DNA of 64,000 nt from the NCBI GenBank assembly GCA_963784375.1, contig CAWAQY010000001.1:12486-76485 (forward strand), given 5' to 3'. This DNA comes from an uncultured Chloroflexia bacterium. Lineage in GTDB: Bacteria; Chloroflexota; Dehalococcoidia; GIF9; UBA5629. The position numbers and the translations under genes were made by a program. Below, piece by piece: positions 1 to 64,000 of the stretch. How positions within the stretch are numbered: the first letter of the stretch is position 1; each line of letters begins with the position of its first letter. Below the pieces are notes generated by a model. The model had not been told where the DNA came from, searched no databases, and was given only the letters and a program-made list of their open reading frames with translations.

Positions 1-342
1 TCAGCGGAAGGGCGACCTGTCTTCTCGTCGGGTGAACGCCGGCAGCACGAACGCGTAGAGCTCGTAGATCAGCACCGGCATCGAGATGATCAGATCGCCG
101 CGTAGGCCGACACGGTAAGCGTCGTCATGAACGGCTCGGCGACACCGAAGGTGAGCGGCTCCTGATCGTCCGGGCAGCGGTGCGTTGGCGATGTCGAGGA
201 TCAGGTGGTTCTGCCAGAAGCAGAGCGCCGACGCGACGCGAAGACGACCGCGCAGACGATGCAGCCGCGTGCGCAGCTCGTCGAGGTGCTCGACGAGGCG
301 TCAGCCGGTCTTCGGATATCGACTGGCCCGATCGGAGCGCAT
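1..342 (-). CDS. tatC: Sec-independent translocase TatC, N-terminal part only; it runs off the window start and the frame is broken several times
   Basis: Minus-strand translation gives 'LVEHLDELRTRL', 'IVCAVVFA', 'ALCFWQNHLILDIANAPLP', 'EPFMTTLTVSAYAAI' and 'MPVLIYELYAFVLPAF' in alternating frames. There is an ATG at 342. It lies immediately downstream of tatA. Confidence 0.55.
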
Positions 343-348
343 GCCGCG

Positions 349-615
349 CTACAGCTTGGGCTCGGGCGACGACCTCGCCCCGGCGGGCTCTCGCTCGCTT
401 CGGCGGCTTCGCGGTCCGACGGCGCCTGCCGACTCTGCGGCTGCGTCTTGCCGAGCTGTCGCGTCATCGTCGTCGTCGTGCTCGCCGGTCACCGCGCCCT
501 TGAACTCGCGGATCCGCGGCCGAGCGAACGCCCGAGCTCGGGCAGGCGCTTGGGGCCGAAGATGATCAGCACGATCACCAGCACGATCGCGATTTCAGGG
601 TCCTACGTTGGGCAT
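349..615 (-). CDS. tatA: Sec-independent translocase TatA/E, with two frameshifts
   Basis: 'MPNVGP' is followed after a 1-nt shift by '[28 protein letters not shown]', and after another shift by '[17 protein letters not shown]...'. The stop is at 349-351. Confidence 0.65.
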
Positions 616-659
616 GACGGCGATGGTAGGACGGGAGCGCGGGATCAGGCTCTGCCGGT

Positions 660-1246
660 TTATTGCGACTTGGCGGCGACGTTGTGGAGCCGCGAAGTTG
701 AGGTGGTAGCTGCTCCGGTCGGCTCGGCCTGGCCCTGGTACTTGCTGCCCAGCCGTCGCCGCCATACGGCCTCTCGACCGGCCGGTCGAGGCGCATGAAG
801 AGAGATCTGCCCGATCGGCATCCCGTTGTAGATCGTGATCGGCAGGTTCGCGACGTTGGAGAGTTCGAGCGTGATGTTGCCCGTGAAGCCACTGTCGACG
901 AAGCCGGCGGTCGAGTGGATCAACAGGCCCAGTCGGCCGAGGAGCTTTTGCCCTCGAGTCGCGCGACCAGGTCGTCGGGAAGGGTGACCCGCTCGAGCGT
1001 CTGGCCGAGCACGAACTCGCCCGGGTGAAGGATGAACGGCTGATCGCCCCGATCTTGACCATCTCGGTCAGGTCCTCCATCGGCTTGCGCACGTCGATGT
1101 AGGGGTGGCGCCAGTTGTGGAAGACGCGGAAAGCGTTGTCCCCGCGCACGTCCATGCTCGCCGGCTGGAAGCGCCTCGTCGTAGGGGTCGAGGACCAGTC
1201 TTCCGGCCTCTATTTCGGCCTTGATTGTGCGGTCGCTGAGCACCAT
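660..1246 (-). CDS. dcd: dCTP deaminase, frameshifted; the span is not a multiple of 3
   Basis: N-terminus '[25 protein letters not shown]', middle '[33 protein letters not shown]', C-terminus '[41 protein letters not shown]'. These pieces come from ORFs 920..1591 and 660..923. Confidence 0.85.
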
Positions 1247-1328
1247 GGGGGTCAGTCTATTGCCGGACTTAACGCGATCAACCCCGCGCTCAAGCCACGC
1301 CCGCACGTTCCGATAACAGGTCCAGGAA

Positions 1329-1652
1329 ATGGAAGTAAGGAGAGACACCAAGAAGCAGGCCGAGCGCCGCAGCGAGGGGATGCACATCTGCCCCGAGTGC
1401 CGCTCGGACCTCTGTCCAGCCCGTCGAATGGTGGGAGCGCGACGCGGACACGTGGGCGGAGTCGCCGCCCCGAGTGCGAGTGGCGCGGCGGCGGCGTCTA
1501 CGCCCAGGCGCAGATCGACCGCTACGACCGTCTCCTCGACGAGGGCGCCCGCGCCGTCGCCGTCGACCTCCGGGCCGACGCGAAAGAACATGAAGCGCGA
1601 GGCCGAGGCCGCCGCGCTCGTCCACGGCGCAGTCCTGCTGGAAGACTTCTAG
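1329..1652 (+). CDS. small zinc-ribbon protein with two CPEC motifs, frameshifted
   Basis: '[12 protein letters not shown]' (ORF 1329..1652) and '[35 protein letters not shown]' (frame of ORF 1115..1801). The terminal 'LLEDF*' stop is at 1650-1652. Confidence 0.4.
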
Positions 1653-2235
1653 GTCTTCGAAGTCTTCTGAAGCTCTTCTCGAGGCCGGTCGGGGTGGCGC
1701 TCGGCACCGGATCGGTGCCCAGGGTCTCGCGGAACACGACCTGGTGCTGGCCCTCGTTGGCCATGATCTGCGCCATCGGCTTCATCAGCGCCGGGTCCTG
1801 AAGATTCTGGATCGCGTCCGCGTAGGTGGCGATCGCGAGGTTCTCGAGCCTGACCGCGTAAGCGAGGAACGCGTCCTCGCTCGTCACCTCCGACAGCCCG
1901 GGCACGTCCTCGGGTCGCGGGGGCGCCGGGACCGCGCGGCCGAGGCCGCGCAGCATCTTGATCACGACGTCGGCGTGCTGCTGCTCCTGGCCGGCGAACA
2001 GCTTCGCGGTCGAGGTCTCGAACAGCCCCCGGCCGGCCGCCGTGTCGTAGACCAGCACCGCTGTCTGCTCGAGGTTGACGGCTCCCTCGATGATGTCGGC
2101 GTCGCCGGCCGAGGTGTCGGATTCCTGGGCGAAGGCCCGGCCGGCCTCGCCAGCCCGGGGACCGCCGCGGCCGAAGAGGGCGGCGCCGGCAAGGAGACCG
2201 TGGCGGAGCGCGTCCCGGCGGGTCGCGGCGGCCAT
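1649..2235 (-). CDS. ferritin-like domain protein with a twin-arginine signal; 3' end uncertain
   Basis: 'MAAATRRDALRHGLLAGAALFG' is Tat-like. It is followed by 'IIEGAVNLEQTAVLVYD...AGQEQQHADVV...AVRLENLAIATYADAI...MANEGQHQVVF'. The ATG at 2235 overlaps the upstream stop (TGATG). Confidence 0.55.
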
Positions 2236-2835
2236 CAGAACTTCACCGTCGGCTTCTGTCCCGTGATGATCGCCTGCGGCGACTGCTTGGCGGGGTCGCC
2301 GCCGGTCTCGACGCCGATCAGCACCGAGCTGTGCTGGGCGTCGTTGGTGGCGATCTCGGCGGCGAGGGTGCGGAGGTCGTGGTCGGGGATCTTGGGTATC
2401 GCCTCCAGGTAGGTGTAGATGCCCCACTGCTCGAGCTGGGCCAGGGAAGGCGAGCGCGGCGGGCTGGGTCTTCACCGTGTCGAGCCGAGCTGCGCACAGC
2501 GCGTCGGTCTTCGGCTTCACCGGCCGGCCGCCGATGTCGGCGACGGCTCCGCTGATCGCGGTCGCGTGGGCCTGGTCCTGCTTGCCGAACTGCCGGGCGA
2601 GCGCCAGATCCTTGCCCTCGAGCAGCGGCGCGAGCTGCTTGTAGGCCGAGACCGCCGCGAACTCGAACGCGAGCAGCGAATTGAGCACCCTGGCGTCGTT
2701 CGCCTCGTCGGTGGCGCCCGAGTCGTCCCCGCAGGCGGAGAGGGCGGCCGCCGAGCCGCCGGCCAGCGCGACCCCCGAGGCCTGGATCAGCCGCCGCCGC
2801 GAGAACGGGCGACGGAGGGAGCTGGCGGGCCTCAT
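2235..2835 (-). CDS. ferritin-like domain lipoprotein with a twin-arginine signal; one frameshift near 2445
   Basis: 'MRPASSLRRPFSRRRLIQASGVALAGGSAAALSACG' is a Tat signal plus lipobox. Then 'VLNSLLAFEFAAVSAYKQL...KQDQAHATAI'. After the shift it reads 'LAQLEQWGIYTYLEAIP...IATNDAQHSSVL...TVKF*'. Confidence 0.55.
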
Positions 2836-3795
2836 CGCGGCATCTCTATCAGCAGAGCGTCTGACCACGCCGTCGGCGACGAGGCCGAGCAGCTCGCGCT
2901 CGTCCTGCGGCAGCCGGCCTTCGAGGACCGCCTTCGCCCGCTCGACGGCGGCGCGGGCGCGGGCGCGGACCGCGTCGAGCACACCGGTTGCGGCGACGCG
3001 GTCGCAGAGCGCCTCGGCGCCGGTCTGGTCGAGGCCGTGGAGATCGACCGAGGCGATCTCGGGGTCCTCGCGGGCGGCGAGGATCAGCGCAGGTTGACGG
3101 TCCCGTCGAGCAGGTCGGTGCCCCTGCGCCTTTCCGGTCCGCTCCTCGGGGCCGGTGACGTCGAGGACGTCGTCGAGCATCTGGAACGCGAGCCCGATCC
3201 GCTCGCCGAACTCGGCCAGCGCCTCCTCGCCCGGCAGGCCCGAGGCGACCCGGCCGAAGCTTGGCACGCGCACTCGAAGAGCTGCGCGGTCTTCAGCCGG
3301 CAGCGCTCCTCGTAGCGCTGCTCGCTGACCGACATGTCGAAGGCGTCGTGGCGCTGGGCGAGCTCGCCTTGCGCGAGGGCGACGCAGCTGCCGCTGAGCA
3401 GGGCGATAAGCCTCGCATCAGGCGGCGGCTCCTCGGCACTGCCTGCGGGGCCGCCTTGGCCGTTGGTTGAAAGTTCGCGCGAACGCCCGCGAGAACAGGA
3501 GGTCGCCGACGGCGACCGCCCGTTGGCGGCCGGAGTTGGCGACGACCGTCGGCAGCCCGCGGCGGAGCGGGGCATCGTCGAGGACGTCGTCGTGGACGAG
3601 CGTCGCCATGTGGACGAGCTCGATCGCGGTCGCGGCGCGGATCGCCTCCTGCCCGGCGCCGCGTCCGGCACAGAGGAGGACGAGCAGCGGCCGCATCCGC
3701 TTGCCGCCGGCCGTCAGCGTCTCGCCGGTGTCGGCGCCGAGCTCCGGCCCCCAACCGTCGACCGTCTCGCCGAGCCGGCGCTCGACCTCGGTCAT
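2832..3795 (-). CDS. trans-polyprenyl diphosphate synthase (hepta/octaprenyl type), spread over three frames
   Basis: 'GGKRMRPLLVLL...ELVHMATLVHDDVLDDAPLRRG' is the first DDxxD motif. Then 'LIALLSGSCVALAQGELAQ', then 'IGLAFQMLDDVLDVTG' as the second DDxxD motif. Confidence 0.8.
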
Positions 3796-3865
3796 CCGCG
3801 CCGGCAGCCATGCCGCGGCGAGTCGGTCACGGCGGTGACCGGCGGCGGGACCGCGGACGGGCGGG

Positions 3866-4623
3866 TCACGACTTGGGCCCTTGGTGGCGCTGTGGATGGC
3901 GATGATGCCCCCGCGAGGACGGCGCAGCGGATATCTCGCCGAAGCCGGCGAGATCCATCTTCTCCGCGAGCGGTGGGGCGTGGGAAGGCCTCTCACCGAC
4001 TCCGGCAGGTAGCTGTAGGCGTCGTCGTCGGCCGCAACCGCGCCGAGCATCGGCACGATCTGGTCGAACCAGAGCGGGTAGAAGCTCGCCAGCGGCGGCC
4101 GGGTCGGCGTCGTTATCTCGAGGATGACGAGCCGGCCCCCCGGCTCAGCACGCGGGCGATCTCCGCAGGCCCTTGTCGAGGTCGGCGAGGTTGCGGAGGC
4201 CGAAGCCGATCGTCAGGGCGTCGAAGCTCTCGTCTTTGTAGGGAAGCTCGAGCGCGTCGGCCGACTGAACGCCACGGTCCCGGCGGCGCGGTCGGCCGCC
4301 TTGCGGCGTGCGATGCCGAGCATCTCCTCGAAGAACTTAGCCGATCAGCGCCGCCGCCGGCGGCTGAGCTTCGTCGGCCAGCTCAAGGCGAGATCGCCGG
4401 TGCCGCAGGCTACGTCGAGGGCGCTGTCTCCGGGCCCGAGCCCGGCCAGCTCGGCGGCGCGCTCGCGCCACTGGTGGTGAAGCCCCGCGGTCATCGCCGA
4501 GTTCAGCAGGTCGTAGCGGCCGGCGATGCGGTCGAACATGCCGCGCACCTGCTCGGCGAACTCGTCGGACCCGCGGTCCGGCGCCACGTGCCCGGGCTCC
4601 GCATCGGGCTCGGCCGCGGGCAA
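3866..4623 (-). CDS. ubiE: demethylmenaquinone/ubiquinone methyltransferase UbiE/MenG, frameshifted
   Basis: '[29 protein letters not shown]...[11 protein letters not shown]' at the N-terminus. 'YSYLPESVR...[12 protein letters not shown]' at the C-terminus. Confidence 0.8.
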
Positions 4624-4666
4624 CGGCGTGATCGCGCTCGGCGTCCATCGACCTCAGGCTACGCGC

Positions 4667-5367
4667 TCAGTTCAGCGAGGCGAGGAAGTCCGCGAGATCG
4701 TTGAGCTTCTGAGGGGGCAGGTTCTGGTAGCTGGGCATGATGTCCGGCCCGACCTTCAGCGAGCGGATGATCGCCTCGCGCGGCAGCCGCTCTCCGATCT
4801 TCGTCAGTCCCGCCCCGGGCCGTCGTTGCCGTTCTCGCCCAGCTTGTGGCACGCGAGGCAGCCCGATTGGGCGGCTACCTCCTTGCCGGGGGTGAGCTGG
4901 GGGCTCGTCTTCATGTCGATCTCGGTCGGCGAGCCGGCGGTCGCTCCGAGGAAGGTCAGGTAGGCCATCGCGATGATCGTCGCGACCCCGGCGATCGTCG
5001 CGATCGGGCGGCGCTCGGCGGCGCTCCGGGCCCGCGGTCGTAGAACGGCAGCAGGAGGAGCAGGACCATGGCGATCGTCGGGATGCCGACCGTTGCCAGG
5101 GGGACGTAGGGCGGGCGGCTTGATGACCCGCAGCAGCTCGAAGAGGAAGAAGAAGTACCACTCCGGGCGCGGGACGTAGGTCGTCGTTGTCGGGTCCGCC
5201 TTCGGGCCCTGCTCGGCGCCGAGCAGCAGCGACATGACGATGATCACGCCGACGACGATCAGCGCCATCGCCGAGTCCTTGAGGATCGCGTAGGGGAAGA
5301 AGGGCTTGCCCTTCTTCTTCAGCAGCTCGTACTCGGTGAGGTAGCGCTCCTTCTCGGCCGAGTTCAT
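4667..5367 (-). CDS. qcrC: menaquinol:cytochrome c reductase subunit IV / c-type cytochrome fusion (Bacillus QcrC-like), frameshifted
   Basis: 'KPFFPYAILKDSAMALIVVGVII...YVPRPEWYFFFLFELLRVIKPP' is the cytochrome b6f subunit-IV motif. 'SGCLACHKLG' is the CxxCH haem site. The C-terminus reads 'MPSYQNLPPQKLNDLADFLASLN'. Confidence 0.7.
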
Positions 5368-5479
5368 CCCTGACCCCCCGGGGCTCCGTCGCCGCCGTCG
5401 GCTTCGGCGCTTGCCGGCGCCCCGTTGCCGGCCCGCGGCCTCGGGCCCGGCGCCGTTGGCGATCGCGGTCAGCTCATGG

Positions 5480-6358
5480 TTCGGGATTGACTTCGGTTGG
5501 TTAGCACTGACTAAACGAAAAGGCATGGCCCTGGCATTTACCGATCTGGGAAGTTCACTGGGACTTCTGGTGTGGGGCTGGATAATACCATATATAGTCC
5601 AGGCTTCAAGCTGGCAAACGGGTTGGATCAGTCTGGCGGCAATGGCATTATTCGCTACACTTCTTAATTTTTTCCTGGTTAGAAATTACCCCTCGGATAA
5701 GTCAGGGATTGACCAACAGGAAGCCAATAGTCAGGTAAAGGAGCCTATATTGACAACGTACGGCAAGCTTCTCCAGAATAGAACATTCTGGCTCATCGGC
5801 TTATCTTACCTGCTTATCGGATTTTCAATTTTAATCCCCTTTACCTTTATCACTACCCATGGTGTACAGTCTCTGGCAATACCTTATCAAACGGCAAAAT
5901 GGTTCTTGATTGTAGTGGCTGCCATGCGGTATTATTGGCAAGCTCATACTAAGTCATCTCTCCGATAAGATAGGCAGGATTAAAATCATGATCATTTGCG
6001 ATCTGCTTATTGCTGCTGGAGGGCTGGGAATGATTTACAGCAGCGACTTTCTTAACATTAATCCTGTCGTCCGCTGTTTTCGGATTCGGCTACGGGGCTT
6101 TATGGCCGGTTTACGCCGCTGTCGCCGGAGATTACTTCCCTAAAGTATTTTCAGGCAGAATCATCGGCTTGTGGACGCTTTATCTGGGGTTGGGTTCAAT
6201 TTTCGCACCCCCACTGGCAGGCTGGACAATTGACAGTTCCGGGCATGTTTGTCTGGGCATTTGTCCTGACTGTAGCCAGTGCCGTGATATCACTGTTATT
6301 ACTATTACCTTTATTATCACCCTCTTCTAAAGTTCAGGAAACTGATTTGCTCAATTGA
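5480..6358 (+). CDS. MFS transporter; the 5' end is cut by the GC junction and there are two internal frameshifts
   Basis: Hydrophobic 12-TM-type sequence: 'GMALAFTDLGSSLGLLVWGWIIPYIV', 'FWLIGLSYLLIGFSILIPFTF', 'FGFGYGALWPVYAAVAGDYFP...GLWTLYLGLGSIFAPPLAGW'. The stop is at 6356-6358. Confidence 0.7.
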
Positions 6359-6383
6359 CAATCAAAAACAAAATGATTATACT
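6355..6383 (+). promoter_or_regulatory. sigma-70-type promoter for riboswitch 1 and btuF
   Basis: TTGACA (6355-6360), a 17-nt spacer, then TATACT (6378-6383). It sits just upstream of the riboswitch aptamer. Confidence 0.5.
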
Positions 6384-6399
6384 TCGGGCAATTAAATAG

Positions 6400-6596
6400 T
6401 GTAGTAAGGGTGCATTCGGGCAACCGAGAACTTAATTGGAGCGCAAGTCGGCGTAATTCCGGCACAGTCCCGCCTACTGTTAAAGTCAGGACGCCAGCCC
6501 TGTTTGTTTTGTCTACCTCCGCGGAGCAAGGGGGTGGGGTTTTGTATTTATTAAGAAATCGAAATCCCCCGCTTCTGTGGCGGGGGATTTTCTATT
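6400..6596 (+). promoter_or_regulatory. cobalamin (B12) riboswitch with a terminator expression platform
   Basis: Core reads 'CTTAATTGGAGCGCAAGTCGGCGTAATTCCGGCACAGTCCCGCCTACTGT'. The B12 box is 'AAGTCAGGACGCCAGCC'. The terminator stem is ATCCCCCGC / GCGGGGGAT (6564-6572 / 6580-6588) followed by a U-tract. Confidence 0.85.
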
Positions 6597-6613
6597 GAAT
6601 GAGGGAGAAAGCT

Positions 6614-7643
6614 ATGAAAAGTAAAATTCGATTTCTCTGGATAGTCGTTACCCTGTTATTGGTAATCTATGGTTTTGCCTGCGGCAGTGGAGTTCAACCT
6701 CCACCAAAAGAAGTTGCCCCTCCTGTTCCGACTCCATCCCCCCAGGAAAAAACACCCCCTCAGGCTAAACCCGAGCCGGAGGAAGTGACTACATTCCCGG
6801 TGACGGTCACGGATGACCTGGGCAGGAAGATAACAATCAACAAACTACCCCAGCGAATCATTTCTCTGGCGCCGAGCAATACTGAAATACTCTTCGCCCT
6901 GGGGCTGGATAGCAGAATTGTAGGCGTTACCGACTATTGCGATTATCCTGAGGCAGCTAAATCAAAACCCCGTGTGGCAAGCTACGATACTCCCAATGCT
7001 GAAAAATTAATCTCCCTTCAGCCGGACCTGATAGTAGCCGAATCTATTCATGAAAAAACAGTGTTACCGGCATTGGAAAAGCTCGGTTTAACTGTTTTTG
7101 TTACCAAGGCGAAATCTGTCGATACTGTGTTGCAGGATGTTTCAAGATTGGGGCAAATAAATGGGAAGAGCACCGCAGCGGCAAAGCTGGTTGCTACATT
7201 AACTAACAGGATCAAAGCAGTGTCGGCAAAAACGGAAACCTTGCCAGCAGATAAACGTCCCAGAGTCCTCTATGTTGTGTGGCATCAACCTATCTGGACA
7301 ATGGGTTCCGATACCTACATCGACGACATGTTCAGCCTGGCTGGCGGAAACAATATTTTTTCCAGGGATTTCAAGGAGTCCAGGATAGCTTCACTGGAAT
7401 CGATTATCGCTAAAAATCCCCAGGTTATTATCGTATCGGGAATGGCAACAACCGGGGATCTGATATACAACGCTGTTAAAGGTGAGGATAGGTTGAGAAC
7501 CGTAGATGCCATGGTCAATAATCGTGTTTTCAAGATTAAGCGACTCTAACCTGATAGAGCGTCCAGGACCCAGAATAGTTGACGGACTTGATGAGCTGGC
7601 TAAACTTATACACCCCGAGATATTTGGCACATTTTCAAAGTAA
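6614..7643 (+). CDS. btuF: BtuF-like cobalamin/siderophore-family periplasmic-binding lipoprotein (ABC substrate-binding protein); one frameshift near 7540
   Basis: Lipobox 'LLVIYGFACGSG' and a Pro-rich linker. Then 'RIISLAPSNTEILFALGLDSRIVGVTDYCDYPEAA...LQPDLIVAE'. After the shift the C-terminus reads 'LIERPGPRIVDGLDELAKLIHPEIF'. It is preceded by a B12 riboswitch. Confidence 0.85.
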
Positions 7644-7650
7644 TTACTCA

Positions 7651-7680
7651 ATGACAAAGGAGCGAGGAATCATCTATATA
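7651..7680 (+). promoter_or_regulatory. possible promoter for riboswitch 2
   Basis: ATGACA (7651-7656), an 18-nt spacer, then TATATA (7675-7680). Confidence 0.3.
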
Positions 7681-7694
7681 ACCATTTTGAATAA

Positions 7695-7888
7695 AATATT
7701 AGGGCGCCCGAGGGTAACTGAGGGCTTAATTGGAACGCAAACCGGTGAAAATCCGGAACAGTACCGCCTGCTGTGAAAGTCAGAACACCTGCCCTGCATC
7801 ACATCATACCTCCGCGGAGGAAGGGGGTAGCAATTTCACAAATTGAAAAAATCCCTTGCTCCACCTGGAGAAGGGATTTTTTGTTGTT
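7695..7888 (+). promoter_or_regulatory. cobalamin (B12) riboswitch (second copy) with a terminator expression platform
   Basis: Core reads 'CTTAATTGGAACGCAAACCGGTGAAAATCCGGAACAGTACCGCCTGCTGT'. The B12 box is 'AAGTCAGAACACCTGCC'. It shares 'CCTCCGCGGAGGAAGGGGGT' with copy 1. The terminator is AATCCCTTGCTCCA / TGGAGAAGGGATT plus TTTTTT (7846-7888). Confidence 0.85.
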
Positions 7889-7904
7889 CAGAAAAGAATT
7901 AAAC

Positions 7905-10900
7905 ATGAAAAAGGAACCCATGAAATTCAGAATCTTTTGTCATTCACTCATCGTCGCACTTATTGCACTATCGATATGTTCATTTATAGCATATGATAAG
8001 CCAGCCCTTGCTGATGATTCGGGGCTTCTTAAATGGACCCGCATTGATACTCCTGGATCAGTTGCTGCTAAAAACGAGGTTGTGAGCCCTTCGGAAGTAA
8101 ACCGCATAATAGCAGGCTCAGACGGCAAGACTTTCTATTGTGTAGATATTCCCGATGCCAGCACTACAACTGGCGGCAAAGCTTTATATAAATCGTGCGA
8201 CAGCGGAAAATCATGGAGTGACGATATCGGCGAGCACATGTACCAGGAAATGTCTCCAGCAGAAAAAGCAAACTTCCGTGTCTGGACGATTGCCATAGGT
8301 CCAGACAATGTGAATTTCCTGGCTGCGGTTACCAACGGTCCTGCAAGCAATCTTCCCCGGAATGTATGGATATCGACCGATGGGGGCAACAACTGGCAAA
8401 ATACTAACCTGACCGGCACCGGCAATATCAGCGCCGTAGATGTGACTAAAAGTAATAACACCTACCTGGTGGCAATTGGTACTCGAAATGGTACGGGCGG
8501 CGGAAATGTTTATTCGTTTAAATATCCAGGATATGGCGGCTGGACAAATCAGGGCTTAACGGGAGATATAATGGCGCTCAAATTCTCCCCTAACTTCGCC
8601 CTCGATGCCGCTATTGTAGTAGTCTACTCCAATGCAGGAGGGACTTATTTAACTACCGGCATCCACGATATGGTTTCTAACCCCGGTTTTACAAATTGGA
8701 CCGCAATCTACGGCACACCGCCCGAGATCACTACATCGGGCACGGGTACTTCGGCAAAGGCCAGCCAGATTATATCTGCAGACCTGGAACTACCCAGCAA
8801 TTTCTCGGGACAGGCTCCCAGCTTCCGTCGATATTATGTCAGCATCGATGCCCCATTGAACACTGCAGGCATCTATCGCTTTGACGATAACAATAGCAAC
8901 TGGCTTATGCCTGCTACCAGCAGCAAAAGAATAGCCAGCATTGCTTATTTTGGAACCTACAGTTCCGGCAAATTACTGGCCGGTGAAGTTCTGGGAAACC
9001 CGTGCGCGGCCACGGTGATGACCTGGTTCACCGATGCACCAACGACCTGCCCCGGCACCTGCTGGTACCCTTCGGTGAAACCACCTACAGGCGCCAGCGG
9101 AAGCGATAACTGCACTGGTTCCGGCTACGGTAATGCCCAGGTTGCCTGGTCTCCGGATGGTTTAACTGCCTATGTGGGTACAGCAAGTACGGTTACCCTT
9201 ATTCCGGGAGCGAATTGGCCTTTACCTTATTTAACCGGGAAAAGCCTGGATGAATCAGCCTTTTCAATAAGCCGGAACAACGGGCAAACCTGGAACCAGC
9301 TTTCTCTCATCGATACTCGAATAAATTCGTTCACCGACATTGCGCCTTCTCCCGACTGCTCTACTGTGTTTCTGGCTTCAACCAACAACGCTACCAACTG
9401 CTCGGGATTCGATAGTGTCTGGCGCAGCCAGAGTTCACCCATAGGCTTTACCTGGGAACGTGTTTTATGTAAACCTACTACCCACGAACCATGTGGTTCA
9501 GGGCAAACCGATACGGCAATCTTAAGGTTGGCTGGGAATAGAACTGACGGCCACTACATTTTCTGGGCAGCTACTGGGACAAAATCTCTCTGGTGGTCTG
9601 CTGATCGCGGCGATTGGTGGGGAAATATCAACCCGAGATTCAATGTCCAGGATATGGCAGTCGAAGATAGCAATACTTTGTTTATATTGAGCTCAGGCGG
9701 GCAAGTTCAAAAATTTACCTTCAATTCTTCCGGGTGGTCTTCTTTAAAAACGATAAGCACGGGACTGGATTCGGGCTATAGCATTGCCACTGCTTATACC
9801 GGAATAACTCCTGATAACGACAAGGGGAACATTATCGTGGGAGGTTCAGGCAGCGGTAATTTCGACGTGGCTTATTCTACAGATGACGGTGCAACTTTTA
9901 TTGTCATCCCCAAAATACTACCTACACGGGACAATACCATGGTCGTCGCCAGTTCAGGCTATAAAACCGACGGTTATATCCTGGCTATTAACTCCGGAGG
10001 AATGTATGCCTGGGGAATCTATACCGGAATAACTGCTGATTGGGAGACATGGTGGGGTGGCCCGAGTTTCCCCAGCTCCGTTACCGGGCTTGTCCATATC
10101 AAGAAAATACGGGTTTTATTTCCCTACTCCAGCCAGTCTGTTTTCATCGGCGACTCCATATATCCGATGGTCTTCTGCCCTTGCCAACCTTGATCCGACT
10201 ATTTCATTTGGAACACAACCGACCACCAGGTTCAGGATCTGCGGCGGATTAGAATCGGGCGACAACATAACCGTTTATGCTATTGACCAGAGACCAAACG
10301 CGCCACCCGTTGGGGGAGTCTGGTGTTACATCGACTGCTTATCCTGGAACGGACCTGTGCCGGCTGATCCTGTTAGCCTTAATCCGGTTGGCTTTGACCC
10401 TGTATCCGGGAGAGCCGGGCAAATCAATGTAAAATGGAAACCTCAATGCCTTTCAAAGGGATATCAATTTCAGCTATCTAACGACATAGACTTCACCGCG
10501 CTGGTTGCTGATATCGGCAGTGTCTGGGGAGGTCCATTCTATACACCTCCTGATCTGGATGCGCCGGCCTTAATAATCCCCGCCGGCGGAGGCAGAATAG
10601 TCGATGCCTCGGGTACTGTCTGGAGAATACCTGCTTTAAACGCAAATCATACCTATTACTGGAGAATCAAGGTAAAAAGTGTGGTCACCGGCGACAACAT
10701 CGAAAGCCCCTGGTCGTGGCGGGAGAGTTTCAGGGTGACCCAGGGGCTGCCTGTCACCAATCCATATTACGGACTACAACTATTAGCACCCGATAATGCC
10801 TGCGGTTGTTTGCCGGATGCCCCACTGTGTTTCTCATGGGCGCCTTTCAAAGAAACGGCTTCTTATAGATTGGAGCTTTCGGACAAGGCAGACATGAGTG

Positions 10901-11187
10901 CCCCTTTGATGGCCGCCAGCACACCGACCACGGCCTACCAATTCCAGGATAAGCTCAAGCCCGGAATGTATTTCTGGAGAGTCAGGGCGGAAAAGCCGTT
11001 CCCCAGTGAATGGAGTGCTGTATTCAGTTTCAGTGTCCGATCCGAAACAGCAACTCGGGTACCAGAGCAGGGATTGCCTGTACCGGTCTGGGCATTAGCA
11101 ATTATGATCGCAGGAGCCGTTCTGGTAATCGTGATAGTACTGCTAATTATTAAAACTGCCCGCAGAGATAAATTCGCCGGCTATTAG
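7905..11187 (+). CDS. large cell-surface protein: signal peptide, Asp-box (BNR) beta-propeller region, two FN3-like domains and a C-terminal TM anchor; one frameshift at ~10,060-10,190
   Basis: Formed by ORFs 7773..10193 and 10057..11187. The ATG at 7905 follows the riboswitch terminator. Asp-box motifs: 'SCDSGKSW', 'STDGGNNW', 'SRNNGQTW', 'STDDGATF'. FN3-like motifs: 'HTYYWRIKV', 'GMYFWRVRA'. TM segment: 'VWALAIMIAGAVLVIVIVLLII'. It is colinear with the uninterrupted paralogue at 44088..47309. Confidence 0.8.
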
Positions 11188-11208
11188 AATAATTTCAATA
11201 AAAAGTTA

Positions 11209-11237
11209 TTGTCAAATCTGAAAGATTGATTTATACT
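11209..11237 (+). promoter_or_regulatory. possible promoter for the Ig-repeat protein gene
   Basis: TTGTCA (11209-11214), a 17-nt spacer, then TATACT (11232-11237). Confidence 0.35.
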
Positions 11238-11298
11238 TTTTCTCATAACCTATCGACAATCATTGACCAGGCAGCTATAATAGTTCTAATATAGAGTA

Positions 11299-13529
11299 AT
11301 GAAATTTATTACAAGATTTCAAAAGAAGTCTCACCCCCGGTTCCCAGCCTTCTTTTTATTGCGTTTGCTAGTGCCCATTTTGGTGATCGTCCTCAGTTTA
11401 TCTTTCGTTGTTACCCCGGTCCTGGCATTACCCACAATCATCGGGTCAGCACTGCCCACAGGGCAGGTAGGTACCGCCTATTTAGCAATACTCACTGCCG
11501 TTCCACTTTCCGGCACACCAACCTGGGCGGTTACCAGTGGCGCGCTGCCGCCCGGGATTACACTCACTCCTAGTAATGGGACTATTTCGGGTACACCTAC
11601 TGCCGCAGGAACATTCCCTTTCTTCGTCCAGGTTACTGATTCTTCCGGCACTTCTCCTCAACAGAGTTTCTTCATAACCATCTCCCCACCGCCGTTTACG
11701 ATTGCCACGACCGACATGCCCCAGAGCAAGGAAGGATCCAGCTATACGGTTACATTAAGTGTCACGGGAGGGACATCACCATTTAACTGGAACCTGGCCA
11801 GCGGCACTCTACCTTTAGGTTTAACGCTGCAGGCAACGAGCGGTGTGATCAGTGGCACTATAAGCAAGGGAACCGCCGGAACCAGCACATTTATAGTCAA
11901 TGTAACTGACAGCTCATCACCCCCAAGAAGTGCACAAAGAACATTCAGCATCTATATTGAAAAGGGCGCTTACCAGACTATAGTAACTATCTCTACAGGA
12001 TTGACAGGCGCCAGCACCAAGGTATTTGTTGACACCAAAACAACCAGTACATTAAGGGGTGGTGAATCGGTTACACTCACTTTCGACCTGGCAACCACCC
12101 ATGCGATTTCGGTTGATCCGATAGTGGCAAGCTCGACCGATAATAATGTCAGATACAAGGCCAAAGATGAAACCATAACTGTATCCGAACAACAGCCTAA
12201 CGCCGATTTTACTTACTATACCGAGTATATGATAACTGTTAAAAACGACCCTGTAATGAGTGTTACTCCACAGGGTTCCGGTTGGTTTAGAAAAGATTCT
12301 GTAATCAATGCCACCACGAAGACAGAGGTTGAGGGAAGTGCAGGGACTCTCTACCGTTTTGCCTATTGGATACTCCCCAATGGTAACCAAGTGCCCACTG
12401 AACAGCTCAACTTCACTGTCGACGGAGCATCAACTCTTACCGCAAAATATGACACTTTCTACAAATTGACTGTGGAATCATTATATGGCGAAGTAGAAGG
12501 CAGCGGCTGGTACAAAGCCAATAGCCAGGCGAGATGGTTGGTGGTAAATGACAAAGTCGGCATGCCCGGATTAGTAGGATTCTTCCAGGGTAAGTATAAA
12601 GCATCAAATCCCAGCGGCAACGAGACCATGGACAAGCCGAAGACAGTCACCGTTTTCTGGGAACCCGACTACAGCCTGCCGTATGTGCTTATACCGGTGA
12701 CAATCATTATTTTTATTTTAGCAATTGCCGGCATATACTTCTTGCTTCGCCGACAACAGCCTCTGATGCATCCTCAACCTCAGCCTCAACCGTTTGGCCC
12801 GCCCATGATGGGTTATCCTCCACCCTATATGCCGCCCCCGCCGCCACCAAGGCCAATACCTCAACAACATACTACGGTTGTTATGATTGGTGATAATAAG
12901 GGAGGCGCTCAGCCGAAGCAATTACCTTCATCAACCAAAGAACAGTTGATGGAAAAATTCGGAGAACTTCTGGAAAAATATGAAACGGAAATTAAAAGCC
13001 CGTCCGGACAACGGGAACTACCCCGGGGTGGCCCGGTCCCGATTGATAGGATGATACCGTCTCCCAGGAGCCACCACCACAGCAACCCCCGCCACAACCT
13101 GTGTTCGATGCCGAATTTACTCAGACAGAGGCAGAAGGACAGCCCTGTCCCTATTCGGCAAAAAAACTATTGAAGACAGTAACAGGAAGCTGGAAAGAAC
13201 TGGAAAGAGATACCATTGAACTGCCAGGAGCTGCCGAAGGAAAAGAATCTTCAGGGAACCAGGGACTTTTGGTAATGTGGACACGGGACATATATCATGA
13301 ATGGGAAGTGCTCAGCTGCAACCTCCCGCTTAATCATGCAGGAAAACATGCAGGAGGCAAACACATAGTTTACAGCCTTCTAAATACAGTTACCGAAAAG
13401 AAAATGTACAGTCCTAACGCAAATGTTGTTCCGCCAACCCCGCACTTTACCGATGGAATGCCTCAACAGGAACTTGTGGAAGACGAGATTATTCCTGCTG
13501 ATGAACTGCCCCCCGAAACCATAAAATAA
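11299..13529 (+). CDS. membrane protein with extracellular Ig-like (putative-Ig / cadherin-like) repeats and InlB-B-repeat-like domains, one TM and a Pro-rich cytoplasmic tail; frameshift at ~13,060-13,100
   Basis: Repeats 'LPPGITLTPSNGTISGTPTAAGTFPFFVQVTDSSG' and 'LPLGLTLQATSGVISGTISKGTAGTSTFIVNVTDSS'. Also 'GSGWF...' and 'GSGWYKANSQARW'. TM segment 'LIPVTIIIFILAIAGIYFLL'. Tail 'PPPYMPPPPPPRP'. ORF 13101..13529 continues the tail in another frame. Confidence 0.65.
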
Positions 13530-13776
13530 ACATTGGTGTTTTTCACACTGCTGTTTAACAACACATCGGAGTTTTTTTGAAGTCCCTTTGAGTTGGCGCA
13601 TTGTGGTTTAATGTGGGGCTTTTGGGATGTCACGAAGTCAAAGGATAAACCCAAATAATGGAAGAAACAAGGGATATTTTTACATAAAGAAGAAATTATT
13701 TATCACGAGGTTCCCCTTGATACACGTAGCTAATAGGCTAAATAAGGTAAACAATGGCGATAAGTGGTCGGAAACG

Positions 13777-13824
13777 TTGACAAGGCGTTATAATCTGTTA
13801 TAATCCGTGGCAAAATGTTATAAA
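13777..13824 (+). promoter_or_regulatory. promoter with three phased GTTATAA(T/A) direct repeats, upstream of the toxin-antitoxin pair
   Basis: TTGACA (13777-13782), a 16-nt spacer, then TATAAT (13799-13804). GTTATAAT starts at 13787 and 13797, and GTTATAAA at 13817, giving spacings of 10 and 20 bp. Confidence 0.45.
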
Positions 13825-13861
13825 ATTTATCTATTTGTAGTTTAAGAAGCGGTAGGAATGA

Positions 13862-14074
13862 TTGGTAATATATTCTCGTCATGCAAAGATACAAATGAAA
13901 TTTCGTCGCATATCCAAAGATGAGGTTGAATATTGTCTTAACAATCATACGCTCGATTATACAGATAAAAAAGGAAATCCAATCTATGTTGCAAAAACTC
14001 CGAGTGGCAGAAGAATAAAGGTTGTGGTAGAAAAATCGTCAAACCCGATCAAAGTAATTACAGCAGCAGATTAG
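13862..14074 (+). CDS. DUF4258-family toxin-like protein
   Basis: 'YSRHAKIQMKFRRISKDEVEYCL' matches the DUF4258 HA..RM..R.I signature. It is 70 aa with a TTG start, and sits 15 nt upstream of a DUF2283 gene. Confidence 0.65.
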   Translation: MVIYSRHAKIQMKFRRISKDEVEYCLNNHTLDYTDKKGNPIYVAKTPSGRRIKVVVEKSSNPIKVITAAD

Positions 14075-14089
14075 AAAGGACATAATAAA

Positions 14090-14323
14090 GTGAGTTTTGA
14101 ATACGATAAAGATGCCGATGCTATTTATATAAGATTTTCAAGTACAGAATACGCATACGGCAAAGATTTGGATAACGAACGGCGAATTGATTATGACAGC
14201 AATGGTAATCCTATTGGTGTCGAACTGCTTTGTGTGAGCAAAGGCGTTATACTTGATGATTTGCCCAATCGTAAAGAAATTGAAAAATTACTGGGTGACA
14301 AACGCATAAAAATGTTTGCCTAA
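14090..14323 (+). CDS. DUF2283-family antitoxin-like protein
   Basis: 'YDKDADAIYIRF...RIDYDSNGNPIGVELL' is the typical DUF2283 pattern. Confidence 0.65.
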   Translation: MSFEYDKDADAIYIRFSSTEYAYGKDLDNERRIDYDSNGNPIGVELLCVSKGVILDDLPNRKEIEKLLGDKRIKMFA

Positions 14324-14485
14324 CTAAAAGATAGAAAAATTTATAATTCTACTAATTGTGTTGTGCTTCTTCGTACTCTGGCCATTTAAGCTGTTCGCTT
14401 GCCTGTAAATCGACAACTCTCTACTTCATAACCTAATAGCTTGCTCTTGCCTTGCCTTCACGGAAGACCTAAAAGTACCTGCAGC

Positions 14486-14878
14486 TCACGCAGTTCTATT
14501 TGCCTTTGCCCGCTTGCTTTGAGCCAGAGTTCTGATGGCATCCAGCAAGTCTTGACGTCGACAATCCTTGGTCAGATACCAGCTTGCACCTGCCGTAAGA
14601 GCATCCCCGGCATAATCACCATAGACCGTTAAAAACAGGACTTTAACGTCAGGCAGCTTCTCTTTGATTTGCTTTGTGGCCACAGCACCATCCGCCCGCG
14701 GCATTTGTGCATCCATAAGAATAATATCAGGGTTGGTTTCAATTGCCTTAGCTACTGCATCCAAACCATCAACTGCTTTCCCTATGATTTCAATATCATC
14801 ATGAGGAGACAGAACAGCCTCCAAACCTTCCCTCACTACCTCATTGTCATCTGCGATCAGTACTCTAATTTTTTCCAT
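14486..14878 (-). CDS. single-domain response regulator (CheY-like receiver)
   Basis: 'RVLIADDNEVVREGL...DIILMDAQMPRADG...VLFLTVY...YLTKD'. The RBS AAGGGAG lies 5 nt before the ATG at 14878. Confidence 0.85.
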   Translation of the reverse strand: MEKIRVLIADDNEVVREGLEAVLSPHDDIEIIGKAVDGLDAVAKAIETNPDIILMDAQMPRADGAVATKQIKEKLPDVKVLFLTVYGDYAGDALTAGASWYLTKDCRRQDLLDAIRTLAQSKRAKANRTA

Positions 14879-15082
14879 TTCACTCCCTTTTATATTCAAG
14901 CATCAACATATGGTATTGTATACCTATGCCTTTGCAAAAAGTTCTTCAGTTGATAATAAGCTTTGCCTTAAGTTTACAGGTTAACGCATGAATGTTCATC
15001 GGGAAATCGGTTGGTTTTATATCACCCAAATGGAAGACTGTTCATCATCCATTTTGGTGATATTTCTTATCATACTTTCGTC

Positions 15083-15734
15083 CTATATTTTAATAATGCC
15101 TCTCTTAATAGATTGTATAACTGCCTCCGTGCGGTCTTTGGCATTTAGTTTCTGAAAAATATTGCTTATATGGGTTTTGACCGTGCTATCGGTAATATTG
15201 AGCTGGGAAGCAATCTCTTTGTTCGCATCTCCTTTGGCCATCAATTTCAATACTTCTAACTCTCGTTCGGAAAGGACATCGGGCGGTAGCCTGTGCCTGG
15301 CGAGAAAGTTCGGCAAAGCGGTCCAGTACCTTGGATGCTATAACGGGCTGAATAAGGGATTCCCCACGATAAACAGCACGTATGGCTTTAAACAAATCAT
15401 CTCGCGGCGCATCTTTAAGTAAATATGCCCTGGCTCCGACTTCAATGCCTCGAAAGATATATTCATCATCGCTGTACGTTGTTAAAATTATATATTTTAT
15501 ATCGGGCTCAATCGATGAAATCTGGCGGATTGCCTCAACTCCATCTAACTCGGGCATACGTAAATCCATGAGGACTATATCCGGTTTCAGCTCTTTAGCT
15601 TTATTAACTGCTTCAACTCCATTTGTAGCTTCACCAACCACCATAAAATCCGGCTCGCGTTTTATCATGGTGATCAACCCTTCCCTGACTACGGGATGAT
15701 CGTCAGCAATCAAAATCTTTATTGGTTCGCCCAT
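15083..15734 (-). CDS. NarL/LuxR-family response regulator; frameshift between the receiver and the HTH domain
   Basis: Receiver: 'KILIADDHPVVREGL...DIVLMDLRMPELDG...ILTTYSDD...AYLLKD' (ORF 15186..15734). HTH: 'LSERELEVLKLMAKGDANKEIASQLNITDSTVKTHISNIFQKL' (ORF 15083..15316). Confidence 0.9.
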
Positions 15735-15742
15735 TTCCCCTC

Positions 15743-17861
15743 CTACATTACAGGAATAACAATCTTTATCACAGTACCTTGCCCTTCCTCACTCTGCACC
15801 TCAAACGTACCCCCAAGACTTTTGGTACGGTCCTGCATACTGATCAATCCAAAGCCCCGATGTTCTTGAGTACCTTTGTTGTTGGAGTCAGAAACAAAAC
15901 CAACCCCATTATCTCTGATTGTCAGTATTACATTTGATTTATCAAAACCCAATTCTACTTTCACTTCAGTCGCCTGAGCGTGTTTTTTAATATTAGCAAG
16001 GGATTCCTGGCCAATACGGAGAACAGCGGTTTCAATCTCAAGCGGCAATTCACGTTTATTTTCAGACACTTCAAATCGCGCTATGATATTACTGCTCTGA
16101 GCTAACCTGCCTACTTCTTGCCTGAGCGCTTCAACCAGGGATACTCGTTCCAAAGCCTGAGGACGAAGATTCCACACTGAACGGCGGGCTTCATTCAAGC
16201 TTCCTCGCGCAAGACTTCTTGCCCTATTTATATGCTGAAGCGTTTCTGAGATGTTTCCATCCATGGCCTGCTCTGCCGCTTCAAGTTGTAATATGATGCC
16301 GGTAAAACCCTGGGCTAAGAGTATCGTGTATCTCTCTTGCCATACGGTTTCGTTCTTCCATGACTGCCATGTGACTGGTCTCTTGATAGAGACGGGCATT
16401 CTCAATGGCTACCGCCAATTGATCAGCCAGCGTCTGAGCGGTAAATAAATCAGCCTCACTAAATGCATCGATTTCATTGCTCTCAATATCAAGGACGCCT
16501 AATATTTTGTCCTTAACTTTTATTGCCACCGCCAGCTCAGAATTTGTACCACTTAACTCTTCGATAAAACGAAATTTTGGCTCATTACTCACGTCATTTA
16601 CCAGGAGGGGTTCGCCAGTCTGCGCAACCCAGGCTACCAAACCTTCCTCCCCCATTTCTAATGGTACCTCCAGGGGAATTACTCCCTTGTAACCGCTGAG
16701 GCAAATTGCCTTTAAAATAAGTTTCCCGGAATTCGGCTCAAATAAAAAGATATTGACATTGTGGTAGGAAAATGTTTCCCGAAGCAGATTAGCTACAAAA
16801 GGCAACAGCTCATCAAGATTTATAATTGAGCTTATCTTACGGCTGATCTCATTTATAGTGCGCAACTGCTCAGCCCGTTGATGTTCCTGCTTTGTTCTTT
16901 CGGCAATTTTTTGTTCCAGATCAGAATACGATTCTTTTAATGTGCTGGTCATATAGTTAAATTGTGCCGCAAGGTGTTCTATCTCATCACCAGTTTTTAC
17001 CGCAATTTTATGATTTAGATCACCTTTTGCTATTATTCCGGCACCCTTGGTTAATGCTACTATAGGATCAGTAATTGTTCTGGCGATAAAAGAAGAGAGC
17101 GTAGCGATTATGGCAATCATACATACAATAATAATGATAAACGTCCACTGTGCCAGGTCCATCTGCCTTTCGATATAACGCGTTGTAGCCAGAACGGCAG
17201 TTGTAATCCGGCTTTCCGTTTCTGCTGCTGGCCGTGAGAATTCATCGATATAAGTAGTGCCTGCTACAATAAGGGAAGTCCCTTCCACCGGAACGCTAAA
17301 AAGATATTTGGACCGTATATTACCCGCGTTGTCTTCGATATCGTAGTAGCCAGCAGTCTCGCCAATCAAGCTGCTCTCTAGAATAGACCTTAAGTCAGCT
17401 ATCCCCTGTGATAGCTTATCTATTTTGGAACCAATAAGATTAATATCTTCGTGGAAATAAATAATACCTGCTCTATCATATACCATCGTGCTGCCGGTTT
17501 GTCCCACGGGTTGGACAGCTATTTTGCGCAATTGCTCATTTTCAGCGAGTTGAGCGTCTGTTAAATCCGGGTGTTGTTCAATAAAAATTTGTACTTCTTT
17601 GGCGACAACAGTCGCCTTTAATTGCACTACCCTCCTGCCTGAATCCTCCAGGGCAGCTATACTCTCAGTCACTGCACTCTGGCCGAGGCTTATGCTGTTT
17701 TGTCTGGCAGTATCTCCCACTATGCTCATGTTGCGCAGAGCAAAAATACTTATGACACCCACTGCAACAAGAGATACAGCTAGAAAAGAAATAAGAATTT
17801 TAGCTCTGATACCAGACTTTATCTGGGGGAAACTACCGACAGGGGACAGTTTTTTCATCAC
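15743..17861 (-). CDS. sensor histidine kinase with TM, extracytoplasmic sensor, HAMP, GAF, HisKA_3 and HATPase domains; one frameshift at ~16,281-16,405
   Basis: HAMP: 'DPIVALTKGAGIIAKGDLNHKIAVKTGDEIEHLAAQFNYM'. A GAF region follows. 'ERNRMAREIHDTL' continues as 'AQGFTGIILQLEAAEQ' in ORF 15743..16405. HATPase: 'IRDNGVGF...GFGLISMQDR'. Confidence 0.9.
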
Positions 17862-18026
17862 AGGCGCTCTCTACCTCTCATCACATAATAAACTTCTTTT
17901 AATTCTTTGTAAATTGCCTTATCTAATTTGTGAGGAAAGATTAGAAAGCACTACCGGACAACCGACGAAAAATCATGTCTTTGACAACCCTGGTTACCTG
18001 GCTTTATCAAAACGTAAATGATAGAG

Positions 18027-19340
18027 CTATCGGGCAAATTTCATCTGCAAGGTACTGACCAGTTCTTTTATAGGTAACCTGACCTGGGTCATGCTGTCTC
18101 TGTCTCGTATTGTAACCTGGTGATCTTCCAGGGAATCAAAATCAACAGTCACACAATAAGGTGTACCTATTTCATCCTGGCGTCGATAACGGCGGCCGAT
18201 ACTCTGAGAATCATCAAATTGCGTTATAAAACTTTGTTGAAGTTCAGCGAAGACCTCTCTGGCCAAAGGCAACAGCTTTTCATTTCTGCTCAGCGGTAGC
18301 AGTGCAACCTTAATCGGCGCTATTTCAGGATTGATATGTAATACCGTCCTTGTTTCTCCACGAACTATTTCTTCCTCATAACCGTCTACTAAAATGGTCA
18401 GTACTGTGCGGTCTACGCCACTTGAGGGTTCAATGACATAAGGAGTATAGCGTTCATTAGTCTCCTCATCAAAATAGACCAGGCTTTTGCCGCTATGCTT
18501 GGCATGTTGAAGCAAATCAAAATCGCCCCGATTAGCAATGCCTTCGATTTCCGACCAGCCCATAGGAAATAAATATTCTATATCCGAACAACACTTGGCA
18601 TAATGGGCCAGTTCATCTTTTCTATGCTCACGAATTCGCAGATTTTCTTTCTTAATGCCCAGCTTAACAAACCAATTAAAACGTTCCTCAACCCAATAAT
18701 TGAACCATGTATCGTCAGTACCTGGTTTGACGAAAAACTCTAATTCCATTTGTTCGAATTCTCTTGTCCGGAAAATAAAATTACCTGTGGTTATTTCATT
18801 CCGAAATGACTTTCCTGCCTGGGCAATTCCAAGCGGCAGCTTTTTCCTGGTAGTAGATATTACGTTGTCAAAATTTACAAATATTCCCTGCGCCGTCTCA
18901 GGACGTAGATAAATTACACTGGCCTCATCTTCGACGGGTCCCATAAAAGTCTTAAACATGAGGTTGAACATCCTCTGTTCCGTTAACTCGCCTCCACAAC
19001 TGGGACATTTATCGCCGCTTAAATCTGTAGCTCGCCATCTCATACGACAATTTTTGCAATCAACCAGAGGGTCTGAGAAACCTGCGACATGACCGCTGGC
19101 CACCCAGGCTTTTGGATGCATCATAATACTGGAATCAAGTCCTACAACATCATCTCTTCGATGGACAATAGACTTCCACCAGGCTTCTTTTACATTTCTT
19201 TTTAATTCCACACCAATAGGGCCATAATCCCAGCAACTTTCTAAGCCGCCATATATTTCACTGCTGGGGAAAATAAATCCTCGTCTTTTGCATAACGAGA
19301 CTATCTTTTCCATAGTTACTTTATGTACTTCTTCAGGCAC
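18027..19340 (-). CDS. glyQS: glycine--tRNA ligase (homodimeric class II type)
   Basis: '[43 protein letters not shown]', '[25 protein letters not shown]', '[10 protein letters not shown]'. The GTG start is preceded by AAGGAGG. Confidence 0.95.
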
Positions 19341-19599
19341 GGAGAACCTCCTTAAACGTTTTCAAAGCTTATCAGCTTTGCAAGATAGAGTCAAAAACCT
19401 TTTCGGTATCAGCAATTTCTTTTTCGACACACTATTATTAATGAAAAAATTAGCCTGGATAAAGCACCAGGTTATTGTAGCGAAGCCAAATATAAACATC
19501 TTTATTTCAGATTATTAGCAAAGGAACATAGTGAACAATCCCGGTTGGTAGATATGGATTAAAGAGTACTCTACTTCAGGGCAATCTGGCTCACGGTAA

Positions 19600-20439
19600 T
19601 TAACATAACATAGCCACAAATGCATTCAAAGGGACATTTACTGAATCGGCCACCGGTTGACACTTCGCTTTAAAACAATAAAGAATTTTCTCTCTTGACG
19701 GCAGTTCAGATAATGATTCATAGTATCCCATACCTTTGGCGATAATGAGATCTGCTGATTTAAATTCACGCTTAAACCGAGTTGAAGCTTCATTCAGAAT
19801 TATGCCGGGGGTGGCTGTACCGGTATCGATAATCATGCCAAATTCCCCTTCCAGATGAGCCTGTCTCACGTCTTCTATAGTTATATCATTCTGGACAGGA
19901 GAGCCTTTGACCACGTAAATAACTTCGGTAGACTTCTGCATCCACTTAATGAGAGGCAGATCAAAATAAACTTCCCCGGCATTATCGGCAAGATAAAGTA
20001 CTTTACGAGCCTTCTTTAATCGGGTTTCAAAGTATTCCGAATCATCAATAGCAAAAGAGACTTCTTTTCTCATATCCTCCCTGATAATTTCAAAGGGTCG
20101 GAAGAAATCCAGGTTGTTGCCTAAGACCGCCAGCTTGAGGAGGCCTTTGAACGTCTTCCCAAATTTTGATGCTACCTCATCGTATAATTCCTTAGCCAAT
20201 GCTATTTCCTGCTGCTTCATTAAATAGTATGGATCGGAGTTCCTAGTTGCCTTCTTTATCACGTCATGAATCTTGGTTGCAACTACAATGGATACCTCTT
20301 CAGGGCTAAAATTATCATCCAGAACTTTTCTCCCCTGAAGAACAGCCTTTGTCCTTACCTGATTATTATCAGTTGCCAATTCAGCAGCCTGTGTAATAAG
20401 GTCATATAAACATTGGTAACATTTCGAAGTCAGTCTCAT
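19600..20439 (-). CDS. DUF89 / ARMT1-like damage-control phosphatase family protein; start uncertain (ORF extends to 20505)
   Basis: N-terminus 'MRLTSKCYQCLYDL'. Also 'VLYLADNAGEVYFDLPLIK' and 'ADLIIAKGMGYYESLSE'. Confidence 0.65.
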   Translation of the reverse strand: MRLTSKCYQCLYDLITQAAELATDNNQVRTKAVLQGRKVLDDNFSPEEVSIVVATKIHDVIKKATRNSDPYYLMKQQEIALAKELYDEVASKFGKTFKGLLKLAVLGNNLDFFRPFEIIREDMRKEVSFAIDDSEYFETRLKKARKVLYLADNAGEVYFDLPLIKWMQKSTEVIYVVKGSPVQNDITIEDVRQAHLEGEFGMIIDTGTATPGIILNEASTRFKREFKSADLIIAKGMGYYESLSELPSREKILYCFKAKCQPVADSVNVPLNAFVAMLC

Positions 20440-20621
20440 TTCGTTATTGCCTGATATAATTGGAAACAACCCTTGTAATCGGCATGAACCTAGAGAATAC
20501 CACAACTATAAAAAGGCATACAAGTAAAAAATAATATACAATGAGTCTGTTCCCACTCTTAAATTCTGTATAATTTACAGAACTTTGCACTCAGATTCAA
20601 AGGTTAACAATTAATTAAGGT

Positions 20622-21502
20622 ATGACACCAGAGCTAATTACAAGAATAAAGCAATTGAAAGAGGATCGTATTCACGGAGCTCACTGGTTATCCGTGAAAG
20701 CCCTGAACATCTTGAACCTGGCAATAATAGAAAGCCAGGCTGATACAGTTGGAGACTTTTTAAAAGAATTAGAAATTATAGCTGCAACAATTGCTGCAGC
20801 CAGACCGGGCATGGTTTCGATAACAAATTACGTCTCCTATTTTGTCAATGAAATCTCCAAATGTAATAAAAAGCAAAACCTTATAAAAGATTTCAAGAAT
20901 AACGCGTCGGCTACCCTACAGAAACTGATCGAATACAGTAAAGCGGCATCTGGGGTAGCTGCAAAAAACGCCGCGGCATTGATCAACTGCGGAGATACGG
21001 TGATAACGTGCAGTTATAGCTCTACCGTCTGTGATGTGTTGAGAATTGCCCTCGAAAAGAGTTACGAAGCTCGATGTTATCATTGTTGATTCGAGATTTG
21101 GCGGTGTGGACTATGGGGGAATTAGTTTTAAGGAGCTCAGGAAATTCAATGTACCTTCAATAATCATCCCCCAGGACAAAACACGGCGGTATATGAATCG
21201 GGTAAATGACAGCTTTCATAGGTGCTGATACGGTATGGGCTGACGGGTCATTGATAAACGGCATACCCAGTTATCTACTGGCCGAGATAGCCGCAAAGAA
21301 AGATATTAAATTTTACTCAGTGTGCGAGACTGCTAAATTCGATGTAAGTAACCCGAGGGATAGAGCATCTCACATAGAACCGGGATTTGAGTTAGTCCCA
21401 TCCGAGTTAATAGCAGGTATAATAACCGAGGAGGGAATGATAAATTCCATTACAATCTCCGACTTCAAATTTAAATGGAAAACGAGAGATGAAAATCATT
21501 GA
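20622..21502 (+). CDS. eIF-2B alpha/beta/delta-family protein (ribose-1,5-bisphosphate / methylthioribose-1-phosphate isomerase-like), split into three ORFs by two frameshifts
   Basis: 'RIHGAHWLSVKAL', 'GDTVITCSYSSTV', 'VIIVDSRFGG...' and 'FIGADTVWADGSLINGIPSYLLAEIAAKKDIKFYSVCETAKF'. Confidence 0.7.
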
Positions 21503-22253
21503 TACCCATGCTCATCTAGATGAACTGGAAGGCCTGGACCTGGCCATAAACAGGGCAAAGGAGTCCGGATTGGAAGCAATTATTGCTGTTGGCTCAAATA
21601 TATCGTCAAATCTGAAAACCATGGCAATTTGCCAGCAGTACGCCGGTTTTGTTTTTCCAGCCTTTGGATTACATCCCTGGGAGATCGGGGAATTAAACTC
21701 TTCGCAAATAGAAGAGACGATTAAGTTAATCGAGGAAAACATCCCAAGTATTGCAGCTATAGGTGAGATTGGATTAGACTACGATAAAAGAGTCATAAAA
21801 AAAGTATCAAAAAGCACGCAAATAGAAATATTCACCCGTCTCCTGGCACTGGCAGTAAAATACGATAAACCAGTATCGATTCACAGCCGCTATTCCTGGA
21901 AAGATTGTTTTGAAGTTGTAAGCAGTTCAGGGGTCAAAAGAGCGGTCTTTCACTGGTTTACCGGCCCTGAACCTATTCTCCAAAATATACTCGGTGCTGG
22001 ATATTTTATCTCTTGCACACCCGCTGCCGAATATCACGACGAACATAGACGGGTCATCAAAGACACTCCTCTTGAGCAGCTGCTACTGGAGACCGACTGT
22101 CCCGTAGTGTATGGCAGAGATAATAGATATCGCTCTCAACCCTCAGATATTGTTCGTAGTTTGGCAGCAGTAGCACTGCTAAAAGATATAAATCAGTCCG
22201 CTATCGGTCAACAAACCACCAACAATGCAAAAATAATATTCAATATCAAATGA
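21489..22253 (+). CDS. tatD: TatD-family metal-dependent hydrolase/DNase
   Basis: 'MKIIDTHAHLD', 'IGEIGLDY', 'PVSIHSR', 'VFHWFTG', 'LLLETDCP'. Confidence 0.9.
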   Translation: MKIIDTHAHLDELEGLDLAINRAKESGLEAIIAVGSNISSNLKTMAICQQYAGFVFPAFGLHPWEIGELNSSQIEETIKLIEENIPSIAAIGEIGLDYDKRVIKKVSKSTQIEIFTRLLALAVKYDKPVSIHSRYSWKDCFEVVSSSGVKRAVFHWFTGPEPILQNILGAGYFISCTPAAEYHDEHRRVIKDTPLEQLLLETDCPVVYGRDNRYRSQPSDIVRSLAAVALLKDINQSAIGQQTTNNAKIIFNIK

Positions 22254-22316
22254 AATCCTGACATCATAAATTGCCCAGCCATCCGAAATGTCGTAAAATA
22301 CCCTACTGACCCAGAA

Positions 22317-23376
22317 ATGAAAATCACAGAACCGACACAAGCGGTGATACTCATTGGCGGTGAAGGTACCAGGTTGCGACCCCTCACATATACTACGGTA
22401 AAAGCAATGGTACCGGTGTTAAATAGACCTTATATTGAGTATCTTATAGAGCATCTAAACAATCACAACATTAAAGAGATTATATTGGCTATGGGATATA
22501 AACCGGATTCCATGAAGGAATATTTTAAAAACAAGGCTGCCACAGCCCAGAAACTTATCTATAGTTTAGAACAAATCCCACTTGGTACTGCCGGTGCTGT
22601 GAAAAATGCTGCTCATTATATTAATAAAAATAAACCTTTCTTCGTCATCAACGGAGATATTTTTGCCGATCTCAATTTTACTAATATGCTTAGATTCCAT
22701 AAGAAAAAGAAGGCAAAAGTTACCATAGCCTTAACACCGGTAGAAGACCCTACCCGTTTTGGTGTTGTTGAGATTGATTGCGATCAACGAATTCACCGTT
22801 TCATAGAAAAACCAAAACGGGAGGAAGCCCCCAGCAACCTGATAAATGCCGGCACATACATTCTGGAACCCGAAATTTTGGAGCGTATTCCTAGGGATAG
22901 AAAATTCATGTTTGAACATGACGTCTTTCCCCAGCTTATTTCGGATAACAAACCAGTCTATGGATATTCTACAAATACCTACTGGATAGATATAGGCACT
23001 CCTGAGAACTATTTAAAATTGAATTTCGACCTTCTACGTGGTGCCTGGCAAAGAAGAAAGTCATTGACTCGGAATGTACCATAGGTCAACATGTTCAACT
23101 GAAGGGAATGGTTCGTCTCATCGACCCAGAATGCACTATTGGCAACGACGCTATTGTGGCCAGGATATCGAATATCATTCTTGAACGTAAAGTTAACATA
23201 CAAAATTCCAATTGTGGTCGAATGTACATGTCGGCGAACACACAATTATCAAAAATAGTATTATAGGCAGCAATGTCTGTATCGAGCCTGCTACAGTTTT
23301 AGAAAATAACGTGATTGGTAAAAATGGCTCTATTCAGATAACTGCCAAAAATCCGGAATTAAATAAAGGAGGCTAA
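22317..23376 (+). CDS. NDP-sugar pyrophosphorylase (mannose-1-P guanylyl / glucose-1-P nucleotidyltransferase-like) with a C-terminal left-handed beta-helix; the C-terminal part is frameshifted
   Basis: 'AVILIGGEGTRLRPLTYTTVKAMVPVLNRPYIEY'. The hexapeptide-repeat tail 'ECTIGQHVQLKG...ECTIGNDAIV...VGEHTIIKNSIIGSNVCIEP' is spread over 23085-23376. Confidence 0.8.
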
Positions 23377-23378
23377 AA

Positions 23379-23713
23379 ATGGCCGAAAACTATAATATCT
23401 GCAGATCAGAACAATTTTCAAAAGAGTGTCCTGGATTCAAAAAAACCAGTGATGGTTGATTTTTGGGCTCCCTGGTGTGGGCCTTGCCGGGCCGTAGCGC
23501 CAATAGTAGAAGAACTGGCGAAAGAATACAGCGACAAGGCAGATTTTGCCAAAGTTAATGTAGATGAATCGCCGTTGGTTGCCTCTCAGTATGGAGTAAT
23601 GAGCATCCCTACCATCATCCTTTTCAAAGATGGAAAGCCCTTTGAGCAAATAGTAGGGTTCAAACCTAAGAAACGAATTCAAAAAAATGTTGGACTCCGC
23701 TCTCACTCCATAG
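23379..23713 (+). CDS. trxA: thioredoxin, with frameshifts at both ends
   Basis: 'VMVDFWAPWCGPCRAVAPIVEELAKEY...VNVDESPLVASQYGVMSIPTIILFKDGKP'. The RBS AAAGGAGG precedes the ATG at 23379. Confidence 0.9.
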
Positions 23714-23720
23714 GAGATTT

Positions 23721-24417
23721 ATGGCTGAAAATCTAACTGTACTGGGAGTATTTTTGGCAGGTCTCGGGTCCTTTCTATCGCCTTGCGTTTTACCGTTAGT
23801 GCCCGCTTATATTGCTACATTAGCAGGTAATACCGCACTCGATACCAAGACGAGGACCAACACACTGCCAACACTGCTTCACAGCTTGAGCTTTATATTG
23901 GGATTTTCACTGATATTCATCATACTGGGAGCGTCGGTTGGACTAATAGGTAGATCTATTAACGCCAATCCAGTGTTAGTGCAACAGAATTGGCGGCGGA
24001 TTGATTGTGGCTTTTGGTATATTCTTGATTGCAGCATATAAATTCCCATGGCTTAACTATGAAAAACGTCTCAACTTAAATACGAAGCGAAATCCCAGTT
24101 ACCTTCGTTCAATCGTAATCGGCGCCATTTTTGCTTTCGGATGGACACCCTGTGTTGGCCCAATACTTGGAGCAGTTCTGACCCTGGCCTGGAGCTCCCA
24201 GACAGTTGGAGAGGGTGCATTGCTTCTGGTAGTCTATTCATTAGGGCTCGGCATTCCATTTATCCTCATTGGGCTCGCATGGGGTAAAATAATGCCTCTG
24301 TGGAAAAGTTTAAACCGGCATCTCTGGATAATCTCTATATTAAGTGGTGTGTTACTTATCGTTATAGGAACATTAATGTTGACAGGCAATTTATCCTGGC
24401 TCAGCCAATTCGCCTGA
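23721..24417 (+). CDS. ccdA: cytochrome c biogenesis thiol-disulfide transporter CcdA/DsbD-like; one frameshift near 24,000
   Basis: 'GLGSFLSPCVLPLVPAYI' and 'FAFGWTPCVGPILGAVL', taken from ORFs 23721..24041 and 24001..24417. Confidence 0.9.
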
Positions 24418-24462
24418 ATCTAAGATCTTAAATCAGAAGCTAATGAAGGAGTACCAATCAAA

Positions 24463-24966
24463 ATGAAGCGAAGAATCTTAATGATGATAGTGGCAATCGT
24501 CGTGGTAGTTTTATCTTTAATCGGTTGTGGCAGCCAATCGTGCCCGGAGCTAGGTAAACCCGCCCCGGACTTTACACTGCAAAATACTGAGGATAAAAAT
24601 ATTACGCTAAGTGGATTAAAAGGCCAGATACTGGTGATAAACTTCTGGGCTACCTGGTGTGGGCCATGTCAGTTTGAAACGCCATTCTTTCAGGCAATAC
24701 ATGTTGAACGAGCGAATAAGGGCGTGGCAGTGTTGGCAATCGATGTCCAGGAAAGTCCTGCAATAGTTAAGAACTTCGTGACAAGTAAGAATATTACATT
24801 TCCGGTTTTATTGGATACTGACGCGCAGGTGGCCCAGAAATATTGCCTCCCCAATGCGCTGCCAATTACCTACTTCGTCAATGGTGAAGGTATCTTGAAA
24901 GCCAGGAAAATCGGGGCATTCCAAAGTCAGGCAGAACTGACAAATATGCTGAACGCGGTAAAATAA
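24463..24966 (+). CDS. TlpA/ResA-family thiol-disulfide oxidoreductase lipoprotein
   Basis: Lipobox 'LSLIGCGS', then 'LVINFWATWCGPCQFETPFF'. Confidence 0.85.
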   Translation: MKRRILMMIVAIVVVVLSLIGCGSQSCPELGKPAPDFTLQNTEDKNITLSGLKGQILVINFWATWCGPCQFETPFFQAIHVERANKGVAVLAIDVQESPAIVKNFVTSKNITFPVLLDTDAQVAQKYCLPNALPITYFVNGEGILKARKIGAFQSQAELTNMLNAVK

Positions 24967-24992
24967 AACGGGTTTTATGGCTGACTATACGA

Positions 24993-26403
24993 CTAAGAAA
25001 GATAATCTGACAAACCGCGGCTGCGGCTGCGATGACGTAATTTCGCCAGAGCTTCCTTTTCTATTTGCCGTATACGCTCTTTAGTAAGACCAAACTCTAT
25101 ACCAACATCTTCAAGGGTTTTGCTCCGACCATCATCAAGCCCAAACCTCGTTTCAATAACACGTCGCTCTCTCGGTGTAAGAGATTCCATAGCCTTTTTT
25201 AGCTGTTCCCCTAACAGAATACCCATAGCTTGCTCTTCGGGTTTGGGGCTGCTCTTATCTTCGATAAAATCACCAAGAATACTTCCCTCTTCGCCAATCG
25301 GAGTTTCCAGTGAAATCATATCTCCTGAGGTAACCTTTAAGAGCATGTCAAATTTACCGGGGGATACACCCATTTCTAAGATCAATTCTCCCTTGGTAGG
25401 TTCCCGGCCATGTTCACGCCATAGTCGTTGACGGGCCTTTGACAACGCTCTTGTCGCCTCCACCATATGTACCGGTAAACGGACAGTTCGGGATTGCTCG
25501 GCAATAGCCCGGGTTATAGCCTGCCTGATCCACCACGTTGCATAGGTACTAAATTTATATCCTTTCCTGTGATCAAACTTGTACACTGCGCGCATCAAGA
25601 CCTATATTTCCTTCCTGGATCAGATCTTGTAACGAGAGTCCCCTGGCAGCGTATTTCCGCGCCACACTGACCACAAGCCGCAAATTAGCCTGGACCAAAT
25701 GATCTGCAGCCTGGCTGGCCGTCTGCTTTACTTGCTCAAAATGGCGATTTATTCCAGCATTAGCCTTTTTTACAGTATTATTAAAAGCGGGGGTATGCGT
25801 CTTCTTTTCAAACTCAGCTGCAGAGGCAACCTTACCTGCACCATCAAGCAAATGCCACGGAATAAGACGACTGGTTAAAGATATTGAGATTATTCCTTTA
25901 ACAATCTCTTCTTCGCTCAGTTCTAATTCCCGGGCAAGTGCGCCGCTTAACACCGCATCTATTTGGTCATCGATAGCATGACGGAAATCAGGTCGCACAA
26001 TGAGTTCATCAATATTCTTACCTGCCGGTAGGTTTAAATATTGACAAAGACTGGAAAAAAGTACTTTTTTCTCGGTAAACTGTGCTAATATTAGCCATAC
26101 CACATCAGTTCCCGAAGGTTCATGATTATGGAGTGAGACCCAGTCTCCCTCAAGAGAGGAAAGATATTTATCTGACTCTATCTGACTACCCAGAGTTTTT
26201 TCCTGGGCTGCCGTAAGCAGCGGCGTTTGTTTGCATTCAGACAAATATAAACTTATCGAGTCTGCGGCTACTTCCACTTCACTTACGAGTGCCACATTGC
26301 CTTTTTGAGGCTTCTTTTCCTCTGCTTTTAAGCTCTCAGCCAAGATTTCTTCTTCATTCACAGGGAATATTTCTTCAATTTTATTAATGTTACCTAATAC
26401 CAT
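24993..26403 (-). CDS. rpoD: primary-type RNA polymerase sigma-70 factor; one frameshift at ~25,573-25,598
   Basis: Region 1.2: '[23 protein letters not shown]'. Region 2: '[31 protein letters not shown]' continuing as '[34 protein letters not shown]'. Region 4: '[28 protein letters not shown]'. Confidence 0.9.
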
Positions 26404-26697
26404 GACTACCTCTTACTTTAATTAACTTTTACTCTCAAACCAAGAATTTTAAATCTGAACCAATTCAGCTAGTAATCTGCTTTGAAACCCATTTTACTAT
26501 AAACATTCGTCTACAATATGCGACTTTAGTCGCATAATCCTATATTAAAAACATAAAAGCGAAGCCATCGATAACCTTGTTGTAAGCTGTATAGAGTATT
26601 TTAGAACTACAGTGTGAAGGAATTATGAAGAAAAGATGGATATTATGTGCAATTCCTATTCTCTATATCGGGTTATTGATATAATCATTACTCCACT

Positions 26698-27424
26698 ATG
26701 GAACAAGAAACTCTGCTTAAAGTATTAATAAAAGCCGGACTAGGGTCCAGACGGCAATTAGCCAATACTATTCGAGAGGGCAGAGTCACGGTCAATGGGG
26801 AAATAGCAGAGAATTTCTTGCACCTACTCAATATCGGAAGCGACATTATACAGGTTGACGGGCAACCAGTCAACTTCAAACCGTTTAACAAAATCGTTCT
26901 AATGCTCAATAAGCCGGCGGGTGTTCTTTCGACGACGAGCGATGATACTGGCCGCAAAACAGTTATTGACTTGCTTCCACCGAAGTATCATGATCAACAA
27001 ACTTTATCCGGTTGGACGTCTTGACAAAGAGAGTACCGGGTTATTACTACTCACAAACGATGGTGACCTTACCTATCGACTTACCCATCCAAAATTTGAG
27101 CATGAGAAAGAATATTTGATATGCACCGGAATCAAGCTGAAATTCGAGGATAAACTACTCATCGAAAAGGGAATTGCATTGGATGACGGAATTACCTACC
27201 CCGCAGTTATAAAAGAATGTACGAATTGTAATAATTACAACTATAGTATAACAATGCATGAAGGTAGAAACCGCCAAATAAGGCGCATGTTTGCTAAACT
27301 TGGGATTAATGTTATTTCGCTTAAGAGGATTAGAATCGGCAAACTCACTTTAGGAAACTTGAAAGAAGGTGAAACACGGGAACTTAACCCTTCCGAAATA
27401 GAAAAACTTTTTCTGAAACCTTAA
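26698..27424 (+). CDS. RsuA/RluB-family pseudouridine synthase with an S4 domain; one frameshift at ~26,920-27,020
   Basis: S4 domain: 'LLKVLIKAGLGSRRQLANTIREGRVTVNG'. Catalytic motif: 'YPVGRLDKESTGLLLLTNDGDLTYRLTHPKFEHEKEY'. Confidence 0.9.
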
Positions 27425-27463
27425 CTTACTTAAATAATAGCTCTTGCCGATTGCCTTTTATCT

Positions 27464-28159
27464 CTAAGCTTTATCCTCAAGCACTACCCGGGCATCAACT
27501 GCTATTGCTCCATCCTTATAAGCGAAGATAGGATTAATGTCCATTTCTTTTATTTCCGGAGTCTTCTCCATATAATCCGAAAGCTTCAGCAATATATCCT
27601 CCAGCATGGTAATATTTGCCGGTTCAGATCCTCGATATCCTTCAAGTAATTTGTAGCCTTTGATCTCTTTTATCATCTCTTGAGCATCCCTGCGGGCTAA
27701 AGGAACAATCCTGAAAGAAACATCTTTTAAAACCTCAACCCAAACACCACCCAAACCAAACATAAGTACTGGTCCAAATTGAGGATCTTTGGTCATCCCG
27801 ATGATAACTTCAGTCCCAGGCCTTGCCATATTCTGTACAGAAACACCCTCAATTTTGGCATCAGGAAACTTCTGTTTTACTGATGTCATGATTTCTTTAT
27901 AAGCTCTACTCACGTCTTCTTTAGTTTTCAGACCGACCTTAACCCCACCGGCGTCGCTCTTATGAGAAATATCAGGTGAGGCAATTTTTAAAACAACGGG
28001 AAATCCTAATTTCTGACTAATTGCGACTGCTTCACCTTCAGAAGCGGCCAGTTTAATTTCAGTCGTATTTATCCCTATCTCCTTGAGCAACTGTTTGGAC
28101 TCGATCTCGGTGAGGACCGTTCTATTTGATTTTTTTGTTTCCTCAATAATTCTACTCAC
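27464..28159 (-). CDS. acetate--CoA ligase (ADP-forming) beta subunit-like ATP-grasp protein
   Basis: 'LTEIESKQLLKEIGI...GFPVVLKIASPDISHKSDAGGVKVGL...DINPIFA'. No alpha subunit is present in the window. Confidence 0.75.
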   Translation of the reverse strand: MSRIIEETKKSNRTVLTEIESKQLLKEIGINTTEIKLAASEGEAVAISQKLGFPVVLKIASPDISHKSDAGGVKVGLKTKEDVSRAYKEIMTSVKQKFPDAKIEGVSVQNMARPGTEVIIGMTKDPQFGPVLMFGLGGVWVEVLKDVSFRIVPLARRDAQEMIKEIKGYKLLEGYRGSEPANITMLEDILLKLSDYMEKTPEIKEMDINPIFAYKDGAIAVDARVVLEDKA

Positions 28160-28239
28160 TGGTATTTCTCCTCTTTACGCAAATTAAAAATCTGTTCGAA
28201 TTCAAAACAAGATAAGCAGTTTTATTTTATCATAGTTCG

Positions 28240-29412
28240 TTACCCGCAATCACAACGCTGACTGTAGCCGCGCCCGGGAGCTCCCCCCTGATTGTGGGTC
28301 AAACCCAGATGAGGATTTTTAATCTGACGAGGCCCGGCTTTTCCTTGAAGTTGTTTGTAAATTTCATACATCATGCGCAACCCGGTAGCGCCTATGGGGT
28401 GCCCAAAACATTTTAAACCGCCATCTGTGTTTACCGGAAGTTTACCCTGCAATGCAAAGGTACCTGCTTCAATGTCGTCCTTAGCATGCCCGGGAGCGGT
28501 AAATTGCAGATCCTCATAAATTGTCAATTCTGTGATCGTGAAACAATCGTGTACTTCAGCACAGTTAATTTCTTCTCGAGGCTTTACGATACCCGCTTCC
28601 TTATAGGCAGCTATGCCTGCTCGCCTTGTTTCTTCCACATGGGCAAAATCATAAATCTGGCTCAGGTATCCCTCCCGCGGTCCCTGGCAAATAGTCATAG
28701 CTTTAATATAAATAGGATCAGGTCTGAATTTCTTGGCAATGTCGGCACGTGTTACGATTGCCGCCGCTGCCCCATCACTTACCCCACAACAATCAAACAG
28801 CCCTAAGGGATAGGCTATCATGGGAGCATTCATAGCCATATCGAGGGTAATTTCACGCTGAAAATGGGCTTTAGGTGATATTGTTCCATTGTGATGATTT
28901 TTCATTGATATCTGTGCTAATAATTTCTTGCCTTCCTCGATACTCAATCCCCACTTTGAAAAATAGCCGGTTGCCATCATAGCAAACTCAGAAGGCGCGG
29001 TTTCGCTGGGCACCCTATAACTCCAGGTAGCAGTAGGTCGTATCTGGGGTAGTCCGGAAAAACCGGTATCCTTCAACTTTTCAGCACCTACGGCAATAGC
29101 GATATCTACTATACCAGCAGCTACTGCATAACAAGCACCTCTCAATGCTTCAGAACCGGTAGCACAGGCATTCTCCACGTGTGTAAATGGTATATAGCCT
29201 AGCTTCAGAGGACATGCAGCAATTTGTGCCGTTTCACCAGCCCACACAGTTCCCCACCAGCCCGCCTGAATATCTTCAGGCCCTACGCCGGCATCTTCAT
29301 AAGCCTCATATACGGCATCGATCATCATATCCTCAATCGTTTTAGTCCAGTTTTCCCCGAATTTAATACATCCCATCCCAATAATTGCAGCTCTATTTTT
29401 AATACCTTCCAT
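28240..29412 (-). CDS. thiolase (archaeal / SCP-x-type acetyl-CoA C-acetyltransferase)
   Basis: 'AAIIGMGCIKFGENW', 'VENACATGSEALRGA', 'HDCFTITELTIYEDL', 'NTDGGLKCFGHPIGATG'. Confidence 0.85.
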   Translation of the reverse strand: MEGIKNRAAIIGMGCIKFGENWTKTIEDMMIDAVYEAYEDAGVGPEDIQAGWWGTVWAGETAQIAACPLKLGYIPFTHVENACATGSEALRGACYAVAAGIVDIAIAVGAEKLKDTGFSGLPQIRPTATWSYRVPSETAPSEFAMMATGYFSKWGLSIEEGKKLLAQISMKNHHNGTISPKAHFQREITLDMAMNAPMIAYPLGLFDCCGVSDGAAAAIVTRADIAKKFRPDPIYIKAMTICQGPREGYLSQIYDFAHVEETRRAGIAAYKEAGIVKPREEINCAEVHDCFTITELTIYEDLQFTAPGHAKDDIEAGTFALQGKLPVNTDGGLKCFGHPIGATGLRMMYEIYKQLQGKAGPRQIKNPHLGLTHNQGGAPGRGYSQRCDCG

Positions 29413-29449
29413 GTTTTCACCGTCCTTTGGTTATTATTATTCTCGATTT

Positions 29450-30879
29450 TTATCTCACCGGGCGGCATTTCCACCAGTAATTGTTGATGCCACCTACATA
29501 ATAGAGTTTCCTGAATGTCAATTCTATAGGCATTCCAACTTTAGTTTCAGCAGGATCGCGGTCGGTCATGTCGATTGCCATCCTGCCGCCACCTTCAAAA
29601 TCGAGAACTGTTACCGTCACCGGAGGATCGATAGTAGCATTGATATAATCATGACAAAAAGAAAATATCTTTCCTTTTTTATCCAGGAATGAATAGTATT
29701 CAAAATTATCCTTGGCACGGCAGGTAATACACACGCGTTGGGGAGGATATTGCGGTGTGCCACAATTTTTACACCTGGTACCGCGCATCTGTAATTCCTT
29801 CTCATTCTCTTTCCAGTGTGCCGATGGCCCCGGTTGCCGCAGTTCCAAAGGCGGGCGAGGTGGAGGTTGTACTGTAATTAACTCGCGCCATCTCAAATAC
29901 CTATTGTAATTAGAGAGCATCTTCTTAGATGCCACATATCCTTTTACCCCTCTCCTGCTTCCCTTTATTTTCTCCACACTATCTGTAATTTTAATATTAA
30001 ATACGTCACATCCATTTCCATAGCAAGATAACAGTATTCTGCTGACCTGCTTTAGCATCCTCCAGAGCTTCGACTAGAGATAACAGGGACATTGCTGAAC
30101 CTGCATCTCCCACCGTAGAGAAAAGACTATCCTTTGATTGCGTTTTGGGGTCAAATCCCAGCTTTCTTAACTACCCCTCCCAATTGACGTTGACTCGGAA
30201 TATATAAAACACATGTAGTAAAGTCCTTTGGCGCCAGGTTGAATTTCTTGAAGGCGCCTGTAACTGCCATAGGAACCACACGGTTATAGCCCTCATCTAC
30301 TATGAATCTATCCTCTGCAGAACGAACAAACAAGTCCTTATCTGTTCTCCAGAAATCCTGCAATTCCTCATAAATGGAATAAGTTCCTTCAATTTCCGCA
30401 ATAACTTCTTTATTACCTACTATGACAGCTGCGGCTGCATCTCCATAATTCATTTCAGCCTGGCCGGTAGGATAACCGAGACGAACTTCCGAAGCAACTA
30501 CCAGGATATTATTTGCCCAGCCACTATTTACTGCATCTGCCGCTGATCTTAGGGCATTTGTCCCACTTCTCAATGATCCGCCGAAATCCATGGTAACCGT
30601 CTCTCTCTTTAAGCCAAGAACCATCGCTATGGTAGCTGCAGTCTGTTTTTCTCTATGGGGAGAAGTTGTCGAAGCAAAAAACAAACCATCAATAGTCTCA
30701 ATATCGATACCTTTAGTGCAATCTCTTGCCGCCTCTATCGCCATGGTTAAACTATCCTCATCATAGTTTGCCACTGCCTTTTCACCCGGTGCTGGCGGCG
30801 CGTCCCAGGCACGCGCAATTTCAGCTTTGCTTAAACGATAATACGGCACGTAAGCACCATAAAAAGTAATTCCTGCCAT
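29450..30879 (-). CDS. HMG-CoA-synthase-like condensing enzyme fused to a DUF35 zinc-ribbon/OB-fold domain; about two frameshifts at ~30,040-30,190
   Basis: N-terminus: 'GITFYGAYVPYYRLSKAEIARAW...ASTTSPHREKQTAATIA'. Middle: 'VGDAGSAMSLLSLVEALEDAKAG' then 'RILLSCYGNGCDVFNIKIT'. DUF35 part: 'RCKNCGTPQYPPQRVCITCRAKD...VTVTVLDFEGGGRM' within the same ORF (29450..30058). Confidence 0.75.
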
Positions 30880-31113
30880 CTCTTATCTCCTTTGAAAAAT
30901 TATAGCTCGGCCGTTAACTGCAATTATTGATAGTGGTGAAAACGAAACCAATTAAAGTTAAACTGCTTTTTGCCCTGGAAAATGCCTGGAATAGGTGCCT
31001 GATTTGGTACCAAAATATTATGCCTAATCGTATGATATAAGTCAAACAAAAATTGCTTTGCAGAATATATCTTATACGATATAATGCTGTCCCCAACAAA
31101 CAGCTTCAATAAA

Positions 31114-31250
31114 CCCTCACCTTAATCCTCTCCCCTGAAGGGAGAGGGACAAAAGGAACTCTCTCTCCCCTTTGGGGAGATGTAAGTGAGGGGAGAAATA
31201 TGGTAAAAGCTGGCCCGTCACCTTAATCCTTTCCCACAAGGGAAGAGGAT
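31114..31250. repeat. intergenic hairpin-repeat array (array A)
   Basis: Two ~36-nt direct copies, 'CCCTCACCTTAATCCTCTCCCCTGAAGGGAGAGGGA' (31114) and 'CCCGTCACCTTAATCCTTTCCCACAAGGGAAGAGGAT' (31214). Each contains a hairpin. There is also 'TCTCCCCTTTGGGGAGA' and 'GTAAGTGAGGGGAGA'. Confidence 0.8.
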
Positions 31251-31274
31251 ATAGCGTATTTGTGCAACTAACTT

Positions 31275-32100
31275 CTAATGAGCGTTCTTCTTTGACAGAA
31301 AATCATACATCTGGGCTACACTCATATCCAGCAAAACCTTCCCGTAGTCACCCATCCCCAAGTCCATCGGATCCCGCTCAAATGATACTCTGGCAATCGT
31401 TTCTTCTTTTGTCCATCCTTGCTTTAGTGCGTTCTTTATCTTGTCTGATTGAATCCAGAAGAAACTCTTTCTCCGCTTTCAAAATACTTTTGCCACCAGC
31501 TTCACCATGCCCGGGAACAATATAGTCCACATCCATATTAGCAATTTTATCAATAGCCTCTAGCCAGGCATAGGGATCAGCCTCGTGCGTAAAAGCCTGA
31601 ATTTTATTATGAACATTGTCGCCGGTGAAGACTACTCTTTCTTCGGGGATTACTATTGAAATGAGGCCCGGGCTGTGACCTCCGAAATGAATTAAATGAA
31701 AAGTGTGATCCCCTAAATAAAAGGTAAGGTTTTGAGAGAAAGTAATTGAAGGGACATTGAGTTTATAATCCTTCACCAGAGGGACTCCGGCTGGATCCTT
31801 GAAAGCAACTACTTCCACCATCTGTTTTACGTTGCTTTTTAGAATGCACTCTCTTGCTTTCTCATGAGCAATGACAGGAACTTTAAAGAAGAAATCACAG
31901 AAATAATGGTCTTCGTGAGACTCGGTATTTATTAAATATTTTACTGTGCCTTTACTCTCAACTTCTTTTTTCCATTTTATCGCATCTGAAGGATTATGAG
32001 GAGTATCTATCATTACCAATCCTCCAGATGTCACAATACACCCAACGTTAGCCCCCGACCATCCTGTCTCGATATAGATATTTTTGGTCAACTGCTTCAT
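31275..32100 (-). CDS. MBL-fold metallo-hydrolase; C-terminal frameshift near 31,400
   Basis: 'INTESHEDHYF', 'GGHSPGLISIV', 'FTGDNV', 'IVPGHGE'. After the shift the tail reads 'IARVSFERDPMDLGMGDYGKVLLDMSVAQMYDFLSKKNAH*'. Confidence 0.8.
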
Positions 32101-32179
32101 ACCAACCTCCTTTAAATTTGGAGTTCATTTTCCGATATATTACCGAGAAGATATATGCGTATTTTTGCAACTCAGGACA

Positions 32180-32995
32180 CTAATTTAGTGGCAATTTACT
32201 TGCGCTCGCGTACCATATAATAAAATCGCTGCCCCAAACCAAAGTTAATAGAGCAGCAAAAACAAGGAATGGGCCAAACGGGATGCTTTGCTTCCTTCCC
32301 CGGACTTTTAGCAGCAGTAAAATTGCAGATAACAGACCCCCAATGACCACAGCAAAAAAGATTGCGACTAAAATCAGAGGAAATCCGGTGGTCAAACCTA
32401 GAAAGCCCGCCAGCTTTATGTCACCACCCCCCATGCCTCCCCGTGAAATAAGTGCTACCAGGAATAAGAGAGCGAATCCAACGGCTCCCCCGATAGCAGC
32501 ATTGACCACCCATAACTTGGAAATTCTGAAAAGAGTCCCACCAGCATAATCTGGTTCAAATCCGAGTAGGGTGCCCAGTATGGCCAGAAAGATAGCTGCA
32601 ATGGTACCTGCATACACTATCTTATTGGGCAAAATGCCTTGTTCCAGATCTGTGATAAATAGAACAATAAAAAATCCGGTATAGATGAGTACAATCAGCA
32701 ATTCATAGCTTACGTTAAAATGCCAGTATAAGAACATAAATAAAAGCCCTGTGATAACCTCTACAACAAAAGAGCGCACAGGAATTTGAGTTCCGCAACA
32801 GCGGCATCGCCCCTTCAGCCACAGATAACTGAAGATCGGTATCAAATCCCTGCGGGCTATTCTTCTCTGACAGGATGGGCAATAAGATGGCGGCGATAGT
32901 AAAGACTTGCCCGCGGAGACCCGGTCAGCGACAACATTTAAGAAACTCCCCACAGCAATTCCCAGAAAGAAAAACAATAGTAAAGTTAATATCAT
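32180..32995 (-). CDS. pilD: prepilin peptidase (A24 family)
   Basis: 'CPSCQRRIARRDLIPIFSYLWLKGRCRCCGTQIP' and 'GGMGGGDIKLAGFLG'. Confidence 0.95.
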   Translation of the reverse strand: MILTLLLFFFLGIAVGSFLNVVADRVSAGKSLLSPPSYCPSCQRRIARRDLIPIFSYLWLKGRCRCCGTQIPVRSFVVEVITGLLFMFLYWHFNVSYELLIVLIYTGFFIVLFITDLEQGILPNKIVYAGTIAAIFLAILGTLLGFEPDYAGGTLFRISKLWVVNAAIGGAVGFALLFLVALISRGGMGGGDIKLAGFLGLTTGFPLILVAIFFAVVIGGLLSAILLLLKVRGRKQSIPFGPFLVFAALLTLVWGSDFIIWYASASKLPLN

Positions 32996-33193
32996 TTGAT
33001 ACTACAGGTTTTATTTTAACTGGCAGTTATTATAAATCATTAAATGCTTAATAAACAGTGGCTCACACGTATACAGGACTTTATTACCCTTGCTTAACAG
33101 TACCAACAGGTCATTTACTGTACGTGCGCCGATGCTACAATAGGTTTGCGAAATAAAAAAGCAAAATAAATAAAGGAGAAGGAGAAAAGGAAA

Positions 33194-33541
33194 ATGAAGA
33201 CACTTATCAAAACAACCCGGAAGTTGTTCAGCAAAGGTGCTGGTGAGAAAGGGTTCACCCTCATCGAGTTGCTGGTCGTGGTAGGAATCCTGGGGATTCT
33301 TGCTGGAGTGGTCACGCTCAACCTTGGTAGCTTCATCGGGACTGGGCAGGCTCAGGCTGCGTCCACTGAGCTCCATAATGTCCAGACTGCTGTAACGGCT
33401 TTCCAGGCGGCCAACAGTGGTGCCGTACCGGCAGCTTTCCCGGGAGATCTTGACCCGTACCTGGTGGGCGGTTCAGCCAAACTCCATGGTACCTATACCA
33501 TGGGTGCAGACGGGCTTGTCACTCAGACCGCATATCCCTAA
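33194..33541 (+). CDS. pilA: type IV pilin (major pilin candidate)
   Basis: Prepilin signal 'GEKG/FTLIELLVVVGILGILAGVV'. A strong RBS GGAGAAGGAG is present and a terminator follows. Confidence 0.9.
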   Translation: MKTLIKTTRKLFSKGAGEKGFTLIELLVVVGILGILAGVVTLNLGSFIGTGQAQAASTELHNVQTAVTAFQAANSGAVPAAFPGDLDPYLVGGSAKLHGTYTMGADGLVTQTAYP

Positions 33542-33596
33542 CGCCTAATGGGGAGTTGCTTCAGCGTGAGCTGAGGCACTCCAACCCTTCAAGCAA

Positions 33597-33631
33597 GCGG
33601 GCTACCGAGTTGGGTAGCCCGCTTTATTTTT
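33597..33631 (+). terminator. intrinsic terminator after pilA
   Basis: Stem GCGGGCTACC (33597-33606) pairs with GGTAGCCCGC (33613-33622), followed by TTTATTTTT. Confidence 0.75.
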
Positions 33632-33695
33632 GGTATTATTCCTTATCCAAATAGTGCGCTGCACCTCAGTCAACTGAATCATTCCTGACAGAAAC

Positions 33696-33830
33696 GTCTC
33701 CCCCTCACTTACGTCTCTCCCCAATGGGGCGAGATGAGAAAGGAGAAATCTCTCCCGCAAAGGGATGCCCTCAGGGAGAGAGAGGACAGGAAAATTAGCT
33801 CACTTTTGTCTCTCCCCTATTGGGAGAGAA
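33696..33830. repeat. intergenic hairpin-repeat array (array B), same family as array A
   Basis: 'TCTCCCCCTCACTTACGTCTCTCCCCAATGGGGCGAGA', 'TCTCTCCCGCAAAGGGA', 'CCCTCAGGGAGAGAGAGG' and 'TCTCTCCCCTATTGGGAGAGA'. The first module is the reverse complement of 31175-31199. Confidence 0.8.
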
Positions 33831-33910
33831 ACGATTTATACGGCTAACTAAACAATAATATCGGATACAAGGTGAGGAAAAATTGATATTACGCTAAAGG
33901 AAACCCTGGA

Positions 33911-34981
33911 TTATCTTGGCGGCAATCTGCCGGAAGTCGCTTTTTCAACTTCGGCTTTATCCTGGCAGAATGCCAGGACATTCTCCCAGCTGATGGTGCC
34001 TTTCTGGTATAGTTTTACCAGCGCATCATCGAGCATCTGCATGCCGGCCTGGCCATGGGTCCTGATGGTATTAGGAATCAGATGTATTTTCCCTTCACGG
34101 ATTAAATTCTTCACTGCTGGATTAGCCAGCATGATTTCTATAGCCGCAATCCTGCCGCCTTTGACCTTGGGAACTAATGTCTGACACAGCACGCCTAAAA
34201 GTACCGAGGCAAGCCTGGTTTGAGCCATCGGTCTCTCGTGGGGAGGAAAAAGATCAACGATTCTCTCCACTGACTGGGCTGCGCTCGGTGCATGACCTGT
34301 CGATAACACCAGGTGTCCTGTCTCGGCAACCGTAAGGACAGCAGAGGCCGTTTCCAGGTCCCTCATTTCTCCTACCAGGATGACGTCGGGATCCTGTCTG
34401 AGAACATGCTTCAAAGCAGTGGCAAACGAGTCAGTATCGACAACAAGTTCGCGCTGCGATATCGCGCACTTAATATTGGGATGCATGTACTCAACCGGAT
34501 CTTCAATGGTAACTATGTGTCGTCGTTCATTATTATTCAAATACTGAATCATGGAAGCGAGCGAAGTACTCTTGCCGGATCCGGTTGGCCCGGTGACGAC
34601 AATAAGGCCTCTGGGCCGGGTTATGAGCTCTTTGCAAATTTGAGGCAATCCCAAATCATCTATATTTGGTATAGAGGGAGGCAGCAGACGGATTGCCATC
34701 GAGGTAACTCCTTGTTGTTTGTAAGCATTACAACGTACGCGCCACCCGCCGGACATGGTATACGCAAAATCAAGTTCTAATTCCTTTTCAAACAGCACCC
34801 TTTGCTCGGGTCTGGTCGCCTCGTTAAATAAAGATGTCAAATCATCTGAATTCAAAATGGGGGCATCCGGCATTGGCTGCAAGTTTCCATCAATTCGCAG
34901 CATCGGGGGGCAATTCACTATCAGATGTATGTCGGAGGTTCTTAATTCCCTGGCACGCTCAAATAGCTGTTTAATCTCCAT
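33911..34981 (-). CDS. pilT: twitching-motility (retraction) ATPase PilT
   Basis: 'SDIHLIVNCPPMLRIDG', Walker A 'VTGPTGSGKSTSLASM', 'DPDVILVGEMRDLET', 'GHLVLSTGHAPS'. Confidence 0.95.
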   Translation of the reverse strand: MEIKQLFERARELRTSDIHLIVNCPPMLRIDGNLQPMPDAPILNSDDLTSLFNEATRPEQRVLFEKELELDFAYTMSGGWRVRCNAYKQQGVTSMAIRLLPPSIPNIDDLGLPQICKELITRPRGLIVVTGPTGSGKSTSLASMIQYLNNNERRHIVTIEDPVEYMHPNIKCAISQRELVVDTDSFATALKHVLRQDPDVILVGEMRDLETASAVLTVAETGHLVLSTGHAPSAAQSVERIVDLFPPHERPMAQTRLASVLLGVLCQTLVPKVKGGRIAAIEIMLANPAVKNLIREGKIHLIPNTIRTHGQAGMQMLDDALVKLYQKGTISWENVLAFCQDKAEVEKATSGRLPPR

Positions 34982-34998
34982 TAAGATTTCTCACGCTA

Positions 34999-36394
34999 CT
35001 ATTCTAACAACAGAATAAAGGACCACTGGCTGTAGTTAATCTCTTCCATTTTGGAAACAGTGACATTAACAAACCTGCTTGTGTCTCTCAGTGCTTTGGT
35101 ATAATTTAGTATAGTGTTTTTATCCGGGGCATTTCCATGAATAAAAATGGTGTCACTGTAGCTTACTGAAGTGATATTCATAGTACCCGGTAATACGCTG
35201 GTAATTTTGGCTAAATTGCCGTTTACCGAAGCTTGCTGCTTGGTAAAAACCTCTAAGGAACCATTATATGCACCCTGCGCCGACTTTACAGTATCTATCT
35301 GAGAATCGATAAATTTGAGGTAGGCATTAACGGGTTGCCAGCTCTTGATCAGGACCTCACTGCTGCTCACTTTAGCCGCCAGCATTCCGGTTTCGGCAGT
35401 TGCGCTCTGTGTCAATAGTGCCAACGGTACCAGGATAACGATAGCCAATCCCAGGACTGCCCATGACAGGATCGCAATCAAAGGCCGTGACTTTGGTAAA
35501 TATTGCGCGGGCCTGGCGTCAATATTGATCCGAACCGGGATCCTGCTGTCCTTAACTCCTTTAAGAGCCAGACCGGCATTAACCGTATATTCATTAATGT
35601 CGTAACCCACCTTTGATGACAGCCAGTGAGGAAGCGGCTTTATCTGGTAATTAAGTGAGGCCACCAATTCATCTCTCATTTCACCACTAACGAACGTATT
35701 GGTGTCCCTTGTTATTGGATTTTGCTTATGGCTCTGGTTAAAGTAGGTTACGGTACGTTCCAACTCCTCCTTAACCAACTTGATTTTATCTTTTAGCTCA
35801 ATTTCTCCTGAAGGGAATGTAATGGAATGGAGTATCTCAGGAATCCCGTTAGCCATGATCAAAATGCTGGCGCCAAAAGGTTGAACATTAACCACGATTG
35901 CTTCAGCACTATCGGTAAGACGGGCAACCGCCAGCGGTATTATGTCGACGCCGACGGGTTGGAGCCCGGCCTCCTTCAAAGTCTCCATCATGGCGTCAAC
36001 TGTGTTTTTGGGCAATCCAACCATGCAGAGCATCGTTTCCGTATCGGAAATATCGACTGCCTGCCAGGAGGTATGGAGACTCATTGAGAGGTACCGGCAT
36101 GGCTCTTTCCAATTCGTGCCGCGCCGCCTCACCGACCATGTTTTTGGCCAAACGCGGAAGGGTTACCGTTCGGTACATCGTATGTACACCGCTTATCCCC
36201 GTTATCACCTGTTTTTCGGAAATAGCATTTGCAGCTAAAAGTTCTTTGATAAGCTGGCTGACGATGGATTTTTCCACAATCAATCCTGATTCAACAAGGC
36301 CCTTCTCCAGGGAACACTTGGCAACCTGGAGCACCTGTCTCCCGTCAGTAACCATCACGCGTATATATTCATCCTGGATATGGAGCGTTATCAT
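34999..36394 (-). CDS. pilM: PilM-like actin-fold protein fused to a PilN-like TM/coiled-coil segment; one frameshift near 36,090
   Basis: N-terminal ORF 35996..36394 reads 'ITGISGVHTMYRTVTLPRLAKNMVGEAARHELERAMPVPLNE'. ORF 34999..36132 reads 'GLQPVGVDIIPLAVARL', then TM 'LIAILSWAVLGLAIVILVPLALL' followed by a periplasmic domain. Confidence 0.7.
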
Positions 36395-36398
36395 TCTT

Positions 36399-37358
36399 TT
36401 ACTCGTAAATCTTAATTTCCCAGGTACTCACATTTGCCGTCATAACTTTTATATAAAAATCACCCTCGCCACTATATATATACTCTGTGCCCTCTGATTT
36501 TTCTGCGGGTCGGGAGATCAGCGCAACATATCTGCCTGTTTCGCCTTTGCGATACAGTGCAAAGCACAAAGAAGCCCATTTCGGGTCCGTTGCCGTTACT
36601 TTCCAATCAAAACGCATTTGAGGAGATTTAGTTTTAAATAAATCTGTTACTTTATCCTTCTTGTCAGTGAAGGTTGCCAGTGGTTTCTTGCCGGCGACGG
36701 ATATCTGACTGACGATCGAGTCATGAATATCACTGCTGAAAACAGTTAAAACGACATTAGCGGTATCTTCCTGGTCTTCTTTTCCGGAGACACTGAAATA
36801 GACTTTTTTAATCTGAGATGTAGGGTAGGAATTGATCAGGGCCAGAAGAAAATTCTGAAACTTCGGCACCTGTCCCCTCAGGTTGATATCCAATGTCGTC
36901 ACTGGAAATACCATGGTATCGGCACCAACTTTGATGGAGCCTTCTGAAGTTACCACCTGTGTTTTGGTTATCTCAGCGCCATTTGCCTTGGCCAATTTTA
37001 CCAGATTATCAATTATCTCCGGGCTCCGATCTGAATTGGGGAAAATACCTCGTACTGTTTCCAGCTCTTTACGGGTCTTCACCAATTCAAGTTCGGCGGT
37101 TTTCCTCAAAATATCCGGAGATTCCGTGCCTCCCATTGCTTTTTGCAAAATACTAAGCTGCTGGTTTAATTCCAACTGCCTTGCCTGCTGCTGCGAGTAG
37201 ATCAGGTAAAGCGGAATACCGATAATGAGGAAAATACCGGTGAACAGGATCAGCCTGATTACCGGGCTGATCCGGGGTAAACTTATAGCCTTAGAGCTTT
37301 TTACCTTGGGCTCGTCCTGTATCATATTTTCGTTTATTTCTGCGTTGTCCTGGTACAT
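36399..37358 (-). CDS. PilO-like pilus assembly protein with an extra ~100-aa C-terminal domain
   Basis: TM 'IRLILFTGIFLIIGIPLYLI', a coiled coil 'QQQARQLELNQQLSILQ', and a PilO-like core 'TLDINLRGQVPKFQNFLLAL'. It sits inside the pil operon. Confidence 0.5.
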   Translation of the reverse strand: MYQDNAEINENMIQDEPKVKSSKAISLPRISPVIRLILFTGIFLIIGIPLYLIYSQQQARQLELNQQLSILQKAMGGTESPDILRKTAELELVKTRKELETVRGIFPNSDRSPEIIDNLVKLAKANGAEITKTQVVTSEGSIKVGADTMVFPVTTLDINLRGQVPKFQNFLLALINSYPTSQIKKVYFSVSGKEDQEDTANVVLTVFSSDIHDSIVSQISVAGKKPLATFTDKKDKVTDLFKTKSPQMRFDWKVTATDPKWASLCFALYRKGETGRYVALISRPAEKSEGTEYIYSGEGDFYIKVMTANVSTWEIKIYE

Positions 37359-37394
37359 TATACCCCTTTACCTTCAAATAGTGACAGCGATATA

Positions 37395-38810
37395 TTATTG
37401 AATGGAGTAAGCACGGATGGTCATACTGCTGGGTACGAGAGGACTGGTCACAGTTCCGGGTAGGTCATCTCGATTCCTGAGGTCTGTGGGATAAGTAATT
37501 TTACAATTGCCACCGCCAGTTATACTTGTTCCCACGGCTGAACCGTATAGTCTGGAATTGCCAGTGAGAGTAACACTTCCGTTAGGAGCAAACATTATTG
37601 CTGACGTCCAGGCATTCCCGCTAAGTGTTACAGTGCCATTGGTGGACATGATAAAAGGAATTTGTTCGGCGGGTAACTGGGAATTTCCACTCATAGAAAT
37701 GTTGCCTTCCGCAATCACCGTGTGTCCTCCGGTAAACCCATTGCTATTCCCACTCAAGGACATAGCCCCTTTGATATAAACGGTGCCGCCGAGATGCATT
37801 ACCGCATTACCCGAGGTTGTGAAATTACCCGTAACGTGTATCGTGCTGCCAAATGTTATGCTGGTATTGCTGGAAATAGAAAACGTTCCCGTGACTTTAA
37901 CCGGCCCCTGGAATACCATAGTTGTATTTGATCCTACGCTCAGATTGCCATCAACGCATACTTTATCAGTAAAAGTCACCGTTCCATTCCTCGTAATACT
38001 CAAATCCCCTACCACGTGAACCGGACTGTCGTATTGATAGTTTCCATTTCCACTGATCGTCCACCCTGATGGATGTGTAACCGGTACACAAGAAGAGGCC
38101 AGCGTTTCATTTTCATAGCTGGCAGTGTCAACTGTAGGGATGGTTAAAGGTGGAGCGCCGGGTATCTTATCTCCCATGATTTTAGAGTTATTCAGGGTAG
38201 TTACTGTGCCGGTTGCACTTCCGTCGCCGTTCACCTTGGCATTGCCGCTAAGGGCAACATTCCCATTTGCATAAATATCACCTTCCTGGACTTCGTCTGA
38301 TTCAACGTCGGAGTTACCACTCAAGGTAATATTGCCATTCAAACTGGCAAGCGCATAGTCGAATACTGACGAAGATGTACCACCGGTGAATGTCAGGTCA
38401 ACATCCGAGATAACGGCAAGATCAAGTCCAACGCCGTCTGAAGAAATGGAATTCACTCTGAACGTTTTACCGTCCTGATTGTAAATGGTTACGGTCAGGT
38501 TCTTCCCGTTGAGTACTTCTGAGAAGGGTAATGATATTTGCTGGCCCAGTTGAGGTAGCTGGAGGCTGCTGGTACCGGGATCTTTGATTTTATTATCGAT
38601 TTGCCACAGGGCATACTCGATACCCGCATCAGCCGCATAAATACTTTTGTCCCTATCATCAGTTATACGGTTGGCGCTAAGGCTGGTCTGAGTGAGCATG
38701 CTCGAAGGCACTATAAGAAGGCCGCCAACTAATAGCAGCGCTAACGCTGCCGGCAGGGCGAAGCCCTCTTCGCTCTTTAACATTTTCTTCAGAAAACTAA
38801 AGACTTTCAT
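37395..38810 (-). CDS. large pilin-like (PilX/TadG-like N-terminus) protein with a predicted beta-helical repeat body
   Basis: N-terminus 'EEGFALPAALALLLVGGLLIV'. Many 'xGNxxLSGNxxVxG' turns: 'GNITLSGNSDV', 'GNVALSGNAKVNGD', 'MSLSGNSNGF', 'ISMSGNSQL', 'VTLSGNAW', 'VTLTGNSRL'. Confidence 0.55.
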   Translation of the reverse strand: MKVFSFLKKMLKSEEGFALPAALALLLVGGLLIVPSSMLTQTSLSANRITDDRDKSIYAADAGIEYALWQIDNKIKDPGTSSLQLPQLGQQISLPFSEVLNGKNLTVTIYNQDGKTFRVNSISSDGVGLDLAVISDVDLTFTGGTSSSVFDYALASLNGNITLSGNSDVESDEVQEGDIYANGNVALSGNAKVNGDGSATGTVTTLNNSKIMGDKIPGAPPLTIPTVDTASYENETLASSCVPVTHPSGWTISGNGNYQYDSPVHVVGDLSITRNGTVTFTDKVCVDGNLSVGSNTTMVFQGPVKVTGTFSISSNTSITFGSTIHVTGNFTTSGNAVMHLGGTVYIKGAMSLSGNSNGFTGGHTVIAEGNISMSGNSQLPAEQIPFIMSTNGTVTLSGNAWTSAIMFAPNGSVTLTGNSRLYGSAVGTSITGGGNCKITYPTDLRNRDDLPGTVTSPLVPSSMTIRAYSIQ

Positions 38811-38825
38811 CTCTTCACCTTCTCT

Positions 38826-39380
38826 TTACTGTATAAGTGGCAGTCTCTGCGTTGCCTCGTAGTTCATTGGTTCTGAAATTACACCACCTGATTTGGCAGT
38901 TATCCTGAAGGACACCTTGTCGGGGTGTAAAGGATCGGGAGGAAGGATTTTGGTAGTGGCATCAGGATTGCCCACGGGGTCATAGTAGATATACTCTGCA
39001 ACCATCATAGTCACGTCGTTGCTGACGCGCATCAATCGTTTTATGGTGCCCGGCATATTGGGCATAGCATCCAGGCGATACAATATAGTAGCGTCAACAT
39101 AAGCACCCCCACTGAATACGGACGATGTCAGTTCTAAGAAACCGGCTGCTGGATTTGGATCAACAGTTTGTGCCGTCTGGACATCACGCGTAATCCAGTA
39201 GCCGGCATTCTGTGCCTGGTTTAGAACAATTATATGGTCGTTGCTCTGCGGGGTAATCTTCACTATAGTTGCTGTGGTCATGGTCATAGCACTACCGATT
39301 ACTCCCACAATTGCCATTGCAATCAGCAGTTCCAGCAAAGTGAATCCTTTCTCGTTTCGTAATACTTTCATCCTGATCAC
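38826..39380 (-). CDS. minor (pseudo)pilin with a prepilin-type N-terminal methylation motif
   Basis: 'NEKG/FTLLELLIAMAIVGVIGSA'. Confidence 0.8.
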   Translation of the reverse strand: MIRMKVLRNEKGFTLLELLIAMAIVGVIGSAMTMTTATIVKITPQSNDHIIVLNQAQNAGYWITRDVQTAQTVDPNPAAGFLELTSSVFSGGAYVDATILYRLDAMPNMPGTIKRLMRVSNDVTMMVAEYIYYDPVGNPDATTKILPPDPLHPDKVSFRITAKSGGVISEPMNYEATQRLPLIQ

Positions 39381-39814
39381 CTTTTCATCCTGTAGTCCTC
39401 TAACTTAAACGCCTCGGTGCCATCATAATTTACGACCACAGTGAATATCTGCAGTCCGTCATCATTGGTCAGACCATCACCTTTCGGGTCCAACCTCGCA
39501 GTTGTAATGATAATAGTGTAGCCATCCGGTATATCGCCCGCAGGTAGACCGACATATTGGGGCGGATTATTTGCTTCATCATAAGGTTGACTCCGCATGT
39601 ATTCCATCTGGCTCTTCGCCAGATTTTCGGCAGTAACCAATTGTTGACTCACAATCACCGCTTTAGAGGTAGTTGACATACTGAAGAGATAGGCGGTAAT
39701 TACTATCCCTGTGATTGCCATGGTGACCAGAGCCTCAGTCAGCGCCAATCCGCGCTCACCGTGAACGATTTGCTCGAGGCTCTTACCACATTTCGACCAA
39801 AAATTCGATATCAT
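39377..39814 (-). CDS. minor (pseudo)pilin, PilV-like
   Basis: 'GERG/LALTEALVTMAITGIVITA', with Glu at +5. It overlaps the downstream pilin gene by 4 nt. Confidence 0.7.
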   Translation of the reverse strand: MISNFWSKCGKSLEQIVHGERGLALTEALVTMAITGIVITAYLFSMSTTSKAVIVSQQLVTAENLAKSQMEYMRSQPYDEANNPPQYVGLPAGDIPDGYTIIITTARLDPKGDGLTNDDGLQIFTVVVNYDGTEAFKLEDYRMKR

Positions 39815-39826
39815 TTCTTTACCTTT

Positions 39827-41047
39827 TCATTTCACCTTAATCAAGCTGAGGCTGGAATAAAGCGGCATAAAGATGGACAATGCCAGAAAGCCAACGCCTA
39901 TTCCGATGGCAATAGTCATAGCAGGTTCAATCATGGCGAGCATGGTCTGTATCCGGCTTTCCGCCTCAATTTCATAGTTTTCCGCTACAGTAATGAGCGT
40001 AGCATCCAGGGTGCCGGTTGCCTCTCCGACCTTGGTCATTTCCACCATCAGAGGCAGGAAGACCCATTGCTTCCGCATCGGTTCGGAGAGACCTTCTCCT
40101 CTCATCATATCCTTCTCCACATCAGTCAATCCTTTAGCCAGAACACTATTTCCACTTGCCTGTGACGCCATGGTCATGATATCAGGTAAGGGTAATCCTG
40201 CCTTAAAAAGCAAAGACATAGTACGGCAGCAGCGGGCAAGCTCGCTGATTATGTTGATTCTTCCCATTACCGGTAGTTTCAGCATGAGCATATCAAGATA
40301 GTAGCGTCCAGTCGGCGTTTTGCTGTACATAAATCCGACAATCCCTGCCGCCAGAGCTACGACGAGCATGTGTAATCCGTAGTTCTTGAACGTATCAACT
40401 ATGAACAAAAGCACTTTGGTTGTTATCGGTACTTCACCTTTCAACATTGTAAACATACCCAGTATTGGGGGAAGTACCACGGTAACCATCAAGATCATGA
40501 TGCCAATCGCCAGTACCGTCACAATAGCAGGGTAAGTCAAGGCTGCTTTGAGCTTGCTCATAGCGGCGGATTGCTTCTCAATATAGCCAGCCAGGTTTCT
40601 CAATATCTGCTCGAGGTTACCGGTTTGCTCGCCGACTGCGAGCATCTTCTGGTAAATTCGAGGGAAAATATGGGGATGCCTTGAAAGTGATAATGAAAGA
40701 GGGTCACCTCCACGGATATCTGCAACTACCTTCCCCAGCACCTGCTTCAGCTGTCTGTCCCCTGTTTGAGATTGAAGCAATTCCAGGCTCTGAATAATGC
40801 CCAGGCCTGATTCCAGGAGCAGCGCCAGCTGGCGGGAGAAAAGTATCATTTCAGACGTTTTTATATTCTGCTTTAATAAACTGTTAAAATTTGGCAAAAA
40901 GGGGATAACCGCCTTCATGCTGACAATCCGATACCCGAACTTTGACAAACTGTCGATCGCTGCCAGTTCGCTTACGGCTGATATTTTCCCTTTTATGGTT
41001 CGCTTATCATTGGTATAACCTACATATGCATATTCCATAGTATTCAC
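39827..41047 (-). CDS. pilC: type IV pilus platform protein PilC (GspF family)
   Basis: Two GspF repeats: 'FSRQLALLLESGLGIIQSLELL' and 'LARCCRTMSLLFKAGLPLPDIM'. Three TM segments. Confidence 0.95.
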   Translation of the reverse strand: MNTMEYAYVGYTNDKRTIKGKISAVSELAAIDSLSKFGYRIVSMKAVIPFLPNFNSLLKQNIKTSEMILFSRQLALLLESGLGIIQSLELLQSQTGDRQLKQVLGKVVADIRGGDPLSLSLSRHPHIFPRIYQKMLAVGEQTGNLEQILRNLAGYIEKQSAAMSKLKAALTYPAIVTVLAIGIMILMVTVVLPPILGMFTMLKGEVPITTKVLLFIVDTFKNYGLHMLVVALAAGIVGFMYSKTPTGRYYLDMLMLKLPVMGRINIISELARCCRTMSLLFKAGLPLPDIMTMASQASGNSVLAKGLTDVEKDMMRGEGLSEPMRKQWVFLPLMVEMTKVGEATGTLDATLITVAENYEIEAESRIQTMLAMIEPAMTIAIGIGVGFLALSIFMPLYSSLSLIKVK

Positions 41048-41059
41048 CCTTCAATAATC

Positions 41060-42667
41060 TCAATCCAGAGTATAGACATTGCGCAATACCTCAAAGGGGG
41101 TGGTAAGTCCATCTCTGGTTTTTATCATGCCATCTTTGGCAAGAGTTACCATCCCGTCCTTGAGGGCGCTTTCCTTTATTTCAGTGGTTCCAGCACCGCT
41201 CACCAGCAGTTTCCTGATATTGTCAGTGATCGGAAGTAGTTCAAAAACTCCGGCTCTACCCAGGTAACCGGTATAGGCACATGCCTTACATCCTGCTCCA
41301 TAGGAGAATTCATGGCGTTCCTCCGACATTTCTTTCAGATAGGCAAGTTGTTCCACTACGGGAGCAGTTTTCGTCTGGATACAATGAGGGCACACCCGCC
41401 TGACCATCCGCTGTGCTACAATCCCAATCACTGCTGATGATAACAGGAATGGCTCTATCCCAAGATCGAGAAGCCTGAAGAGAACGCCGACGGTATCATT
41501 GGCGTGCACTGAGGACAATACAAGATGCCCTGTAAGAGCTGATTGTACTGCAATTTGGGCTGTCTCATTGTCCCTGATCTCGCCTACCAGGATAACGTCC
41601 GGATCAAGGCGTAAAATAGAACGTAGTGCGCTGGCAAAGGTCAAACCTGCACGTTGATTTACCTGAATCTGGTTAATACCAGGGAAACGGTACTCCACCG
41701 GATCTTCAGTGGTTATAATGTTGCGGCCGACCCTGTCGAGCGAATTTATTGCGGCGTAAAGTGTGGTGGTTTTACCTGCGCCCGTGGGACCGCTGATCAG
41801 CACCATGCCATGAGGAACCATGAGCATATTCTCAAATTTCTTACGGCTTTCAGGGAAGAAACCAAGTTGAGAGAGCGATAATGCTGCCATACTCTTGTCC
41901 AGGAGTCGAAGTACCGCCATTTCACCATGAACAGTATTAATAGTGGCAACACGGATATCAATATCTCTGCCCTTGCTTTTAACCGAGAACTGACCGTCCT
42001 GGGGACGCAAATGGTCAGCTATATTCATACCGGACAATATTTTTATCCGGGATATAAGGTGCCCGTGAACTCCGATCGGCAGCGCAGTAATGTTGTGCAG
42101 AATGCCATCGATACGATAGCGGACACGAAGGTTTTCAATTTCTGGTTCAATGTGGATATCCGATGCCCGTGATTTCACTGCCTCATTTACGAGCAGATTC
42201 AGCGCCCTGGCCACAGGGGAATCATCCGCCACTTCGGTAGTAACCTTTTCCTGTTCCGCTGCCTCAGGAATCGCCGTGATAATGCCAAATTGTTTGGCGA
42301 TATCGCCGAATGCTTTATAGTTAAAATCTATGGCGTCATGGACATTCTTTTCGGTAGCCGGAACAGGTTCGATCCTCTTTCTGGTCAGCGCGGCTATCGC
42401 TGAAATGGCCAGGATATCACTGGGATCGGCCATGGCAATTTTCAATGTATTTGCTTCAAGCGATAGCGGAATAACTGTATACTTCCTGGCAACTTCTTCT
42501 GGCACCAGCAAGAGTGCTTCCGGTGCTGGTGTTTGGTTGAGCATATTGAGGCTGCGAATATCAGAACTATTCTCGGCCGGTTCCGATTTTGGTTCCACGT
42601 TGGTCTCAATGCTGTCAATCAACGCAGCCATTTCAGTTTCAATTACTACTTTGTTCTGCTCTACCAT
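41060..42667 (-). CDS. pilB: type IV pilus assembly (extension) ATPase PilB (GspE family)
   Basis: 'ASDIHIEPEIENLRVRYRIDG', Walker A 'ISGPTGAGKTTTLYAA', 'DPDVILVGEIRDNETA', and the tetracysteine motif 'CPHC...CKAC'. Confidence 0.95.
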   Translation of the reverse strand: MVEQNKVVIETEMAALIDSIETNVEPKSEPAENSSDIRSLNMLNQTPAPEALLLVPEEVARKYTVIPLSLEANTLKIAMADPSDILAISAIAALTRKRIEPVPATEKNVHDAIDFNYKAFGDIAKQFGIITAIPEAAEQEKVTTEVADDSPVARALNLLVNEAVKSRASDIHIEPEIENLRVRYRIDGILHNITALPIGVHGHLISRIKILSGMNIADHLRPQDGQFSVKSKGRDIDIRVATINTVHGEMAVLRLLDKSMAALSLSQLGFFPESRKKFENMLMVPHGMVLISGPTGAGKTTTLYAAINSLDRVGRNIITTEDPVEYRFPGINQIQVNQRAGLTFASALRSILRLDPDVILVGEIRDNETAQIAVQSALTGHLVLSSVHANDTVGVLFRLLDLGIEPFLLSSAVIGIVAQRMVRRVCPHCIQTKTAPVVEQLAYLKEMSEERHEFSYGAGCKACAYTGYLGRAGVFELLPITDNIRKLLVSGAGTTEIKESALKDGMVTLAKDGMIKTRDGLTTPFEVLRNVYTLD

Positions 42668-42886
42668 TTCAAATTTTCCTTGTTCTGAGTGCTATGTTTC
42701 TACGATATCCCAAAGCCGAGGCAAGTTCAATGGTAAATGGCCAATTTTAGATGACCCTTTGGTCATAAAAATGAAGTACATTAGTCCCAGGTGAATGTAG
42801 TTCTTTGAAACATGCCACCAAAACACTTACTCGATTATTCCTTGACAACTTCATCTCGTTCGTATAATATGCTTTCTAACAATACT

Positions 42887-43570
42887 ATGGTTGAAACTCC
42901 GCAGACTATCAGGTTAATAATCGCTGACCAGCAAGCTCTGTTTCGTCAGGGCGTGAGTACCATTTTGAAACAAAACACCAGCATAGACATTGTCAATCAG
43001 GCCGGCTCAGAGCAAGAACTGATGACAATTTTAAATACTGTTTCTCCTGATGTATTGCTGATGGACATTAATTTATCACCTACCGAGAAACAGAACCTTG
43101 CCAAAACAGTGAAACAACTTTTCCCCAGCATAGCAATAATACTGCTGACTCCAAAACTTGATGACGATGAACTTTTTCAGGCAATTAAATCCAGAGCCTC
43201 CGGTTACCTGAGCAGGAACGTATCGGCTGATGAGTTAGTTTCCTCGATTCTCAGGGCAGCCAGGGGAGAGCATCCCATAAATGACAATTTCGTTTCCCAC
43301 CCAACTGTAGCCGATAAAGTATTAAAGCAATTTCAAGACTTTTCCTGGGGAAAAGGGGCTGAGGCTTATGTGTCACCGCTTACACCACGGGAAACTGAGA
43401 TTCTTACTCATATGGCACACGGCAATCTCAACAAACAAATTGCCTCAATGCTCAATATCAGCGAACAAACAATCAAGAATCACATTACCTCAATACTTCG
43501 TAAACTTGATGCAAATGCCCGAACCCAGGCGGTGGTAACCGCTATCAAATTGGGACTGATCAAATTATAA
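42887..43570 (+). CDS. LuxR/NarL-type regulator with an atypical receiver domain (ORF extends to 42812)
   Basis: 'IRLIIADQQALFRQG...DVLLMDINL...IILLTP...GYLSRN' has only one acidic-pocket Asp, and the conserved Lys position is Arg. HTH: 'LTPRETEILTHMAHGNLNKQIASMLNISEQTIKNHITSILRKL'. TTGACA (42842) and TATAAT (42863) lie inside the long ORF version. Confidence 0.8.
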   Translation: MVETPQTIRLIIADQQALFRQGVSTILKQNTSIDIVNQAGSEQELMTILNTVSPDVLLMDINLSPTEKQNLAKTVKQLFPSIAIILLTPKLDDDELFQAIKSRASGYLSRNVSADELVSSILRAARGEHPINDNFVSHPTVADKVLKQFQDFSWGKGAEAYVSPLTPRETEILTHMAHGNLNKQIASMLNISEQTIKNHITSILRKLDANARTQAVVTAIKLGLIKL

Positions 43571-43744
43571 GCCGCCGGTAATATCCAGTCGCTCAGCAAT
43601 TCCCCGATTCCTACAGCTCAACTGTTCAACTATAATCCTCCTGCTATCTTAATTCGTTTATATTGCATGTCCGGGATAACCAATGACAATGCATATTTGT
43701 TTATTCCTAAAACTCCAAAACACAATATATAGATGTTACATCCG

Positions 43745-43773
43745 TTGACAATACTACAGCTAGGTGTCATAAT
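43745..43773 (+). promoter_or_regulatory. sigma-70-type promoter for the second surface-propeller gene
   Basis: TTGACA (43745-43750), a 17-nt spacer, then CATAAT (43768-43773). Confidence 0.45.
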
Positions 43774-43846
43774 GTGTTCAATCGTAAAGGAACCTGAGAC
43801 TAAGCTAAAAGGAGGGTTTAAGGGCTGGAACTAAGTTGGTAGTAAA

Positions 43847-46800
43847 GTGAGAATTAGCATCCAAAAAGCAGCGATTTTTAACATTATCAGCTTGATACTG
43901 GTGGTGTTATTTTTGTTTTTTACATTCCCGTTTTCTGATTATAAACCTGCCTTCGCCTCATTTCCCCCTTCGATATTGAAGTGGTCCGTCGTTGATACCC
44001 CCAGTCCTGAGGGCAACGTCATAAGGAGTAGTTACGGACACAAATTCTGAAATCAATCGCATCGCTTTCGGACCAAATGACACTGTAATGTTTGCTGTAG
44101 ATGTCCCCTCCGTCAATGCACCGCTAGTAAATAGTATGTATAAATTGTACAAATCGAACAACAGCGGGGTCACCTGGGATAACTTACTGAAGGATCCGGT
44201 CAAAGACTCGCCTCTATTTATCGCTGGAGCTAAATTCCCAATCTGGGACATAGCAGTAGCCCCAGACGACAGTAATTTTGTCGTCGTGATTACCGATGGC
44301 TCGGGTGTCCCGCCACCTCCACCACCACCATCCTCCCTTCCAAGCGGTCCCAAAAATGTGTTTATCTCGGCAGACGGAGGACAAAACTGGGAAAATGCAA
44401 ACTTAGCGGGCCTTGGACCAAATGATTTTATCAGCTGCCTGGCAATTTCACCTCTTTATGACATCGATAAACGCTATATTGCAATTGGTACCAGGGAAGG
44501 TACTTCCCCCCTTGGAGGTAATGGAAAGGTTTTTACTTTCAAAGCTCCTGGACCCAGCGCATGGGTAAATCAGACAATTCTACCTTCAACCGGGTGGGTG
44601 TCCGGCGATGTTGTAGCCCTTAAATTTTCACCATCATATACGATAGACTATACTATCATAGCAGTATTCGCTTCTTCGTCTCCCGCACCTGCAGGTGGTT
44701 TATTCCTCACTACTGGCACTCACGATGTGATCAGCAATCGTACCCAATGGAAAATCGGTCCCGGTTACCCTGTAAAAATAACCACATCCGATGGCAAGTC
44801 CCCAGATCACAATCAAATTATCACTGCAGACCTGGAGTTGCCGGCAGACTTTTTTGGTTCAGACCCGGGCACCTTACGGCGTAGTTTTGTCAGCTTCGAC
44901 GCGCTGACAATGCCCGTTGCAGGTACATACTTTAGCGGTGTTTATCGAGTCGATGATGTTAATGTATTTCAATTAATGTATAACAGTTCTTTACCCGCGT
45001 CCCCATCCAGGCGAATCTCCAGCATCGCTTATTATGGAACCTTTGCAATAGGTAAACTGATTGCTGGCGAAACTACCACCAATCTTACACGGGGAAAGGT
45101 AGACATCTGGCTTTGTTCGGATCCCTTTACCGTAAGTCCTCCTCCGGCCTGGACTATTTCCGATGTCATAAAATCGCCTACTGGAGGCGGAAATTCGGCA
45201 TTTGCATATGGATTCGCCAATGCTTTCCTTATGTGGAGCGCGGATGGCGTCAGAGTATACTGCGGGACCAGCTCTGCTAATCTTATAAACGGAGGGACTT
45301 CCTGGGCGGTAGGCAGTTGGCCAAATGGATTGCTCACAGGTTTTCAACGTAATGATGAATCAGCTTTTTCTATAAGCAGGGATAATGGAGTCAGCTGGAA
45401 CCAGCTCAGTCTCATCGATACTGAGATAACCCGTCTCTCCGATGTCGCTGTCATCGAAGCACCGGAAAACTCTCTCGACTACGGTGTACTGTATCTGGCG
45501 TCAATAAACTCCCCACCTCTTCCACCACAACCCAACAATTTCGATAGCATCTGGCGCAGCATCCGCGATCCACTGGGACAGCGCTGGGAGAGAATCTGGT
45601 GTGGGCTGGCTGCAAACAATGACCTGATCGTCCGCATTAACCCCAGGGTTACCGAAATTGCTCTACAAGCTGCACTTCCGGATCAGGCCAGGAGCAGGGC
45701 GATCGTCATTGCCGACCGAACTACCGCCAATATATGGTACTCACTAGATGAAGGTCAAAACTGGCAGGTGCCTTACCCCAACTTTCCCATAACTGATCTC
45801 AGCCTCTCCAGCGACACCTCTCTGTTTATTCTCAGCGATACCTATGTAGTCAGAGGGAGCTATGATATGGCCACATGGAAATGGGGTGCTAAGATAAACA
45901 CCGGGCTTTCGAGCGGCCATACTATTACCACTCCTTTGAAAAATCCCAATGGCAAAAACAATCTCGAAGATTGGGTGCTCGTTGGATCTGCATTTATAGG
46001 TGAAGTATCCTGGGCTGATTTTTCACAGGTACCCGTCAAATTCTCACCCTCACCCGAGCAAATTGTACGCACTCCGGTACAGGGAGACGTACATATTATC
46101 GCCGATGAGCAATTCGACGCCAACAAAATAATTTATGCCGCTGTTAAAGGCGGGAAAATTTATCGTTGGGTGATTGGAAGTAGTTCCGCCTGGGACGACC
46201 TTCAGCCGCCCGATAATGACTTCTATGGAGTTGAGCAAAAAAAAGGCGCTCTCTACGGAAGTTATAATACTCCAATACTACCGAACACAAAGCCTGGTGT
46301 TGATCGCGCCCTCTATCCACGCGAACCCATACCGCCAGTGCCGGAATGGGATCCCTTAGCCGTAGGAATTTCTTCTCCACCCGTTTTCACCAGGGAACCT
46401 ACGTCATTAAAAGCATCGTCGAATGCTGACAACGATCTATGGGCTATAGACAATCAAACCTTCGACTGGGCTGCCAAAAAGGGCTGTCTCTGGATTTTCA
46501 CCGATACCCTGGCCAAACATGGCCCCTGGACAACTGCTCCCGCCAGCAATGATGTCATTCCTGCTGATCCTGTGACCGGAAGGGCAAACGAAGTTAATTT
46601 CCTCTGGCGACAGTTAAGCTACACCACAGGGTATGAATTGCAAATCTCCAAAGACGAAAAATTTATTTTACAGGTTCTCGATAAGGCGAATATTGTGCCC
46701 TCAAACTCCGTTGCTCCTGGGTGGATTTTATTCCCGGGACTGCTTGAAGCAAGCCACAAGTATTACTGGCGGGTGCGGGTAAGTTCATCTTATACCGGAG

Positions 46801-47309
46801 AAAGCATTCGCAGCCCCTGGTCAGCTACGATGTATTTCACCGTCATGGCAGGTTTTCCAGTAACAGCCAGACATCTTGGTCCTACCTTGCTTCAGCCTCC
46901 CAATCAATGTACCTCATGCGGGCCTTCGCCATCATTTTCCTGGTCGCCGATGTTTATGACTACAAGTTACGAATTTATACTGGCACGGGACCCCGCCTTA
47001 ACTCAGGTGATAGAAAAAGTTACTGTACCTACCCCTGCCTATCAATATCAGGATAAGCTCGAAAAGGGTACCTACTATTGGCGGGTAAATGCTCTTAAAC
47101 CCATGATCAGCGAACCCAGCCCGGTCGGTAATTTTACCGTCACTGATACCACTAATCCCTTAGCATTGCTGTTCCCCGAGATTTCGGAATCGACCTCAAT
47201 GTTGGTCTGGATAGGAATCGGGATATATACTGCCTTCGCTCTCAGCATGCTGGCATTAATAATGAAGACTCGTTACTCTAACAGAAAAGAAAGGGAAACT
47301 GAAGACTAA
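43847..47309 (+). CDS. large cell-surface protein, paralogue of 7905..11187 (signal/TM, Asp-box beta-propeller, two FN3-like domains, C-terminal TM); one frameshift near 44,025
   Basis: 'LKWSVVDTP' corresponds to 'LKWTRIDTP' in the paralogue. Asp boxes: 'SNNSGVTW', 'SADGGQNW', 'SRDNGVSW', 'SLDEGQNW'. FN3-like motifs: 'HKYYWRVRV', 'GTYYWRVNA'. TM segment: 'MLVWIGIGIYTAFALSMLALIM'. Confidence 0.8.
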
Positions 47310-47420
47310 ACCGTGGAGCCCTCGAAAGGAGTCGAACATCAGCGGCTGTTTTTCTCCTCATTTTTCAGCTTCCTCATTCTCCCTGCCTACAGCCATTTCA
47401 AAGGGAACGGTATAAAATAT

Positions 47421-48159
47421 CTACAGAGTAATAGATGTTCCATCGGTAGCCGCAATGGTATTTTCGAATATTTTTCTTGCCGCTGCTTCGGCCTCTTTTC
47501 GCTCTTCAATTGATTTATAGAGCTCGGCATCGAAATGAAACAATACGAGCTGCTTCACATTTGCCCTGATGGCTAGTTCAGCTGCTTCCTGGGGATTTGT
47601 ATGCGGCCATTTATCATAGTATTGTCCCGGTTTTGATGCGCATTCATGAATTAAAATATCGGCATCCTTGGATAGCTCTAAGCTATTATCGCAAATGCCA
47701 GTATCGGTACAATATGCGATAGTTTTCCCCTCTAAATTTATCCTGTAACCGAGACAAGGGTCGGAGTGTAGCAGGAACTTACAGGTGACAGCGAAGGGAA
47801 GTTTGTTGGAACCTTCCCGAGAGTTCGTTGATCTTTATTATAGTTGCCAAATCGCTCAGCGGAACGGTGAATGGATGCTGAATGAACTGATTTAATATGC
47901 TCCTGGTACCTTTTTGCCCGTAAACATTTATCCCTTGCTTAAATCGAAACTTACTGAGAATATGAAATCCAAAAATATGCTCTAAATGGAAATGACTTAA
48001 AAAAAGATAAATGGGTTTGTCCGAGGTAATATAACTATCCAGTTTATACATGCCATCGCCGGCATCAAAGATTATGTAATACTCTTCTGAGTCTACTAAG
48101 TACACAGGGAGTGTTGCCTGTTGGGGTACTGTACCATCCATTCGTGCCCAGAAAGACAA
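47421..48159 (-). CDS. MBL-fold hydrolase (RNase Z / phosphodiesterase-like); one frameshift near 47,780
   Basis: 'IIFDAGDGMYKL', 'LFLSHFHLEHIFG'. C-terminal half: 'IAYCTDTGICDNS...ILIHECA...VLFHFD', ending 'AATDGTSITL*'. Confidence 0.75.
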
Positions 48160-48355
48160 TTTTCATTTTTGCTCCCTTTTAAATTGCCATTAGCGGTTAG
48201 CTGCTCGGGATGAAAACTCAGGACAACGTGCACCTATTAAATATTTGGCTACGTCTGACTATGCAACATTCAAAAACCATCAGGCACCAGATATGCCAAT
48301 TTCCTTCATCTGTGTGCTGTCCGCAAATTATTGTTCATGACTAGCTTTCGGTACG

Positions 48356-49150
48356 TTAAGGATTTTTGAACAGTCCCTTCTCCAGGTCTGAAAGTACATC
48401 AAATTCTTCCTTACGTACCCAGACTAATTCATCCTCACCGATCCCACGCAGCGCCACACACTTTAGTACATATTTCACAGCTGTTTCGGCAGGCATGTAT
48501 TTCTCAACATCAAAACCTCGCCGGGAAAAGCAGAATGTGAGTGCACTGAGTTTCTGTAATCTTGCTGCAATATTTATGCAGGGACCAACATAATCATCAC
48601 CATTTCCCACAGAGACCACGGTACCTCGTGATATACCACATCTTAAAACCTTCGGCGGATGGGCTACCAGCCTTTTAATTATGGGATAGAATTCTGCTTT
48701 ATAGGTAGCACAGATTTCCCAAAGTGAGGTAACAACATTACAAATCTCGGCTCCACCCATGTTTTTGGTGTCCCAGAGAAATAAAACCCCGTCTCCCAGG
48801 AACTTTGCCAGAAACGGTAAGCTGGCCCATAATACTTTTTTCTCTTCACTACTCTCTTTAAGCAGCCCCTTTTTAATTTCACTGAATAGCCAGTCGAGGA
48901 AGCGGCTGAGATATTCGGGAACTGCCAGATGCGGATCTACTTGACTGGAAAAAGTGGTGAATCCGGATAGGTCAAATATAGCGGCAAGCGATTCTACCTT
49001 GGTGGACGGTAAGCTGACATCTCCAAGATCCAGGGCATCAGGATTAAACCTATCGAACTGCTCATTGCTCATGGTCACCAGTTTAATAAACTTACGCCCA
49101 TCCTCTAACGGTATGTTTTCGTATTGTTCCTGCAAGTTGATTTTCGCCAT
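48356..49150 (-). CDS. stand-alone class III nucleotidyl-cyclase-homology-domain protein
   Basis: 'AAIFDLSGFTTF' aligns with the F-x-D-I-x-G-F-T motif. 'AKFLGDGVLFLW' aligns with K-x-x-G-D. 'LRCGISRGTVVSVG..DDYVGPCINIAARLQ' aligns with R-x-G-I-H-x-G-x-V...G-x-x-V-N-x-A-x-R-x-E. Confidence 0.6.
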   Translation of the reverse strand: MAKINLQEQYENIPLEDGRKFIKLVTMSNEQFDRFNPDALDLGDVSLPSTKVESLAAIFDLSGFTTFSSQVDPHLAVPEYLSRFLDWLFSEIKKGLLKESSEEKKVLWASLPFLAKFLGDGVLFLWDTKNMGGAEICNVVTSLWEICATYKAEFYPIIKRLVAHPPKVLRCGISRGTVVSVGNGDDYVGPCINIAARLQKLSALTFCFSRRGFDVEKYMPAETAVKYVLKCVALRGIGEDELVWVRKEEFDVLSDLEKGLFKNP

Positions 49151-49461
49151 TCTTGACCTCCGTTCCCGGGTTCACATTCTTATATCAAAAGAATAGATCG
49201 ATTCCCCCCCGTTGCACCTGCGAAGTCCGAAACTTTAATTGTAGATACATTGCTGCATCCGCTTGCTACCATCTTGAGAGCCATCGGAAATCGAAATCAG
49301 GCATATTGGACTTCACCACTACCGCTGTAAATAATCCGGAGCACAGGGGCATAGACAAAATGAGAGTATTATCGAGTAGTGTTCAGAAACAGTTTCTTGT
49401 AAAATCTATACCCTTGCCGGAAAGCTATAAACCGCCGATTTATCATCACCAGAATTCATCC

Positions 49462-50151
49462 CTACCGGACCAAATAACTCAGGCCGATACTCATACAAAC
49501 CGCGGCAACCACGGATATAACCAGCATTATTATAGAATAAACGAGAAACTGCCTTGAAGCGATTATTTTCTGCGTAACAATCCTGGGGATAGATTCCTCT
49601 GCCGCCTGCTGCAAAGATTGTTCAACTTTTACCAGAGCTTCTTCCAAACTATGCTCGGATGCTTTTCTCACCACTTCAACCTTTTTCAAAGCATCCTGCG
49701 ATGCTGTCATGGTAATCTCTTCAACTTTTTTAGCCTCCCTAACCGCAGCTTCCGTCTTCATCGAAACTTCGGCAAGTGCCTCCTCCGACATTTTCCTCGC
49801 TTCTCTCACTTTCCTGGTAGCTTCCTCTGAGACCGTCATGGCAACCTCTTCGGCCTTTTTGGTTTCTCTGATTGCATCATCAACTTTCCTGGAAACTGCG
49901 GCTGCCAGCTCCTCAAATGCTTTCGTGGCCACGGCCGCCGCCTCTCTTGCTGCAACTGTTGCTTCGTGAGCCATTCTGGTAGCTTCTTTTGCTGATAAAG
50001 TAGCAGATTCCTCAGCAACTTTGGCTTCTTTGGCCGCTTTCTCTGCTGCTACTATATTGTTCTCCATCTCATCCAGAATCTCAGGGAGGGGCCTGGTTAA
50101 TATTTTAGACCCTCCATTATTTTTATGCAGTGAAACATTTACATCAGCCAT
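49462..50151 (-). CDS. tail-anchored Ala/Glu/Lys-rich coiled-coil protein (function unknown)
   Basis: The N-terminal box 'ILTRPLPEILDEMEN' is shared with 50406..51254. There are ~42-aa internal repeats ('AIRETKKAEEVAMTVSEEATRKVREARKMSEEALAEV...' and 'AVREAKKVEEITMTASQDALKKVEVVRKASEHSLEEAL'). C-terminal TM: 'FLVYSIIMLVISVVAAVCMSIGLSYLV'. Confidence 0.6.
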   Translation of the reverse strand: MADVNVSLHKNNGGSKILTRPLPEILDEMENNIVAAEKAAKEAKVAEESATLSAKEATRMAHEATVAAREAAAVATKAFEELAAAVSRKVDDAIRETKKAEEVAMTVSEEATRKVREARKMSEEALAEVSMKTEAAVREAKKVEEITMTASQDALKKVEVVRKASEHSLEEALVKVEQSLQQAAEESIPRIVTQKIIASRQFLVYSIIMLVISVVAAVCMSIGLSYLVR

Positions 50152-50405
50152 TTTTTACCCCCATTGTTTTCAGTTGGTCCACGATCAGTATCCAGTCTCC
50201 ACTACAATATTTCCCCGATAATAAGCCTTATTTTAACTATACCGGTTTGATTTTGAATAACGTAATATCGCCGATGTTAAATACAGCCTTTCTATTTGAA
50301 ATCTTCCCAAGGTTCCTTATCTAAAGCTAATTATATATTGTTGATATAGCTGATGCAATTAATTATAATACAATTCACGAACGGAAAATAACCGGATGGA
50401 GGGCG

Positions 50406-51254
50406 ATGTTTATGGCTACAAGTGAAACCAGGAAAATCATGACCAAGCCCCTTCCCGAAATATTGGATGAGATTGAGGGAAGTATCGGCTTAGCCGATGA
50501 AGCGGCAAAAATTGCCAGAGAGGCTGCGGTAGAAGCCCGCAAGGCCGGAGAGAAGGCTGTTGAAGAAGCTACCAAAAATGTGAGTAAACGCATCGTCGAA
50601 ATTGAAAAAACTATCGAAAAAAGCACGGTAGAAACCAATAAACATTTTGCCAGGATTGAAGAAACTATTAAACAAGCCTCCATAGGAACCGGTGAACATT
50701 TTGCCACTATCGAAGAAGCTGTCGAAAAAAACATTGTAGAAACCAATGAACATTTTGCCAGGGTTGAAGACATTATTAAACAAGCCTCCATAGAAACCGA
50801 TGAACATTTTGCCACTATCGAAGAAACTGTGGAAAAAAGCACTGTTGAAACCAATAAACATTTTGCCGCTCTCGAAGAAACTGTGGAAAAAAGCACTGTT
50901 GAAACCAATAAACATTTTGCCAGGGTTAAAGAAACTACTAATGAACATTTTGCCAGGATTGAAGAAACTAGTAATGAACATTTTGCCACTCTCGAAGAAA
51001 CAATTGAAAAAGGCAATATCGATATCAATGAACATTTTGCCAGGGTTGAAGAGGCTATAAAACTGGCAAATGAACATATCGTCAAAGTTGAACAAATAGC
51101 AACGAATGCTTTGCAGCTCACTGAATTGTTAAAGTCAGCAGTTTTAGACGGAGTTCTTGCGGTAGATAAGAGAATTTCAGAGAAGACTCCAAACGAAACG
51201 AATACTCCCAAATCAGACATTAAAAGTGCACCGAAACGTAAAAAGCACAGGTAA
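50406..51254 (+). CDS. soluble coiled-coil repeat protein with nine (E/K)HFA-x-(I/L/V)-EE units (function unknown); start at 50406 or 50412
   Basis: The N-terminal box 'IMTKPLPEILDEIEG' is paralogous to 49462..50151. Repeats include 'TNKHFARIEE', 'GEHFATIEE', 'TNEHFARVED' and so on. The C-terminus is basic: 'KSAPKRKKHR'. The RBS GGAGGG is present. Confidence 0.65.
   Translation: MFMATSETRKIMTKPLPEILDEIEGSIGLADEAAKIAREAAVEARKAGEKAVEEATKNVSKRIVEIEKTIEKSTVETNKHFARIEETIKQASIGTGEHFATIEEAVEKNIVETNEHFARVEDIIKQASIETDEHFATIEETVEKSTVETNKHFAALEETVEKSTVETNKHFARVKETTNEHFARIEETSNEHFATLEETIEKGNIDINEHFARVEEAIKLANEHIVKVEQIATNALQLTELLKSAVLDGVLAVDKRISEKTPNETNTPKSDIKSAPKRKKHR
50628..51101 (+). repeat. in-frame tandem DNA repeat (2 x 108 nt followed by 54/42/33-nt derivative units) inside CDS 50406..51254
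   Basis: The core 'AA(T/C)(A/G)AACATTTTGCC' recurs nine times. The first two 108-nt units are nearly identical. Confidence 0.85.
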
Positions 51255-51268
51255 TAGTTTCTCAGGTT

Positions 51269-51296
51269 CATTGTATATCGCAGACGATATACAATG
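51269..51296. terminator. perfect 12-bp stem hairpin between convergent genes (possible bidirectional terminator, no U-tract)
   Basis: CATTGTATATCG (51269-51280), loop CAGA, then CGATATACAATG (51285-51296). Confidence 0.45.
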
Positions 51297-51400
51297 AGCA
51301 TAGTCGCCCAGAACACACACCCACCAGGAAAATCCTGACCTCCAGAAATTATTCTTCTTATAATTGCATTAGCCTCAGGGGCATTAATAAAACGGAGATA

Positions 51401-53116
51401 CTAGGTTTTAACACCTGCAACTTTATTGTCTAAATCCTTTATTCGTTGTGACATTTTTTGCAAAATGGAGAATGCGAAGGAAGGGTCCTCATGAACTCTT
51501 TTTAAGAAAATCCTTTTATCCACAGTGATTAAACGAACATCTCCCAGCGCACGTACCGTAGCCGCTCTTGTCTCTTCCTGAAAGAGTGCCATCTCTCCAA
51601 AAATATCACCTTTTAATAAAATCGCCAGGCGTATCTCCTTATTATCTCTATTCGCCTGAAATACTTCGACTTTACCCGATTGAATAACATACATGCAATT
51701 TCCCTTTTCACCCTGGCGGACAATAATCTCACCATCCTTGTAAACTTTGCCCAGCGCGGTTCTCTCCATAACTGTCTCCTGAATGTCTTTCGTTTTATGA
51801 TCTGGCTCGACGTTGCCTCTAAACCCCATTAAAGTGTTCCAGATAAAATTAGTGATAAAATAAGGATGAAGACAACGTAAAAATACGTCGCGATAGGGCG
51901 CACTACCGGTGAACATATCCCATAACACCATACTCATACGGCGCTGGTTTCCGGATTTGAGTTGTTCACTTTTCGTCATCCGCATAACACCCCTGGTGAG
52001 CCAATCGCTCTTTTTTACCAGGTCTATAAAAAAATATAAGACTTTGCCGAATTGATTATCCACACTTACGGATTTGCATTGCGGCCAAAAATGTTTTCGA
52101 AAATCAAACGCTGACACCCCGCTAAATATTGCGGTAACTGCTGCTACCTTAGCAGTCCTATACGCCGAGCCAATACCATCTTTATTCAACCTGCTCATGC
52201 CGCAATCACCGAGTAAAACCACTCTATCACCATAGGGTTGTACTGCTTGTCCCAAACTGGCCAGGGGGGAGCAGCGACACGCTGTCAGGGTATCGACATT
52301 GCCATTTGAAAGAAGCTTCCCGACTACAGGGTGCTGCTTAAAGGATTCAAAAACTGTCGTATCCATGTCATCGCCTATCAGGCACATAGTGGCATAATTC
52401 CCCTTGGGAACCAGGGCAGCAAATTGCAATTTCGGTAGATTTAACAGAAAAGCATGCATGGAAGTACCTAATTTATTGGTAACAAAATCTGACCCTAGTT
52501 CCAGCTCGCAATTATAAGTTTTTCTCGATTTTGGTTTTTGGTAGCCAAACCCAAGCTTTTCAAAAAGATCGGTGCTCGGCGAGTTGACTCCAACTGCCCC
52601 CACAACGAGATCGTAAACCTGTTGTTTTTCCGAAACATGGACCTGGAGTTTATCACCGTTCCAGGTTATATCGGTAACCTTTCCCTGAATAACATTGGCA
52701 CCATTTGCACCAGCCAGTTGAAGTAGATAGTTATCAAAACTCTTCCAGTCAACCTGACTGGCTCCTTTTGGGCCACCGCCCCGGTAGACAGTAGCAATTC
52801 TCATCTCATGGAATGGTGAGTACATAGTGACTGCTTCAGAACTGGAGTGTAATACAAATGAGTTTATACCCCTTTGAACAATATCGGAAGGTAGTTCGAT
52901 ACCCTCGATGGACAAGGCCTGGATTAGTGATTCCGATATAACGCCGGCACACATGTTGCATCCAGTCGGTCCCAATGCCGAGAAATCTCTGCGTTCATAA
53001 ATATCGACAACAATTTTTATACCTATGCGTTTTGCAAGCATCAAAGCAAAATAGCTGAAGAAAGAGCCTGCCGGACCTCCACCAATCACTCCTATCCGGG
53101 CTCCATCGTCTAACAC
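51401..53116 (-). CDS. FAD-dependent oxidoreductase (geranylgeranyl-reductase/halogenase-like fold) fused to a C-terminal cyclic-nucleotide-binding domain
   Basis: Rossmann motif 'RIGVIGGGPAGSFFS'. Also 'VVLLGDCGMSRLNKDGIGSA'. cNMP-binding domain: 'GEIIVRQGEKGNCMYVIQSGKVEVF...LLKGDIFGEMALFQEETRAATVRA'. Confidence 0.8.
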   Translation of the reverse strand: MLDDGARIGVIGGGPAGSFFSYFALMLAKRIGIKIVVDIYERRDFSALGPTGCNMCAGVISESLIQALSIEGIELPSDIVQRGINSFVLHSSSEAVTMYSPFHEMRIATVYRGGGPKGASQVDWKSFDNYLLQLAGANGANVIQGKVTDITWNGDKLQVHVSEKQQVYDLVVGAVGVNSPSTDLFEKLGFGYQKPKSRKTYNCELELGSDFVTNKLGTSMHAFLLNLPKLQFAALVPKGNYATMCLIGDDMDTTVFESFKQHPVVGKLLSNGNVDTLTACRCSPLASLGQAVQPYGDRVVLLGDCGMSRLNKDGIGSAYRTAKVAAVTAIFSGVSAFDFRKHFWPQCKSVSVDNQFGKVLYFFIDLVKKSDWLTRGVMRMTKSEQLKSGNQRRMSMVLWDMFTGSAPYRDVFLRCLHPYFITNFIWNTLMGFRGNVEPDHKTKDIQETVMERTALGKVYKDGEIIVRQGEKGNCMYVIQSGKVEVFQANRDNKEIRLAILLKGDIFGEMALFQEETRAATVRALGDVRLITVDKRIFLKRVHEDPSFAFSILQKMSQRIKDLDNKVAGVKT

Positions 53117-53660
53117 AATTGATAAGTCGTGTTTTTCCCTGAGCTTTATATTCCACTCTCTTGTCCACTGACATTTTTGAATAATATCCCTTTGCCCGCT
53201 GACTCCAGGAATCGAATTAGGATAAATGGTTTCTCAAAAATAGGGATGAACTGTTTGGCAGCATATTATCAATTTTGCTCTTTACCAATAACACAGTAAG
53301 TATAGCATTTTAGTCAACTTCCTGTTAAGTCAGCCACTACCCAGTAATCCAGTATTATTGCCGCAAAACAACTAAAGAAAACCGAAGGGTAGAAGTAGAC
53401 TTTTGCTGCCAATGCAATAAAGCTGCTGAATTTGCAAAGACAATAGATTGAATTCAATTTTGCCAATAGTATGAACAAATACAACCGCTCCTTGACAATC
53501 TCTTATCGGTATGTTAAAAAGGGCCGTTCCCCAATGCAATTTCAAATCAGTGTGGTTTATGAGATCAATTATCTTGGAGGGAAGGAAGTATGATTTGAGA
53601 ATCTATACTGAGGGTAGTGATGATAGTTTTAAGTCGTAAGAAAACTTAAAGGAGAGGAAA

Positions 53661-55247
53661 ATGCGAAAACTGTTGTTTCTTTCCATCGTTGTAATGATAA
53701 TAATTGGCTTGCTCGTTGGCTGCGCTCCGACAACAGCCCCTTCACCTAAGCCAGCTCCAACGCCTGCTCCCAGTTCTCCATCCACGGCAGGTCCCTTAAA
53801 GGGTGGAGCTTTGAAGGTAGCTTTCGTCAGGCCGCCAGTTAATTTCGGGTATCCCGCTGCAGTAACCGGACCCGATCAAAATTTTGCCAGGCTATTTTTC
53901 GAGCGTTTGATAAGACTGGACGATAAGTGTACCTATAAACCGGAACTGGCTACCAGTTGGGATGTAGCTCAGGATGGTAAATCCATCATCTTCAAACTAC
54001 GCCAGGGGGTCAAATTCCACGACGGGACTGACTTCAATGCCGATGCCGTCAAATTCAACTATGATCCTCTTCTTCCCCCTAAATCAAATACCATAGTCGG
54101 AGCCAGCTCTATCGATAAGATCGATGATTATACCATTAAATTCAATCTCCCCTCGTACAATAATCTGATAATGTATGGGTTGGCAGCCGACATGAGGCTC
54201 GGCATAGCTTCACCCACAGCCATCCAGAAGAACGGTGCAGACGGGTCACGCGTAAATCCGGTTGGTACCGGCCCCTTCAAACTAAAAGGCTTTGAACGAA
54301 ATATTTCTGTAACGGGCATGAGAAACCCGGACTATTGGGATAAGAATCTCCCCTATCTCGATGAGTTTACATTTACCACCATATCTGACCCAATGACTTC
54401 ACAGGCATCGTTTAAGTCTGGTGAGTTTAATGTCATGTTTGATGCCAGAATTCCAATTGCTGATCAATTGAAAAAAGAAGGTTATCAACTGTTTAATAGT
54501 CCGGCGACAATACAATGCTATTGTTTTGACACAGATCATCCTGATTCAGTCTTTGCCAATCAGAAGGTTCGCGAGGCCATTGAGTATGCTGTGGATAAAG
54601 AAGCCATCATGAATGGCCCAATGCTGGGTTACTATAAGTCGGCATATCAGACGGTATTGACCGATTCTCCCGGTTACAATCCTGCCTGTCCGCCGAGAAA
54701 ATATGATCCGGTTAAGGCCAAACAGCTACTTACTGAAGCAGGTTATCCCAACGGCTTCTCCTTCAAGTACTTAATCAATGAAACAGAAGCGCAGGAACCT
54801 CCAACAGCCGTGCAAAACTATCTGTCGAAAATCGGCGTCTCTATGGAAATAGTAAAATTGGCACCGGCTGCTTTTGAAACTACCGTACGCGTGGGACGCA
54901 ATTTGGAGAAAAATACCGCAGCACACATGGTTCTTGACTATAGGGCGGATAATCTATTCATGCTTAATAACTATCTCAGGTCCAACACTCAATACTATCA
55001 AAACACAATTAAACCTGCAGGATTGGACGATCTGCTCGACCAGGCAATGGCAGCCAAAGATGACCAGACTAAAAATAAGCTAATCCAGCAGATATCCAAA
55101 GCGATATACGACAATGCATCGTATATACCCATGCAGGTCCAACCAAGAATAGTAATCGTTGATAAAAAAGCCCAGGATGTTGGATTCTGCTTATGCGGCG
55201 ATTGTCAAAACGGTTATTGGGGATATGCCTCCTGGCTCAAGAAATAA
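53661..55247 (+). CDS. ABC transporter substrate-binding lipoprotein, family 5 (peptide/nickel/opine type)
   Basis: Lipobox 'GLLVGCAP'. Also 'LATSWDVAQDGKSIIFKLRQGVKFHDGTDFNADAVKFN' and 'NPDYWDKNLPYLDEFTF'. No permease or ATPase gene is adjacent. Confidence 0.85.
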   Translation: MRKLLFLSIVVMIIIGLLVGCAPTTAPSPKPAPTPAPSSPSTAGPLKGGALKVAFVRPPVNFGYPAAVTGPDQNFARLFFERLIRLDDKCTYKPELATSWDVAQDGKSIIFKLRQGVKFHDGTDFNADAVKFNYDPLLPPKSNTIVGASSIDKIDDYTIKFNLPSYNNLIMYGLAADMRLGIASPTAIQKNGADGSRVNPVGTGPFKLKGFERNISVTGMRNPDYWDKNLPYLDEFTFTTISDPMTSQASFKSGEFNVMFDARIPIADQLKKEGYQLFNSPATIQCYCFDTDHPDSVFANQKVREAIEYAVDKEAIMNGPMLGYYKSAYQTVLTDSPGYNPACPPRKYDPVKAKQLLTEAGYPNGFSFKYLINETEAQEPPTAVQNYLSKIGVSMEIVKLAPAAFETTVRVGRNLEKNTAAHMVLDYRADNLFMLNNYLRSNTQYYQNTIKPAGLDDLLDQAMAAKDDQTKNKLIQQISKAIYDNASYIPMQVQPRIVIVDKKAQDVGFCLCGDCQNGYWGYASWLKK

Positions 55248-55256
55248 GGAGATGAT

Positions 55257-57221
55257 TTGAAAGCTAATCCATACTTTCCAAAATTATTCGCATCAGGACA
55301 AATTGGGAAGGCGAAGATCAGAAACCGTACGGTAATGTTACCTACGGGCCAGCAGTTTGAAAGTGCTTCAGGCGAGATTACTGACAAAACAATAGCAAAT
55401 TTTGTAGACAGAGCAAAGGGGGGATTTGGGCTTCTGGTAGTCGCATGCCATGAGATTGGGGGGACGCCGGAGCGTCCATTCTTCCCACATCTGTCTCTGG
55501 CCCATGATAAATACATTAACAAGTTATGTGATCTGACAGAGGCTGTTCATGCCCATGGGGCCAAAATGGCAATAGAATTAAATGCCACCGGGCGAGTGAT
55601 TATAAAAGGGCCTCAACCTGTATCATCATCAGCTATCCCGGCTGTCCTGTTTGGTGAACATATCTATCCAACTCCACGACCGCTGGAAAAAGGCGAGATT
55701 TACCAATTAATGGATAGTTACGCCGCTGCCGCCAGGAGAGGCTGGATGGCTGGTTTCGATATTATACACGTCACGGTGGGAAGCGGTTTCCTTTTAAACT
55801 CTTTTATCTCTCCATATCTTAATAAAAGGACTGATGAATTTGGAGGTAGTTTAGAAAACAGGATGCGCCTGCCTCTGGGTATAATCAAGAGAATCCAGGA
55901 GGAAATTGGCCACGATTTTCCTATTATTATCCGGATGAGCGCGGACGAGTTTATTGATGGAGGAATAACAACAAAAGAGTCACCGATCATTGCCAGGATG
56001 TTTGAGAAGGCAGGAGTTGCTGCAATCGATGTTTGCGCCGGCATCCAGGAAACCTGGTTTAAACACAATGACATCATGCGCCTTCCCGAAGGATGGAAAT
56101 CTTACATATGGGAAGCAATTAAAAAGGCGGTCTCAATACCTGTTATTGCTAATGGCAACCTCAGAAACCCTGAATTCTGCGAGAAACTCTTATCTGAAGG
56201 AAAAGCTGATTTCGCTGGTCTTTGCCGCTCGGCCTTTGCAGATCCCGAGTGGCCTCACAAAGCATCTCAGGGACTTGTGGAAGATATCTGCCCCTGTATC
56301 TCCTGTCTGGAATGTCACCATGGTGCCGGCGGACGAGTCAGGTATGGTCATTCAGCTGCCCGCTGTGCGGTGAACGCAAATTGGGGAAGGGACAGGGATT
56401 TCGTCGAGTTGAAGCCAGCGTCTTTGCAGAAACGAGTCATAATCATTGGCGGTGGACCGGCAGGTATGGAAGCAGCTCGAGTAGCAGCATTGCGAGGACA
56501 TAAGGTAACTCTATATGAAAAACAATCTGAACTGGGCGGCCAGTTACTGGTTGCTTCGAAGCCACCTGGTAAAGATAAGTTGCTCTGGTTCCGGGATTAT
56601 CTTGTAACTCAGCTGAAAAAGCTGAAAGTAAAAGTAGAGTTGGGCATGGAGGTTACCCCGGCCCTGGTACAAAGTCTTAAGCCAGACGCTGTGGTCATTG
56701 CCACTGGTTCTGAGCCAAATATGCCCAAAATACCCGGTATAAATAGCAGGAAAGTGGTTACCTACAGGGACATCCTCACAGGCAAAGTTGAGCCTGAGGC
56801 TAATAAGATCATCATTGTTGGTGGAGGTATTGTGGGATGTGAGACAGCCGATTTTCTGGCGGAGCGTAAAAACAAAGTAACGATTGTGGATATTTTGCCT
56901 GTAATGGCACCGGATATGGAGCCAACGAATCGTAAAGGGCTTATGGATGCTCTTCAGAAGAATAATGTCGACATGTTAACGGAACGCAGGTTGATCGAGA
57001 TAAACGATGGCGGCGTATCCATCATTGACGATAAAACTGGCAACAGACAACAAATTAGTAGTGACTGGGTAATTATGGCCACCGGCGCAAAACCTCTTCA
57101 AGCTTTAAAGGATGCTCTGGAGGATACAATAACCGAACTCTACGTCATTGGAGATTCCGAGGAACCGCAAAATATCAGGAAAGCAGTATACGAGGGTTCT
57201 TTGATCGCTCGAAAATTATGA
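55257..57221 (+). CDS. Old-Yellow-Enzyme / 2,4-dienoyl-CoA (enoate) reductase-family flavoprotein (FMN TIM barrel, 4Fe-4S, FAD/NAD(P) domain)
   Basis: 'IRNRTVMLP', 'FDIIHVTVGSGFLLNSFISPYLNKRTDEFGGSLENR'. Cys cluster 'CPCISCLECHHG...ARCAVN'. 'VIIIGGGPAGMEAA'. TTG start with RBS AAGGAG. Confidence 0.85.
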   Translation: MKANPYFPKLFASGQIGKAKIRNRTVMLPTGQQFESASGEITDKTIANFVDRAKGGFGLLVVACHEIGGTPERPFFPHLSLAHDKYINKLCDLTEAVHAHGAKMAIELNATGRVIIKGPQPVSSSAIPAVLFGEHIYPTPRPLEKGEIYQLMDSYAAAARRGWMAGFDIIHVTVGSGFLLNSFISPYLNKRTDEFGGSLENRMRLPLGIIKRIQEEIGHDFPIIIRMSADEFIDGGITTKESPIIARMFEKAGVAAIDVCAGIQETWFKHNDIMRLPEGWKSYIWEAIKKAVSIPVIANGNLRNPEFCEKLLSEGKADFAGLCRSAFADPEWPHKASQGLVEDICPCISCLECHHGAGGRVRYGHSAARCAVNANWGRDRDFVELKPASLQKRVIIIGGGPAGMEAARVAALRGHKVTLYEKQSELGGQLLVASKPPGKDKLLWFRDYLVTQLKKLKVKVELGMEVTPALVQSLKPDAVVIATGSEPNMPKIPGINSRKVVTYRDILTGKVEPEANKIIIVGGGIVGCETADFLAERKNKVTIVDILPVMAPDMEPTNRKGLMDALQKNNVDMLTERRLIEINDGGVSIIDDKTGNRQQISSDWVIMATGAKPLQALKDALEDTITELYVIGDSEEPQNIRKAVYEGSLIARKL

Positions 57222-57297
57222 TTGTATATAGTCGTTTTAAAGGTAAGTACTAACTGGTTTATCATAAAACTTCAGTAATCAAAACAAGGAGGAATTT

Positions 57298-58987
57298 ATG
57301 ACCGTTAGCAATAAATTTCCCAAACCACCACTGCCACCGGGGATCGTATTTGAAGAAAACGTCTACATCGTTATGAGAGATGGCGTTAAGCTTGCCGCCG
57401 ATATCTACCGTCCAGAAAAAGAGGGACGGTATCCGGCTCTCGTGGCAACCGCAGCTTATTTAAAAGGTGCACAGGCCTGGGGACCTGAATTGAGCAGATC
57501 GATAGAAGCCGGCCAGACCCTTTTCTTTGTGCCCAAGGGATATGTCCACATTATTTACACAGCCAGAGGAAGCGGTTTATCCCAGGGACAATATAACTGG
57601 TACGATGAGACAGAACAAAAAGATGGCGCCGAAGTAATCGAATGGGCGGCAAAGCAACCCTGGTGCACGGGTAATGTCGGCATGGTGGGAGATTCTTATT
57701 TTGCCAGAATCCAACCGCTAATTGCGGCACAGCAGCCTCCTCACCTTAAGTGCATAGCTCCCTTCAATGGAGGTATGGATGATTACCGTTCACGTATCGA
57801 TGGAGGAGTTATCAGGCTTGGCTGGCTAAGCAACTGGGCAGCAGATACTATCTCACAATGCATGTGGCCCGGACCGGTGGAAGGTAGGCTACCACCGACC
57901 AATTTGATTGCTCAGGTATGTGAAAACCTGGACGATGGACCCTGGTACTGGGAAAGGAGCGGTTATAAAAAGGCGGATAAGATAAAAGTACCCGTCTTAA
58001 GTATCGCAATTGCGGAAAGTCCTCTTCATTCCGCTTCACAACTATCCGGGTTTGACACTATTAAATCGCCGAAAAAACTTGTCATCCTTGCCTTTTTCCA
58101 ATATGAACGTAATCCAACTGCGCAGCCGTCCCATAAACGAATATATGTTAAGGTGGTATGACCACTGGCTTAAGGGTATCGATACGGGAATTATGAATGA
58201 GCCAATGGTTGCCATCTGTGATACGGCCACCGGCGAATGGCGTTATGAAAACGAATATCCCGTAAACAGAACGAAGTGGACAAAGTTCTTCCTCAGGTCG
58301 AATTCCGCTAGCCCGGCAACTAAACCACCATATGGGTTGCTAAGCCAGGAACCACCCAAGAAAGAAGAACCTGATAGTTGGATGACCCCTGAATGTATGA
58401 GTCTACTCGCAGGTAATAAACCAGTGGCAGCTTTTGTCAGTCAGGCGCTGGAGCAGGACACCCGTGTATGGGGTCCGATTAGCCTCACCTTATATGGTTC
58501 GTCAACCACCATAGACACTATCTGGTTTGCAAAGATAGGTGATGTCGCACCAGACGGCAAAGTCTCTGTGTCTCCTAGCTTAGGCGTACTAAGGGCTTCA
58601 TACCGTGAAATAGATAAATCGAAATCAAAACCTGGGTTACCCTTCCACCCCTTCCAAAACCGGGTTAACCCGGAGCCGAACAAAATATATGAATATCAGA
58701 TTGCAATATGCCCGATATTCCGTACTTTCAAGAAAGGCCACAAAATATGGCTTCAAATTGCCAGTGACGACCCTCAATATATGGGAGAACATTTTACAGT
58801 TTATAATGCCTACGAAATGCTTCCGGTCCCGGCAAAAAACACTGTATACCATGATGCCGAACATCCGTCACATCTGCTCTTGCCTATTGTTCCCGATGCT
58901 CCTGAAATGAAACCAGTGGCACCACCGCTCTCACAGGTTAAATGGCCAATGGGTGATACGCGTATGAACTTCCCTTACGACGGGTAA
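57298..58987 (+). CDS. CocE/NonD-family (S15 X-Pro dipeptidyl-peptidase-like) hydrolase; one frameshift at ~58,010-58,160
   Basis: 'VYIVMRDGVKLAADIYRP...YPALV', nucleophile elbow 'GMVGDSYFA'. The C-terminal beta-sandwich is in ORF 58010..58987: 'RWYDHWLKGIDTGIM...'. Confidence 0.8.
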
Positions 58988-59018
58988 AATCGGATTGGTC
59001 ACAATGTAAATTGGCTAA

Positions 59019-59909
59019 TTGTTATGGAAGGAGATGACTTTGGAAAACACTCGTTGGGATTATTCACCGATTATTGCAAGGAAACCTTTTAAGCTGCCGA
59101 ATAAAGCCCGAGTAGCGGTCTGGATAGTGCTTAATGTTGAGTATTTTGACATTGGACTACCTGTCCCAGGCGGGCGGACACAAACTCCGCCCGACATGAT
59201 GGCGTATTCAGCCAGGGACTACGGCAATAGGATAGGTATCTGGCGGATAATGGAACTGCTTGACAAATACAAAGTTAAAGCTACAATGTCCATAAATTCG
59301 GAAATCTGTACCCATTATCCGATTATCGTTGAAGAAGCGAAAAAACGGGGTTGGGAGTTTATGGCCCATAGTGATACAAACTCCCGATTTCTGGGCAGCC
59401 TCAAGGAGGAGCAGCAGCGAGAGATTATTCGCTCCAGCATCGCAATAGTTGAAAAATCCTCCGGTCAAAAACCCAAGGGCTGGCGCAGTTCGGGTATGAA
59501 TACCAGTTTTGGAACTCCTGATATTCTTTCTGAAGAGGGTATCAGGTATATTTCTGATTGGGGTAACGATGATCAGCCATATGCGGTCAATGTGAAAACC
59601 GGAAGACTCATTTCCCTGCCTTCGGACAACGTACCTGACCTGCGCTTTCGCGAGAACACGCCTTCGCAATACTATGAAACGGCCAAAGAACACTTTGACA
59701 CACTATATCGCGAAGGTGCCCAACAAGCGCGTACCTTTGCTTTTTGTCTGCATACCTTTGAGATTGGTCAACCATCTAAAATAGTTGTTCTGGATAAGTT
59801 ATTACAGTATATGAAAAAACACAAAGAAGTATGGTTCACCACCGGATGGGAATTAGCTACCTGGTATTATGAGAACTATCTGGGTGTTGAAAAAGCACAA
59901 ATTGGTTGA
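59019..59909 (+). CDS. polysaccharide-deacetylase-family protein (PuuE/allantoinase-like); start uncertain
   Basis: 'ARVAVWIVLNVEYFD', 'DYGNRIGIWRIMELLDKY', 'EFMAHSDTNS'. Confidence 0.7.
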   Translation: MLWKEMTLENTRWDYSPIIARKPFKLPNKARVAVWIVLNVEYFDIGLPVPGGRTQTPPDMMAYSARDYGNRIGIWRIMELLDKYKVKATMSINSEICTHYPIIVEEAKKRGWEFMAHSDTNSRFLGSLKEEQQREIIRSSIAIVEKSSGQKPKGWRSSGMNTSFGTPDILSEEGIRYISDWGNDDQPYAVNVKTGRLISLPSDNVPDLRFRENTPSQYYETAKEHFDTLYREGAQQARTFAFCLHTFEIGQPSKIVVLDKLLQYMKKHKEVWFTTGWELATWYYENYLGVEKAQIG

Positions 59910-60183
59910 TATCAGTTCGTAATTATTTCGACACAAAAGTATCCTTATGAGTTTAAGTCCTCAGATGGCGATCGATTTTTCTCTATCCTTCCATTATTCG
60001 CAATGTCACTTCATTAGAACTAGAAGTGGCGAAAAAGTCACATTAAAAAACCCAATCCACTATCGGCTGAAATAATTGGCACTTGCAATAAATGTGCCGA
60101 TGGTCCGCTTTATTAAGTGAATAATCCCAAGTTTGCTGGTATTTCATGGGTTATTTACAATAGTCTTATTGGAGATCAAGCAA

Positions 60184-61110
60184 TTGAGTAAACCGTTATT
60201 ATCAGCTATTGTTGTGATTCCCGATACTTATGAAACAGTGCGTTCTACAATGAAATATTTACAGGCGCAGACTGCCGCGGGTCAAATTGAAGTTGTAATC
60301 GTGGCACCTTCTCTTCAGCAAATTAAATTGGATGAATCCGATCTGAAATGTTTTCAAAATTGGCAGGTCGTTGAAGTGGGAGCAGTCACTTCCATTGGCA
60401 CTGCATCCCTTGCAGGTATACGGCATGCGAATGCATCGATAGTAGCACTTACAGAGGACCATTCATTTCCCGATGTCCACTGGGCCCAGACCTTTATTGC
60501 CGGACACCAGAAACCATGGGCAGCCATCGGTCCCAGCATGCGCAACGGTAATCCGGATAATTGGCTCAGCTGGGCCGATTTTTACATGGCTTATGGCCAA
60601 TGGGCCCATCCCATTCAATCCGGAGCTGTTCGCCACTTGCCAGGACATAACAGTAGCTACAAACGAGATGTTTTATTGAAGTTCGGAAACAAGCTGGAAT
60701 ACCTGATGCAGGCTGAGAGTATTCTGCACCGCCATTTGAAAGCGGAGCGCCTTAAATTGTTGCTTGAAGCAGGTACTTGTACCTCGCATCTTAACTTCAC
60801 CACGTGGTCGCAGTGGCTGCCAGTCCAGTATTATTCCGGACGCGTCTTCGCTGCAACTTGGTCGAAAACATGGTCGTTACCTCGTCGTTTGGTTTATACT
60901 GCCGGTTCACCATTAATACCATGGATTCGTCTATGGCGCATAATGAGAGATATTCTTCGAAGGCAATCTGCCGCCTTCGCTCTTCGCTTGTTACCGATAC
61001 TTATTGCAGGTCTAATATTTAACGGGTTTGGCCAAATGGCAGGTTATGCGACCGGAGTTAACGACGCCATTGAGAAGATCACAAAATATGAATTTCACCG
61101 TACTAAATAA
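60184..61110 (+). CDS. glycosyltransferase family 2-like protein (ORF extends to 60133; TTG at 60184 has a GGAGA RBS)
   Basis: 'LSAIVVIPDTYETVRSTMKYLQAQT...VVIVAPS' and 'IVALTEDHSF', followed by a hydrophobic C-terminus. Confidence 0.5.
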   Translation: MSKPLLSAIVVIPDTYETVRSTMKYLQAQTAAGQIEVVIVAPSLQQIKLDESDLKCFQNWQVVEVGAVTSIGTASLAGIRHANASIVALTEDHSFPDVHWAQTFIAGHQKPWAAIGPSMRNGNPDNWLSWADFYMAYGQWAHPIQSGAVRHLPGHNSSYKRDVLLKFGNKLEYLMQAESILHRHLKAERLKLLLEAGTCTSHLNFTTWSQWLPVQYYSGRVFAATWSKTWSLPRRLVYTAGSPLIPWIRLWRIMRDILRRQSAAFALRLLPILIAGLIFNGFGQMAGYATGVNDAIEKITKYEFHRTK

Positions 61111-61352
61111 GTCATAGTAAATGGGAAACCAAAATGGATACCGAAGTGTCCAGTAATCTCCACGCCAATTAAAGGGAAATATCGGAAGAAATAAAAATTA
61201 ATTTTCAAGGAGTGTAAACCACCCCGAATCATTCCCTGTACGGAGATTGTATTATTTGCTCGCGCTGTTTAAGATATGTAAGAATGGATTGAGTTAGCTA
61301 TTAAGGGCTCCTAACCTGGATAGATATACTTATTTATACTGAAGGGAGAAGC

Positions 61353-62012
61353 ATGGAACAAGGGGCGCCAAAACACCAAACTACAACTGATTCAAAGGTC
61401 CAGAGTGTGGGGAAAGGAGAATTATCCCTACCCGAGAGGGGTTGCCTTTATTGAATGCGACGAGATGAAATGCATCGGCTGCGGCATCTGTCAGATGGCC
61501 TGCTCGATGCACCATTTCGGTGTGATTAATAAGGACCTCGCCAGAATAAAAGTGAGCAAGCACCTGCTGCCAATATCTAAGGGCATCCAGGTAGTTTGCA
61601 GCCAGTGCCAGAAAGAGGAAAGGGAATGTGAGAAGGCCTGCCCTGTAGACCCACCAGCGGTCTATTATGACGGTAATTTGCTTCATATGAGACTTGACCA
61701 GGAAAGATGTTTGGGTGACCGCTGCTTATTATGCCGCGAGGCATGTTCTGCGAAAGCGATAAGGAATCACCCGACAGCTTTCGCCAAAGCCTTTTCTCTG
61801 CGATCTCTGCGATAAAGATAATAGTGGTGAGCGGGAACCGCAGTGCGTCAACGTATGCCCTACTGGGGCACTCTATTTCAAAGATCTCGAAGCCACGGGC
61901 ATTGTATCCGATAAGAGACTTGATGCGTAAGAGTGCCGACGAGAAAGCTGAGCTTATTGCCAGGAGGCTATTTCCTCTATCCAAAGACAGCATGTGGCAG
62001 CCGAAGGAGTAG
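61353..62012 (+). CDS. 4Fe-4S dicluster ferredoxin-domain protein (AOR partner), frameshifted; start at 61353 or 61405
   Basis: 'CIGCGICQMACS', 'CSQCQKEERECEKACP', 'CLLCREACS', and in another frame 'CDLCDKDNSGEREPQCVNVCPTGA'. Confidence 0.7.
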
Positions 62013-62016
62013 CAGT

Positions 62017-63838
62017 ATGGCGGAAATAAAATTCAAACTGCTCGAAGTTGATTTAAGCAGCGGGAACAGCCGCGGATATTGACGTTACCGAAGACGTCAA
62101 GAAATACCTGGGCGCCCGCGGACTGGCCAATAAGCTGATATGGGACCTGGTGCCGCAGGGCGCAGACCCGCTCGGTGCCGACAATATCCTTCACGTCGGC
62201 GTGGGGCCGTTGACCGGCATTGTTGGGACCAAAACGATTTTTAGTTTCATGTCTCCTCTAACCGGCTGGGCTGGCGTAGTGCCGTCTCCGGCGATTTCGG
62301 TGATGAGATTGTAAGGGCACAATATAATGCCGGCATACTTATCACGGGCAAAGCCCGCAAACCCGTATATCTCTACGTTTACGATGACAAGGTGGAAATC
62401 CGAGACGCCTCGGACCTGTGGGGCAAGTGGAAGCAGAAGACCGAGGTGACATTGAGGGACCGCCTGGATCGAGAGACCGGCGAGTTGTTCAGCGTACTTT
62501 GCATCGGACCTGCCGGTGAACACCTGGTGAGGTACGCCAATGCCACCACCGAGTTTATTCACAGCGCTTCCAAGTGGGGCTGCGGGGCGGTGATGGGCTC
62601 GAAGAACCTCAAGGCAATCGCCGTGCGCGGCACCAAGGGGACCCCTGTATGCGGACCACCGGAAGGTCTGGGAGCTTTTTAAAACATACGCCACCAGCCC
62701 GGTAACGATGGCCCACAAGCTTAACGAAAGCCGCTGGGGGCATACGACATCGATGCCCGGCCTGCTCCGTTTAGCTGCCGAAGGCATCAAGAACAGCCAC
62801 CTGGGCTACCACGAAATCGTCGAAAAGAGCGACTCGCACGCCCATCAGTTGAAGTACCATGTCTGGACCGTCGGCTGCCCCGGTTGCGCCGCGGCTTGCA
62901 AAGTTCCGTTCTTCAAGAACAGTCCCAGCGGCGTTTTCGGCGGCGAATTCAGGCATGACAATACCGGCGGGTTCAACGCCAATATCATGGTGGGCTACGA
63001 AGAGATGACCGAGATTTCGGCTTTGACTGATGAGCTGGGCATGGATGGTGAAGAGGTGGGCGGCATTGTCGCCTGGGCTATGGACCTGTACGAGCACGGC
63101 ATTATCACCAAAAAAGACCTCGGCGGAATCGACTTGAAGTGGGGCGATGTCGAGGCTACGTGCGAGTTGTTGAAGAAGATAGCCTACAAGGAAGACGCGG
63201 CTCCGGCGGTTCTCGCGGAAGGCTTCCGTCGTGCTTACCCTGTTTTCGGCAAAGAAGCCGAGTACCTGGCCTGGGAGGTCCACGGCTGCGCCTGCCCTAC
63301 CTACGATATCCGGAACCAGAACCCGGCATTCAAAGGTGAGTCGGTAGGCGGGCTTGCCTTTGCTACCAGCCACAACGGGGCCAGGATGGGTAACGGAATA
63401 AGTGCCGCACTGCTCGAAGCAGCAACTTTTTGTTACTTTGCCTCCTTCCCGCTTAACAGGATGTGGGGTTCAAACGAAAAAATTGCCAGTATGCTGTTGA
63501 ATCCTGCTTGCGGCTGGAACCTGGGCATTGAGGACGTTCAGGACTTGGCCCTCAGGAATTATTATTTCAACAGGTGCATCAGCCTGAGAGAAGGTTACAA
63601 TCCTTCGAGAGATGACTAGTTGCCCCCGCGAGCCTTCGAGGAGCCTATAACCGATAAATACGGCACCACCTGGGTTTGGAAAAGGGAACAGTTCGAGAGA
63701 GAAAAGAAGATGCACTATGTTAATACGTTAAAGCTGACTCAGGAAGGCTTGCCCCCAAGGGATCAACTGGAAAGGCTCGGCCTGGATTTCACTCATCCCG
63801 GTCCTTCATCCCGCTGCAAATTCCTGACAAGCGGGTAA
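62017..63838 (+). pseudogene. aor: tungsten/molybdopterin aldehyde:ferredoxin oxidoreductase (AOR family), interrupted by at least 4 frameshifts
   Basis: 'MAEIKFKLLEVDLSSG', 'KKYLGARGLANKLIWD...GADPLGADNILHVGVGPLTG', 'KPVYLYVYDDKVEIRDASDLWGK...IGPAGEHLVRYA...GAVMGSKNLKAIAVRG', 'CPGCAAACK', 'DELGMDGEEVGGIVAWAMDLYEHG'. These are spread over five frames. The RBS GAAGGAG precedes the ATG at 62017. Confidence 0.85.
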
Positions 63839-64000
63839 TAACACCGACATGCTCATATATTAATATTTGGAATCTCAAAATCAAAACTGACCTGGAAATA
63901 GCACCTCGGTATTTTGTAGTATAAATGCTACTTTTTCTCAAGGAATGAATTGGAAATTAGTTTTTTATGAACGATAAGGAAATACACGAATCTCCTGAGG

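Follow-up and report, generated by a model that had tools for sequence, protein, structure and literature searches.

Within the window, i.e., the whole 64,000-nt stretch of DNA of an uncultured Dehalococcoidia bacterium analyzed in this work, a btuF-like gene and the gene of a large surface protein (hereafter, the propeller protein) lie in tandem, each of them preceded by a cobalamin riboswitch and an intrinsic terminator, and a gene encoding an Ig-domain membrane protein is located downstream (Table 1). The relatives used in the comparisons come from GTDB genomes.

Table 1. Features of the btuF-propeller protein locus, in order of their position in the window
Feature	Position	Strand	Basis and remarks
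Promoter-like site TTGACA-17-TATACT	6355..6383	+	Just upstream of the distal riboswitch; consensus scan 11/12, pattern match only
Distal cobalamin riboswitch	6405..6539	+	Upstream of btuF; aptamer P1-P5 and P13/L13 hairpin; Rfam, model R1, covariation
Distal intrinsic terminator (expression platform)	6561..6596	+	Hairpin 6561-6591, -23.0 kcal/mol, z -4.0, then U-run
btuF-like gene, substrate-binding lipoprotein	6614..7642	+	Lipobox-like Cys, Pro-rich linker of ~40 aa, Peripla_BP_2; frame broken near 7540
Proximal cobalamin riboswitch	7699..7832	+	Rfam, model R1; L5 7763-7769; P13/L13 7809-7827; kissing-loop GCGG 7814-7817
Predicted antiterminator GGAG..AAGGGG	7816..7862	+	Base-pairs with the terminator's 5' arm; alternative fold -19.2 kcal/mol, z -3.1; putative role
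Proximal intrinsic terminator	7846..7882	+	-20.6 kcal/mol, z -4.7, then U-run; as stable in 0/200 shuffles
Propeller protein gene	7905..11187	+	~1,093 aa when repaired; ORFs 7905..10193 and 10057..11187; alternative start ATG 7920
He_PIG Ig-domain membrane protein, Pro-rich tail	11299..13173	+	Pfam PF05345, E 2e-22

The Rfam scan of the whole window at gathering thresholds (GA) gave no matches. At E-value thresholds two matches, and no others, were found in the window (E about 3e-5 locally and, for the window as a whole, about 1.2e-3): the proximal element was recognized by AdoCbl-II (RF01689; 7721-7795 (+), 32.1 bits versus a GA of 36.5) and the distal one by Cobalamin (RF00174; 6391-6516 (+), 29.6 bits versus a GA of 31.5). 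It should be stressed that these sub-threshold scores are overridden by the evidence gathered from the homologues, by a lineage-specific model, by covariation and by the presence of the expected motifs. Namely, 16 orthologue loci hold 21 homologous elements that score above the Rfam GA (top score 48.1 bits), and the homology of the window elements to the GA-passing ones was detected with nhmmer at E-values from 1e-20 to 1e-38. The covariance model R1, for which 49 homologues were used and the window copies left out, assigned 131.5 bits (E 5e-32) to 7699-7832 and 131.1 bits (E 6e-32) to 6405-6539, both within the range of the homologues.

In the alignment of 52 elements, pairing was found in 93.5% of the cells, compared with 39-47% when the partners were slid, and compensatory changes occurred at 17 base pairs; the observed values were reached by none of the 500 shuffles. 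The L5-L13 kissing loop is formed by four pairs (alignment columns 96-99 / 149-152; 99.5% paired), one of which covaries, being CG in 44 sequences and UA in 7. The AGTCAGAAC core of the B12-box region is almost invariant among the aligned elements, and the P6 extension is missing, as its 71 model positions correspond to 2 nt in the Rfam alignment. The motifs GGTGAAAATCC, GCCTGCTGT and AAGTCAGAACACCTGCC, on which an earlier note on this DNA had based its B12 aptamer, were all found where it had read them.

The regions 7699-7832 and 6405-6539 are, then, two short, class-II-like cobalamin riboswitches. They resemble class-II cobalamin riboswitches (RF01689 / RF00174, clan CL00101) in their core helices and B12-box region, in lacking P6 and in having the L5-L13 kissing loop, and they differ from those class-II members that pass Rfam in scoring just under the gathering values. 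The covariance-model check proposed in the earlier note gave a two-sided outcome, i.e., both elements stay below the Rfam GA, but the GA-passing homologues, R1 and the covariation speak for them. This exemplifies how, in this lineage, some genuine short cobalamin riboswitches escape detection at the Rfam gathering thresholds. Neither Rfam at E-value thresholds nor R1 indicated any further cobalamin element in the window, including the region upstream of a paralogue of the propeller protein gene located at 43849-47309. Moreover, the proximal and distal copies represent two old classes (the nearest neighbor belongs to the same class in 46 of 51 cases), so that a separate B12 control of the propeller protein gene has been kept over time.

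The hairpin expected directly after the proximal aptamer is present at 7846-7882, and it has the features of an intrinsic terminator, i.e., a stable, GC-rich stem followed by a U-run, with compensatory conservation. A strong terminator with a U-tract accompanies 49 of the 52 elements, and its stems differ between loci yet remain paired (covarying); in three relatives a translational platform is apparent instead of a terminator. In the window, the proximal terminator (-20.6 kcal/mol) competes with the antiterminator (-19.2 kcal/mol) and with P13. From these alternative folds we infer an off-switch, in which, after binding of a corrinoid, L5 (CCGC) would kiss L13 (GCGG) and lock P13; the locked P13 would withhold the G-rich antiterminator strand, the terminator would form and transcription would stop. 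When B12 is scarce, both btuF and the propeller protein gene would be expressed. That this locus is regulated by B12 is very likely, and B12-repressed expression of the propeller protein gene, coupled to that of BtuF, is well supported.

The ORF located upstream of the propeller protein gene encodes a Peripla_BP_2 protein (Pfam PF01497, E 3e-38), whose closest PDB relatives are the vitamin B12-binding proteins 5ysc and 1n2z/BtuF. It scores below the NCBIfam BtuF cut-offs (NF002894, 112.8 bits versus 234; TIGR04281, 143 versus 325), and its assignment as a putative BtuF is founded on the domain, on the B12-binding closest relatives and, additionally, on the riboswitch. Similarly to the E. coli-type BtuFCD system, it is a predicted B12 substrate-binding protein under a cobalamin riboswitch; in contrast to that system, btuCD genes are not adjacent, the constant neighbor is a propeller protein and not a permease with an ATPase, and BtuF itself is predicted to be a lipoprotein tethered through a long Pro-rich linker. 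No BtuCD/FecCD genes were found among the large ORFs of the window, and the surrounding +/-10 kb examined in two relatives contained none either. The designation "orphan BtuF", used in the earlier note, is thus apt with respect to btuCD in the window and in these two relatives, but not with respect to the propeller protein, with which BtuF is always paired.

The architecture of the propeller protein, foreseen as a product of about 1,090 aa with a signal peptide, multiple Asp-boxes, an FN3-like part and a C-terminal anchor, turned out to be as described. The repaired protein is close in length to its homologues (~1085 aa; 1084 aa in the homologue P0001), and it has a hydrophobic signal segment at the N-terminus, a set of five Asp-box-like motifs (S.[DN].G..[WFY]) and, at the C-terminus, a TM helix with a basic tail behind it. 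According to the AF2 models (pLDDT 86.1 and 86.9) and the Foldseek searches, tandem beta-propellers precede an FN3-like C-terminal region. Profile searches of PDB, Pfam and NCBIfam gave no characterized sequence relative, and the weak matches to the Pfam Sortilin-Vps10 and BNR-type glycosylhydrolase families were far below the curated cut-offs. When compared with PDB using Foldseek, the full model matched generic tandem propellers (GH74, sortilin/SorCS2, LRP2, BT4663 and DDB1), and the full and C-terminal models together retrieved generic propellers and FN3 arrays only.

For the comparative analysis of the gene neighborhood, 32 orthologue loci, each from a different GTDB genome, were considered. 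The riboswitch linkage, whose conservation among homologues the earlier note had proposed to check, is kept without exception: btuF is located directly upstream of the propeller protein gene, together with at least one cobalamin riboswitch, in 32/32 orthologue loci as well as in the window. By contrast, nhmmer, tblastn and model R1 (E<=1) revealed neither btuF nor a riboswitch in any of the 45 paralogue loci, although there are several paralogues of the propeller protein per genome, and the orthologue and paralogues occur together in at least 14 genomes. Within the 33 loci (window included), both riboswitch copies were present in 19, only the distal one in 11, and in three only the proximal one was detected; seven of the distal-only loci have btuF and the propeller protein gene spaced by 2-128 nt, with no terminator between them. 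The two genes are arranged either as one operon or with a second riboswitch of the propeller protein gene's own. In functional terms, this would correspond to two B12-repressed units, riboswitch-btuF and riboswitch-propeller protein gene, and, in some relatives, to a single riboswitch-btuF-propeller protein gene operon.

Conservation of the neighborhood is limited to btuF and the propeller protein gene and, as btuCD is absent nearby, the conserved unit consists of two extracytoplasmic proteins. The He_PIG gene, which has a candidate promoter of its own at 11253-11281 (a promoter-like site from the consensus scan), is found downstream of the orthologue in loci L001, L002, L004, L005, L006 and L013, and of the 45 paralogue loci, about 16 have a He_PIG gene upstream of the paralogue. 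Within the orthologue group, whose members are 48-71% identical, 54 conserved residues are orthologue-specific, i.e., absent as conserved positions in the paralogues, and 46 of them fall within residues 600-935. This clustering suggests a subfamily-specific site; the region comprises the last blades and the stalk, is mostly membrane-proximal, and its conserved residues mark no obvious propeller face. The whole family, paralogues included, has invariant acidic residues, e.g., the D-E pair of LDESAFS.

An obvious system for comparison is BtuG, a surface beta-propeller encoded in B12-riboswitch loci, which has a femtomolar affinity for B12 and whose homologues have been reported only in Bacteroidetes (PMC6143338). 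BtuG of Bacteroides thetaiotaomicron (PDB 3DSM) and the propeller protein are both extracellular beta-propellers whose genes lie under a cobalamin riboswitch, beside that of a corrinoid-transport component, and it was conserved linkage that led to both; for BtuG, binding has been proven, and the role in capture and hand-off is proposed here by analogy. A B12-riboswitch-regulated corrinoid transport locus, which is one of the marks of the BtuG family, was found in all 33 orthologue loci (window included). However, BtuG, a lipoprotein, consists of a single 7-bladed propeller and sits on the outer-membrane protein BtuB, whereas the propeller protein combines tandem propellers with an FN3 stalk and is anchored by a C-terminal TM helix, its neighbor is btuF and not btuB, and it shares neither the sequence homology nor the single-propeller organization of the BtuG family. 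BtuG was not among the best 50 structural matches of the AF2 model (Foldseek), and it did not appear when a profile of 72 family members was searched against all PDB sequences (E<=1). As there is no specific likeness in fold or sequence, the parallel with BtuG, which had already been drawn in the earlier note, holds for B12-riboswitch regulation and gene context only.

Building on this parallel, we propose that the propeller protein and BtuF may act together outside the cell. The former would be a type-I membrane protein, with two fused beta-propellers held above the membrane on the FN3 stalk, and the latter a lipoprotein tethered by a Pro-rich stretch of ~40 residues. The propeller protein would capture or concentrate corrinoids at the surface or in the envelope layer and pass them to the tethered BtuF, which would deliver them to an importer of the BtuCD type whose genes lie elsewhere; overall, the pair would be a monoderm functional counterpart of the Bacteroides BtuG-BtuB, made from unrelated parts. 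For a direct role of the propeller protein in corrinoid acquisition, through capture or hand-off, we estimate a probability of roughly 0.5.

The main rival to corrinoid capture is B12-dependent remodeling of the envelope, in which the propeller protein would represent another isoform within a structural surface or S-layer-type family, made only when B12 is scarce and not binding corrinoids itself. It might, for example, make the envelope thinner or more open and thus give BtuF access to corrinoids. Such a role is suggested by the several paralogues per genome and their repeated pairing with He_PIG Ig-domain membrane proteins, as well as by the signal peptide, the large beta-rich ectodomain, the stalk and the C-terminal TM anchor, all of which resemble anchored surface-layer proteins. 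Moreover, the statement in the earlier note that BNR/Asp-box proteins were proposed as S-layer components in Dehalococcoides agrees with the literature, since the BNR/Asp-box protein DET1407 is described as a putative S-layer protein of D. mccartyi (PMC6646388, PMC5102406), and riboswitches are said to lie upstream of it (PMC5102406). DET1407 (Q3Z6N3) and the propeller protein are both large Asp-box surface proteins of the class Dehalococcoidia, but DET1407 is constitutively abundant, co-expressed with reductive dehalogenases and has no known link to btuF. Its published peptides, which served as the query in place of the full sequence, pointed to no candidate in a word-index search and were absent from the 276 retrieved family proteins. 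Against remodeling, the strict one-to-one pairing with btuF in 32 genomes and the subfamily-specific conserved residues argue for a specific partnership and not for a general change of the envelope, and the good conservation of the orthologues (48-71%) contrasts with D. mccartyi S-layer proteins, which fail to cluster even between strains (PMC6646388). On balance, we consider an envelope isoform rather unlikely.

It may also be asked whether the propeller protein, with a double propeller of the GH74/sortilin-like kind, binds or cleaves glycans or serves as an adhesin; induced under B12 starvation, it would mediate attachment to, or feeding on, corrinoid producers or particles, so that its link to B12 would be indirect. 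The top structural matches, namely GH74 xyloglucanases (6p2l, E 1e-16) and carbohydrate-sensing domains of BT4663, are consistent with this idea, as are the weak Sortilin-Vps10 and BNR-type glycosylhydrolase matches and the invariant acidic residues such as the LDESAFS pair. Indeed, GH74 xyloglucanases and sortilin/Vps10-type propellers have in common with the propeller protein a tandem or large Asp-box beta-propeller fold. The identity to GH74 is, however, only 12-14%, with TM-scores of 0.25-0.37 and a TMt of 0.28-0.37, none of the family scores comes near its curated cut-off, and no GH74 model of Pfam or NCBIfam matched the propeller protein, so the similarity is one of fold only. GH74 enzymes have no FN3 stalk or TM anchor, and neither they nor the sortilin/Vps10-type proteins have a known B12 link; the invariant acidic residues are common to paralogues lacking B12 regulation, and the obligatory btuF neighbor would be left unexplained. 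We therefore regard this explanation as improbable.

Both genes of the window carry a 1-nt frameshift: one extra base near 7540 in btuF, located against the intact C-terminus in L018, and an extra base at ~10087-10092, in ACC GGG CTT G|TCC, in the propeller protein gene, found by comparison with P0001. The latter is probably an assembly error, as there are many such indels in the window, and if the indels were real, the window locus could be inactive. A decay of the locus in this genome, with both genes being pseudogenes and the riboswitches drifting below threshold, would fit the two frameshifts and the sub-GA scores of both window aptamers, given that many homologues pass, but it is very improbable. 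The same 64 kb contains at least four unrelated genes that are likewise split by frameshifts (a histidine kinase, PepX, sigma-70 and the paralogue 43849/44088), as is typical of an indel-prone assembly; apart from the single indel, both ORFs are intact, 71% identical to full-length homologues and devoid of further stops; and with the lineage model the window riboswitches reach 131 bits, which lies in the range of their homologues.

Capture of corrinoids by the propeller protein, with hand-off to BtuF, remains our preferred reading of this locus. To our knowledge, the only steps of corrinoid uptake described for cells without an outer membrane are BtuF-BtuCD and ECF-CbrT, and we know of no surface capture protein in such cells comparable to the Bacteroides BtuG/BtuH. 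Cultured Dehalococcoidia are monoderm, and they are corrinoid auxotrophs whose ecology and use in bioremediation are limited by the supply of B12. In its full form, which by analogy with BtuG we hold only tentatively and at somewhat less than even odds, the proposal is that the propeller protein would be the first corrinoid-capturing surface receptor outside Bacteroidetes, an anchored double-propeller loading a tethered BtuF and possibly derived from an envelope or S-layer family of Dehalococcoidia. A family without known function is locked to btuF and B12 riboswitches at every orthologue locus examined, which adds a new gene class to the cobalamin riboswitch regulon and, if the proposal is true, the pair would constitute a new two-component extracytoplasmic module for B12 scavenging in Dehalococcoidia.

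The aptamer motifs cited in the earlier note are present at 7690-7900; a hairpin plus U-run comes next, and the ATG at 7905 lies beyond it. The Rfam scan of the entire 64-kb window at gathering thresholds (GA) returned no matches, and at E-value thresholds just two matches were found across the whole 64 kb, with E-values of approximately 3e-5 locally and 1.2e-3 window-wide. The expectation that the aptamer would reach the Rfam cut-off therefore did not hold for either window copy, i.e., the distal one preceding btuF or the proximal one preceding the gene of the surface protein (hereafter the big gene), but independent homology and covariation tests, applied because of these scores, support both. 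Using the two window leaders as nhmmer queries, homologous elements were found at every locus encoding an orthologue of the big-gene protein, and 21 of them, from 16 orthologue loci, passed the Rfam gathering thresholds (top score 48.1 bits). The RNAalifold structure calculated on the 52-element alignment contained 12 compensated pairs. For the user-specified structure (P1, P2/3, P4, P5, P13, and the L5-L13 pseudoknot), standard pairing was observed in 93.5% of cells, compared with 39-47% when the 3' partners were slid by 1-3 columns; both-sided changes occurred at 17 pairs, and none of 500 shuffles matched the observed pairing/covariation values. At the covarying kissing-loop (L5-L13) position, 44 sequences have CG and 7 have UA. 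The lineage covariance model R1, built from 49 homologues with both window copies excluded, gave 131.5 bits for 7699-7832 and 131.1 bits for 6405-6539 (E ~5e-32). As many homologues pass the GA, the pairs covary and R1 scores the left-out window copies high, these two elements are genuine cobalamin riboswitches. They are of the short type (the 71 model positions of the P6 extension are represented by 2 nt in the Rfam alignment) and constitute a new member of an already known class.

A conserved hairpin, P13, lies just 3' of the aptamer in 49 of the 52 elements; its stem pairs CCUCC with GGGGG, its loop includes GCGGAG, and in the window it folds at -9.9 kcal/mol. In the same 49 elements, P13 precedes a strong U-tract terminator. 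The simplest reading of this predicted architecture is an off switch: with the ligand present, the L5-L13 kiss and the stabilised P13 would free the terminator, and with the ligand absent the antiterminator helix would form. The terminator is missing in three distal riboswitches (L022:4527-4720, L023:4388-4575, and L033:4589-4780), where the btuF start codon follows almost immediately; they look like a version of this riboswitch that acts on translation.

Features of the window and of the homologue P0001 (1084 aa)
Feature	Position	Strand	Details
Cobalamin RF00174 match	6391-6516	+	29.6 bits vs cut-off 31.5
Distal terminator	6561-6591		-23.0 kcal/mol, z -4.0
btuF ORF	6614-7549, on to 7642 after 1-nt frame change	+	Peripla_BP_2, E 3e-38
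AdoCbl-II RF01689 match	7721-7795	+	32.1 bits vs cut-off 36.5
Alternative (antiterminator) helix	GGAG..AAGGGG at 7816-7827 with 5' arm of terminator		-19.2 kcal/mol
Proximal terminator	7846-7882		-20.6 kcal/mol, z -4.7
Big gene, two ORFs	7905..10193 and 10057..11187	+
He_PIG gene	11299-13173	+
Type IV pilus/T2SS-like cluster	32180-42667
LuxR-type response regulator	42812-43570
Paralogue	43849-47309	+
P0001 signal/TM helix	residues 3-25		AF2 model
P0001 beta-propeller blades	residues ~39 to 740		AF2 model
P0001 beta-sandwich domains	residues ~743 to 1038		AF2 model
P0001 TM helix	residues 1057-1083		AF2 model

Searching one genome per GTDB species, we found 77 family loci, all in Dehalococcoidia/Chloroflexota MAGs, comprising 32 orthologue loci (one per genome, 48-71% identity) and 45 paralogue loci (32-46% identity). 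The predicted conservation of the riboswitch linkage was borne out, as at least one riboswitch of the same family was present in 32/32 orthologue loci, while neither a riboswitch nor btuF was found at any of the 45 paralogue loci; at least 14 genomes carry both a linked orthologue and unlinked paralogues. Moreover, btuF lies immediately 5' of the big gene in all 31 orthologue loci with sufficient upstream sequence (L021 was too short upstream). Among 33 loci, the window included, 19 have one riboswitch before btuF and a second before the big gene, 11 only the distal and 3 only the proximal copy. In 7 of the 11 distal-only loci, btuF and the big gene are separated by 2-128 nt and a terminator is absent, and they therefore form an operon there. 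Some distal-only loci have a long spacer (~0.3-1.1 kb) without a recognisable riboswitch (L018:4851-5959, L027:3075-3961, and L006:2623-2941). The proximal and distal copies form two classes, with a same-class nearest neighbour in 46/51 cases, which indicates that the duplication is old and that both copies were retained. The conserved neighbourhood is limited to btuF and the big gene; btuCD was not found within +/-10 kb in two relatives, and the scan of large ORFs of the window revealed no btuCD-type gene either.

The closest solved relatives of the btuF product are B12-binding BtuF proteins, and it scores under the NCBIfam BtuF equivalog cut-off. Within 6614-6800 it has a lipobox-like Cys (..YGFAC/GSG) and then a Pro-rich linker of ~40 residues, unusually long for a substrate-binding lipoprotein, which fits a protein reaching away from the membrane. 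Taken together, B12-repressed expression of the surface protein, coupled to that of BtuF, is well supported, and the role that fits best is that of a putative corrinoid-acquisition accessory, which would capture or concentrate cobamides and then pass them to BtuF.

The main rival explanation regards the protein as an isoform, specific to B12 limitation, within a structural envelope family. In favour of this rival, several paralogues are present per genome, and they are recurrently paired with He_PIG Ig-domain membrane proteins. In addition, DET1407, a BNR/Asp-box protein, is the putative S-layer protein of Dehalococcoides mccartyi, and a riboswitch is reportedly located upstream of it (PMC6646388, PMC5102406).

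The window also encodes a paralogue of the big-gene protein, with an identity of 35% in the propellers and 33% in the C-terminal part. Its gene has neither a riboswitch nor btuF and lies next to a response regulator gene and a cluster encoding a prepilin peptidase, two T2SSE ATPases, and T2SSF. A He_PIG Ig-domain membrane protein whose cytoplasmic tail is Pro-rich, encoded in the window as well, is repeatedly found beside members of the propeller family. Among the closest relatives (L001, L002, L004, L005, L006, and L013) its gene lies 3' of the orthologue that carries the riboswitch, and in one paralogue group (L030, L032, L034, L035, L037, L039, and others) it lies 5' of the paralogue, an arrangement suggestive of a surface cassette of two proteins. 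The closest complete relative (L078, MFD04408.bin.2.19) has the gene order btuF, orthologue, He_PIG gene, and a further 1033-aa paralogue (L078:15813-18914), the fourth gene being absent from the window.

Five Asp-box-like motifs are present in the big-gene protein, along with a signal-like segment at the N-terminus and, at the C-terminus, a TM helix and a basic tail. The AF2 model of the orthologue P0001 (71% identical to the window protein) reached pLDDT 86.1 and pTM 0.77, and its Foldseek matches in the PDB were tandem or large propellers, i.e., GH74 xyloglucanases (E 1e-16, identity 12-14%), LRP2, SorCS2, BT4663 sensor domains, and DDB1. A GH74-like enzyme or adhesin role is a minor alternative; a characterised relative at the sequence level was found in none of PDB, Pfam, and NCBIfam. 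The suggested structural analogy with BtuG, the Bacteroides surface B12-capture lipoprotein, was not recovered, as BtuG was not among the top 50 PDB matches, and the protein is not a BtuG family member. The C-terminal part of the window protein, modelled separately (pLDDT 86.9), matches FN3-domain arrays. Of 1.84 billion cluster representatives, only 575 belong to the family at E<=1e-3 and 114 at E<=1e-30, and all family members with a named source are Chloroflexota/Dehalococcoidia "hypothetical proteins". Positions conserved in >=90% of orthologues and shared with <=15% of paralogues number 54, of which 46 lie within residues 600-935 of P0001 (the last blades and first stalk domains); the family-wide conserved positions are concentrated at residues 200-520. 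The 54 include Y618, TGxTPDN at 625-631, R726/N727, Y745/R747, W807, W899, and WRE at 931-933 (P0001 numbering). This distribution points to a possible orthologue-specific site in the membrane-proximal half, which, if there, would be reachable by tethered BtuF.

Real pseudogenisation of the locus is also only a minor alternative, as single-base frameshifts split at least six unrelated genes of the window (btuF, the big gene, its paralogue at 43849/44088, and the histidine kinase, sigma-70, and PepX genes; sites at ~7540, ~10087-10092, ~44022-44040, 15743-17861, 25573-26403, and 57298-58987), and the btuF and big-gene indels are therefore read as assembly errors and not as decay. A tblastn search with the 1084-aa homologue placed one surplus base of the big gene in ACC GGG CTT G/TCC (~10087-10092), and the repaired product has ~1,093 aa. 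The window looks like an indel-prone, long-read-type assembly, which makes ORF-based gene calls within it unreliable. Region 1-6000 shows numerous overlapping ORFs on both strands with fragmentary domain matches, including a fusion between a ferritin-like domain and part of a polyprenyl synthase, and an MFS fragment at 5411-5968; additional frameshifts are the probable cause. In L078 and L079, too, an MFS transporter is found upstream of the locus.

In the searchable literature, no prior description of the linkage between the riboswitch, btuF, and the propeller gene was found. Comparison between loci provides strong, specific evidence, from which a capture function is hypothesised. The regulated gene class and its pairing with BtuF look like a novel form of the "surface B12-capture accessory" theme, which differs from the known accessories in phylum, in the type of cell envelope, and in its unrelated architecture.
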